DNA from: Squalus acanthias
Taxonomy: Eukaryota
Length of the DNA: 64,000 bases
Direction: 5' to 3'
Assembly: GCA_030390025.1 (NCBI GenBank)
Contig: CM059432.1
Coordinates: forward strand, 95,916,001 to 95,980,000
Below, one piece after another: positions 1 through 64,000 of this stretch. The position numbers and the translations under genes were made by a program. Positions within the stretch are counted from its first letter, which is position 1, and each line of letters opens with the position of its first letter. The notes beneath the pieces were generated by a model. That model saw only the letters and a program-made list of their open reading frames with translations. It ran no database searches and had not been told where the DNA came from.

Positions 1-162
1 CTTGCAGCTGACGTGTTTCTCGAGTTTGACTGGCGTTGTGCAACTTTCTGCAACTCCAGCTTTATTAACTTATTGCAAGGTTCTAAGGTAACAGGGAGTG
101 TTGGGGCAAGTGGAGACGCCTTCATTCTTATGTAAAGGCTTCTGCTCACACTTGCTCGCAGT

Positions 163-1280
163 CATGGGGGCTCTACGGGCAGTCCCCTTCATGCTTGAGT
201 ATCTTCGGGAGAGGGAACGGAGGCAGCGAAGAAGAGGAGAAGATGCGCGCAGGGTGAGGAGGAGGAGGAGGGGCCAGGAGGCTCTCCACAGGAAGCCTTG
301 CCCACCTGGGTCTATTTAAGCGAGGAGCAGTGTATTAGGAGGCTTCACTTCAGCAAGGAGGTGGTCACAGAACTCTGCCACCTCCTGCAACCAGACCTGC
401 AGCCTGAGAGCAGGGCGAACACAGCTCTCCCAGTACCAGTCAAGGTCACCGTGGCCCTCAATTTCTTTGCTAGCGGATCCTTCCAGTCTGCAGCAGGAGG
501 CATAGCTAACATCTCCCAGTTCACCGTCCATTGCTGCATCTGGGAGGTCACTGAGGCTCTCAACACCAGGAGAAGGGACTACGTTTTCTTCTCTCCGAGC
601 AGAGAGAAGCAGAACGAGTGCACATGTGGCTTTGCCAGGATAGCGAGCTTTCCCATGTTGCAAGGCGCCATTGACTGCACACATGTGGCTTTGCGGGCGC
701 CGTATAACAATCCTGAGATCTTTCATAACCACAAAGGCTACCACTCACTTAATGTGCAATTGGTGTGCGACCACGGCCAGCGTTTCCTGATGGTCAATGC
801 CCACTATCTGGCAGCTGCCATGATACCTTCATCCTGCATCAGTCTGATGTGCCAGCAATCTTCCAGCCACCACATAAAACTCGAGGGTAGCTGCTCGGAG
901 ACAAGGGCTTTCCGCTCTCCACATGGCTCATGATTCCCCTCCGCAACCCCAGCACTCATGCCCAGCACTCATATAATGAGAGTCATGTTGCCACCAGGAA
1001 CATCATCGAGCAGACCATCGGGCTGCTGAAGCACCGGTTCCGCTGCCTTGACCGCTCGGGAGGAGCTCTCCAGTACTCGGCAGAGCGGGTGTCCCATTTC
1101 GTGGTTGTCTGCTGCATGCTTCACAACTTGGCCATCACGAGGGCTCAGCCCGTGCCAGCAGGGATTGCAGGACCACATCAGGAGGAGGACGAGGGAGAGG
1201 AGGAGGAAGAGGAAAATGAGCAAGAAGAAGAGGAAAAGGACGAGGAGGGAGTGGGCCTCAACAGACTCCGATTCCAATGA
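163..1280 (+). pseudogene. HARBI1-like DDE transposase, frameshifted
   Basis: Motifs [53 protein letters not shown] and CCMLHN plus an acidic tail, split over three ORFs (frameshifts near 310 and 808). Confidence 0.9.
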
Positions 1281-1457
1281 AGGAAATCCCAGATCCCCGT
1301 TGCTCACCACATCCCCATCTTATCATCCCTCTGTCACAGAGTATCACACCGTCCTTCTGGGCACAAAGCTGAAATGAGATCCACCACAAAAGATTCCAAA
1401 CAAAATTCATAAATTTATCCAAAATCAATTGACACATATTTACACTTACGATATGAA

Positions 1458-3218
1458 CTAATCACCCTTGTGTAATCCTTTTGTGCCTGTCGTTTGGGTG
1501 CCCTTTCCTGCCCTAGTGCTCCTATGAAGTGCTCCCCCAGTGGCTGCAGCATTGCTGGTGGAAGGCTGCTGAGCTTCCATGGAGGAGACTTCAGAGGGCC
1601 ATGCAGGACGACCTTGAGCAGGTCTGGCTCTCGAAGGCCCGGCTGTGGACTGCACCATATGGACATGGGCGGCAGCAGTCTGGGCTGGTTGGCTGACAGG
1701 CAGCAGCAAGGGTGGAGTGGCAGTGGTGGGAACAGGAATGCTGTCATCCTGAGAGAGGACAACAGGTTCCTGCTCCACTGACTTACTGCCAGTCCCCTGG
1801 GGCGGTGCCTCAGCATTCCTAGCAATCTGGGCTGCTGCGACACCCTGCAAGCCCCGGTCAACACTGCTAAACCCAGCCACGATGGCAGCAGTCTGAGCTT
1901 GGGTGGCATCATGCTGAGCCTGCATGAAAGTGGTCTGTGCTTCTGCTGCAGCACTAAGACATTGGGTCGCTTCTGCCTGTGCTACAATGGCAGCGCAACA
2001 TCGCCCATCACATGCAGTATCATGTCTGGGTCGACATGGTCTCTTTGGGCATTTTCCATCATTTCCAGCCTGGAAATCCTGGGCTCCAAGCTCTGCGCAA
2101 AACCCCGTGCAATGCTGGAGGCAGACTCCTCCATGTTTCTTGACATTGCCAAGAGGATCTCTGCCAGGCTTGCCATTGACCTAGTAATTTGGTGTGCATG
2201 TCCATCACCCTTCTTCTGAAGGTCGCCCCAACGAGGTCCTCATCTGAGTCCTGTGCAGCAGAACTTGGCACGAACTCACCCTCCGGGGAGCTGGCCCCCG
2301 AGCTACCCTTTCCCTTGGCCTTGCTGCAGCCCACTCATGCCTGGTGCCTCACCCTGTGCAGATCCAGCCTCTATACTAGCCTCTAAAGTACGTGCAGTGC
2401 CAGTTTCTGAGCTGGTGTCTGCGAGTGACAGATGCAGTGACGCTGCGTCTTCTTCTTCTGATCCCCCCTTGCTCTCCTGCATCGCCTCGGGGCCAGGCTG
2501 CTCGGGTGCTTGTTCTTGAAAGCAAAAGGGCACAAGAGTCGGGTTATGGTGAGGGGAGTGGGGGGGGGGAGGGGGTGGGGGAATCAATATATGCATGCAT
2601 ACAACATCTGCAGCTTGAAAGTGAGAAGAGATTGTGGGATGAGGGGGAAGTGGGATGTGAGAAGAAGGATTAGAAATGAGCATACCATTGATGTTCTCAA
2701 GACATTCAACTTCGCCGGTTGCCTCGGCCTCCATTATCTGCCACCCAATGATCTCTAGCACTCTCCCCTTCAGCTGGCTGAGGCACTGGATGGCAGCTTT
2801 CCCCCTGCCTGTCTGCCACTACTCTCTCCGATTATGCGGCACCTTGGCCTGCAAGCGAAAGAGAAGTGTGTGAGTGAGTGTGGTGCAATGTGTTTGCGTG
2901 ATATGCCTGCCATGGTTGAATAATGTGTGAGGCTTGTGGTGCAGATGGTGGGATATGGCATTTTAGCCTTCACTCACCTTGACCACCCAAGTGAGGTCAT
3001 TAAGCTTCTTTCGGCACTGGATGGCTGACCTTGGGACCACAGTGCTGGCAGTGCCATAGGCGGCTATTTCCTGCCAAAGCCTTCGAAAGTTGTGTGACGA
3101 AGGCTTCCTGCCAGTGTGTGAGAAGAGGACAGCCCGCCTCCTCTCCAAAGCCACTACCAGTGCCTCAAGAGCTGCGTCGGAGAATCTGCGGGCTCTCCCT
3201 GTGCTGAGGCTCCGCCAT
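1458..3218 (-). pseudogene. Myb/SANT-like (MSANTD-type) Harbinger accessory gene, spliced, degenerate
   Basis: RARRFSDAALEALV...W..I...RSAIQCRKKLNDL trihelix motif. Donor AAG|GTGAGT at 2978/2977, acceptor TTGCAG| at 2849/2848, second donor at 2686/2685. The C-terminal part is broken across several ORFs. Confidence 0.8.
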
Positions 3219-3835
3219 GTGTTTCCCCTGCCATCTTCTTCCAGCTGAAGTTGTAAGTGGCTTGACAATGAGGTGCTGTTGCATCAATGCACCTCCCCTT
3301 TAAGTACTGAATAAAGCCTGTGCCACACATGACTGGGAATTAGATTGGACCCGATATTGGCTTACCTGTTGAGCGGTAAGCTAGTGAGCAGCGGTTTTAG
3401 TGCTGAGATTAAGACTACAATCATGTTAATGAGGACTGAGCATGAATTTTGCGTGCTACCTAGACTATTTTGACCTGGTGTAGCTTAACATCATTGGGCC
3501 TTAACACTTGCCCATTTCATGGCCACATCCAATTTCTAGGCCATAGTCTATGGAAGAAGTGGATTAGATGGGGTTATTTGTCTTTTCTTGTTCCGTACTT
3601 TCTTGGATTATTATTCATGAATTTTAAAGCATAAACTGACCGACTCCGCTCTCCCAGCGGGAGACATGCTCAAGGGGAGTGTAGGTCACAGATAGGGCTC
3701 TGCACTACTCTAATCTGCGCTTCCTTTAAGCATCACACCCAGCTCAGAGTGCAGGATTGGGTAATTTACTCAGATTTTATGAATACTGAATATGTTTCCT
3801 GCTTTCTGTGACTGATTATCATATGTTATCCATAA

Positions 3836-3940
3836 AAACAGTGACTGCACTTCAAAAGTACAGCACTGATTGTAAAGTACTTTGGGGTTTCCTAAGGATA
3901 TGATAAGGTGCTATGTAAATGGAAGTTTAGTCTTTCTTTA
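3836..3940 (+). repeat. 3' tail of an L2-partnered SINE (DeuSINE/AmnSINE-like), degenerate
   Basis: ACAGTGACTGCACTTCAAAAGTAC...TGTAAAGTACTTTGGG...GGTGCTATGTAAATGGAAGT...TCTTTCTTT resembles the conserved L2-type SINE tail as I recall it. Confidence 0.55.
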
Positions 3941-4079
3941 GAATTTAAAGATTAACGGATGCTCTGTGGTATACCTCTACCAGGACAGAGGGCAGAGTAG
4001 AGTCCATAACATGCATAATACAGGTCAGGGCCAAGGCAGCAGACAGAGAGGTTATAAGGGCAAAGACCAAAATTAGAAA

Positions 4080-4260
4080 ATGACTGCTCAAAATATTCAA
4101 AATAAGTGGTGGAACTGCTGGTACTGGTGACAGTGACAGTTACGGTGTCATTGAAATTAGAGACATAACTGACCCAGGTCAATGGAGGTGAATATAACTT
4201 ACAAGGGTTCAAGGTATTAGGGAAGGGTGGGGTGAGGAGTGGAACAGGAAAAGTAAAGGA
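4080..4260 (+). repeat. Highly decayed CR1 endonuclease N-terminal fragment
   Basis: Translates to ...ET*LTQVNGGEYNLQGFKV..., matching the ETWL..EYNI.GY.VFR pattern of the CR1 copy near 57500. Confidence 0.5.
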
Positions 4261-6244
4261 TGTTACAATTCGGGATTCTTCCCAATGGTTTTTAGTCATG
4301 TTCATTGCAAAAATGTCAGCTTCCATAGATAAACCCACATTTCCCATGCGCCAAAACTTGACCTTATGCTTGAAATATATGAAAGAGCAAATCCCAGGGT
4401 AGACAGTGAAGTTTACTACTATTGAGGTATGCACCAGAAATAGTATGTAGAAGTGACATTATACAGATGGAAAAACAAATTAGATTAAATAGCAATATAC
4501 TTTTTCACTTAGCTTTATACATTCTGTGCCAAAACAATAAAAGATCTGTTTCCTCAGTTCTCTACAGTAACTTGCAACAAAAGTCTGTGATGAAACATTT
4601 GACATAAAAGTGAAACTTATCTGTAACTTGTGTCGTGACACAGCAAAATAGGAAACTGAAGAATATGGGGCAGCAGCCTGGTCATAGGTCTTTCTTTTCT
4701 TTAATGTCTAATCTGGCATAAGAAGAGGGAAAAAGTATCCTTCTCAATTAATCAAAAGTGGCCCATGTTGAAATACTGTCTGTAGTGGCAGGCTAGAAGC
4801 AAAACAGATACAGACATTGTAAACAACTTCAACCAGCACGGAAGCTCACCAGACAAGATTTAACTTAATTAGATTTGGGTCTCTTGTTTGTGTGTTTGTC
4901 ACTGATGACTCAGAAGCCAAACATTCATTTTGCAATTAACAGGGCCAATTTAAATTAGTCATTAATATGCTCCAGACTGAGGTGCATATTTTGTTCTACC
5001 TGCCAGCTCTGATGTCATTACAAAATAATTCTTCACAATGACAACAACCACGGCTTCTACTTTAAACATTCTAGCGCCTAGGACATGCTAGACATTCATA
5101 TAAAAAGATAAAATATAGAGGCCTAGAAATAGTATATGGCCCGAAAACGGGCGGTGTCATGGCCCAGCGCTATTTAACTGCGCCGAGTCAATGTGGTCTA
5201 GGTAGCACTCAAAATTCGTGCTCAGTGCTCATTAACTTGATTATACTGCTGACCTCAGCACTAAAACCGCTGCTCATTGGCTTACCGCTCAACAGGTGGG
5301 CCAATATCGGGTGCAGTCTAATTCCAAGTCATGTTTGGGTTTGGCTTTCTCCACTACTTAAAGGGAAGGTGCATTGATGCAACAGCACCTCGTAGTCATT
5401 CCACTTGGAGCTCCACTTGGAAGCACAAGCAACTACGAAGAGATGGCTGAGCGTCAGCAGAGGGAGAGAGCAAGACGCTTCTCAAAAGCGGCTCTGGAGT
5501 CACTGGTGGTGGTCGTGGCAAGGAAGCGGGCTGTCCTCTTCCCGCAAGCCAGCAGGAAGCCATTGGCTCATACGTGTAGAAGGCTCTGGCAGGAGATATC
5601 TGATTATGCCAAGTGCCGAGTGGATGATCCATATCGGCCTCACCATCACAGAAGCCAGTCTTCAGCCAATTCGATTCACTCCTTGTGATATCAAGAAACG
5701 GCTGAGCGCACTGGATACAGCCAAGGCTATGGGCCCCGACAACATCCCGGCTATCGTGCTGAAGACTTGTGCTCCAGAACCAGCCGCACCTCTAGCCAAG
5801 CTGTTTCAGTACAGTTACAACATTGGCATCTACCCAACAATGTGGAAAACTGCCCAAGTATGTCCTGTTCACAAAAAGCAGGACAAGTGCAATCTGGCCA
5901 ATTACCGCCCCATCAGTCAACTCTCAATCATCAGCAAAGTGATGGAAGGTGTCATCGACAGTGCTATCAAGTGCCACCTACTCACCAATAACCTGCTCAC
6001 TGATGCCCAGTTTGGGATCTGGCAGAACCACTCAGCTCTGGACTTCATTACAGCCTTGGTCCAAACATGGACAAAAGAGCTGAATTTCAAAGATGAGTGA
6101 GAGTAACTGCCCTTGACATTAAGTCAGCATTTGACCGAGTCTGGCATCAAGGAGCCCTATTAAACTGAAGTCAATGGGAATCAGGGGGAGAACTCTCCAC
6201 TGGCTGGAGTCATAACTAGCACAAAGGAAGATGGTTGTGGTTAT

Positions 6245-7898
6245 TGTAAGGGGTTTTGTCGTGCTTGTATCACAGACTGTGCTGGTGCGGGGTTAGGCCT
6301 TCGTTGCCTAATACTATTGCTTGCTCTGGTCTCCGGCCAGCCTTGTTGCAATAAGCACCTGTGAGTGGTTCGACCCACTCGCCCTTACGGTTCTAACACT
6401 GGACTTAGGTGCAGGAGCAGTAATGCAGAGAAAACTCAGATAGACCCGGTTGAATAGTACGAAATGGAAATCTTTATTGCATAGCGTCCAAAATCATGAA
6501 GTACATGTCATAGGCGCAAATTAACGAGAGTACAAGTATACATACATTCATAAAGCTTGGTCTATGGTAATGAAGAACGCACGGCACATCGTAAAAAGGG
6601 GAACACATTATACTTTATCCTTAATAAAACCACCCTCCCTTATCAATACCTACACTACGTCTAGATTTGTAGGATCGGGAAACATGCTCACCACTCGTGA
6701 TACTTCGGAGAATTTTAAAGTGAGGCACTCGGCTCGTTTGCTGCAGCGCCTGACTGTCACGTGTTTGGAGGGGTCTCTGTACCCCACTTGTTTATCTTCG
6801 CTGCTGCGACAAGCAGGCCAGACCGTCTTTTGTCATGAAGAACTCGGTAGAACTCGGAATGTTTGTAAAATTCAAAGAAGAGTCTTCCTGTACCGACACC
6901 GGTTGTCGGTAGATTTCAATGAAGAGTCTTTTATTATATTTTCGGGCGCGGTCGGGGTTTACTGACCATGGCGGCACGTGGATTCTTCTTCTTCTCGTCT
7001 CGTTTCGTCTTGTCTCTTCGGGCCTTCGGGTCCAGACACCGTTTACCGACCCTCGGGATGGTGCACCCGGCCACTTGCCCTTGTCGAGGCGGCTTGTTCC
7101 GTTTGAGCTCCACCCAACATTCGAATAACCGACCAGTGCGGCTAAGAGTCAACAAAGTCCAGAGAAACACAGAAGGCTGCTCGTCCAGCAGAGCGACACC
7201 TGAGGATCAGGATAAGAGAATAAGAGCATAAGCCTTCAGCAGTCAGCAGAGAGATAAGAGACCGATGGACATTTGTTCACTATAGTTATAGTGCTGTGTC
7301 CCCTTATCTCCTGCTCAAATCTTAATGTTTGTCCTTTGTGTAATACTGGTGCACAAAACTCCCAGCATGGGGCGATTCTTTCCTTTAACGGGTTTCGGTG
7401 GCACCTGAAACTGGCCAACTACCCGTTAATGTTTTCCCCATTGTTGAACCGGCTAGGAGCCTCCCTGGCTGGGTTTTGGGGGCCCCCGAATACTTGCTTA
7501 ATCACCCGTGAATGGCTCTCTCATTGTAGAGCCGTGGGGGTATATGTGGATTGCTGTGTCTGGATGGGCCTTCGATTGCCCAGTACAATGGTCCTTACTT
7601 GTGCATGGAAAACGATTCCAGCACTTATATCTTTTGCTATTGTTTCGAATGCAAACAGGTTGCATCCTGTCTTTATCAATGTTTGCCGAGTATTATCCAA
7701 TCTTATACTGAAATGTTTATTCGAACGCCATCTTGTCTGCCCACTGTATTTCTGGAAGCTTCTGCCACGATGCGCGGCGACCATTTTACAGGCTTCTGTG
7801 TCCCTTTTAATCATGACAGCATTTCGTTTAAATAAACGGATCAAACGAATCTGCTTCTCTTTCGTTATTTTGAATTGCGATAATTGCGAAACTCTACA
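6245..7898 (-). mobile_element. Long solo LTR (1654 bp) of an unidentified retroelement, copy A
   Basis: TGTA...TACA ends, 4-bp TSD TTAT (6241-6244 / 7899-7902), AATAAA on - at 6473-6478. Homologous end to end with 46611-48384. Confidence 0.85.
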
Positions 7899-8735
7899 TT
7901 ATTGAACATGATGCGGTTATTGAAGGTCAATCATCTCAGCCCCAGGACATTGCTGCAGAAGTTCCTCAGGGCAGTATCCTAGGCACAACCATCTCCAGCA
8001 GCTTCATCAATGGCCTTCCCTCCATCATAAGGTCAGAAATGAGGATCTTCACTGATGATTGCACAGTGTTCAGTTCCATTCACAACTCCTCAGATAATGA
8101 AGCCGTCTGCGCCCGCATACAGCAAGGCCTGGACAACATTCAAGCTTGGGCGGATAAATGGCAAGAAACATTCGCGCCACAGAAGTGCTAGGCAATGACT
8201 ATCTCCAACAAGTGAGAGTCTAACCACCTGCCCTTGACATTCAACGGCATTACCATCACCGAATCCCCCAACATCAACATCCTGGGGGTCACCATTGACC
8301 AGAAACTTAACTGGACCAGCCACACAAATAATGCGGCCACAAGAGCAGGTCAAAGGCTGGGTATTCTGCGGTGAGTGTCTCACTTCCTGACTCCCCAAAG
8401 CTTTTCCACCATCTACAAGGCACAAATCAGGATTGTGATGGAATACTCTCCACTTGCCTGGATGAGTGCAGCTCCAACAACACTCAACATGCTCAACACC
8501 ATCCAGGACAAAACAGCCTGCTTGATTGTCACCCCATCCACCACCTTAAACATTTAGTCCCTCCACCACCGGCGCACCGTGGCTGCAGTGTGTACCATCT
8601 ACAAGATGCACTGCAGTAACTCGCCAAGGCTTCTTCAACAGCACCTCCCAAACTCGCGACCTCTTCCACCTAGAAGGACAAGAGCAGCAGGCTCATGGAA
8701 ACACCATCACCTCCAAGTTCCCTTCCAAGTCACAC

Positions 8736-9475
8736 ACAACAACAACAACAACAACAACAACAACTTGTATTTATATAGTACCTTTAACTTAGTAAAATGT
8801 CCCAAGGTGCTGCACAGGAGTATTTTAAGACAAAAAATTTGACACCGATCCACATAAGGATAAATTAGGGCAGGTGACCAAAAGCTTGGTCAAAGAGATA
8901 GGTTTTAAGGAGCATCTTAAAGGAGGAAAGAGAAGTAGCGAGGTGGACAGGTTTAGGCAGGGAATTCCATAGCTTAGGACCTAGGTAACAGAAGGCACGG
9001 CCACCAAAGGTTGAGCGATTATAATCAGGGATCCTCAAGAGGGCAGAATTAGAGCAGCGCAGATATCTCGGGGGGTCGTGGGGCTGAAGGAGATGACAGA
9101 GATAGGAAGGGGCGAGGCCATGGAGGGATTTGAAAACAAGGATGAGAATTTTGAAATCGAGGCGCTGCTTAACCGGGAGCCAATGTAGGTCAGCGAGCAC
9201 AGGGGTGATGGGCGAACGGGACTTGGTGCAAGTTAGGACACGGGCAGCCGAATTTTGGATGACCTCAAGTTTACATAGGGTGGAATGTGGGAGGCCAGCC
9301 AGGAGTGCGTTGGAATAGACAAGTCTAGAGGTAACAAAGGCATGGATTAGGGTTTCAGCAGCGGATGAGCTGAGGCAAGGGCGGAGACGGGCGATGTTAT
9401 GGAGGTGGAAGTAGGCGGTCTTTGCTATGCTGCGGATATGTGGTCGGAAGCTCATTTTAGGGTCAAATATGACAC
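8736..9475 (-). mobile_element. L2 LINE 3' fragment
   Basis: TAYFHLHNIARLRPCLSSSAAETLIHAFVTSRL...LHWLPV; (TTG)n tail seen as (CAA)n at 8736-8764. Confidence 0.9.
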
Positions 9476-11185
9476 CATCCTGACTTGGAAATATATCGGC
9501 ATACATTCATTGTCACTGGGTCAAAATCCTGGAACTCCCGCCCTAACAGTACTATGGGAGTACCTTCACCACACGGACTACGGCGGTTCAAGATGGCAGC
9601 TCACCACCACCTTCTCAAGGGCAATTAGGGATGGCAATAAATGCTGGCCTTGCATGCGACACCCAAATCCAGGAGTGAATTTTAGAAAATGTGATGGCCA
9701 ACAGCGTGGTCCCCAGGTACCCCATCCAATGCGGCAAGAAGTTTAATGGCGTGACACGGCAGGTCAAGGTGAGTGCAGACTTCAGCAAATGTCACATCCC
9801 ACCATCTGCACCACAAGCCTCACACATTACTCAATGCACCACACCCCATCACTCATCTACCAACAATCTCTATCTATCACCACTCAGACCTCACAATCAG
9901 AGCTTCACTTCACCCTCACACACTTACCACTGCTGCAACACTCACACCCACATCTCACACCTTGCACACACTGCCAGCTATTCAACTATGGCAGGCACAT
10001 CACCCAAACACATTGCACCACACTCACTCACACACTTCCCTTTCTCTTGCAGGCCAAGGTCGCACACAATCGCTGGGAGCAGTGGCAGACAGGCGAGGGC
10101 AAGCTTCAATACAGGTCTTGAGCCATTTGGAGGAGAGAGTGCTGGACATCATTGGAGGGGAAGTCACAGAGGCCGTGGCAACGGGCGAAGTTGAAGCCCT
10201 TGGGGACAACAACGGCATGTGCATTCCTAATCCTTCTCAAATCCCACTTCCCCCTCGTCCCACAATCTCTTCTCACTTATAAGCTACTGATGCTGTATGC
10301 ATGCATATCTTGCTTCCCCCCAACCCCCCTCACCATAACCCAACTCTTGTGCCTTTCTGCTTTCAGATAACCAAGAACAAGCAACAGCACAGCCTGTCCC
10401 CAAAATGATGCAGGAGAGCGAGGGGGTGGGAGATGAAGAAGACACAGCGTCACTGCATCTGACACTCGCAGGCACCAGTTCAGAAACTGGCACTGCCTGT
10501 AATTTAGAGGGTAGTGTAGATGCGGGATCTGCACATGGTGAGGCATCGGGCACAAGAGGGCTGCAGCAAGGCCAGGGGATAGGGTAGCTTGGGGGACAGC
10601 TCTCCGGAGGGTGAGTTCATGCGCGAGTTCTGCTGCACAGGACTCAGATGAGGACCTCGATGGGGTGGCCTTCAGAAGAAGGGTGATGGGCATACACACC
10701 GAATTGCTAGGTGCAATGGCAAGCCTGGCAGTGAGCCTCTTAGCAATGTCAAGGAGCATGGAGGAGTACACCTCCAACATTGGCCGGGCTTTGTGCAGAG
10801 CTTGGAGCCCATGATTTCAAGGCTGGAAATGATAGAAAACTCCAGGAGAGACCTTGTCGACCCAGACATGATGCTGTGTGTGATGGGCGATGTCGCGGCT
10901 GCCATTGCAGCACAGGCGGAAGCGACCCAATGTCTTAGTGCTGCAGCGGAAGCGCAGACCTCTGTCCTGCAGTCTCAGCTCGCTGCCACCCATACTCAGA
11001 CCGCTGTCCTGCAGTCTCAGCTTGCTGCCACCCAAGCTTAGACTGCTGCCATCGTGGCTGGGTATACCAATGTCGAACGGGGCTTGCAGGATGTCGCAGC
11101 AGGCCGACAATCTGTCCTCCACCAGATTGCTAGGAATGATGAGGCGCCGCCCCGGGGGAGTGGCAGTGGGTCAGTAGAGCAGGAC

Positions 11186-11637
11186 CTTATCAGACATAAC
11201 CTACCCTTTACAAATCCATGCTGGCTCTCTCTAATCAGCTCAAATTTCTCAAAGTACTCAGCTACTCTGTCCTTAATTATAGATTCCCATGATTTCCCCA
11301 CGAGAGATGTTAGACTAACTGGTCTATAATTTCCTGGTTACTCTCTCACACGTTTCTTAAATAATGGAGTTACATTTGCAATTTTCCAATCTAAAGGGGC
11401 AATTCCTGCATCGAGAGAGCTTTGGAAGATGATGGCTAAAGCATCTGCAATTTCCTCAACCATTTCTTTTAAAGCCCTGGGGTGGAAACAATCAGGTCCT
11501 GGGGATATGTCAAGTTTTAGTGCAATTATTTTTTCTAATTCTGTTTTCTTGCTTACATTAACTTTAGCGAGTTCCAGTCCTTGAACATTATTAGTTTCCC
11601 TGGAATGTCAGGCATATTATCCTCTTCCTCTACTGTC
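11186..11637 (-). mobile_element. CR1 LINE fragment
   Basis: ESIIKDRVAEY...RESQHGFVKGRLCL on the - strand. Confidence 0.8.
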
Positions 11638-13439
11638 CTCACCTTCACCTTTGATGCCCTAGTCCCCATTAAAACCCTCTCACCCTGGCCGTTATCCCGG
11701 TATGGCCCTCATCTCCGCTCCCTTAAGTCCAAGGGACACAGACTCGAACGGACAACTGGTTTAGCCATTCACCACCAGATCTCGCTGGACCACATAAAGC
11801 AGTATCGGGCCCTGCTCTTGTCTGCCAAAACTGTTCACTATTCCAGGATCATCCTGGAATGTAATGATAACGTCCGGCTTTTTTTCTCTACTGCAAACCG
11901 TCTTCTTAAACCCCTCTCCCCTGTCTCCTCCACCCTCACCCCCAACAACAAATGTGAGGAGCTCATGGACTTTTTTGTCACTAAGATTGAGACCACCCGA
12001 TTAGTTGCCTCTGCTGCTTCCCTCCCTTTCTCTAGCCCACTGGGCCAAACTTCCCCTAAGGTTCCCCCCCCCACTGCCCTAGCCCTGAACTCACATCTTC
12101 CTTTAGTTTCTTTCTTATCTCCCCTCATGCCCTCTCCGAGCTCAACTTGTCCATGAGACCCACCTCCTGCTCCCTCGACCCTATTCCCACTAAACTGCTG
12201 ACCATCCAACTTTCCTGCATGGCTCCTATTTTAGCTGATATTGTTAATGGTTCTCTCGCCTCATGTACAGTGCCCCTCTCCTTCAAATCTTCCTTCATCA
12301 CCCCCTCCACAAAAAAACAACCCTTGACCCCTCCATCCTTGGAAACTACCTCCCCATCTCCAAGCTCCCTTTCCTCTCCAAAATCCTTGAATGTGCTGTC
12401 GCCTCCCAAATCCTTGCCCATCTTTCCCGGAACCCCATGTTTGAATCCCTCCAATTAGGTTTCCACCCCTGCCACAGTGCCAAAACGGCTCTTATCAAAG
12501 TCACAAATGGCATCCTATGTGAATGTGACAAAGGTAAACTATCCCTCCTCGTCTTAAACTAAAATAAAGCCAAGGTATGAGGGATGAGTTAGCTAAGGTA
12601 TATTGGGAAATTAAATTAAAAGGTAGATAAGCAATGGAAAACATTTAAAGAAATATTTCATAATTCTCAACGAATATACTTTCCATTGAGAAATAAAAAC
12701 TTGACCAGAAAAGTGATCCATCTGTGGCTAACTCAAGAAGTTCAGGATAGTATTAGATTAAAAGAAAAGGCTTATAATGTTGCCAATAAGAGTAGTAAGC
12801 CTGAGAATTGGGTGAGTTTTAGAAACCAGCAAAATATGACGAAAAAATTGATAAAAAGGGAGAAAATAGAATATGAGAGTAAACTGGCAAGAAATATAAA
12901 AACAGATTGTAAGAGATTCTATAAGTTTGTAGAAAGCAATAGAGTGGTGAAAGTAAACGTGGGTCCCTTAGAGGCTGAGACAGGAAAAATTATAACGTGG
13001 AATAAGGAAATGGCGGAGATGTTAAACCAATATTTTGTATCTGTCTTCATGTCTTCACAGTAATAGACACAAAACACATAGCAGAAATAGTGGGGAACTA
13101 AGTGTCTAACGAGAGTGAGGAACTTAAAGTAATTAATATTAGTATAGAAAAAGTACAGGGGAAATTAATGGGACTAAAAGCCGACAAATCCCCTGGACCT
13201 GATGGCCTACATCCTAGGGTTCTAAAGAGGTGGCTGCAGAGATAGTGGATGCTTTGGTTGCGATCTTCCAAAATTCTCCAAATTCTGGAATGGTCCCAGT
13301 GGATTGGAAGGTAGCAAAAACACCGCTATTCAAGAAAGAAGGGAGAGAGAAAACAGGGAACTACAGGCCAGCTAGCCTGCTATCAGTTGTCAGGAAAATG
13401 CTGGAATCCATTATTAAGGAAATGGTAAAAGAACACTTA

Positions 13440-14341
13440 GGCCAGGATTTTAACTTGGAGGCAGGTAGGGAGTGGGGAGGGGGGGTGGGGGGTACGGGGG
13501 CTGGAATGCGGACAAATGGGTTTCCCTCAGGCCCTGCCGAATTTAATGGCAGGGCATAATAATTTTTTTTTATATCTGTTTCTCATCCGCAGACAGCCAG
13601 ATTGAGAGGCTGTCTGGCTGTCGGGTGGGTAGACCTGGGGAGCAGACTCGGGGGGAGGATTGGAGGCCTCGGGCGGAAGATCGGAGGCCTTGGGGGGCAG
13701 ATCAGAGGCTGGGGGGAATCGGAAGAAGATGGGAAGGCTGGGATCGTCATCGGAAGGCTGGGATCTTCAGAGGTGGTCGAAGGCCGAGATCATTGGAGGG
13801 GGTCAGGGGCTGGGGGCCGGGATCGTTGAGGGGGATGGCGCTGAAAGCGATCGGAGGCTAGTGGTGGGGGGAATTAGAGGCTGGGAGGGGTGGTATTGGA
13901 GGCCTTGGGGAGATCATAGGCCTCGGGGGGGGGGCAGATCGGAGGTCGGGTTGGGGGGATCGGAAGACACGGGGGCAAGATCGGAGGCCTCGGGGGGAAG
14001 ATCGGAGGCATCAGGTGGAAGATCGTAAGGGTCAGGGGGTGCAATCGCGGGGGATTGGTGAGGCAGGAACGCTGGATCCAGTTAACTCCCAAGGCCTGGG
14101 AAACCCACCTGCTCACAGTTAAATTTAAAATGGTGGATCACCATGAGGCATGCAACCTCATTATAATATTTAAAGTGCCAACCTGCCTCCTTGGGGCGGG
14201 TTGGCCGCCCGCCACCGTCCACCTCCATTAAAACCGGAAGTGGGTGGGTTGGAGGGGGGTTGGGGTTAGGATTCCGTTTTGTAACACTTTAATCTCCAAC
14301 CAGACACAAACCCACCCATTTTTTAGGGTTAACATTCCCCC
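13440..14341. mobile_element. Non-autonomous Harbinger-like element with an internal G-rich GATCGGAGGC tandem array
   Basis: Imperfect TIRs GGCCAGGATTTTAAC / GTTAACATTCCCCC; degenerate repeats at ~13640-14030; interrupts the CR1. Confidence 0.65.
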
Positions 14342-14934
14342 AAAGAGCCTGCAAAGGGATATGGACGAATTGAGTGAGTGGGCAATAAGGTGGCAAATGG
14401 AGTATAATGTGGGGAAATGTGAGGTTATTCACTCTGGTAGGAAGAATAGAAAAACAGAATATTTTTTAAATGGTGAGAAACTATTAAATGTTGGTGTTCA
14501 GAGGGATTTGGGTCTTCTTGTGCAGGAAACACAGAAAGTTAGCATGCAGGTATAGTAAGCAATTAGGAAGGCAAATGGTATGTTAGCCTTTATTGCAAGG
14601 GAGTTGGAGTACAAGAGTAAGGAAGTCTTGCTACAATTGTACAGAGCTTTGATGAGACTACACCTGGAGTACTGTGCACGGTTTTGGATTCTGTACCTAA
14701 GGAAGGATATACTTGCCTTAGAAGGGGTGCAACAAAGGTTCACTAGATTGATTTCTGGGATGAGAGGGTTGTCCCATGAGGAGAGATTGAGTAGATTGGG
14801 CCTATACTCTTTGGAGTTTAGAAGAATGAGAGGTGATCTCATTGAAACATATAACATTCTGAGGGGGATTTTGACAGAGTCGATGCTGAGAGGCAGTTTC
14901 CCCTGGCTGGAGAGTCCAGAACTACAGAGGCATA

Positions 14935-15675
14935 GGCCCAAAAATTAGTGCCGCTACGCGAGAGTACGCACTGTGTACTCTCGCGTATTCTGTCTCCAAT
15001 TGCCGGTTTTCTGCACGCACTGCGCATGCGCTGAAAACCGGCACTTGGTGAATTCAAAAGGGGGCGGTTCCTAGGTGAACCGCGTGCGCGCTACAGGCTG
15101 CGTGCACGCAGTGCACTTAGTGCTTTGAACGCGCAGGTAAGCATGGAACATTTTAGACATAAAGAAAGGAGGCGTAAGACCCTCTTTTAACAAGGTAAGT
15201 AGTTAATTAAGTATTATTTTGAATTTTTTTTAACAGGTATATCTTTTTTAGAGACTTTAAAGACAGGTAAGTTTATTTTTATAACTTTTTAAAAGATTTT
15301 AAATTTTTTCAAAAATGTAATTTTTTGTTTAAAATGGTTAATTTATTTAACTATACTTATTTTATTAATGTGATTGTTTTTTTTAAATTTAATTGAGGTT
15401 TAGCTGTTCTTTTGGGGGGGTATAGATTCATAGCTTTCACAGCACTTATGTGAAAGCTATGAATGAAAGATGGTGTGCTGCCATTGGCTCTAACTGAGTC
15501 ACGTGATCCCACAGCTCGCACGAATTAACTACGCCTGTGGGATACGGAAGCCCTGCACAGCTGCTGTCCAGAACATCAAGTTCGTGCGAGCTGGGACTGA
15601 AAAAGCCAGCGCGCAGTGAGAGATCGCGGGGAAGCCTTACCCTCGCACGAAGGCTCCCTCACGAATTTTTGGGCC
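14935..15675. mobile_element. Non-autonomous Harbinger-type MITE, copy A (741 bp)
   Basis: 16-bp TIR GGCCCAAAAATT(A/C)GTG; inserted in the CR1 3' coding region; colinear with 28971-29737. Confidence 0.85.
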
Positions 15676-17207
15676 AATGTCTCAGGATAAGGGGTCGGCC
15701 ATTTAGGACTGAGATGAGGAGAAATCTCTTCACTCAGAGGGTTGTGAATCTTTGGAATTCTCTACCCCAAAGGGCTGTGGATGCTGAGTCATTGAGTATA
15801 TTCAAGGCTGAGATCAATAGATTTTTGGACTCTAAGAGAATCAAGGGATATCGGGATAGGGCGGGAAAGTGTAGTTGAAGGAGAAATCAGCCATGATCTT
15901 ATTGAATAGCGAAGCAGCTCGAATGGCTGTATGGCCTACTCCTGCTCCTATTTCTTATGTTCTTATGTTCTCGACCTGTCTGCAGCCTTTGACACGTTTG
16001 ACCACACCTCCTCCAATGCCACTCCACCATCGTCTAGCTGGGTGGGTCTGCACTCGCCTGGCTCCATTCTTTTCTATCCAGTCGTAGCCAGAGAATCACC
16101 TGCAGTGGCTTCTCTTCCCACTTCCGCACGTTACCTCTGGAGTCCCCCAAGGATCTATCCTTGGCCCCCTCCTATTTCTCATCTACATGCTGCCCCTCGG
16201 CGACATCATCTGAAAACACAGCGTCAGTTTCCACATGTATGCTGACGAAACCCAGCCCTACCTCACCACCAAATCTCTCGACCCCTCTAATGTCTCTAAA
16301 TCGTCAGACTGCTTGTCCGACATCCAGTAATGAATGAGCAGAAAATTTCTCCAACTAAATATTGGGAAGCCCGAAACTATTGTCTTCGGTCTCCGCACAA
16401 ACTCTGTTCCCTAGGTACTGACTCCATCCCTCTCCCTGACAACTGTCAGAGGCTGTACTACACTGTTCGCAATATTGGTGTCATTTTGACCCCAAAATGA
16501 GCTTCCGACCACATGTCCGCAGCATAACTAAGACTGCCTATTTCCACCTCTGTAATATCGCCCGTCTCTGCCCCTGTCTCAGCTCATCTGCTGCTAAAAC
16601 CCTCATCCGTGCCTTTGTTAACTCTAGACTTGACTATTCCAATGCACTCCTGGCCGGCCTCCCACATTCTACTCTCCGTAAACTTGAGGTGATCCAAAAC
16701 TCTGCTGCCCGTGTCCTAACTCGCACCAAGTCCCGTTCACCCATCACCCCTGTGCTCGCTGACCTACATTGGCTCCCAGTTAAGCAACGCCTCAATTTTA
16801 AAATTCTCATCCTTGTTTTCAAATCCCTCCCTGGCCTCGCCCCTCCCTATCTCTGTAATCTCCTCCAGTCCTACAATCCTCCAAGGTATCTGCGCTCCTC
16901 TAATTCTGCCCACTTGAGCATCCCCGATTTTAATCGCTCAGCCACTAATGGCCGTGCCTTCAGCTACCAACGCCCTAAGCTCTGGAATTACCTCCAAAAC
17001 CTCTCTGCCACTTTGACTCTCTTTCCTCCTTTTAGACGCTCCTTAAAACCTACCTGTTTCTGCCCTAATATCTCCTTATCTGGCTCGGTGTCAAATTTTG
17101 TTTGATAATGCTCTTGTGAAGCCACTTGGGACATTTTACTATGTTAAAGGCATTATATAAATACAAGTTGTTGTTGTTGTTGTTGTTGTTGTGAAAACTG
17201 AAACAAA

Positions 17208-18869
17208 GGGCTGGATTTTCCGGGGAGTCAGCGGGAGCGATCGGTGGCAGGTTGGGGGGGAAAGTGGGTCAGGACCCCGCTGTGAACCCGCCACCATGCC
17301 TCTCCCCGATGTCAGGTCTGTCAGCGCTGAGCAGACCCGACACACAGCGGCGGGGGACCCAATTCAGGTCATTATGACTTTGTTTAGAGATGATAAAGAA
17401 CACATTTGAGCTCATCTTTTGATTTTACGTGCTCGCCCACTGGGTCCTCGCTGCTCGGGGATCATGTCTGTTAAGCTGAGGCAGGAGTTTGTGGCCATTG
17501 AATCAGCTGTTGAGTTGACAGCTTCAAATGTAAAGTAAAAGCTCCCACCTTACAGAGATATCTTCCCTTAGCCACAAGCTCTTCCTCACTGCATTTCCAC
17601 AACAGATTCACCATGCTGCACGTCTTCGCACAAGTTTCCATCCAGTCTGACCTCATTACCTCTCTCACCATTGACAGATTGCTTCTGTCATCTCTACTTC
17701 ACCTGCCATCTATTCCATCAGCATGGGTGCCCTTTATACTCTCTCACCTTGGTCCTCAGAATTCCGCCACGATCAGCTCCAACTCCAGAAGCACCAGGCA
17801 CACCAGCAACAACAACACCAACCTTCTCCACAATCAACTGATGCTGCATAGGACACATGGCATCAGCACCCGAGCACATTGCTACCTGCGAGGCCAGGGA
17901 TGGCCACACCATGGCCAGATTTACTTCATTTGACGCTGGCTGCCACATTATGCGCCAGGTTGGTACCACCCCACACCAATACCATAAAGCATCCCTACAA
18001 TGCCCAAGCCATTCCTTTCACACTCATCACCATTGCAGGGGGTACCGTTATGTCTCACCATTCACTGCAACTCACTAAGCTACTTCCAAAGGTGCACACA
18101 AATCTGTCCAAGAATGCAAAGTATTGACAATAAAGGTTTCAATGTTTAACAGCACATTAACAGAAACTTTGCATGAACATTGCATAAAACACCCAAGTGC
18201 CTACCCTTGTGTGTTGTTAGTTGGTATGATTGCACTAGGATGGGGGTGAGAGTGAGGGGTGGCTAGTGAGATGGGGAAGTGATAATGTAGATAGAGAGGG
18301 ATGGGTGGAGGTGCAAGGTAAGTTGGTGTAAGGATGTGCAGGAGTAGGGTAGGGAAGGCAGAGTGATGGGGATGTGATGAGAGGCACAACAGGATGAGGT
18401 TGAGTGTGGCTTTGTACTAACGTTTCGTGATCTACTGAGATCATGGAAACATTTGCAGCACTGCACCCAGGTCCTCCTGACCACATCCCTGCTTGTGCCC
18501 TCCTCTGCAATGTGCAACCAGGCTATGTTGATCTCCTGGGAAGGTCTCTTCTGCCCAAGGGAAGGGAAGAGGACCTCCCTGCGTGCTGTGACTTCTGTGC
18601 AGTGATTCTCAATGCTGCAGAACACTGACAGCTCAAATGTCAAAATAAAATTGGCCATGGTCCCTTTAAGGAAACCGACTGATGACGTGTTATCAAATGA
18701 CATCACGAGACCTGCTTCCTCTAATTAGCCGGCAAATGCGCTGGGTGGACTTAACAAGCCCAATCAAGTTAAATTCATTTCAGAGGCCGGGATGGAGACA
18801 GCAGCGGGGTCAGGACCCGCCACCGACATCGCCCTCCATGGACCCGCTGAGGTCAGCAAAATCGCGGCC
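17208..18869. mobile_element. Internally deleted Harbinger transposon
   Basis: Termini GGGCTGGATTTT / AAAATCGCGGCC with AAA on both flanks. HARBI1 5' remnant on + (~17720-17900); Myb/SANT remnant on - (AWLHIAEE...RRTWVQCCKCFHDL). Confidence 0.7.
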
Positions 18870-18986
18870 AAAGTAATTATTCAACAAGTCTGTCATTTCC
18901 TCATTTTCATGTGCAATATTACCCGCATTTGTTTTAAAGGGCCCACATTACCCTTGACTACCCTTTCTCTTCTAATATAATTGTAA

Positions 18987-21900
18987 TGTTGAGGCTGCCG
19001 CGAAACACGAATTAAGCTGAATCCATTTGTGTTAAACAAGAGACTTTTTAATCACCGCATGGCCCAAAATGGCAGACTGAAAAAGCCCCCAGAATTCTCT
19101 GGGTAAAAGCTGAGGCCCCGCCCCCTTCTGCCTTAAAGGTAAGGTGCCTTAAAGGGAAGGGCTGGAAATTTGTCCACAGACGGGAAGAGTGGATTATGCC
19201 CGTTTTAGGTGGCAATCCGCCACACAGCTCCCCCCAGAATCCGCTTAGGAGGTGTGGACGAGACGGTGCGGCGGTCTGATGGGCCGGCCGGAGCGGCTCT
19301 TGTAGGACGCCGGTGGATGTGGAACGGCCGGGCGACGAGCAGCCGGGTGAACCGGCTTGAGGACAGGTCGGCCGCGTGGAGGTGGATGAGCTACAGGGAC
19401 CTGCTCACCTGGCTCCGAGTGTGCTGGCTTGAGTCGGTCAACGGACACTTTTTCGGTCCTGTCGCCCACTTGCAGGGTAAAAAATTTGTCCCCAGCCTGT
19501 AGCACCTTGTAGGGCCCGTTGTATGGGGGGAGAAGGGGTCCGCGGTGGGTGTCGTGCCGGATGAAAACAAACCGTGCCTGGTGCAGGCTTAGTGGGACGT
19601 GTGCGGTGGATTCGCAATGTCGGGCAATGGGCACCGGGGCGAACTGCAGCGCCGGTGAGGCGAAGTCGTGGCGTTGCTGGTCGGCTGACCAGGGTGTCAT
19701 GGCGGTGGGCAGGAACTCGGCGGGTACGCGCAGCGGCTGACCGTACACGAGCTCTGCTGCCGATGCGTGGAGGTCTTCTTTAACCGCGGTGCGCAGGCCG
19801 AGGAGGACCCACGGAAGTCGGTCGGTCCAGGCGCCGTCTTGGAGGCTGGCTCGAAGAGATGCCTTCAAGGATCTGTGGAACCGCTCACACAGTCCGTTGG
19901 CTTGGGGGTGGTACGCTGTGGTGCGGTGAATGGTCACCCCGAGATTGCGTGCGACGGCGGTCCAGAGTTCAGAGGTAAATTGCGGACCTCTGTCCGACGT
20001 CATGTCAGAGGGGACGCCGAACCGTGCGACCCAAGTGCTGACGAAGGCTCTGGCGATGTCGGCGGTGGTGGTAGAGGTCAGTGGAATTGCCTCAAGCCAG
20101 CGTGTGGTGCGGTCAACGATGGTCAGCAAGTGCATGTGGCCTTGCGATGGCGGCAGGGGCCCGACGATGTCCACGTGGATGTGGTCGAATCTCCGCGAGG
20201 GGACGGTAAACTCCTTGAGGGGTGCTTTCGTGTGTTGCTGTACCTTGGCCCGTTGGCAGGCTAGGCAGGAGTTGGCCCAAGTACGCACATCCTTGCGAAG
20301 GCCACGCCAGACGAAGCGGTTGGCTACCAATTTGATGGATGCGCGGGCGCCGGGGTGGGAGAGGTTGTGGAGAATGTCGAATACCCGGCGGCGCCAGGAT
20401 GCTGGGACGACGGGCCGAGGTTGACATAGGGATATGTCGCACTTGACCGTGACTGCGGTCGGGCCACAGGCGACGTCGGCCAGGTGTAGCCCTGGTAAGT
20501 TGGTAGGTGCGGAGAGCAGATCAGGGTCGGTGATCTGGTCTGCTGCGAGTTGAGCGTAGTCGACTGCTAGGTGTGTGGCTTGGATGGCGGGGCGGGAGAG
20601 GCAGTCGGCTACCACATTGTCTCGGCCGGAGACGTGTTGGATGTCCGTGGTGAACTCGGACACTGCCGCGAGCTGGCGCTGCTGCCTGGCGGACCAGGGG
20701 TCGGTTGTCTTTGCCATTGCGAATGTCAGGGGCTTGTGGTCGACAAATGCAGTGAAGGGGTGGCCCTCAAGCAAAAACCGGAAATGGCGGACTGCCAGGA
20801 ACAGCGCGAAGAGCTCGCGGTCGAAGGTGCTGTACTTGACCTCCGGGGGGCGTAGTTGGCGGATGAAGAAGGCAACTGGTTGCCAGGCGCCGTCGACCCA
20901 CTGTTCATACACGGTGCTGACCGCGTGGTCGGAGGCGTCCGTGGTGAGCGCTACCCTGGCATTGAGCCGTGGGTGCGCGAGCAGGGTGGCGTTGGCGAGC
21001 GCGGTCTTGGTGGAATCATGGCGGCGGACGCGTCTGCCGTCCATTCGACCGCCATCTTGCCGCTCCTGCCCCGGAGGGCTTCATACAGGGGCCTCATGAG
21101 GGACGCCGCTTTGGGGATGAATTCACCATCCCGAGGAACTCCTGGAGTCCTTTGATGGTGGTGGGGCGGGGAAATTGTTGGACGGCCTGCACCTTGGTGG
21201 GCAGGGGAATGGCCCCAGCATGGGTGATGTGGTGGCCGAGGAAGTCGATCTTGTCCAGGCCGAACTGGCATTTGGCTGGGCTGAGGATGAGCCCGTGGTC
21301 GCTGAGGCGCCCGAACAGGATGCGAAGGTGTTCAAGGTGTTCCTGCTTGGAGGAACTGGCTACCAGGATGTCGTCCAGGTAGACGAACAGGAACTTCAGG
21401 TCCCGAAGGACCGAGTCCATGAGCCGTTGGAATGCCTGGGCCGCGTTTTTGAGGCCGAAGGGCATCCGCAGGAACTCGAACAGGCCGAAGGGGGTGATTA
21501 CGGCCGTCTTGGGGACATCCGCGGGGTGGACGGGGACTTGGTGGTAGCCGCGCACCAGGTCGACCTTGGAAAAGACTGAGCGGCCGGCCAGTCTAACCGA
21601 GAAGTCCTGAATGTGCGGCACGGTGTACCGATCAGGGGTGGTAGCGTCATTGAGGCGGCGATAATCCCCGCAGGGGCGCCAACCTCCACCTGGTTTGGGG
21701 GCGATGTGGAGTGGGGAGGCCCAGGGACTGTTGGAGCGGCGGATGATGCCGAGCTGTTCCATGGTGGCAAACTCGGTCCACGCAATCTCCAGTTTGGCCG
21801 GGTCCAGCCTGCGGGCGTGGGCATACACTGGGGGGCCTGTGGTGGGGATGAAGTGTTCCACCCCGTGTTTGGCAGCCTCCGCGGAGAAGGATGGATTGGT

Positions 21901-23327
21901 AAGGGCCAGGAATTCGGCCAGGAGTGCCGAGTAGTCATCCGTGGCCCGGGCGTGGCACTGTGACGCCATGTCGGCGGGTTGACGGGGGGCCATGGCGCCC
22001 AGGATGGGGGACATGGTGTTCATGTCCACGAGGCGGTGACGAGGGATGTCTACCAGTAGGCCGTGGGCGCACAGGAAATCTGCGCCGATGAGGGGGGAGA
22101 GCACCTTGGCAGTGATGAACTCCCATCGGTAGCGGTGACCAGCGAGGTCGCGGGTGACTGTCCGGGTGCCATACGTCCGGATTTCCGAGCCGTTAGCAGC
22201 AGCCAGCGCCGGTCCTCGTTCGCCCTTTTGGATGTCGAGGGAGGAGGCCAGGATGATGCTGTGCTGAGCTGAGCCCCAGTGTCACACAGGAACCGGCGGA
22301 CGGTTTTGTCATCCGTGACGAACAGCAGGGAGCCCGCGTGGCCCACGGCCATCACGGGGGCTGGAACGGGGGCGGACTTGAAAGAGCAGGGAGGGGTGCA
22401 CCGTTGTGCCCTGGCGCCGAACCGTGCGTGGTAGTAACAGTGGCCCGGGTTAGTGGGGCGTGAAGGCCCATTGGGCCTGGTGACAGGCCCTTGTAGCCGT
22501 GTGCTGGATGGTGAGGGGCGCGCCCAGGCATTGGCTGCCAGGTCCGGAGTGACGTCGCGGCTGGAGTGAGCGGACAGCAGCTTGTCGGCCTCATCGGCCA
22601 GGGCTTCCAGGTTCGTGAGGCCGGACGCCACGATCGCTGGGCGGATGCTGAGAGGGAGCTGGCGGATGAACAGCGTGTGGAAGAGCGATCCGGGTGGGCT
22701 CTCGTCGGTGAGGGAGAGCATGTGGGAGAGGAGGTCTGACGGTGAGGCATCACCGAGGCCTGGAAGGTCGAGGAGGTGGCAGTTTCGCTGATATGCCGAG
22801 GCCGTAAATTTTTTAAGGAGCGCTGTCCTGAGATGTGCGTACTTGCCTTCCTCTGGTGGGTTCTGCAGCGTTGTCCAAACCTTGGAAACTGCGGCGCTAC
22901 CGAGTGATGTGACGCGATAGTCGTACTTCGTCCCATCTGTGGTGATATTTCGCAGCCGGAAGCGAGATTCAGCTTGGAGAAACCAGGCTTCGGGCTGGTT
23001 TTCCCAAAACTCCGGCAGTTTCACGGAAACTGCGTTCGTGTCCACCATTGCAGTGCTCGGAATACGTTCTGAGCGTCGGGGTCACCAATGTTGAGGCTGC
23101 CGCGAAACACGAATTAAGGCTGAATCCATTTGTGTTAAACAAGAGACTTTTTAATCACCGCATGGCCCAAAATGGCAGACTGAAAAAGCCCCCAGAATTC
23201 TCTGGGTAAAACCTGAGGCCCCGCCCCTTCTGCCTTAAAGGTAAGGTGCCTTAAAGGGAAGGGGCTGGAAATTTGTCCACAGACGGGAAGAGTGGATTAT
23301 GCCCGTTTTAGGTGGCGATCCGCCACT
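18987..23327 (-). mobile_element. Full-length Gypsy LTR retrotransposon, CsRn1 lineage, copy 1 (frameshifted)
   Basis: LTRs 18987-19224 and 23089-23327 (one terminal base mutated); TSD GTAA; PBS TGGTGACCCCGACG (tRNA-Trp); PPT GGGGGGAGCTG. Confidence 0.95.
19245..23048 (-). pseudogene. gag-pol of Gypsy copy 1 (gag, protease, RT, RNase H, integrase)
   Basis: CYYH-X9-C-X3-C, DTGA, YLDD, TDAS, integrase HVDIVGP/SDRG/GLCERFH and GPY; broken into three ORFs. Confidence 0.92.
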
Positions 23328-24493
23328 GTAAAAACTTTTTGTGTTGATCTTGATATCCCTTGCAAGTTTCTTTTCGTATTCCTTTTTGCAGCTCTTACTA
23401 TCTTTTTTGTCTTTCTTTGCTTTTCTTTATATCTTTCTTTGTATGCTCCTTCGGGGTATATACTCTTCCTGTATTAAGCTAAATTCTATTTCGAAAAGCT
23501 CACACTGTTCAGCTGTAGTTTTACCCGATAACAGTTTTGACTTTGTCTGTTGTCGTCAGTCTCTGTTTCATCCCGTTAAAGTTAGCCTTACCAAAATCTA
23601 GAATCTTAATAACTGTGTTACGCTTTTCTTTTGAAACCTAACATTGAATTCGATCATATTATGATCACTATTAGATAAATGTCCTTTTACTATTATTATT
23701 AAGTAAGTCTGGCTAATTACCAAATCTAATATGGCCTGCCCCCTTGTTGGTTCTGGAACAGATTGGACCAGAAAACTATCTTGAATGCACTCAAAAAAAT
23801 CACTATTTTACTTACCTCTCAACCCAGTTTCTACCCAATTTGGTATCGGGATCTGAAACAACCATTAGGCCCCTGATTATGCTTAGCCTATATATCTCAC
23901 CCAATCTTAAATAGCATTTGGGTGTAGACCAGGTGTGGGAGATCGCAGGCTGATTTGGTAAGTTTTCCCTCATTTTATGCCTGAAAAATGGGTGAAACAA
24001 GGTTGAATTTCTCTCTTTCTCCCCGCCCCGCTGTGTCTTTTTAAGAGTTTGTCAAGAGAAGCCAGAAGATTCATTTTAAAAACAGTCAACCCAACATGTA
24101 TGTAATGCAAATTTGCTGATTATGTTGGCTGGCATTTCATCTATTTGTTACTTTGTATCATTTTAAATCTGGACAGTAGTTCAGCCTGTCTAAAGTGGTT
24201 TAGTGGTGTGGTGCCTTCTGGCATTCAAAGTGATAGGAGATGTAGTGGATATCTTACATGTTTGCCAGTAAGCAATTTACTGTGATTGAGATTAATGGGT
24301 AAATCTGGGCTACGCTAACCTAAATACAGCAGAGACTAAAGATGCAGGTTTCAGTTTGTTTATGGAGACTGTCTATAGCCATTTACATGGGTAAAGGCAT
24401 TTAGAAAAAAGCCAAACTGTTCAGGGAATTTAGAGGGAGAAAACTTACAAAGCCTGAAGGAAGGGAGTGATCATCATGGGCTAAGTACAACAA

Positions 24494-27400
24494 TGTGGCG
24501 GATCGCCACCTAAACGGGCATAACCCACTTTTCCGTCTGTGGACAATATATCGGTGAACCTTCCCTTTAAGGCACATTACCTTTAAGACAGGAGTGGGCG
24601 GGGCTTCAGGGTTTTTCCAGAGAATTCTGGGAGCAGCTTTCTCAGCCATTTTGTGTGCCATGCAGTGAATTAAAGTTTCTTACTTTCCACATATGGATTC
24701 AGCCTCCATTCGTGTTTCGCGGCAGCCTCAACATTGGTGACCCCGATGCTCAGAACGTATTCCGAGCACTGCAATGGCGGACACGAACGCAGCTTCCGTG
24801 AAACTGCCGGAGTTTTGGGAAAACCAGCCCGAAGCCTGGTTTCTCCAAGCTGAATCTCGCTTCCGGCTGCGAAATATCACCACAGATGGGACGAAGTACG
24901 ACTATCTCGTCACATCACTCAGTAGCGCCGCAGTTTCCAAGGTTTGGACAACGCTGCAGAACCCACCAGAGGAAGGCAAGTACGCACATCTCAGGACAGC
25001 GCTCCTTAAAAAAATTACGGCCTCGGCATATCAGCGAAACTGCCACCTCCTCGACCTTCCAGGCCTCGGTGATGCCTCACCGTCAGACCTCCTCTCCCAC
25101 ATGCTCTCCCTCACCGACGAGAGCCCACCCGGATCGCTCTTCCGCACGCTGTTCATCCGCCAGCTCCCTCTCAGCATCCGCCCAGCGATCGTGGCGCCGG
25201 CCTCACGAACCTGGAAGCCCTGGCCGATGAGGCCGACAAGCTGCTGTCCGCTCACTCCAGCCGCGACGTCACGGGCGCGCCTGGCAGCCAATGCCTGGGC
25301 GCGCCCCTCACCATCCAGCACGCGGCCACAAGGGCCTGTCACCAGGCCCACGGGGCCTTCACGCCCCACTAACCCGGGCCACTGTTATTACCACGCACGG
25401 TTCGGCGCCAGGGCACAAAGGTGCACACCTCCCTGCTCTTTCAAGTCTGCCCCCGTACCAGCCCCCGCGATGGCTGTGGGCCACGCGGGCTCCCTGCTGT
25501 TCGTTACGGATGACAAAACCGTCCGCCGGTTCCTGTGCGACACTGGAGCTCAGCACAGCATCATCCCGGCCTCCTCCCTCGACATCCAAAAGGGCAAACG
25601 AGGACCGGCGCTGGCTGCTGCTAACGGCTCGGAAATCCGGATGTATGGCACCCGGACAGTCACCCTCGACCTCGCTGGTCGCCGCTACCGATGGGAGTTC
25701 ATCACTGCCAAGGTGCTCTCCCCTCTCATCGGCGTGGATTTCCTGTGCACCCACGGCCTACTGGTAGACATCCCCCGTCACCGCCTCATGGACATGAACA
25801 CCATGTCCCCCATCCTGGGCGCCATGGCCCCCCGTCAACCCGCCGACATGGCGTCACAGTGCCACGCCCGGGCCACGGATGACTACTCGGCACTCCTGGC
25901 CGAATTCCCGGCCCTTACCAATCCGACCTTCTCTGCGGAGGCCGCCAAACACGGGGTGGAACACTTCATCCCCACCACAGGCCCCCCAGTGTACGCCCAC
26001 ACCCGCAGGCTGGACCCGGCCAAACTGGAGATCGCGCGGACCGAGTTTGCCACCATGGAACAGCTCGGCATCATCCGCCGCTCCAACAGTCCCTGGGCCT
26101 CCCCACTCCACATCGCCCCCAAACCAGGCAGAGGTTGGCGCCCTTGCGGGGATTACCGCCGCCTCAATGACGCCACCACCCCTGATCGGTACCCCGTGCC
26201 GCACATTCAGGACTTCTCGGCTAGACTGGCCGGCCGCTCAGTCTTTTCCAAGGTCGACCTGGTGCGCGGCTACCACCAAGTCCCCGTCCACCCCGCGGAC
26301 ATCCCCAAGTCGGCCGTAATCACCCCCTTCGGCCTGTTTGAGTTTCTGCGGATGCCCTTCGGCCTCAAAAACGCGGCCCAGGCATTCCAACAGCTCATGG
26401 ACTCGGTCCTTCGAGACCTGAAGTTCCTGTTCGTCTACCTGGACGACATCCTGGTAGCCAGTTCCTCCAAGCAGGAACACCTCGAACACCTCTGCATCCT
26501 GTTCGGGCGCCTCAGCGACCATGGGCTCATCCTCAGCCCAGCCAAATGCCAGTTCGGCCTGGACAAGATCGACTTCCTCGGCCACCACATCACCCATGCT
26601 GGGGCCATTCCCCTGCCCACCAAGGTGCAGGCCGTCCAACAATTTCACCGCCCCACCACCATCAAAGGCCTCCAGGATTTCCTCGGGACGGTGAACTTCT
26701 ATAACCGCTTCATCCCCAAAGCGGCGTCCCTCATGAGGCCCCTGTATGAAACCCTCCGGGGCAGGAGTGGCAAGATGGCAGTCGAATGGACGGCAGACGC
26801 GTCAGCTGCCTTCGATTCCACCAAGACCGCGCTCGACAACACCACCCTGCTCGCGCACCCACGGCCCAATGCCAGTGTAGCACTCACCACGGACGCCTCC
26901 GACCACGCGGTCGGCGCCGTGTATGAACAGTGGGTCGACGGCGCCTGGCAACCAGTTGCCTTCTTCAGCCGCCAACTACGCCCCCCGGAGGTCAAGTACA
27001 GCACCTTCGACCGCGAGCTCCTCGCGTTGTTCCTGGCAGTCCACCATTTCCGGATTTTGCTTGAGGGCCACCCCTTCGCTGCGTTTGTCGACCACAAACC
27101 CCTGACATTCGCAATGGCAAAGACAACCGACCCCTGGTCCGCCAGGCAGCAGCGCCAGCTCGCGGCAGTGTCCGAGTTCACCACGGACATCCAACACGTC
27201 TCCGGCCGAGACAATGTGGTAGCCGACTGCCTCTCCCGCCCCACCATCCACGCCGCACACCTAGCAGTCGACTACGCTCAACTCGCAGCAGACCAGATCA
27301 CTGACCCTGATCTGCTCTCCGCACCCACCAACCTACCAGGGCTACGCCTGGCCATCGTCGCCTGTGGCCCGACCGCAGTCACGGTCAAGTGCAACATATC

Positions 27401-28845
27401 CCTATGTCAACCTCGGCCCGTCGTCCCAGCTTCCTGGCGCCGCCGGGTATTCGACATTCTCCACAACCTCTCCCACCCCGACGCCCGCACATCCATCAAA
27501 TTTGTAGACAACCGCTTCATCTGGCGCGGCCTTCACATGGATGTGCGTACTTGGGCCAACTCCTGGCTAGCCTGCCAACGGGCCAAGGTACAGCAACACA
27601 CGAAAGCACCCCTCGAGGAGTTTACCGTCCCCTCGCGGAGATTCGACCACATCCACGTGGACATCGTCGGGCCCCTGCCGCTGTCGCAAGGCCACACGCA
27701 CTTGCTGACCATCATTGACCGCACCACACGCTGGCCTGATGCAATTCCACTGACCTCTACCACCACCGCCGACATCGCCAGAGCCTTCGTCAGCAGCTGG
27801 GTCGCACGGTTCGGCGTCCCCTCCGACATGACGTCGGACAGAGGTCCGCAATTTACCTCTGAACTCTGGACCGCCGTTGCACGCAATCTCGGGGTGACCA
27901 TTCACCGCACCACAGCATACCACCCCCAAGCCAACGGACTGTGTGAGCGGTTCCACAGATCCTTGAAGGCATCTCTTCGAGCCAGCCTCCAAGACGGCGC
28001 CTGGACCGACCGACTTCCGTGGGTCCTCCTCGGCCTGTGCACCGCGGTTAAAGAAGACCTCCACGCATCGGCAGCAGAGCTCGTGTACGGTCAGCCGCTG
28101 CGCGTACCCGGTGAGTTCCTGCCCACCGCCACGACACCCTGGTCAGCCGACCAGCAACGCCACGACTTCGCCTCACCGGCGCTGCAGTTCGCCCCGGTGC
28201 CCATTGCTCGACACGGCGAATCCACCTCACACGTCCCACTAAGCCTGCACCAGGCACGGTTTGTTTTCGTCCGGCACGACGCCCACAGCGGACCCCTTCA
28301 ACCCCCGTACAACGGGCCCTACAAGGTGCTACAGGCTGGGGACAAATTTTTCACCCTGCTAGTGGGCGACAGGACCGAAAAAGTGTCGGTTGACCGTCTC
28401 AAGCCAGCACACTCGGAGCCCGGTGAGCAGGTCCCTGTAGCTCGTCCACCTCCACGCGGCCGACCTGCCCTCAAGCCGGTTCACCCAGCTGCTCCACGCC
28501 CACCGTTCCACGTCCACCGGCGTCCTACAAGAGCCGCTCCGGCCGGCCCATCAGACCGCCGCACCGTCTCGTCCACACCTCATAAGCGGATTCTGGGGGG
28601 AGCTGTGTGGCGGATCGCCACCTAAACGGGCATAACCCACTTTTCCGTCTGTGGACAATATATCGGTGAACCTTCCCTTTAAGGCACCTTACCTTTAAGA
28701 CAGGAGTGGGCGGGGCTTCAGGGTTTTTCCAGAGAAATCTGGGAGCAGCTTTCTCAGCCATTTTGTGTGCCATGCAGTGAATTAAAGTTTCTTGTTGTCC
28801 ACATATGGATTCAGCCTCCATTCGTGTTTTGCGGCAGCCTCAACA
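24494..28845 (+). mobile_element. Full-length Gypsy LTR retrotransposon, CsRn1 lineage, copy 2
   Basis: LTRs 24494-24733 and 28606-28845 (6 differences in 240 bp by eye); TSD ACAA; PBS at 24735; PPT at 28595-28605. Confidence 0.97.
24774..28625 (+). CDS. Single-ORF gag-pol polyprotein, 1283 aa (open, but with a compensated frameshift in gag and a C-terminal frameshift)
   Basis: Domain order gag(CHCC)-PR(DTG)-RT(YLDD)-RNase H-IN(HHCC, DDE, GPY), as in Ty3/Gypsy. Confidence 0.9.
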   Translation: MADTNAASVKLPEFWENQPEAWFLQAESRFRLRNITTDGTKYDYLVTSLSSAAVSKVWTTLQNPPEEGKYAHLRTALLKKITASAYQRNCHLLDLPGLGDASPSDLLSHMLSLTDESPPGSLFRTLFIRQLPLSIRPAIVAPASRTWKPWPMRPTSCCPLTPAATSRARLAANAWARPSPSSTRPQGPVTRPTGPSRPTNPGHCYYHARFGARAQRCTPPCSFKSAPVPAPAMAVGHAGSLLFVTDDKTVRRFLCDTGAQHSIIPASSLDIQKGKRGPALAAANGSEIRMYGTRTVTLDLAGRRYRWEFITAKVLSPLIGVDFLCTHGLLVDIPRHRLMDMNTMSPILGAMAPRQPADMASQCHARATDDYSALLAEFPALTNPTFSAEAAKHGVEHFIPTTGPPVYAHTRRLDPAKLEIARTEFATMEQLGIIRRSNSPWASPLHIAPKPGRGWRPCGDYRRLNDATTPDRYPVPHIQDFSARLAGRSVFSKVDLVRGYHQVPVHPADIPKSAVITPFGLFEFLRMPFGLKNAAQAFQQLMDSVLRDLKFLFVYLDDILVASSSKQEHLEHLCILFGRLSDHGLILSPAKCQFGLDKIDFLGHHITHAGAIPLPTKVQAVQQFHRPTTIKGLQDFLGTVNFYNRFIPKAASLMRPLYETLRGRSGKMAVEWTADASAAFDSTKTALDNTTLLAHPRPNASVALTTDASDHAVGAVYEQWVDGAWQPVAFFSRQLRPPEVKYSTFDRELLALFLAVHHFRILLEGHPFAAFVDHKPLTFAMAKTTDPWSARQQRQLAAVSEFTTDIQHVSGRDNVVADCLSRPTIHAAHLAVDYAQLAADQITDPDLLSAPTNLPGLRLAIVACGPTAVTVKCNISLCQPRPVVPASWRRRVFDILHNLSHPDARTSIKFVDNRFIWRGLHMDVRTWANSWLACQRAKVQQHTKAPLEEFTVPSRRFDHIHVDIVGPLPLSQGHTHLLTIIDRTTRWPDAIPLTSTTTADIARAFVSSWVARFGVPSDMTSDRGPQFTSELWTAVARNLGVTIHRTTAYHPQANGLCERFHRSLKASLRASLQDGAWTDRLPWVLLGLCTAVKEDLHASAAELVYGQPLRVPGEFLPTATTPWSADQQRHDFASPALQFAPVPIARHGESTSHVPLSLHQARFVFVRHDAHSGPLQPPYNGPYKVLQAGDKFFTLLVGDRTEKVSVDRLKPAHSEPGEQVPVARPPPRGRPALKPVHPAAPRPPFHVHRRPTRAAPAGPSDRRTVSSTPHKRILGGAVWRIAT

Positions 28846-28859
28846 ACAATATATAGAAA

Positions 28860-29770
28860 CTAATACAAAAGCAAAATACTGCGGATGTTGGAAATCTGAA
28901 ATAAAAACAGAAAATGCTGGAAATACTCAGCAGGTCAGGCAGCATCTGTAGAGAGAGAAACAGAGTTAATGGGCCAGAAATTCGGGTCTCCACGGGTGAG
29001 TACGCGCTGGGTACTCACCCGTAGACCCAACGAAAGTGCCGGTTTCGCGCATGCACTGCGCATGCGCTGGAAACCGGAACTTCCGTTCCCCTGAAGGAAG
29101 GGGTTCAGAGGTCGAACATGTGCACCGGAGAGGCAGTGCGCACGCAGTGAACTTCGTTTTTTTTTTCAGGTTTCTCCGTGAGGGTAAATATGGAGCAGCT
29201 GCGCGGGGAAAAAGGAGGCGCAAGGCCTGCTTTTAACAAGGTAAGTGGTGAATTAAGTACAATTTAAACATTTTTTCAACAGGTTTATCTTTTTTACATA
29301 CTTTAAAGAAAGGTAAGTTTATTTTTAGCACCGTTAAAAAGTATAATTAATTTTTTCAAAAATTAAATTTTTTGTTTAAAGTAGTTAATTTATGTAATTT
29401 ATAGTTATTTTAAAAATGTGATGTGTTTTTTTTTAAATTTATTTGAAGTTTTAGTGAGGTTTTGGGGCCAATCTCTATTCATAGATTTGACAGGTCTTCC
29501 TGTCAAATCTATGAATGAAGATTCCCTGCTCCGATTGGCTCTCCATGGCCCACGTGATCCCAGGGGACGCTTCGAACTAACTGTGCCCCTGGGATACGTG
29601 AGCACTGCGCGCCGGCAGCTGTAGGAGGCCCAGGACCTGAATTCCACGCGGGCCTGAAGCACAACGGCAGGCGCGGTATGTAAGTACGCGCGCGATCCTT
29701 GCACCCGCGGGAAGCTGGAGAGCCGAATTTCTGGCCCAACGTTTCAGGTCGATGACCCTCATTAAAGGAA
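28860..29770 (-). mobile_element. Penelope-like terminal repeat with a decayed hammerhead core, split by the MITE (28860-28970 and 29738-29770)
   Basis: AAATACTGCGGATGTTGGAAATCTGAAATAAAAACAGAAAATGCTGGAAATACTCAGCAGG...GAGTTAA|CGTTTCAGGTCGATGACCCTCAT. The - strand reads TTAATGA-GGGTC-ATC-GACCT-GAAAC. Confidence 0.65.
28971..29737. mobile_element. Non-autonomous Harbinger-type MITE, copy B (767 bp)
   Basis: 22-bp TIR GGGCCAGAAATTCGG(G/C)TCTCCA; 3-bp TSD AAT/AAC (one mismatch, at a CpG position). Confidence 0.9.
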
Positions 29771-29832
29771 CTCATGCAAATGGAAGCCAGGGTCCTCTCC
29801 TCTCCATTTGATCCAGAACTCAACATCATTGT

Positions 29833-30955
29833 TGCCACATAATAAGCGTGTTAGCAAAATGATAGCTCATGGGATTAAAGGGACAGTGGCAGCATGGATA
29901 AAAGATTGGCTCGGGGACGGAGCGCTGTGAGTAGTGGTGAACTGCTGTTTTTCAGACTGGATGGAAGTATGCAGTGGTGTTCCCCAGGGGTCAGTATTAG
30001 GACCACTGCTCTTTTTAATATATATAAATGACCTGGACTTGGGTATACAAGGCATAATTTCAAAGTTTAAAGATGACACGAAACTCAGAAATGCAGTAAA
30101 CAGTGAGGAGGATAGTAACAGGCTTCAGGAGGACATAGACAGACTGGTGAAATGGGCAGACACATGGCTGATGAAATTTAATGCAGAGAAGTATGAAGTG
30201 ATACATTTTGGTCGGAAGAATGAGGAGAGTCAGTATGAACTAAATGGTACAATTTTAAAGGGGGTGAAGGAACAGAGAGCCCTCGGGGTGCATGTACACA
30301 AATCTTTGAAGGTGGCAGGGCAAATTAAGAAGGCTGTTCAAAAAGCATATGGAATCCTTGGCTTTGTTAACAGAGGAATAGAGTACAAAAGCAAGGAAAT
30401 TATGCTAATCCTTTAATAAAACACTGTTATTGTGTTCAATTCTGGGCACCACACTGTAGGAAAGATATCAAGGCCTTAGAGACGGTGCAGAAGAGGTTTA
30501 GTGGAATGGTATCAGGGATGAGGGACTTCAATTATGTTGAGATACTGGAGAAGCTGGGGTTGTTCTCCTTGGAGCAGAGTAGGTTAAGGGGAGATTTGCT
30601 AGCGGTGTTCAAAATCATGAATGGTTTTGATAGAGTAAATAAGGAGAAACTTTTTCCAGTGGCAGAAGGGTTGGTCACCAGAGGACACAGATTTAAGTTG
30701 ATTGGCAAAAGAACCTGAGGCAACATTAGGAAACATTTTTTTACACAGTGAATTGTTGTGATCTGGAATGCACTGCCTGAAAGAGTGGTGGAAGCAGATT
30801 CAAGAGTAACATTCAAAAGAAAATTGGATAAATACTTGAAGGGAAAACATTTACAGGGCTATGGGGAAATAGGATTAATTGGATAACTCTACCAAAGAGC
30901 CGGCACAGGCACGATGGGCGGAATGAAATCCTTCTGTGCTGTATCATTCTATGAA
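29833..30955 (+). mobile_element. CR1 LINE 3' fragment
   Basis: [37 protein letters not shown]1 3' UTR. Confidence 0.9.
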
Positions 30956-31185
30956 CATCTGTATGAAATGGGCACACATGCAAACTCATTTTCTGGGCTT
31001 CAGCAGTAAGTTTCTAAGTGTACATAGCTGATTTCTTATGGAGTCTGAGCTACTATTATTTTTGCCCTGTTTGTTTGCTTTTTGCAATTAGCTTGGTACA
31101 GTTAGTTTTTGTTGCATTTATAAAATTATAATTTAGCATTTTTTTTTTCTCAGCTTTTTTTCACCTCCTCTGATTCAAGAGGGTT

Positions 31186-31243
31186 TCACTGTCACAGTGC
31201 AATCTTCTTTACATTGGGGAGACTAATTGCAGAATAGATGACA
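31186..31243 (+). repeat. Tiny Penelope GIY-YIG endonuclease remnant
   Basis: Translates to SQCNLLYIGETNCRIDD, similar to the Penelope C..C..LYIGET.R motif. Confidence 0.45.
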
Positions 31244-31936
31244 TTTATGGTTCTTTGAAATTACCACTTTGTTTTCCAGGATCAGTCATTAGCAGTAGAA
31301 TAATATTTATATTTTTATACATAATTATATTTTTAACTATTTATCAGGAATCTACTCATCCCCGTTGACCTTATTGCTGCTCCCTGACACCAGAGTGTCA
31401 GAAAATCTTCCCTGATTCGAGTTGGGAGAACTTGGCTTTAGGTTAAGATTGGGGGAGGTATTAGGGCTAGGTTTGGGCTGAGGGCAACGGTTTGGTTGAG
31501 GGTTAAGGTTAATCTGGGGTAAGGTGTTGGCTTAGGCTTAGAAACAGTTTGTTTTTATTGAAGGGGAGTGCTTATTTAGATGGGGAATAGTGTAATGAAA
31601 GGATTCACTAGAACCGGGGAGAGGAAATCTGTTAGAGAAGCCAATATATTTAATGAAATGCATATTGCACCCCACTGGACTTGCTGATCTTCTCAACTGC
31701 TGGTCATGTTGCTGCTGCTGTTTGGGGTCAAAATGTTGCAGGAATGTTGTCAAAATTTGTGGCCATAGTCACACCTTTGCAGGAATGGGTACAGAGGAAT
31801 ACCAGCAATGGACTGGGGAGGGAGGAGTGAGTATCCATTGCTAATAAATTCCCCATTAACCATATTGGGTTAAGTCTGCCAGTAGTAATAAAAAAACTGC
31901 AGAAACTGGAAACAAAACACTCAGCAGGTCAGGCAG

Positions 31937-34880
31937 GTTCAAATCGCACCACGGCAGCTGGAGAATTAAATAAATCTGAAATAAAAAAGCTAGTATCAGT
32001 AATGGTGACCATGAAACTATCGGATTGTTGTAAAAACCCATCTGGTTCACTAATGTCCTTTAGGGAAGAAAATCTGCTGACCTTACCTGGTCTGGCCTAT
32101 ATGTGACTCCAGACCCACAGCAATGTGGTTGACTCTTAACTGCCCTCTGAAATGGCCTAGCAAGCCACTCAGTTGTAACTAACCGCTACGAAACAAAATA
32201 ATAAAAATGAAACCGGACGGACTATTTACAATCTATATTAATGACTTGGATGAAGGGACCGAGTGTAATGTAGCCAAATTTGCTGATGATACAAAGATAG
32301 GTGGGAAAGCGAATTGTGTGGAGGACGCAAAGAATCTCCAAAGGGATATAGCTAGGCTAAGTGAGTGGGCAAAAATCTGGCAGATGGAGTATAATGTGGG
32401 AAAATGCGAGGTTATCCACTTTGGTAGGAAAAATAAAAAAGCAAATTATTATTTAAATGGGGAGGGACTACAAAATACTGTGGTACAGAGGGATCTGGGG
32501 GTCCTTGTACATGAATCACAAAAAGTTAGCATGCAGGTATAGCAAGTAATTAGGAAGGCAAATGGAATGTTGGCCTTTATTGCAAAGGGAATGGAATATA
32601 AAAGTAGGGAAGTCCTGTTACAACTGTACAGGGCGTTGGAGAGGCCACACCTGAAGTACTGCATACAGTTTTGGTCTCCTTATTTAAGGAAGGATATACT
32701 TGCATTGGAGGCAGTTCAGAGAAGGTTCACGAGGTTGATTCCGGAGATGAAGGGGTTGTCTTATGAAGAAAGGTTGAGCAGGTTGGGCCTATACTCTTTG
32801 GCGTTTAGAAGAATGAGAGGTGATCTTATTGAAACGTATAAGATTCTGAGGGGGCTTGACAGGGTAGATGCGGAGAGGATGTTTCCCCTCGTGGGGCGAA
32901 TCTAGAACTCGGGGGCATAATTTTAGAATAAGGGGGCACCAATTTAAAATGGAAATGAGGAGGAATTTCTTCTCTCAGAGGGTCGTGAATCTTTGGAATT
33001 CGCTTCCCCAGAGAGCTGTGGAGGCTGGGTCATTGAATATATTTAAGGTGGAGATAGACAGATTTTTGAATGGTAAGGGAGTGAAGGGTTATGGGGAGTG
33101 GGCAGGGAAGTGGAGTTGAGGCCAAGATCAGATCAGCCATGATCTTATTGAATGGCGGAGCAGGCTCGCGGGGCCAAATGACCTACTCCTGCTCCTACGT
33201 CTTATGTTCTTATGGACCACCTGGCATTGACCTCCGCACCAGCTACGGACATGGCAACAGCACACCCAGCCCAGTCAACCCTGCAAAGTCCTCCTCACCA
33301 ACATCTGGGGACTTGTGCCAAAATTGGGAGAGCTGTCCCACAGACTAGTCAAGCAAGAGCCTGACATAGTCATACTCACAGAATCATACCTTTCAGCCAA
33401 TGTCCCAAACTCCTCCATCACCATCCCTGGATATGTTCTGTCCCACCGGCAGGACAGACCCACCAGGGGTGGCGGCACAGTGTTATACAGTCGGGAAGGA
33501 GTGGCCCTGGGAGTCCTCAACATTGACTCCGGACCCCATGAAGTCTCATGGCTTAAGGTCAAACATGGGCAAGGAAACCTCCTGCTGATTACCACCGACC
33601 GCCCTTCCTCAGCTGATGAATCAGTACTCCGCCATGTTGAACACCACTTGGAAGAAGCGCTGAGAGTAGCAAGGGCACAGATTGTACTCTGGGTGGGAGA
33701 CTTCAATGTCCATCACCAAGATTGGCTCAGTAGCACCACTACTGACCGAGCTGGCAGAGTCCTGAAGGACATAACTGCCAGTCTGGGCCTGCGACAGGTG
33801 GTGAGAGAACCAATACGAGGGAAAAACCTACTTGACCTTGTCCTCACCAATCTATCTGTCGCAGATGCATCTGTCCATGACAGTATTGGTAGCAGTGACC
33901 ACCGCACAGTTATTGTGGAGACGAAGTCCCGTCTTCACACTGAGGACACCCTCCATCCTGTTGTGTGGCACTACCACCATGCTAAATGGGATAGATTCAG
34001 AACAGATCTAGCAGCTCAAAACTGGGCATCCATGAGGCGCTGTGGGCCATCAGCAGCAGCAGAATTGTATTCCACCACAATCTGTAACCTCATGGCCCTG
34101 CATATTCCTCACTCTACCATTACCATCAAGCCAGAGGACCAAGCCAGAGGACCAACCCTGGTTAAATAAGGAGTGTAGAAGAGCATGCCAGGAGCAGCAC
34201 CAGGCGTACCAAAAAATGAGGTGCCAACCTGGGGAAGCTGCAACACAGGACTACATGCATGCTAAAAAGCGGAAGCAGCACGCTATTGACAGGGCTAAGC
34301 GATCCCACAATCAACGATCAGATCAAAGCTCTGCAGTCCTGCCACATCTAGTCATGAATGGTCGTGGACCATTAAACAACTAACGGAGGAGGCGGCTCCA
34401 TGAATATCCTCATCCTCAATGATGGTGGAGCCCAGCATGTGAGTGCAAAAGACAAGGCTGAAGCATTTGCAACCATCTTCAGCCAGAAGTGCCGAGTGGA
34501 TGATCCATATCGGCCTCCTCCTGAGGTCCCCACCATCACAGAAGCCAGTCTTCAGAAAATTCGATTCACTCCACATGATATCAAGAAACAGCTGAGAGCA
34601 GTGGATACAGCAAAGGCTATGGGCCCCAACAACATCCCGGCTATCGTGCTGAAGACTTGTGCTCCAGAACTAGCCGCGCCTCTAGCCAAGCTATTCCAGT
34701 ACAGCTACAACACTGGCATCAATCCGACAATGTGGAAAACTGCCCAGGTATGTCCTGTCCACAAAGAAAAGCAGGACAAATCCAATCTGGCCAATTACCG
34801 CCCCATCAGTCTACTCTCAATCATCAGCCAAGTGATGGAAGGTGTCATCGACAGTGCTATCAAGCGGCACTTACTCACCA
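31937..34880 (+). mobile_element. CR1/Jockey-group LINE, 5' part: SINE-like leader, AP endonuclease and start of RT; 3'-truncated by Harbinger
   Basis: GGTTCAAATC B-box-like motif at 31936. ORF with DIVILTESYL, GGGTV, VGDFNVH, LDLVL and SDH, then RT KAMGPNNIP and NYRPISLLS. Confidence 0.85.
32223..33213 (+). mobile_element. CR1 LINE 3' fragment inserted in the leader of the LINE above
   Basis: [18 protein letters not shown]; tail CTTATGTTCTTAT; GGAC on both flanks. Confidence 0.9.
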
Positions 34881-36189
34881 TAGGGGCTAGAAATTCGTTA
34901 TAGCCAAGGAATGGGCAGTATCAGTAGAAAAGTTGGAGAATTAGTGCCAGGCGCAAATGCTTTAGACTGCACGCATAATTAGTCCTCACTGCTCAATAAA
35001 ATGATTGGAGTCCTAAACCAAATCTTAAAATCCAAGCTCATTGGCGTTAGACTTAAAGGGTGGATCAATATCAGGTGCAGTCTAATTACAAGTCATCATT
35101 GCCACAGGCTTTTTTCACTACTTAAAGGGGAGGTTCATTGATGCTGCAGCACCTCATTCTCAGCATTGCTGGCTGTGCAGCTGCCTCAGCAAGCAGAAGC
35201 AGAACAAGGAGAAGGAGCCAGAGGACTGAACCAGGTGTGCTCATGGCAGGTCCACGCCCTAGGGAGAGAGCCCACAGATTCTCTGATGAAGCATTGGAGG
35301 TATTGGTGACGAGACAGAGGGCGGTGCTCTACCCAGCAAGTGGCAGGAGGCCCTCGCCACAAGTCTTCCACACCATGTGGTGGGTGGTACCGCAGCACGT
35401 CTCAGGCAGCACTGTGGTCCCCAGGACTGACACACAGTGCAGGAAGCAATTTAACGACCTCACTTGGGTGGTCAGGGTGAGTGAATGCTTCAACAAATGC
35501 TACATACCACCATCTGAACCACAGTCTGCACACACTGCCCAAAGCACCACACCCCACCACTCACCCATCAACAATCTCTACCTAGCAACACTCTCACCCA
35601 CATCTTACACCTTGCACACAATGACAGCTATTCAACTATGGCAGGCACAAGGGTCACTAGTTATTAGAATTCATGTGATATGTGTGATGTGTTTATAGAT
35701 ACATTTATTAATGGTCTCTGGAATATTTTGTGATCTCTCTCATTTCACCTTTGCGCCCATGAGACAGGAATTACATGATGGCGATGTGGTGAGCTATGGG
35801 GATCTGGGATTTCATTCATGTGAATCAGAGTCTGATGAGCTGGTCACGGACAGCCCGTCCAGAAGGCAGATTGTCTCCCTCCCTCCTGTTCCTCTTCCTC
35901 CTCGTCCTCTTCCTCCTTGTCCTCCTCCTCATCCTCTTTCTCCTCTGCCTCATCCTCCTCCTGAGGTGGTCCCGCAATCTCTGCTGGAAAGGGCTGTGCC
36001 CTCATGATGGCCAAGTTGTGGAGCATGCAGCAGACCACCAGGAAATGGGACACCCACTCTGGTGAGTACTGGAGGGCTCCTCCTGAGTGGTCAAGGCAGC
36101 AGAACCGTTGCTTCAGTAGCCCAATTGTCTGCTTGATGATGTTCCTGGTGGCAGCATGGCTCTCATTATATGAGTGCTGGGCATGAGTG

Positions 36190-37624
36190 TGTAGGGGGTG
36201 GTGGTTTGTGTCAGCTTCACCTCTGTCTTCTGAGCGGTTTGAATCGCTCCCACTCCCTTGGTTCTAGACCTTGGACTTATTTGGGGGTTGTGATAAAAAG
36301 TGCAGCAGACAACTGGTTTTGATGCAAGAACTTTGATCTTTATTCAAGAAAGTAAAACACAACACAAACACTCTTAACACTCTAAAAGTGGGGAACACTT
36401 CGGTACAAGCGAGGGAAATAACATTAAAAAGAATACTTCACCCCTCCCAATCCCACTTCACTAGCTAGGTTGGATTCCAGAGGACCAGGGATGATACTCA
36501 CCAGAATCCTTGAGTTAAGTTAGTTCGCTGTTTTGGGGTTCACTCTATATGTTGGTTGGTGTCTGCCGTACCCGTACGCGATAGAGGACTTCAACTGCGT
36601 ATCTGGTCAGTCTTCGCGAGTCCGCTGATGCGGTAGGGTGCGTATTGGATCTATCAGGTGAGTACCCACTTTCTTTAGTTTAGAAGTAGGGTTTAGAGTT
36701 TTTTAAGGGAAAATCTTACCCAGGGGTAAGTCAGGAGTAGATTGTAGAGTAGAAACTTTGCGATTCTTCGGGTTTTCTTCGAGTTGGTTTTCTTTGGTCG
36801 CTGTAGCCCAATTGTTGATACTTGGTGTTTAGTTGGTTGTTTCGTGAGGGCCTTGTTGCCGTGAGGTGTCCGGTGGTCACTGAGGCGGTTGTTCTGGGTT
36901 CTTCTTGTGTCAGCCTATTTTTTTTGGATGGTCTGGCCTGCGAGCTGTCGACCTCCTGGCTGGACACGGAACACTGAACGGTGTTGGTTTTTTAGAACTG
37001 TGTTGCGGAGAATGCCTCCGTTGATGTCTTCTTGTTCTTCCTTCCTCTTCTTCTTTTCAGGTTGAGAACGGGCCTTCAATTATACCCATTGAAGGTTCCT
37101 TATCTGCGTGCCAAATCAGGTCTCGGTCTTTGTTAGTTTTGGCGGGCTCGTTATCTGTAACTGGTTTGCTAAGGTGTGAAGTGGTTCCGGGATGGCCCCA
37201 TCCCGTTGATGTGCCACTTAATCGGAGTTTGATCGTTCTTATGTTTTGGGTTTTCTTGGCTGGGCCTATGATTTCTATGGAGTAAGCCGAAGTAATTTGT
37301 TTTATGCATGTCTTAATGGGCTCTGTAGCTTGGGGTGGAGACCGTTTTCCTCGGGTTTATTGTTAGGATGCTAATGTCTGATAGGGGCCGATTTACACTC
37401 CCAGCGAGATCATGCGGTTCCCCAGACAGTTCCCATTAGCTCCAATACCCAAACGGCTTTTACAGAGGTTGAACCCACCTTCATTCACAGCCTTTTCTCC
37501 CTGACAAGCCCAGACATGTTTTCTCAAAATCCTTTGGTTAGGCTCAATGCAATTCACTACCCTGTTTCCTTAGGGTTTGTCTTCGAGTTTTGGGGGATCT
37601 GTGAAGAATTTTGAGAATCTTACA
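36190..37624 (-). mobile_element. Long solo LTR (1435 bp), diverged relative of copies A and C, copy B
   Basis: TGTA...TACA ends; TSD AGTG (36186-36189 / 37625-37628) inside HARBI1; AATAAA on - at 36339-36344; shares the hairpin and GGTTCTA...TGGACTTA block with 6360-6410. Confidence 0.8.
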
Positions 37625-37706
37625 AGTGTTGGGGTTGTGGAGGGGAGTCATGAGCCAGGTGGAGAGCGGATAGCCCTTGTCTCCGAGCAGCCACCTTTGA
37701 GCTTGA

Positions 37707-39116
37707 CAAATTTGCTGGAGTTCTTTGAGGAAGTAACATATAGAGTGGATAAAGGGGAACCAGTGGACGTAGTGTATTTAGACTTCCAAAAGGCATTTGA
37801 CAAGGTGCCACACAAAAGATTATTGCTTAAGGTAAAAAATCACGGGATTGGGGGTAATATTCTGGCATGGATAGAGATTGGCTATCTAACAGAAAGCAAA
37901 GAGTTGGGATAAATGGTTCATTCTCAGAATGGCAATCAGTAACTAGTGGTGTTCCACAGGGGTCAGTGCTGGGTCCCCAACTCTTTACAATCTATATTAA
38001 CGATTTGGAGGAAGGGACCAAGTGTAACATATCAAAATTTGCAGATGATACAAAGATGGGTTTGGAAAGTAGTGAGTGAGGAGGACATAAAAAACCTGCA
38101 AGGGGACATAGACAGGCTAAGTAAGTGGGCAGAGATTTGGCAGATGGAATACAACACTGGAAAGTGTGAGGTGATGCACTTTGGCAGGAAAAATCCTAGA
38201 GCAATTTATTATCTTAATGGCAAGAAACTGGAGAGTACTGAAGTGCAAAGGGATCTGGGGGTCCTGGTGCACGAAACTCAAAAGGTTAGTATGCAGGTGC
38301 AGCAAGTGATTAAGAAGGCAAATGGAATGTTGGCTTTCATTGCTAGGGGGATATAATATAAAAATAGGGAGGTATTGCTTCAGTTGTACAAGGTATTGGT
38401 GAGACCGCACCTGGAATACTGCATACAGTTTTGGTGTCCTTACTTAAGGAAAGACATCCTTGCTCTCGAGGCAGTGCAAAAAAGGTTCACTCGGTTAATC
38501 CCGGGGATGAGGGGGTGGTCATATGAGGAGAGGTTGGGTAGATTGGGACTCTACTCATTGGAGTTCAGAAGAATGAGAGGCGATCTTATTGAAACATATA
38601 AGATTGTGAAGGGGTTGGATCGGGTGGATGCGGGGAGGATGTTCCCGATGACGGGTGAGACTAGAACTAGGGGACATAGTCTTAGAATAAGGGGCTGCTC
38701 TTTCAAAACTGAGATGAGGAGGAACTACTTCACTCAGAGGGTGGTAGGTCCATGGAATATGCTGCCACAAAAAGCTGTAGAAGCTACATCATTAAATAAA
38801 TTTAAAACAGAAATAGACAGTTTCCTAGAAGTAAAGGGCATTAAGGGTTACGGGGAGCGGGCAGGAATTTGGACATGAGTCTAGGTTCGGATCGGTCATG
38901 GCCCTGTGGGTAGTGGAGCGGGCCCAGGGACCGTGTAGCCTGATTCTGCTCCTATTTTGTGTGTGCAATTCTGTTAGATGCAGGAGATGGTTCTGTGATA
39001 GATAGTAGATTGGCGGTTAGGATCAGATCAGCCATGATCTTATTGAATGGCGGAGCAGGCTCGAGGGGCCGATTGGCCTACTCCTGCTCCTATTTCTTAT
39101 GTTCTTATGTTCTTAC
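37707..39116 (+). mobile_element. CR1 LINE 3' fragment flanked by a 133-bp direct repeat
   Basis: [13 protein letters not shown] through LEFRRMRGDL; tail (TTCTTATG)n. Confidence 0.92.
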
Positions 39117-39789
39117 GGTTTGTCTTCGAGTTTTGGGGGATCTGTGAAGAATTTTGAGAATCTTACAAGTGTTGGGGTTGTGGAGGGGAGTCATGAGCCA
39201 GGTGGAGAGCGGATAGCCCTTGTTTCCGAGCAGCCACCTTTGAGCTTGATGTGGGGGCTGGAAGAGTGCTGGCACACCGGTCTGGCGCAGGATGAAGGCA
39301 TCGTGGCTGCTGCCAGGATAGTGGGCATTGATATTAAGGATTTGCTGTGTGTGGTCGCACACCAACTGCACATTAAGTGAATGGTAGCTTTTGCAGTTAC
39401 GGAAGATCTCAGGATTGTTATGCGGTGCCCGCAAAGCCACGTGGGTGCAGTCAATGGCACCCTGCACTGTGCCGAATCCTGCTATCCTGGCAAAGCCACA
39501 TGCATGATTGTCCTGCTTCTCTCTGGTAATCGGGAAGCCAATGTAGTCCCTTCTCCTGCTGTAGAGAGCCTAAGTAACCTCCCGGATGCAGCGATGGATG
39601 GAAAACTGTGAGATGTTAGCTATGTCTCATGTTGCACACTGAAAGGATCCGCTGGCAAAGAAATTGATGGCCACAGTAACCTTGACTGCCAGTGGGAGAA
39701 CCGTGGTCACCCTGGTCTGAGACTGGAGTTCTGGTTGCAGGAGGTGGCAGAGTTCTGTGACCACCTCCTTGGTGAAGCGAATCCTTCTA

Positions 39790-41845
39790 ATAGAAACATA
39801 GAAACATAGAAACATAGAAAATAGGTACAGGAGTAGACCATTCGGTCCTTCGAGCCTGCACCGCCATTCAATGCGTTCATGGCTGAACATGCTACCTCAG
39901 TACCCCATTCCTGCTTTCTCGCCATACCCCTTGATCCCCTTAGTTGTGAGTGTTATATCTAACTCCCTTTTGAATATATTTAGCGAACTGGCCTCAACAA
40001 CCTTCTGTGGAAGAGAATTCCATAGATTCACCACTCTCTGGGTGAAGAAGTTCCTCCTCAGCTCAGTCCTAAATGGCTTCCCCTTAATCCTTAGACTGTG
40101 ACCCCTGGTTCTAGTTTTCCCTACCATTGGGAACATTCTGCCTGCATCTAATTTGTCTAAACCAGTCAGGATTTTAAATGTCTCTATAAGATCCCCCCTC
40201 ATTCTTCTGAACTCCAGAGGATACAAGTTCAGTTGACCCAATCTTTCTTGATATGTCAGTCCGGCCATCCCAGGAATCAATCTAGTGAACCTTCGCTGCA
40301 CTCCCTCAATAGCAAGAATGTCCTTCCTTAAGTTAGGAGACCAAAACTGCGCACAATACTCCAGGTGTGGCCTCACCAAGGCCCTGTACAACTGTAGCAT
40401 CACCTCCCTACTCCTGTACTCAAATCCCCTTGCTATGAAGGCCATCATTCCGTTTGCTTTCTTGACTGCCTGCTGCACTTGCATTCCCACCTTCAGTGAC
40501 TGATGTACCATGACGCCCAGGTCTCGTTGCACGTCCCCTTTCCCTAATCTGCCACCATTCAGGTAATAGTCCGCCTCTCTATTTTTACCACCAAAGTGGA
40601 TAACCTCACATTTATCCACATTGTACTTCATCTGCCATACATTTGCCCATTCACCCAACCTGTCCAAGTCACTCTGTAGCCTCCTAGCATCCTCCTCATT
40701 GTTCACACTGCCTCCCAATTTAGTGTCATCCGCAAATTTGGAGATATTACATTTAATCCCTTCGTCCAAATCATTAATATATAATGTAAACAGCTGGGGT
40801 CCCAGCACCGAACGCTGCGGTACCCCGCTGGTCACTGCCTGCCATTCTGAAAAGTACCCATTTACTCCTACTCTTTGTTTCCTGTGTGCCAACCAGTTCT
40901 CAATCCACGTCAACACATTACCCCCAATCCCATGTGCTTTAACTTTGCTCACCAATCTCTTGTGTGGGACCTTGTCGAAGGCCTTCTGAAAGTCCAAGTA
41001 CACCACATCTACTGGTTCCCCCCTGTCCACCCTATTGGAAACATCCTCAAAAAATTCCAGAAGATTTGTCAAGCATGATTTCCCTTTCACAAATCCATGC
41101 TGACTTGGACCTATCATGTCGCCACTTTCCAAATGGTCTGTTATGACATCTTTAATAATTGCTTCCATCATTTTACCCACGACCGATGTCAGGCTGACCG
41201 GTCTATAATTCCCTGCTTTCTCCCTCCCTCCTTTTTTAAAAAGAGGGGTTACATTGGCCACCCTCCACTCCATCGGAACTGATCCAGAGTCTAAGGAATG
41301 TTGGAAAATGATCGTCAATGCATCCACTATTTCCAAGGCCACCTCCTTAAGTACTCTGGGATGCAGACCATCAGGCCCCGGGGATTTTTCAGCCTTCAGT
41401 CCCATCAATTTCCCCAATACCTTTTCCCGACTAATAAGGATTTCCCTCAGCTCCTCCCTCTTACCAGATCCTCTGACCCCTTTTATTTCCGGCAGGTTGT
41501 GTGTGTCCTCCACAGTAAACACCGAACCAAAGTACTTGTTCAATTGATCAGCCATTTCCTTGTTCCCCATTACGACTTCCCCTGTTTCCGACTGCAGGGG
41601 ACCTACGTTTGTTTTTACTAACCTCTTTCTTTTTACATATTTATAGAAGCTTTTGCAGTCCATTTTAATGTTCTCTGCAAGCTTCCTTTCATATTTTATT
41701 TTCCCTGCCCTAATCAAACCCTTCGTCCTCCTCTGCTGAGTTTTGAAGTTCTCCCAGTCACCGGGTTTGCTGCTACTTCTGGCCAATTTGTATGCAACTT
41801 CCTTGGTTTTAATACTATCCCTGATTTCCCTTGTTAGCCATGGTC
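39790..41845 (-). mobile_element. Young 5'-truncated CR1 LINE
   Basis: Uninterrupted 629-aa RT ORF (39897-41786); tail (TTTCTATG)n; inserted in HARBI1 between ..EEQ and CIRR.. Confidence 0.95.
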
Positions 41846-42681
41846 ACTGCTCCTCGCTTAATTGAAGTTAGGAGAAGTGCTCTTGGAATACCCTTGGAGG
41901 GTAAGGCCTCCTGTTGAGAGCCCTGATGGCCCTCCTCCTCCCTCTGCGCAAATATCCCCGTATTTCTCGCTGCCTATGCTCCCTCTGCCATATTTACTGG
42001 AGGGCGAGGTGGCCAGTACAGCCTCCAGTAATTTTACCAAGTGTAGCAGTTTGAATCTATGAAGAATAAATGTAGCTATTTTTTAATTGCCAGAAGACTC
42101 CTGATACAAAAGAACCTTAAATTATTGAATGAAACTGTTGCAGTGGGTGAAATTAACAAAAAAACACTGAAACTGCACTAACCTGACAGCTACGAGTGAT
42201 TACTGATGATCCCTTTAAATAATGTCCCTGGAGCCAGCTTCCTGGTGCTGCATGCCAGCTCTCCCTGTCGGTGTTTACTTCAGGCGGTGAGGTAGGTGGC
42301 GAGAATCAATTTTGCAAATCGGGCAGTCAGTGAGCATTGCACACTCACTGATGTCACGATCTGCCTGGCATTGACGTTCTCGGCAATACCTCTTACCTGC
42401 GGTGCTACGGGGGGGCGGGGGAGGCAGATTTAGTGTGCGGCGCTGGATTTGCCTTGCCCCGGCGAGACTGGTGTAGCGCCCCATTAGCGGCATCTACTGG
42501 CGCTAACGGGAGGCGCTAAGGGGATGATTTTCCCCCCCAAAGTGCTGTAGATGGAAAGGCTTGGAAATATCAGAAAAGGGCCGAATTATTTGTGTTGGAT
42601 TTGTCAGCTTTCCAGATTTTGCATAAACACAACCTTCAGTGCATGCTGGGGAAAGTAAATAGCCCCTTGATCCATCCAAAC

Positions 42682-43052
42682 AGGAATTTTAGTGTTAAGT
42701 TCAGCCACTCTGTGCAGCACAAAGATTTCCTAATACATGTGCCTACTTTTTTGTGTTTTCTTTAATGAATTTTATCAAAAAGCAAATATGTGTTTATTCA
42801 GATCAAAAATTAAACAGGATGCTCGCAATCAGCAAACGCTGTGTTTACTGAGCAAAACAAATTTTCTAAGGAACAAATAAAATATGTTAAAAAAATAATA
42901 ACCCCATCAATCTTCATAAGATATAATGCAGGGAGCTAATGTTCATCATTAGCCCAATTCTCAACACCTCCCCCAATTGAACTTGGTTCAGCCACAAGTA
43001 TTAGGAAATCTCTGCGCTGCCCAGAGTGGCTGAACTTAACACTAAAATTCCT
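42682..43052. repeat. ~60-bp inverted repeat pair around an AT-rich core (MITE-like)
   Basis: 42682-42741 is the reverse complement of 42993-43052 with about 4 mismatches. Confidence 0.75.
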
Positions 43053-43155
43053 CAGTACGAGGTCCCTTGCTCTCAGTACGAGGTCCCTTGCTCTCAGTAC
43101 GAGGTCCCTTGCTCTCAGTACGAGGTCCCTTGCTCTCAGTACGAGGTCCCTTGCT
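43051..43155 (+). repeat. Perfect 21-bp tandem repeat x5 (CTCAGTACGAGGTCCCTTGCT) at a CR1 5' end
   Basis: Seen directly; the unit corresponds to the CR1 (G)SVLGPLL codons. Confidence 0.95.
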
Positions 43156-44130
43156 TTTTGTGGTATACATCAATGGTTTAGATTTCAATGTAGGGGGCAT
43201 GATTAAGAAGTTTGCAGATGATACAAAAATTGGCCGTGTGGTTGATAGTGAGGAAGTAAGCTATAGTCTACAGAAAGATATCAATGGAATGGTCAGGTGG
43301 GCAGAAAAGTGGCAAATAGAATTCAATCCTGAGAAGTGTGAGGTAATGCATTTGGGGAGGGCTAACAAGGCAAGGGAATACACAATAAATGGTAGGATAC
43401 TGAGAAGTGTAGAGGAACAGAGGGACCTTGGAGTGCATGTCCACAGATCCCTGAAGGTAGCAGGACAGGTAGATAAGGTGGTTAAGAAGGCATACGGGAT
43501 ATTTTCCTTTAATAACTGAGGCATAGAATATAAGAGCAGGGAGGTTATGCTTGGACTGTATAAAATACTAGTTAGCCTACAGCTAGAGTACTGATACAGT
43601 TCTGGTCACCACTGTACTGGAAAGATGTGATTGCACTAGAGATGGTACAGAGGAGATTTATGAGGATGTTGCCAGGACTGGAGAATTTTAGCTATGAGGA
43701 AAGATTGGATAGGCTGGTGTTGTTTTCTTTGGAACAGAGGAGACTGAGGGGAGACTTGAATGAGGTGTATAAAATTATGAGGGGCCTAGATAGAGTGGGT
43801 AGGAAGGACCTATTTCCCCTAGCAGAGAGGTGAATAACCAGGGGGCATAGATTTAAAGTAATTGGTAGAAGGATCAGAGGGAAGTTGAGGAGAACTATTT
43901 TCACCCCGAGAGTGGTGGGGTCTAGAACTCACTGCCTGAAAGGGTGGTAGAGGCAGAAACACGCATCGCATTTAAAAAGTACTTCGAGATGTACTTGAAG
44001 TGCCGTAACCTACAAGGCTATGGACCAAGAGCTGGAAAGTGGGATTATCTCTTTTTCAGCCGGCACAGACACGATGGGTCGAATGGCCTCCTTCTGCGCT
44101 GTAAATTTCGATGATTCTATGATTCTATTT
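43051..44130 (+). mobile_element. CR1 LINE 3' fragment
   Basis: KFADDTK, EQRRLRGDL; tail GATTCTATGATTCTAT. Confidence 0.9.
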
Positions 44131-44832
44131 TGATGCAAACACCTGAAGGTGATTTCTATGTTGGTATTGCCGGTACATAAGAGACAATTAACTATTGTCT
44201 GCATCAAAAAAGGGAAACTGGCTCCATGCAACAAGCCCACAATGCTGCATGCCAAAATTAATGTTTCCAGGTTTTATTAAATTAAACTGTAATTTTGGGA
44301 TTCAATTTTTGGGGTAATTATCCCTTTTAACCCTAAAATCTGAAAATGTATTAGTTCTGCATTGCCATCCAATCTCTCAATGTGTAATTTCCCCATTCTG
44401 GATTTCCTGACTGTTTGATGAAGTGGGTGGCAGCCAGTGGCCAGGAGGGTTCCTAACACAGAGAATGGGCTGTACAGAAAATTACAGATTTTTAAATTCA
44501 TAAATGCCTGTTGTTGGCTTGCAGAAGTCATACTGAAAATTTTAAATTCTTGACTTTTACTGATCAAATTTTGATAGTACTATATATTTTGGACAGTGTC
44601 ACAGATGTAAGATTGCTGCAGTTAGGACCGAAAGGGTTTTTCTCATTTTAAATTATGTTTATATTTTTCAAATGTTTGCAGTACCATTATGTACCTGATG
44701 GTGACACTGCTGAGCTTGTGGAGGTCAACTTTTCAACAGCATATTCAGGTGATACTTCATCGTTTCGCAATCCTGATTTCCAAGCTTTGTATTTTTAATT
44801 CCGTTTTTTTTTACTGCCCAATTTATTTTCAT

Positions 44833-45402
44833 ACCACACCTGGAGTATTGTGTACAGTTTTTGTCTCCTTACCTAAGAAATTATATACTTCCTATAGTGG
44901 GAGTGCAACGAAGGTTCACCAGACTGATTCCTGTGATGGGGGGATTGTCCTATGAGGAGAGCTGGAGTAGACTAGGCCTATATTCTCTCGAGTTTAGAAG
45001 AATGAGAGGTGATCTCATTGAAACATACAAAATTCTTACAGGGCTTGACAGGGTAGATGCAGGGAGGATGTTTCCCCTGGCTGGGGAGTCTAGAACCAGG
45101 GGTCATAGTCTCAGAATAAGGGGTCAGCCATTTAGGACTGAGATGAGGAAAAATGTCTTCACTCAGAGGGTGGTGAATCTTTGGAATTCTCTACCCCAGA
45201 GGGCTGTGGAGGCTCAGTTGTTGAGTACCTGTATATTCAAGACAGAGATCGATAGATTTTTGGATATTAAGGAAATCAAAGGATTTGGGGATAGTGCAGG
45301 CAAGTGGAGTTGAGGTAGAAGATCAGCCATGATCTTATTGAATGGTGGAGCAGGCTCGAGGGGCCAAATGGCCTACTCCTGCTCCTATTTCTTATGTTCT
45401 TA
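44833..45402 (+). mobile_element. CR1 LINE 3' fragment
   Basis: LEFRRMRGDLIETYKIL; tail TTCTTATGTTCTTA. Confidence 0.9.
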
Positions 45403-45702
45403 CTATAATATCAAACTATACCACAATTCTCAGACATATTTAAAATATATATGGTTTTGTTAATCAAGTTTTACAGAAGTGTATTTTTAACTACTTAAAG
45501 TTGCTTAACCCTACAATGTATTTACTCTACAATTAAAATAACCTGCTCTGAAAAATATTTGGATAAAAAGTGATTCCACTTACCAAATATAAAATTTCAA
45601 AATAATAACCCAATCACATTTGATTCATCTATAAATTGATTATTTTCATGTCTGAACGCAAAACAGCACAAAACTTATTTTAAAATAATTTAATCAAGAT
45701 TT

Positions 45703-48700
45703 TGGCTGAAATTTTCCCTTTGAAATGACTGTGGGTTTGCGAGTGGGTGGGATGTTAAAAGCGCTGAAATTGACAGCGTGTCGGGAACCCGCCGACTTCC
45801 ACCTTTTACTCCGGCGCATTTCTCAGCGCACCAGAGACCCACTCAGGAGAGGTAGGCAACCTCATTGAAGTTTATAAGAGGTCGTTAACAGACCGTTAAG
45901 ATGCTTTTCAACCTGAGGTTTCAGCTTTTACTGGGTGCACATGGGATTCACGGGCTTCCTGAAACTCGCCTGTCAAAGCAAGGTGAGAAGTGACCGGCCA
46001 TTGTATGAGTTGAATTGTCAGTTGAAATAATCACATAAATACTCACACCTGCTTCCTTGCCTAAGGGAAAGGCTCTTGCTGACACCATTGGTGCAGAGAA
46101 TTTGCTTTCAGGAGTTTTCAGGTGATTCCTGCAACCTCGGAAGTCACTCTCACTACATTGCAGGATTGTGCCTCTGATCTTCACTTTACCTGGCATCTAT
46201 CAGATCAGCATGAGTGGCGCTTATGCTGTTTCACCTTGGACCTCAGATTCGGACCAAGATGAGCCCCAGCACCAACAACACCAGCAGCAGCAGCCACCAC
46301 AACAGCAGTCTTCTCCTCAATGACCTGATGCTCCACAGGAGAGAGGGGGTCAGCACAGGGGTGCACTGCACCGGAGGCGATATCCCCAGCACAGGGTATA
46401 TAGGCAGAGGATGAGCTTCTTGGACATGATTGAACAGCAGTGCTTCTGGAGGCTCAGGCTATCGCACCAGGTCATCGCAGACATTTGCAGCTTCTTCAAA
46501 GAAGACCTGCTGCTAAGTGGACCTGGTGGACACGTGTTACAAGTGGCTGTCAAAGTCACCACCACCCTCAAATTCTTCACCTCAGGCTCCTTCCAGGTAT
46601 CTGCAGCAGATGTAGAATTCGCAATATTATCGCGATTTTATAAATAAGGAGGAGACACATAGTTTCGTACAAACAGCTTTATTTCAGCAGAATGCTGTCA
46701 GGTTTTCAAAGTGGACACAAGCAGCCTGTAAAATGGCCGCCACGCCTCGTGGCAGAACATTCTAGACTTTTCGATAAGCAGACAAGATGGCGTTCCAATA
46801 AACATTTGTGCGAGATCGTACAAGACTCAGCACATTTGAGATAAATCACAAGACATAATGGGTTTGCATTTTACGCATAAATACTGGAATCGGTCTCCCA
46901 GGTGCGAATAAGGGCTATTGTACCAAGCGATCAAGAACCCATCCAAAGACATTAATATGCAAAATCCCCACGACTCTACGATGAGAGAGCCGTTTGCTAC
47001 GATGAGAGAGCAGAAACGAGTAAACAAGTGGGGTACAGAGACCCCTGATCAACACGTGGGTGGTCAGGTGCTGCAGGAAAAACATCCGAGCAGAGTTTCG
47101 GAATTCTCCGAGTTATCACGAGTGGTGAGCATGAGTCTCGATCCTACAAATCTAGTTTAGGTCAGGTATTGATAGGGGAAGCCCCAAAACCCCTCCAGGG
47201 AGAATACTGGCCGGTTACACAATGGGAGAAGTATTAACGGGTACTCAGGCAGTTACAAGTATCACCGAAACCCATTAAAACGGAGATCACCCTATACAAG
47301 AAGTTTGAGCGCCAAAACTCTGACAAAAGAAAAGACATTAAGATTGGGCGGGAAAAGAGGAATTACAGCACTATAACTGTAAGGTACAACCGTCCATCGC
47401 TCTTGACTCCTTGCCGCTTGCCTCGTGCCTCTGCCTCTTGCTGCTCGACTTGCTGGAAGACTATTGAACTTTCTGATCCGCCAGGATCAACCTCGTGGCT
47501 TGCCGCGAAGATCTGTGTGGAACTGGGCTGTGAGGCCTTGAAACGGGCACACCATCCCGAGAAGTCGGTAAACGGTGTTGGAACCGAAGGCCCGAGATGA
47601 GATGAGATGAGATGAGAAGAGAAGAAGACGACAATACGTATCGCCACGGTCAGTAAGCCCCGACCGCGCCTGCAAGTCGAATAAACACTTTTCCTTGCCC
47701 AGGAAGACCATTCTTCGAGTTTTATCGCATCGGGGCGAGGGCACAGGAAGACTATTTTTCGAGTCGTGTCGGAACTCCGAGGACAACACAGATCTTCATG
47801 ACAGCAGACGGTCCAGCCTGCTAGCCGGAGCAGAAACGAGTAAACAAGTGGGGTACAGAGACCCCTGATCAACACGTGGGTGGTCAGGTGCTGCAGGAAA
47901 AACATCAGAGCAGAGTTTCGGAATTCTCCGAGTTATCACGAGTGGTGAGCATGAGTCTCGATCCTACAAATCTAGTTTAGGTCAGGTATTGATAGGGGAG
48001 GGTTTAAGTTTTAAGAATAATTGTAATGTGTGCCCCCTTTTACGATGTGTCGTGCGCTCCTCGTTTCCCTAAAATTAGTTACATAACTGCGTGTAAGATT
48101 GTACTGTCATTAATCTGTGCTTATGACATGTATTTCGTAATCTTGAATAATATGCAATAAAGATTTTCCATTTCGCACTATTCAACCGGGTCTACCTGAG
48201 TTTTCTCTGCATTATTGCTCTCGCATCTAAGTCCAGTGTCAGAACCGTAAGGGCGAGTGGGTCGAACCACTCACAGGTGTCTAGTGCTACCAGGCTGGCT
48301 GGAGACCAGAACAGGCAACAAGGCCTAACCTCGCACTAGCACCCAGGCTAAGCACAGAGCCTCAGGCGTGTCAAAACCCTTACACAGACACTTCCAGGAT
48401 CTCGCAGTCGGCCGCACACACATGCATGACCCAGGTGACCGATGCCATGTTTCACAAGTCAGGCACTTATGTGCACTTTGCCACTGATGAAGCCAGTGTG
48501 ACTGAGCGTGTGCTCGACTTTGTGGCTCTGGCTGGCTTCCCACAGGTGCAGGGTGTCATCGACAGCACACATGTGCCCATCAAGGCACCCCCAGATCACC
48601 CAGGAGTGTTCGTGAACCGGTAGGGCTTCCACTCCCTCAATGTGCAGCTCATCTGCAACCATAAAAAGATCATCATGCGTGTGTGTGCCAGATTCCCAGG

Positions 48701-49290
48701 AAGCTATCATGACTCTTTCATGCTACACCAGTCCACCCTCCCTCAGCTCTTCGCATGTCCAACCAGATTTACTGGCTGGCTACTTGGAGACAAGGGCTAT
48801 CCACTGAAGACGTGGCTGATGATACCCTTGAGGAGGCCAAGCAATGAGGGCGGGGAGCACTATAATCAAAGCCACATCACGACCAGATGTGTAATAGGGC
48901 AAGTAATTGGGATGTTGAAGATGTACTTCAGATACCTGGAGAGATTTGGAGGAGCCCTTCAGTACGCACCAGCCAAGGTCTCCAGAATGATCGTCGTATG
49001 CTGCGCACTGCACAACAGAGTGCAGCAGCGAGAATTGGAGCTGCAGCAGGAGCAAGGCACAGAGCGTCCTTGGAGGAGGAGGAGGAGGAGGAGGAACCTG
49101 AGGTGCTAATGGCGCCAGCAGCGGCACACATTGCGGGAGGCCAGGGATAGACACATAATGGCACGATTTAGTTAGGTTGCAGCAGTGCACCCATATGGCA
49201 CCCAGATGCTGAAACAAATTCCCCCCTCCTACCAAAATCACAAAACAGTCCTAAAATTACCAAACCATTCCTGTCACACACATACCCATT
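45703..49290 (+). mobile_element. Harbinger transposon, HARBI1 half (different subfamily), interrupted by a solo LTR and truncated by a LINE
   Basis: TIR-like GGCTGAAATTTT; VKVTTTLKFFTSGSFQ, then after the [21 protein letters not shown] and CCALHN; in-frame stop at ~48621. Confidence 0.85.
46611..48384 (+). mobile_element. Long solo LTR (1774 bp including a 172-bp internal duplication), copy C
   Basis: TGTA...TACA ends; TSD CAGA (46607-46610 / 48385-48388); TATAA at 47372; AATAAA at 48156-48161. Confidence 0.88.
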
Positions 49291-51620
49291 GCTCGAGGTT
49301 AAGTTTTTTTAAAATTCGTTTGTGGGATGTGGGCGTCGCTGGCAAGGCCAGCATTTATTGCCCATCCCAAATTGCCCTTGAGAAGGTGGTGGTGAGCCGC
49401 CTTCTTGAACTGCTGCAGTCCGTGTGGTGAAGGTACTCCCACAGTGCTGTTAGGATTTTGATCCAGCGACGATGAAGGATTGGTGATATACTTCTAAGTT
49501 AGGATGGTGTGTGACTTGGAGGGAAACTTGGAGGTGGTGGTGTTCCCCATGCGCCTGCTGCCCTTGTCCTTCGAGGTGGAAGAGGTCGCGGGTTTGGGAG
49601 GTGCTGCCGAAGAAGCCTTGGCGAGTTGCTGCAGTGCATCTTGTAGATGGTACACACTGCAGCCACGGTACGCCGGTGGTGGAGGGAGTGAATGTTTAAG
49701 GTGGTGGATGGGGTGCCAATCAAGCAGGACTGCTTTGTCCTGGATGGTGTCGAGCTTCTTCAGTGTTGTTGGAGCTGCACTCATCCAGGCAAGTGGAGAG
49801 TATTCCATCACGCTTTACTTGTGACTTGTAGATGGTGGAAAGGCTTTGGGGAGTCAGGAGGTGAGACACTCACCGCAGAATACCTAGCCTCTGGCCTGCT
49901 CTTGTTGCCACAGTATTTATGCAGCTGGTCCAGTTAAGTTTCTGGTCAGTGGTGACCCCCAGGATGTTGATGTTGGAGGATTCGGCGATGGTAATGCCGT
50001 TGAATGTCAAGGGGCAGTGATTAGACTCTCGCTTGTTGGAGATAGTCATTGCCTGGCACTTGTGTGGCACGAATGTAACCTGCCACTTATCAGCCCAAGC
50101 CTGAACATCGTCTAGGTCTTGTTACATGCGGGCATGGACTGCTTCATTATCTGTGGAGTTGTGAATGGCACTGAACACTGTGCAGTCATCAGCAAACATC
50201 CCCATTTCTGACCTTATGTTGGAGGGAAGATCTTTGATGAAGCAGCTGAAGATGGTTGGGCCTAGGACACTGTCCTGATGAACTCCTGCAGCGATGTCCT
50301 AGGGCTGTGATGATTGACCTTCAACCACCACAACCATCTTCCTTTGTGCTAGGTATGACTCCAGCCAATGGAGAGTTTTCCCCCGATTCCCAATGACTTC
50401 AGTTTTACTAGGGCTCCTTGATGCCACACTCAGTCAAATGCCGCCTTGATGTCAAGGGCAGTCACGAAGGAGGCCATTCGGCCCATCGAGTTCGTGCCGG
50501 CTCTCTGTAGCAATCCAGTCAGTCCCATTCCCCCGCTCTATCCCCGTAGCCCTGCAAGCTTATTTCTCTCAAGTGCCTATCCAGTCTCCCCTTGAAAACA
50601 TTGAGTGTCTCCGCTTCCACCACTTCCGTCGGCAGCGAATTCCAGGTTATCACAACTCGCTGTGTAAAGAAGTTTTTCCTCACATCCCCCCTGTATCTCC
50701 TGCCCAAAACTTAAATCTGTGTCCCCTCGTCCTTGTACCATCAACTAGTGGGAACAGCCTTTCCCCGTCTAGTCTATCCAAACCCGTCATAATCTTGTAC
50801 ACCTCTGTCAAATCACCCCTCAACCTCCTTTGCTCTAATGAAAACAAATCCAGCTTCTCCAACCTGTCCTTATAGCTACGATCCCCCATCCCCAGAACCA
50901 TTATGATAAATCTCTGCACCCTCTCAAGGGCCTTCACATCCTTCCTAAAGTGTGGTGACCAAAACTGGACGCAATACTCCAGTTGTGGCTGAACCAGCGC
51001 TTTATAAAGGTTCAGCATAACTTCTCTATTTATGAAGCCCAAGATCCCATATGCTTTGCTAAGCACTCTCTCATTATGTCCCGCCACCTTCAGGGACCTA
51101 TGCACATTAACTCCCAGGTCCCTCTGTCCCTGCACACTCTTTAAAACTGTGCCATTAAGTGTATATTGCCTCTCCCTGTTCCCTCTGCCAAAATGCATCA
51201 CCTCACACTTCTCTGTATTAAATTCCATCTGCCACTTGTCTGCCCATTCTGCTAGCCTTTCTATGTCCTGTTGCAGTCGATTGGTATCATCATCACTGTT
51301 TGCCACACCCCCAAGTTTGGTGTCATCGGCAAATTTAGAAATTCTACTCTGTATTCCAATATCCAGGTCATTTACATATATCAAAAAAAGCAGTGGCCCC
51401 AGCACTGACCCTTGGGGAACACCACTGTCTAGCATCCTCCAGTCTGAAAAACAGCCATTTACCACAACTCGTTGTTTTCTGTCTTTAAGCCATTTCTTTA
51501 TCTAAGCTGCCACTGACCCACTTATTCCATGAGCCTCAATTTTGTTAACCAGCCTTCTATGTGGTACTTAGTCAAAGGCCTTTCTAAAATCCATGTAAAC
51601 AACATCCATTGCATTCCCAT

Positions 51621-54600
51621 TGTTGAGGCTGCCGCGAAACACGAATTAAGACTGAATCCATGTGTGGAAAACGAGAGACTTTTTAATGCACTGCATGGTA
51701 CAAAATGGCTGAACAGACAGCTCCCAGAATTCTGTGGGAAAATCCTGAGGCCCCGCCCACTCCTGCCTTAAAGGTAAGGTGCCTTAAAGGCAAGGTGTTC
51801 GATATTTGTCCACGGACGGAAAAGTGGATAATGCTCGTTTAGGTGGCGATCCGCCACACAGCTCCCCCCAGAATCCGCTTAGGAGGTGTGGACGAGACGG
51901 TGCGGCGGTCTGATGGGCTGGCCAGAGCGGCTCTTGTAGGACGCCGGTGGATGTGGAACGGCCGGGCGTGGAGCAGCCGGGTGAACCGGCTTGAGTGCAG
52001 GTCGGCCGCGTGGAGGTGGACGAGCTACAGGGACCTGCTCACCGGGCTCCGAGTGTGCTGGCTTGAGTCGGTCAACCGACACTTTTTCGGTCCTGTCGCC
52101 CACTTGCAGGGTGAAAAATTTGTCCCCAGCCTGTAGCACCTTGTAGGGCCCGTCGTACGGGGGTTGAAGGGGTCCGCGGTGGGCGTCGTGCCGGACGAAA
52201 ACAAACCGTGCCTGGTGCAGGCTTAGTGGGACGTGTGAGGTGGATTCGCCGTGTCGGGCAATGGGCACCGGGGCGAACTGCAGCGCCGGTGAGGCGAAGT
52301 CGTGGCGTTGCTGGTCGGCTGACCAGGGTGTCGTGGCGGTGGGCAGGAACTCGCCGGGTACACGCAGCGGCTGACCGTACACGAGCTCTGCTGCCGCTGC
52401 GTGGAGGTCTTCTTTAACCGCGGTGCGCAGGCCGAGGAGGACCCACGGAAGTCGGTCGGTCCAGGCGCCGTCCTGGAGGCTGGCTCGAAGAGATGCCTTC
52501 AAGGATCTGTGGAACCGCTCACACAGTCCGTTGGCTTGGGGGTGGTACGCTGTGGTGCGGTGAATGGTCACCCCGAGATTGCGTGCGACGGCGGTCCAGA
52601 GTTCAGAGGTAAATTGCGGACCTCTGTCCGACGTCATGTCAGAGGGGATGCCGAACCGTGCGACCGAGGTGCTGACGAAGGCTCTGGCGATGTCGGCGGT
52701 GGTGGTAGAGGTCAGTGGAATTGCCTCAGGCCAGCGTGTGGTGCGGTCAACGATGGTCAGCAAGTGCGTGTGGCCTTGCGACGGCGGCAGGGGCCCGACG
52801 ATGTCCACGTGGATGTGGTCGAATCTCCGCGAGGGGACGGTAAACTCCTCGAGGGGTGCTTTCGTGTGTTGCTGTACCTTGGCCCGTTGGCAGGCTAGGC
52901 AGGAGTTGGCCCAAGTACGCACATCCTTGCGAAGGCTGCGCCAGACGAAGCGGTTGGCTACCAATTTGATGGATGCGCGGGCGCCGGGGTGGGAGAGGTT
53001 GTGGAGAATGTCGAATACCCGGCGGCGCCAGGACGCTGGGACGACGGGCCGAGGTTGACATAGGGATATGTCGCACTTGACCGTGACTGCGGTCGGGCCA
53101 CAGGCGACGTCGGCCAGGCGTAGCCCTGGTAGATTGGTAGGTGCGGAGAGCAGATCAGGGTCGGTGATCTGGTCTGCTGCGAGTTGAGCGTAGTCGACTG
53201 CCAGGTGTGCGGCGTGGATGGCGGGGCGGGAGAGGCAGTCGGCTACCACATTGTCTCGGCCGGAGACGTGTTGGATGTCCGTGGTGAACTCGGACACTGC
53301 CGCGAGCTGGCGCTGCTGCCTGGCGGACCAGGGGTCGGTTGTCTTTGCCATTGCGAATGTCAGGGGCTTGTGGTCGACAAACGTAGTGAAGGGGTGGCCC
53401 TCAAGCAAAAACCGAAAATGGCGGACTGCCAGGAACAGCGCGAGGAGCTCGCGGTCGAAGGTGCTGTACTTGACCTCCGGGGGGCGTAGTTGGCGGCTGA
53501 AGAAGGCAAGTGGTTGCCAGGCGCCGTCGACCCACTGCTCATACACGGCGCCGACCACATGGTCGGAGGCGTCCGTGGTGAGCGCTACCCTAGCGAGCAG
53601 GGTGGCGTTGGTGAGCGCGGTCTTGGTGGAGTCGAAGGCGGCGGACGCGTCTGCCGTCCATTCGACCGCCATCTTGCCGCTCCTACCCCGGAGGGCTTCA
53701 TACAGGGGCCTCATGAGGGACGCCGCTTTGGGGATGAAGCGGTTATAGAAATTCACCATCCCGAGGAACTCCTGGAGGCCTTTGATGGTGGTGGGGGGGG
53801 GAAATTGTTGGACGGCCTGCACCTTGGTGGGTTGGGGAATGGCCCCAGCATGGGTGATGTGGTGGCCGAGGAAGTCGATCTTGTCCAGGCCGAACTGGCC
53901 TTTGGCTGGGCTGAGGATGAGCCCGTGGTCGCTGAGGCGCCCGAACAGGATGCGAAGGTGATCGAGGTGTTCCTGCTTGGAGGAACTGGCTACCAGGATG
54001 TCGTCCAGGTAGACGATACAGGAACTTCTGGTCCCGAAGGACGGAGTCCATGAGCCGTTGGAATGCCTGGGCCGCGTTTTTGAGGCCGAAGGGCATCCGC
54101 AGGAACTCGAACAGGCCGAAGGGGGTGATTACGGCCGACTTGGGGACGTCCGCGGGGTGGACGGGGACTTGGTGGTAGCCGCGCACCAGGTCGACCTTGG
54201 AAAAGACTGAGCGGCCGGCCAGTCTAGCCGAGAAGTCCTGAATGTGCGGCACGGGGTACCGATCAGGGGTGGTGGCGTCGTTGAGGCGGCGGTAATCCCC
54301 GCAGGGGCGGCAACCTCCGCCTGGTTTGGGGGCGATGTGGGAGTGGGGAGGCCCAGGGACTGTTGGAGCGACGGATGATGCCGAGCTGTTCCATGGTGGC
54401 AAACTCGGTCCGCGCGATCTCCAGTTTGGTCGGGTCCAGCCTGCGGGCGTGGGCGTACACTGGGGGGCCTGTGGTGGGGATGAAGTGTTCCACCCCGTGT
54501 TTGGCGGCCTCCGCGGAGAAGGTCGGATTGGTAAGGGCCGGGAATTCGGCCAGGAGTGCCGAGTAGTCATCCGTGGCCCGGGCGTGGCACTGTGACGCCA

Positions 54601-55969
54601 TGTCGGCGGGTTGACGGGGGGCCATGGCGCCCAGGATGGGGGACATGGTGTTCATGTCCATGAGGCGGTGACGGGGGATGTCTACCAGTAGGCCGTGGGC
54701 GCACAGGAAATCTGCGCCGATGAGAGGGGAGAGCACCTTGGCAGTGATGAACTCCCATCGGTAGCGGCGACCAGCGAGGTCGAGGGTGACTGTCCGGGTG
54801 CCATACGTCCGGATTTCCGAGCCGTTAGCAGCAGCCAGCGCCGGTCCTCATTCGCCCTTTTGGATGTCGAGGGAGGAGGCTGGGATGATGCTGTGCTGAG
54901 CCCCAGTGTCGCACAGGAACCGGCGGCCGGTTTTGTCACCTGTGACGAACAGCAGGGAGTCCGTGTGGCCTACGGCCATCGCGGGGGCTGGTACGGAGGC
55001 GGACTTGAAAGAGCAGGGAGGTGTGCACTGTTGTGCCCTGGCGCCGAACCGTGCGTGGTAGTAACAGTGGCCCGGGTTAGTGGGGCGCGAAGGCCCCGTG
55101 GGCCTGGTGGCAGGACCTTGTGGCCGCGTGGTGGCCGGTGAGGGGCACGCCCAGGCATTGGCTGCCAGGTCCGGAGTGACGTCGCGGCTGGAGTGAGCGG
55201 ACAGCAGCTTGTCGGCCTCATCGGCCAGGGCTTCCAGGTTCGTGAGGCCGGACGCCACGATCGCTGGGCGGATGCTGAGAGGGAGCTGGCGGGTGAACAG
55301 CGTGCGGAAGAGGGATCCGTGTGGGCTCTCGTCGGTGAGGGAGAGCATGTGGGAGAGCAGGTCTGACGGTGAGGCATCACCGAGGCCTGGAAGGTCGAGG
55401 AGGTGGCAGTTTCGCTGATATGCCGAGGCCGTAAATTTTTTAAGGAGCGCGGCCTTGAGATGTGCATACTTGCCTTCCTCTGGTGGGTTCTGCAGCGCTG
55501 TCCAAACCTTCGAAACTGTGGCGCTACCGAGTGATGTGACGAGGTAGTCGTACTGCGTCCCATCTGTGGTGATGTTTCGCAGCCGGAAGCGAGATTCAGC
55601 TTGGAGAAACCAGGCTTCGGGCTGGTTTTCCCAAAACTCCGGCAGTTTCATGGAAACTGCGTTCGTGTCCGCCATTGCAGTGCTCGGAATACGTTCTGAG
55701 CGTCGGGGTCACCAATGTTGAGGCTGCCGCGAAACACGAATTAAGACTGAATCCATGTGTGGAAAACGAGAGACTTTTTAATGCACTGCATGGTACAAAA
55801 TGGCTGAACAGACTGCTCCCAGAATTCTCTGGAAAAATCCTGAGGCCCCGCCCACTCCTGCCTTAAAGGTAAGGTGCCTTAAAGGTAAGGTGCCTTAAAG
55901 GCGAGGTGTTCGATATTTGTCCACGGACGGAAAAGTGGATAATGCCCGTTTAGGTGGCGATCCGCCACA
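51621..55969 (-). mobile_element. Full-length Gypsy LTR retrotransposon, CsRn1 lineage, copy 3 (frameshifted)
   Basis: LTRs 51621-51858 and 55716-55969; TSD CCAT; tRNA-Trp PBS; PPT. Confidence 0.96.
51879..55675 (-). pseudogene. gag-pol of Gypsy copy 3
   Basis: Same domains as copy 2; frameshifts near 54850, 54340 and 54015, plus a short in-frame deletion near 53590. Confidence 0.92.
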
Positions 55970-58608
55970 CCATCATCAATCCTCTCTGTTACTTCATCAA
56001 AAAATTCAATTAGATTAGTCAAACACGATTTGCCTTTTACAAATCCGTGTTGGCTCTCCCTAATTAGCTTAAACCTCTCCAAGTGCCCGTTAATTTTTTC
56101 CTTGATTATTGTTTCTAAAACTTTACCCACCACTGATGTTAAACTGATCGGCCTGTAGTTATTAGAATTGTCCTTACACCCTTTCTTGAACAATGGTGTC
56201 ACATTTACCACTTTCCAATCCTCAGGCACTTCCCCCGCATCTAGGGAAGATTGGAAAATTATGGCAAGCTCTTCCGCTATCTCCTCCCCCAATTCCCTTA
56301 GCAACCTGGGATGCAAACCATCTGGACCAGGCGACTTGTCCACTCTAAGCATACCCAGCCTTTCTAGTACATCCTGTCTAGCAATTTTCGCCCCTTCCAT
56401 TGCTTCTATCCTTTCCACTTCTACTGATATTTTGTCAGCATCCACCTCCTTAGTAAACACTGATACAAAGTACTCATTGAGTATTCTAGACTTGCCCTGC
56501 GCCTCTAAGCATATATCGCCTTCTTTGTCTCTAATAGACCCCACCCCGCCTCTTACTACCTGCTTACTGTTTACATGCCGGTAGAAGATTTCTGGGTTCT
56601 CTTTTATGTTAACTGCATTCTACTCTCATATTCTTTCTTTGCCAATCTTATTTTCATCTTCACTTCCCCTCTCAACTGATAGTATTTGGTCTGGTTCTCC
56701 CTTGACGAATTCACCTGACATGCATCATACACCCTCTTTTTTTGTTTCATCATCTTCTCTATCTCCCTCGTCATCCAAGGAGCCCTTGCGTTGGTTCCCT
56801 TACTCTTCACTCTTGTTGGAATGTACCTAGCCTGTACTTGGAACATCTCCTCCTTAAAGATCACTCATTGTTCCGTTACAGTTTTTCCTGTCAGTCTTTG
56901 GTTCCATTTTACCCTGGCTAGATCGTTTCGCATCCCATTGAAGTTAGCCCTATTCCAGTTTAGAAGTTCCACTCTAGATTGTTCCTTGCTCCTCACCATT
57001 GCTAATCTAAATCTTATGATACGATGATCACTCGTACCCAAGTGTTCTCCCACAGAGACTTGGTCGACCTGGCCCACCTCATTCCCCAGCACCAGATCCA
57101 GCAATGCCTCCTTCCTAGTTGGACCTGGAACATACTGCTCAAGGAAATTCTCCTGAACATTTTTCAGAAATTCCTCCCCTCCTTTTCCTTTACCCTAGCA
57201 TTATCCCAATCGATATTTGGGTAATTAAAGTCCCTCAATATCACCACTCTATAGCTCTTGCATATCTCTGCGATTTCCCTGCAGATTTGCTCCTCTACCT
57301 CCCTCTCTATATTTGGAGGCCTATAGAATACCCCCACTAGCGTGATCATACCCTTTTTGCTCCTCAACTCTAACCAAATGGATTCTGTACTTGTCCCCTC
57401 AAGAACATCCTCCCTTTCCAACACTACAATGTCTTCCTTAATCAGCAGTGCTACCCCACCTCCCTTTTTTCCTTCCCTGTCTTTTCTGAACACCTTGTAC
57501 CCTTGAATATTACGTGCCTAGTCCTCACCATTTTTAAGCCACGTTTCCGTTATTGCCACAACATCATATTGCCACACGGCTAATTGTGCTTGTAGCTCAC
57601 CAACCTTATTCACCACACGTTGTGCGTTTACGTACAAGCATTCTAAACCCATTTTTGAATTTTTCGTAGTCTTTCTTAATCTGCTCCTATCTAATATGGT
57701 ATTACTACTGCCTTTAGTACTATCTTCCCTAGTTCTATCCAACACACTCACTCTTTTAGGCACCTTATTTCTCTTTTCTACTCCTATATGTTGGTGCCCA
57801 TCCCCCTGCCAAGCTAGTTTAAACCCTCCCCAACAGCACTAACAAACCTCCCCGCAAGAATATTGGCCCCGGCTCTGTTGAGGTGTAACCCGTCTGGCTG
57901 GTACAGGTCCTACCTTCCCCAGAAATGGTCCCAGTGCCTCAGGAATCTAAAGCCCTCCCTCCTGCACCATCTCTCCAGCCACGCATTCATCTGTTCTGTC
58001 CTCCTATTCCTGTACTCACTAGCACGTGGCACCGGGAGTATTCCGGAGATTACTATCTTTGAGGTCCTGCTTTTTAATCTCTTTCCTAGCTCCCTAAGCT
58101 CTGCCTGCAGGACCTCATCCCTCTTTCTGCCTATGTCGTTGGTACCGATATGGACAACGACCTCTGGCTGTTCACCCTCCCCCCTCAGAGTGTCCTGCAG
58201 CCACTCAGTGACATCCTTGACACTGGCACCAGGGAGGCAACATACCATCCTGGAGTCACGTCTACGGCCGCAGAAACGCCTGTCTGCTCCCCTAACTATC
58301 GAATCCCCTACCACTATCACTCTTCCACTGAGGTCGGGAGCCGAGTGGTCTTGGTGGAACCCAAACTGGGCATCAGTGAGCAGGTTGTTGGTGAGTAAGT
58401 GCCGCTTGATAGCACTGTTGATGACACCTTCTATCACTTGGCTGATGATTGAGAGTAGGCTGATGGGGCGGTAATTGGCCAGATTGGATTAGTCCTGCTT
58501 TTTGTGGACAGGACATACTTGGGCAGTTTTCCACATTGTCGGATAGATGCCAGTGTTGTAGTTGTACTGAAACAGCTTGGCTAGAGGCGCGGCTAGTTCT
58601 GGAGCACA

Positions 58609-58766
58609 GGTAGATAGATTTTTGGACTCTAGGGGAATCAAGGGATATGGGGATTAGGCGGGAAAGTGGAGTTGAGGTCGAAAATCAGGCATGATCTTAT
58701 TGAATGGCGGAACAGGCTCGAGGGGCCATATGGCCTACTCCTGCTCCTAATTCTTATGTTCTTATG
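58609..58766 (+). mobile_element. CR1 extreme 3' fragment
   Basis: CR1 3' UTR and TTCTTATG tail. Confidence 0.85.
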
Positions 58767-59332
58767 TAGACTTGACTATTCTAATGGTCTCCTGGCTGGT
58801 CTGCCATCTTCCACCCTCCATAAACCTCTACTCTTCCAAAACTCTGCGGTCCATATCAACTCCTTGACTCACACCAAGTCCAGTTCGCCCAACAACCCTG
58901 TGCATGCTGACCTACATTAGTACCCGGTCCAGCAACACCTCGATTTTAAAATTCTCATCACAGTTTTCAAATCCCTCCATGGCCTCGCCGTTTCATATCT
59001 CTGCAACCTCCTCCAGCCCTACAACCCTCCAAGATCTTGGCACTCGTCCAATTCTGGCTTGTTGCGAATCCCTGATTTTACTCACTTCAGAATTGGTGAC
59101 CGTGTCTTCAGCTGCCTAGGCCCAAAGCTCTGGAGTCTCTCCCTAAACCTCTCCGCCTCGCTACCTTGGTCTTCTCCTTTTAGACGCTCCTTAAAACCTG
59201 CCTCTTTGACCAAGCTTTTGGTCACCTGTCCTTATGTGCTTCGGTTTCAATTTTTGTTGCATAACGCTCCTGTGAAGTGCCTTGGGACATTTTACTATGT
59301 TAAAGGTGAATATATAAATGTAAGTTGTTCTT
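58767..59332 (+). mobile_element. L2 LINE 3' fragment
   Basis: RLDYSNGLLAGLP; L2 3' end GTGAAGTGCCTTGGGACATTTTACTATGTTAAAGG. Confidence 0.85.
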
Positions 59333-59383
59333 CTAAGGACCTGATTCCCAGAGGAGGATGTGCTTACCTGGGACCTGCCTGTG

Positions 59384-59505
59384 TAGCCCCGCCCCCTGAC
59401 CAATCCGTTAGCCCCGCCCCTGACCAATCCGTTAGCCCCGCCCCTGACTAGCCCCGCCCCCCGGTGTAACCCTTTCCGTCGTGCTGGGGAATCACTTCCG
59501 GGTCG
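59384..59505 (+). promoter_or_regulatory. EBAG9: CpG-island, TATA-less promoter of EBAG9
   Basis: Four GCCCCGCCCC GC boxes and two CCAAT boxes in a 24-bp tandem unit; ETS-type motif CACTTCCGG at ~59493; CpG-rich; directly upstream of the EBAG9 exons. Confidence 0.8.
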
Positions 59506-59538
59506 GGCCCGGGTGCCCTAGTCAGCACAGGCGCGGTG
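59490..59538 (+). other. EBAG9: Probable non-coding exon 1 of EBAG9 (start approximate)
   Basis: Donor GTG|GTGAGC at 59538/59539 pairs with acceptor CTCCTGTCCCCACAG| at 59675, giving a 137-nt intron. Human EBAG9 also has a non-coding first exon. Confidence 0.55.
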
Positions 59539-59698
59539 GTGAGCGGCTGGTTGCTGGGCCTGTTTTTGAAAAAGGCGGCTCCATTTATTGTTTTCTTTCA
59601 TTATTAATGTTGTGGTGATTTGACGCAGCTCGGCACGGAGGCAGCGGCGTGTTGTGATCTCTCCTGTCCCCACAGCCTCCCCCCCCTCCCTGGTCACT

Positions 59699-59781
59699 AT
59701 GGCGATCAGCCAGTTCCGAGCGCTCCGAGTCTGTACGTGTTTCGCGTGGCTGCTCTCCTTCTTCAAGAGGTTGATCTGCAG
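59699..59781 (+). CDS. EBAG9: EBAG9/RCAS1 first coding exon (exon 59676-59781); the gene continues beyond the window
   Basis: MAISQFRALRVCTCFAWLLSFFKRLICR versus human MAITQFRLFKFCTCLATVFSFLKRLICR (from memory); 83 coding nt, followed by AG|GCAAGT. Confidence 0.93.
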
Positions 59782-60706
59782 GCAAGTACTGAGGAGCCGG
59801 CTCGCTCTCTGGCTCAATGCAATGCAGAGTGTGCATATTATTATATCTTTTAAAAGTCGAGGACAAAAACATCACGCAACATTTACTCTGCCCCCGGCGC
59901 TTTCTTCCCCCGAATCTCACATTTACAGGTTTTTTCCCCCTTTTTTTTCCCCAAATATATTTTGAGTATCCATTTTGGTTGCCTGATATATTCGTGTTTG
60001 CTTGTTTACTTTTTAAAATCTGTACCGCTCGCGAGGCCTGCTGCTCTCGTGTTGCTGACACTGGTTGGCGATGTCAATGTTGTGGCTCTGCATGTCAGTG
60101 GCAAAGCCTTTTACTGGCGTTTTTTAGTGGAAGTCACAATTTTTTGCCCCATAAAACTTAATGTGGTACCACATTTATCTCCCGTCTGGTTTTAAGATTA
60201 CTCCTTGTGTCACAGTTCAGGATCAAGTGCAAAACATGATATTGTCCGAATGCAACTCTTAAGGAACAAATGCTGATCTACTGTAAATAAGTCTTCTGTA
60301 GTCGCATTTGAAGACACTTATGAATTTGCATTATCCAGGCTCCTTCGTGAGCTGAACAACTGAAGTGTTGAGATCAGCAATTCTAACATAAAAAGGGTGG
60401 GTGAAAAAGGTGCTCTCATGTGGGAATTGACGGACTTGCCCAGTGCTGGTAAAGAATTGGGTCAGTTTTATGGACAACATATGACCCTGATTGAGAGTGT
60501 ACATTCATTAGCTTGTTAATGTCTTCTAATCTTAGGAACAGGTGCGTTCAATTGGTTAGGCATGTCACGCAATTTATATAAATCTGAAAATAACAAATCA
60601 GACTGTTTCAGAAGGTCCAAGTTCATCATTCAGTACACTGCTCTTTCACATTTAGGGCCTTCTGGTTCTAAGGATCCAATATGAACAACAACTTGCATTT
60701 ATATAA

Positions 60707-63292
60707 GAACATAAGAAATAGGAGCAGGAATAAGCCACTTGGCCCCTCGAGCCTGCTCCGCCATTCAGTAAGATCATGGTTGATCTTGGGCTCAAAGCCA
60801 CTTCCCCGCCTGCTCCCCATAACCCTTCACTCCCTTATCTTGCAAAAATTTGTCTATCTCCACCTTAAATGTATTTAATGACCCAGCCTCCACAGCTCTC
60901 TGGGGCAGAAAATTCCACAGATTTACGACCCTCTGAGAGAAGAAATTCCTCCTCATCTCAGTTCTAAAAGGGCGACCCTTTATTCTAAAACTGCCCCCGC
61001 GTTCTAGATTTCCCCACGAGGGGAAACATCCTCTCTGCATCTACCTTGTTGTGCCCCCTCAGTATCTTATATGTTTCAATAAGATCACCTCTCATTCTTC
61101 TAAATTCTAATGAGTATCGTCCCAGCCTGCTCAACCTTTCTTCATAAGTCAACCCCCCTCATCTCAGGAATCAACTGAGTGAATCATCTCTGAACTGCCT
61201 CCAATGCAAGCATATCCTTCCTTAAATAAGGAGACCAAAACTATACGCAGTACTCAAGGTGTGGTCTCACCAATACCCTGTACAGTTGTAGCAGGACTTC
61301 CCTGCTTTTATACTCCAACCCCTTTCAAATAAAGGCCAACATTCCATTTGCCTTTTTGATTACTTGCTGTACCTGCATACTAACTTTTTGTGCTTCATGA
61401 ACAAGGACCCCCAGGTCCCTCTGAACTGTAGCATTTTGTAATCTCCATTTAAAAAATAATTTGCTTTTTTATTTTTCCTGCCAGAGTGTATAACCTCGCA
61501 CTTTCCCACATTATACTCCATCTGCCAAATGTTTGCCCACTCACTTAGCCTATCTATATCCCTTTGCAGGTTCTTTGAGTCCTCTGCACAACTTGCTTTC
61601 CCACCCATCTTTGTATCATCTTCAAACTTGGCTACATTACACTCGGTCCCTTCATCCAAGTCATTAATGTAGATTGTAAATAGTTGAGGCCCCAGCACCG
61701 ATCCCTGTGGCACCCCACTAGTTACCGTTTGCCAACCGGAAAATGACCCATTTATCCCGACTCTCTGCTTTCTGTTAGTTAGCCAATTCTCTATCCATGC
61801 TAATATATTACCCCCAATTCCGTGAGCTCTTATCTTATGTAGTAACCTTTTATGTGGCACCTTATCGAATGCTTCGGGAAATCCAAATACACCACATCCA
61901 CAGGCTCACCTTTGTCCACCCTGCTCGTTACCACCTCAAAGAACTCCAGCAAGTTTGTTAAACATGATTTCCCTTTCATAAAACCATGCTGACTCTGCTC
62001 GACTGCATTATGATTTTCCAAATGCCCTGCTACTGCTTCCTTAATGAAGGACTCCAGCATTTTCCCAATGACAGATGTGAGACTAACTGGTCTATAGTTT
62101 CCTGCTTTCTGTCTCCCTCCTTTCTTAAATAGGGGTGTTACATTTGCGGTTTTCCAATCCGCTGGGACCTCTCCAGCGTCCAGGGAATTTTGGTATATTG
62201 CAACCAATGCATCCACTATCTCTGCAGCCATTTCTTTTAAGACCCTGGGATGCAAGCCATCTGGTCCAGGGGACTTGTCATCTTTTAGTCCCATTATTTT
62301 ACCAAGTACTATTTCCTTCGTGATAGTGATTGTCTTTAGTTCCCCCCTCCCTGTGGCCCCTTGATTATCCATTATTGGGATGTTGTTCGTGTCTTCTACC
62401 GTGAAGACGGATACAAAATATTTGTTCAGAGTCTCTACCATTTCCCCGTTCCCCATTATTAATTTCCCAGTCACATCCTCTAAGGGACCAACGTTTACTT
62501 TAGCTACCCTCTTCCTTTTTATATACCTGTAGAAGCTCTTACTATCTGTTTTAATGTTTCTTGCCAGTTTACTCTCATAATTCATCATCTCTCTCTTTAT
62601 TTTTTTTAGTCATCCTTTGCTGGTTTTTAAAAATGTCCCAATCCTCTGGTCTCCCACCAATCTTGGCAACATTGTATGCCTTCATTTTCAATTTGATACC
62701 ATCCTTTACTTCCTTAGTTAGCCACAGATGGTGCTCCCTTCTCTTAAAATCTTCCTCACTGGAATATATTTTTGTTGAGAGTTATGAAATATCTCCTTAA
62801 ATGTCCGCCACTGCATTTCAACTGTCTTACCCTTTAATTCATTTTTCCAGTCCACTCATGCCATTGTAATTGTTCTGCCCTCATGCCATTGTAATTGCCT
62901 TTGTTTAAGATCAGGACACTGGTTTGAGATACAACTTTCTCACCCTCCAACTGAATTTGAAATTCACCATGCTATGATCACTCTTTCCTAGAGGATCCTT
63001 TACTATGAGATCATTTATTAATTCTGTCTCATTACATAGTACCAGATCCAAGATAGCCTGCTCCCTGGTTGGTTCCATTACATACTGTTCTCGGAAACCA
63101 TCCCGGATGCACTCTGTGAACTTCTCCTCAAGGCTACCGTGGCCAATTTGATTTGTCCAATCAATATGGAGATTAAAATCACCCATGATTATTACCGTAC
63201 CTTTTTTACAGGCCTCCATTATTTGTTGATTTATACTCTGTCCAACAGTATTGCTACTGTTCGAGGGCCCGTAGACTACACCCACCAGAGAC
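60707..63292 (-). mobile_element. CR1 LINE in the EBAG9 intron, inserted into an L2 tail
   Basis: Endonuclease GDFN, LDLVL and SDH, plus RT motifs; tail near 60705-60720; TSD TTTATATAA (60698-60706 / 63293-63301). Confidence 0.92.
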
Positions 63293-64000
63293 TTTATATA
63301 ACGCCTTTAACGTATTAAAAAGCCCCAAGGCGCTTCACAGGAGCGTTATCAAACAAAATTTGACACTAAGACACAATGAGATATTAGGACAGATGACCAA
63401 AAGCTTGGTCAAAGAGGTAGGTTTTAAGGAGCGCCCTAGAGGAGGAGGGGAGAGAGAGAGAGAGAGAGGCGGAGAGGTATAGGGAGGGAATTCCAGAGTT
63501 TAGGGCCTAGACAGCTGAAACCACGGCTGCCAATGGTGGAGCAATTAAAATAGGGGATGCACAAGAAACCAGAATTGGAAGTTGAGATCTCGGAGGGTTG
63601 TAGGGCTGGAGGAGGTTACAGAGATAGGGAGGAGCGAGGCCATGGAGGGATTTGAAAACAAGGATGAGAATTGAAGCGTTGCTGGATCGGGGGCCAATGT
63701 AGGTCAACGAGCACAGGGTGATGGGTGAATGGGACTTGGTGCGAGTTAAGATACGGGCAGCAGAGTTTTGGATGACCTCAAGTTTACGGAGGGTGGAAAA
63801 TAGGAGACCGGCCAGGACAGTGTTGGAACAGTCAAGTCTAGAGGTAACAAAGGCATGGATGAGGGTTTCAGTAGCAGATGAGCTGAGGCAGGGGCGGAGT
63901 CAGGTGATGTTACGGAGGTGGAAGTAGGCGGTCTTGGTGATGACAAGGATACGTGGTCGGAAGTTCATCTCTCTGTCAAATACAACACCAACGTTACAAT
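63293..64000 (-). mobile_element. L2 LINE 3' part; its tail is displaced to 60684-60706
   Basis: Aligns by eye with the L2 at 8736-9475; runs off the window end. Confidence 0.88.

Follow-up and report, generated by a model that had tools for sequence, protein, structure and literature searches.

The 64-kb stretch of DNA analysed here (the window) consists almost entirely of repeats, including pieces of CR1/L2-type LINEs, remnants of Harbinger transposases and three Gypsy elements of 4.3 kb, family labels that we presume from the translations; such a mix suggests a cartilaginous fish. The Gypsy elements lie at 18985-23326 (- strand), 24494-28846 (+ strand; the middle copy, with a 1294-aa open frame) and 51617-55970 (- strand), are 94% identical to one another and carry LTRs of ~240 bp. 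One of the LINE pieces contains, at 43051-43155, a perfect tandem repeat of five 21-bp units. The subject of this report is a further set of three elements, A, B and C, each inserted into another repeat with a 4-bp target-site duplication (TSD). Element A (1654 bp; 6245-7898, - strand) is flanked by TTAT at 6241-6244 and 7899-7902; element B (1435 bp; 36190-37624, - strand), a member of a distant family, lies within a Harbinger copy and is flanked by AGTG at 36186-36189 and 37625-37628; and element C (1774 bp; 46611-48384, + strand) is related to A, splits the frame of a decayed Harbinger transposase gene and is flanked by CAGA at 46607-46610 and 48385-48388 (+ strand). For all three, the coordinates, strands, TGTA...TACA ends and TSDs listed in an earlier, sequence-only reading of this DNA proved exact. 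Harbinger transposase remnants host two of the three (B and C), a sample of three from which no target preference can be claimed.

Pairs of TGTA..TACA ends with a 4-bp direct repeat at a spacing of 1.3-1.9 kb occur five times in the window; 30 Markov-simulated windows had 1.4 on average and never more than 4. This pattern alone is weak support for insertions, and the real support comes from empty sites. For B, a Harbinger paralogue near 953-956 carries AGTG once instead of twice, and two contigs of run X1 join position 46606 to 48385 with a single CAGA, giving an empty site for C. For A, the paralogous site near 50318-50332 spans the insertion point, yet its target sequence is different, so that it is less clean than the sites of B or C. 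Immediately to the right of A (7899-7925), an 8-bp insert sits between two copies of a 10-bp stretch of the target region, a minor rearrangement that affected the junction secondarily.

The empty sites, the layout of promoter and poly(A) signals, the lack of a conserved gene and an upstream junction resembling a polypurine tract (PPT) that was found in contigs, the last three described below, all support the earlier proposal of solo LTRs for A, B and C, about which we have very little doubt. A full provirus would have integrated at each site and then lost its interior through LTR-LTR recombination, the general route to solo LTRs. The competing idea that these are not LTRs at all but complete non-autonomous elements, such as DNA transposons with 4-bp terminal inverted repeats, draws on the finding that the sequence examined (the 64-kb window and the run contigs) showed neither a paired copy nor a primer site. 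We regard it as highly improbable, given a terminal inverted repeat of just 4 bp, target sites that all differ (TTAT, AGTG, CAGA), a polarised TATA-to-AATAAA layout and a PPT-like upstream junction common to two organisms.

CpG observed/expected ratios were 0.86-0.87 for A and C, 0.61 for B and 0.36-0.46 for nearby LINE and Harbinger copies, which suggests that A and C inserted fairly recently and belong to distinct subfamilies. For B, a relative date comes from a CR1 element at ~37707-39111 that is bracketed by a 138-bp duplication with two differences (37569-37706 and 39112-39249). This duplication, unusually long for a LINE target duplication, contains 56 bp of the 5' end of B (39112-39167, - strand), indicating that the CR1 element inserted later than B.

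Comparison of the three elements with one another revealed one close and one distant relationship. A and C share 69-75% identity by BLASTN and 77% identity over 1545 aligned columns, rising to 87-91% near the last AATAAA, and their alignment spans most of their length, in keeping with the earlier description of the two as colinear. B had no BLASTN match to A or C, and its whole-length local score against each was equalled by 1 of 200 shuffles; the last 450 nt of B outscored all 200 shuffles against both A and C, but the first 600 nt did not. All that B has in common with A and C is the layout of signals, together with a U5 motif and one resembling a splice donor. The assignment of all three to a single family, while sound in relating A to C, was therefore overstated for B, and the three elements represent at least two families, probably of one lineage. 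The C family is abundant, variable and present in runs labelled as three organisms, with 8504, 748, 614 and 561 contigs in the four runs and 30 of 30 bins covered in each.

C owes its length of 1.77 kb to a private duplication, in which a 172-bp copy of 47828-47999 (99.4% identical) lies within U3 at 47008-47179 (+ strand); a C-family LTR without it is ~1.6 kb. The duplication is absent from A, and other copies of the family have ~20-30 different letters at this place (joints 46994/46997 to 47177-47183). Short microhomologies are found at its ends, at which a template switch would have produced the duplication. Neither this duplication nor the additional AATAAA that A and C carry had been noticed in the earlier reading. 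C also carries a GAGAT microsatellite at 47594-47622.

At the motif level, promoter and poly(A) signals follow U3-R-U5 order in A, B and C, each having a TATA-like box, then a donor-like TGGTGAG and then an AATAAA 740-812 nt after the TATA. In C, the TATA-like box and pyrimidine stretch (47372-47404, + strand) are kept in A and predict a transcription start near 47400; the TATAA reported earlier at 47372 in C and at 7286-7290 in A, with its CTCTT stretch, is indeed present. The 5' splice-site-like TGGTGAG, at 47943-47949 in C (+ strand), is found in A, B and C 157-213 nt before the last AATAAA. That AATAAA (48156-48161, + strand), which had also been noted in all three elements, lies 233, 154 and 228 nt from the 3' end of A, B and C, respectively, is followed by GT/T-rich sequence and is the likely poly(A) signal. 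The second, upstream AATAAA (47680-47685, + strand), common to A and C but not B, lies ~700 nt from the 3' end, follows the TATA by 308-355 nt (355 nt in A) and is a candidate alternative poly(A) signal. Two motifs described as YY1-like occur in both A and C (46730-46792 in C, + strand; motif level), but the label is weak, with 29 occurrences of the loose core in the window, and any function of theirs is putative.

Given this layout, transcription would start ~27 nt past the TATA box and end after the last AATAAA, producing an R region of ~0.75-0.8 kb; the predicted R region of C folded no better than shuffles (z +1.1). [quoted passage not shown] Since the analogy comes from prototype foamy virus, it favours a foamy-like parent too.

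Near the 3' end, A, B and C share a U5 motif, AAGTCCA-N5/6-AGAACC, which is followed by a 6-bp hairpin (motif and hairpin at 48229-48272 in C, + strand, with the hairpin at 48255-48272; motif at 6389-6406 in A and 36260-36278 in B) and lies 66-73 nt past the AATAAA. The pattern, picked after viewing the alignment, matches three times in 64 kb, once in each element, where 0.01 matches would be expected. Shuffled sequences were as stable as the hairpin region (z -0.1 to -1.7), and one of its six pairs is altered on both sides in B, a slight signal from three sequences only. The snakehead retrovirus probably uses an arginine primer. By eye, AAGTCCA is the complement of UGGACUU, a stretch found in human tRNA-Arg(UCU), Gln(UUG) and Ser(UGA) (PMC12217144, PMC11096365), and it would pair with UGGACUU in the anticodon arm of the primer tRNA; because all three tRNAs carry this heptamer, the pairing cannot name the primer. 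ARAGORN, run in linear mode at a lowered threshold, called a 73-nt tRNA-like fold antisense to the U5 of A (6340-6412) but none in B or C, and a tRNA gene in U5 was rejected because the fold appears in one of the three elements only.

The earlier statement that the elements carry no recognisable gene was borne out for A and C, in which indels are mostly non-triplet and mismatches lack codon periodicity. A stop-free frame of 213-215 aa antisense to the U3 of A (7258-7905, + strand) is longer than those in 500 of 500 shuffles; it was rejected as a gene, being not kept in C and having no Pfam match near the cut-off. None of 134 candidates for this frame (lengths 118-377 only) reached E<=0.001, and the best Atlas score was 0.75. 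Rfam gave no matches at gathering score within the window, and an exact 24-mer search returned no viral contigs. The degenerate U5 pattern matched five viral loci, one 20-mer matched one metagenome locus and another 20-mer matched four prokaryote loci. We rejected these ten public-collection loci as chance, as none shares more than 27 nt with A, B or C, and all fall within long open frames and outside tRNAs.

Analysis of contig ends supplied a candidate for the sequence that preceded the C-family LTR in its parent element. A 16-nt loose end, ...AACAGGAGGG-AC, directly before 46611, is identical in one contig of run X10 and two of run X18 (two of the four runs) and is one among the 24 of 701 loose ends listed, which include none with a primer-binding site. 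Its layout, seen in the C family only, is a purine run, AC and then the TG start of the element, and it had no match in the window at up to three mismatches. Its richness in purines, its position right at the terminus and its identity between two organisms lead us to read it as a polypurine tract. It may instead derive from host flank, since 8 of its first 12 letters agree with the Harbinger sequence flanking C, albeit with the register shifted by 3. If it is a polypurine tract, integrase would have trimmed a dinucleotide from the U3 end, accounting for the AC spacer between the tract and TG.

This junction bears directly on the earlier suggestion that the parent was foamy-like. LTR length and TSD fit that suggestion: the teleost foamy-like ERVs AciFLERV, AliFLERV and DrFV have LTRs of 1.37-1.7 kb with the TATA near mid-LTR, like A, B and C, and 4-nt TSDs are described for all but one complete insertion (PMC5210030). 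AciFLERV has its TATA near 660 and AATAAA near 1010 of 1498 nt, placing the TATA ~840 nt from the LTR end, and the TATA-to-upstream-AATAAA distance of 355 nt in A compares with ~350 nt there (PMC5210030). Having a splice donor upstream of the poly(A) signal, the arrangement of prototype foamy virus, has been called unique to foamy LTRs (PMC3694450), and all three elements have a donor-like motif likewise placed. A 13-mer, ACAAGTGGGGTAC, of C (47844-47856) and A (6790-6802, approximate) also occurs in the LTR of newt NviFLERV-2 (PMC5512871), probably by chance. However, every foamy virus and every teleost foamy-like ERV covered there is described as having a GGGTG junction without spacer, a feature tied to trimming of one DNA end only (PMC5210030), and in the newt foamy-like element NviFLERV the PPT likewise abuts TG (PMC5512871), in contrast to the AC spacer of the C family. 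In the three C-family contigs from two runs, GGGTG without spacer was not found, conditional on the loose end being the PPT.

The AC spacer appears to be the single observation that discriminates between classes, and with it a foamy-like parent is disfavoured. The junction comparison involves one 16-nt loose end in three contigs from two runs, so the foamy-like reading is disfavoured and no more than that. A shark foamy lineage lacking GGGTG, or a misread loose end, would reconcile the data with a foamy-like ERV, a reading that we consider unlikely. Length and TSD fit foamy and non-foamy groups, so neither discriminates, and LTR length with TATA position was rejected as a class marker because both foamy-like and lokiretrovirus examples fit. 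Foamy viruses are recognised by a Lys, Asn or Thr primer-binding site, a Gag without a Cys-His box and a Pol in the foamy clade, while A, B and C are known from LTRs alone.

Gypsy elements, too, often have a short spacer after the PPT, and the AC spacer does not separate these from retroviruses. Assignment of A, B and C to a long-LTR Gypsy family, Barthez-like or similar, is consistent with TG...CA ends and 4-6-bp TSDs, which are general among LTR retrotransposons (PMC12440569), and with the Barthez clade of fish, in which some families have TG...CA LTRs of more than 1 kb, up to 1.0-1.1 kb in pufferfish (PMC11117352). However, at 1.4-1.65 kb, the LTRs studied here exceed the ~1.1 kb of the longest LTR in that survey (PMC11117352), and the window's own Gypsy copies, with their ~240-bp LTRs and another junction, do not resemble A, B or C in sequence. 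The CAA-purine-GG-AC-TG form at the start of C agrees instead with published retrovirus-like examples (PMC4422223, PMC7947760). We therefore judge a Gypsy parent improbable, noting that Gypsy membership is defined by a Gag-Pol with a single RNase H and an RT within Metaviridae, and that A, B and C are represented by LTRs only. Troyka was rejected, its CG...CG ends and 3-bp TSD differing from those of A, B and C (PMC12440569).

Taken together, these comparisons lead us to lean, by a narrow preference over the other readings combined, towards a parent that was a long-LTR non-foamy retrovirus-like element with at least two related families. This corresponds to the fallback of an otherwise basal retroviral lineage in the sequence-only reading, for a parent known from its LTRs. 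Within it, lokiretrovirus/BHIKHARI-like and snakehead-retrovirus-like parents are about equally likely, and an epsilon-like one less so.

A lokiretrovirus/BHIKHARI-like parent is a tentative candidate. The Loki-Bsp LTR is ~1.8 kb by line count, long like those of A, B and C, and its TATA, pyrimidine stretch, donor-like motif and AATAAA ~1.1 kb past the TATA resemble their layout (PMC7947760). Several lokiretrovirus consensus sequences have GGG-AC-TG junctions like that of the C family; in the lokiretrovirus supplement, of whose 24 consensus sequences part was covered, all five matches to GGGACTGT look by eye like PPT:LTR junctions, although that of Loki-Bsp itself is GGGGGG-A-TG (PMC7947760). 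A long LTR and a spacer-type junction are thus both found in lokiretroviruses, a resemblance that is not diagnostic. Solo LTRs also predominate in the zebrafish BHIKHARI families, with 119 of 196 and 337 of 393 insertions (bioRxiv 10.1101/2024.03.25.586437). At the level of sequence motifs, the examined part of the lokiretrovirus supplement contained no match to TAAGTCCA, GAGTGGGTC or the YY1-like motif and two matches to TGGTGAGCA, both in coding sequence, and no U5, donor or YY1-like sequence motif of A, B and C was found in lokiretrovirus LTRs there (PMC7947760). The literature searched yielded no stated TSD length for lokiretroviruses. Lokiretroviruses, which are defined by an RT in the Loki clade, a tether plus RNase H and an F-type Env, were found in none of six cartilaginous-fish genomes (PMC7947760), and a search outside most subscription journals, Repbase and Dfam found none published from cartilaginous fishes.

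A snakehead-retrovirus-like parent, though doubtful on present evidence, has the advantage of a cartilaginous-fish host in the elephant-shark ERV CmiERV lineage I, whose PPT ends GG-AC-TG and whose ATCAA-purines-GG-AC-TGT junction is the closest match by eye to that of the C family (PMC4422223). This lineage differs in having an LTR of ~0.83 kb by line count, with AATAAA near the LTR end, and AAGTCCA was not found in the part of the elephant-shark ERV data set covered (PMC4422223). Snakehead-retrovirus-like ERVs form clade Huo, defined by RT grouping with SnRV, and the likeness here is one of junction only. We consider an epsilon-like parent very unlikely, the epsilon-like elephant-shark ERV having a GG-AG-TG junction and an LTR of only ~0.6 kb by line count (PMC4422223).

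A more specific proposal, which we put forward as conjecture, assigns these LTRs to an abundant and diversified lokiretrovirus lineage of cartilaginous fishes, in which foamy-type control by a splice donor before the poly(A) signal would operate within a very long R and would predate the split between foamy viruses and lokiretroviruses.

Solo LTRs are ordinary genomic debris. Fish foamy-like ERVs already provide examples of long LTRs with 4-bp TSDs, and at least one lokiretrovirus provides a long LTR. The value of A, B and C is modest: they tag abundant, apparently unnamed families common to several related hosts, and their junction, U5 motif and splice donor are cheap handles for retrieving the parent element. 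Were that parent a lokiretrovirus, the gap that cartilaginous fishes leave in the lineage would be closed, with implications for the early retroviral control of polyadenylation in the 5' LTR.
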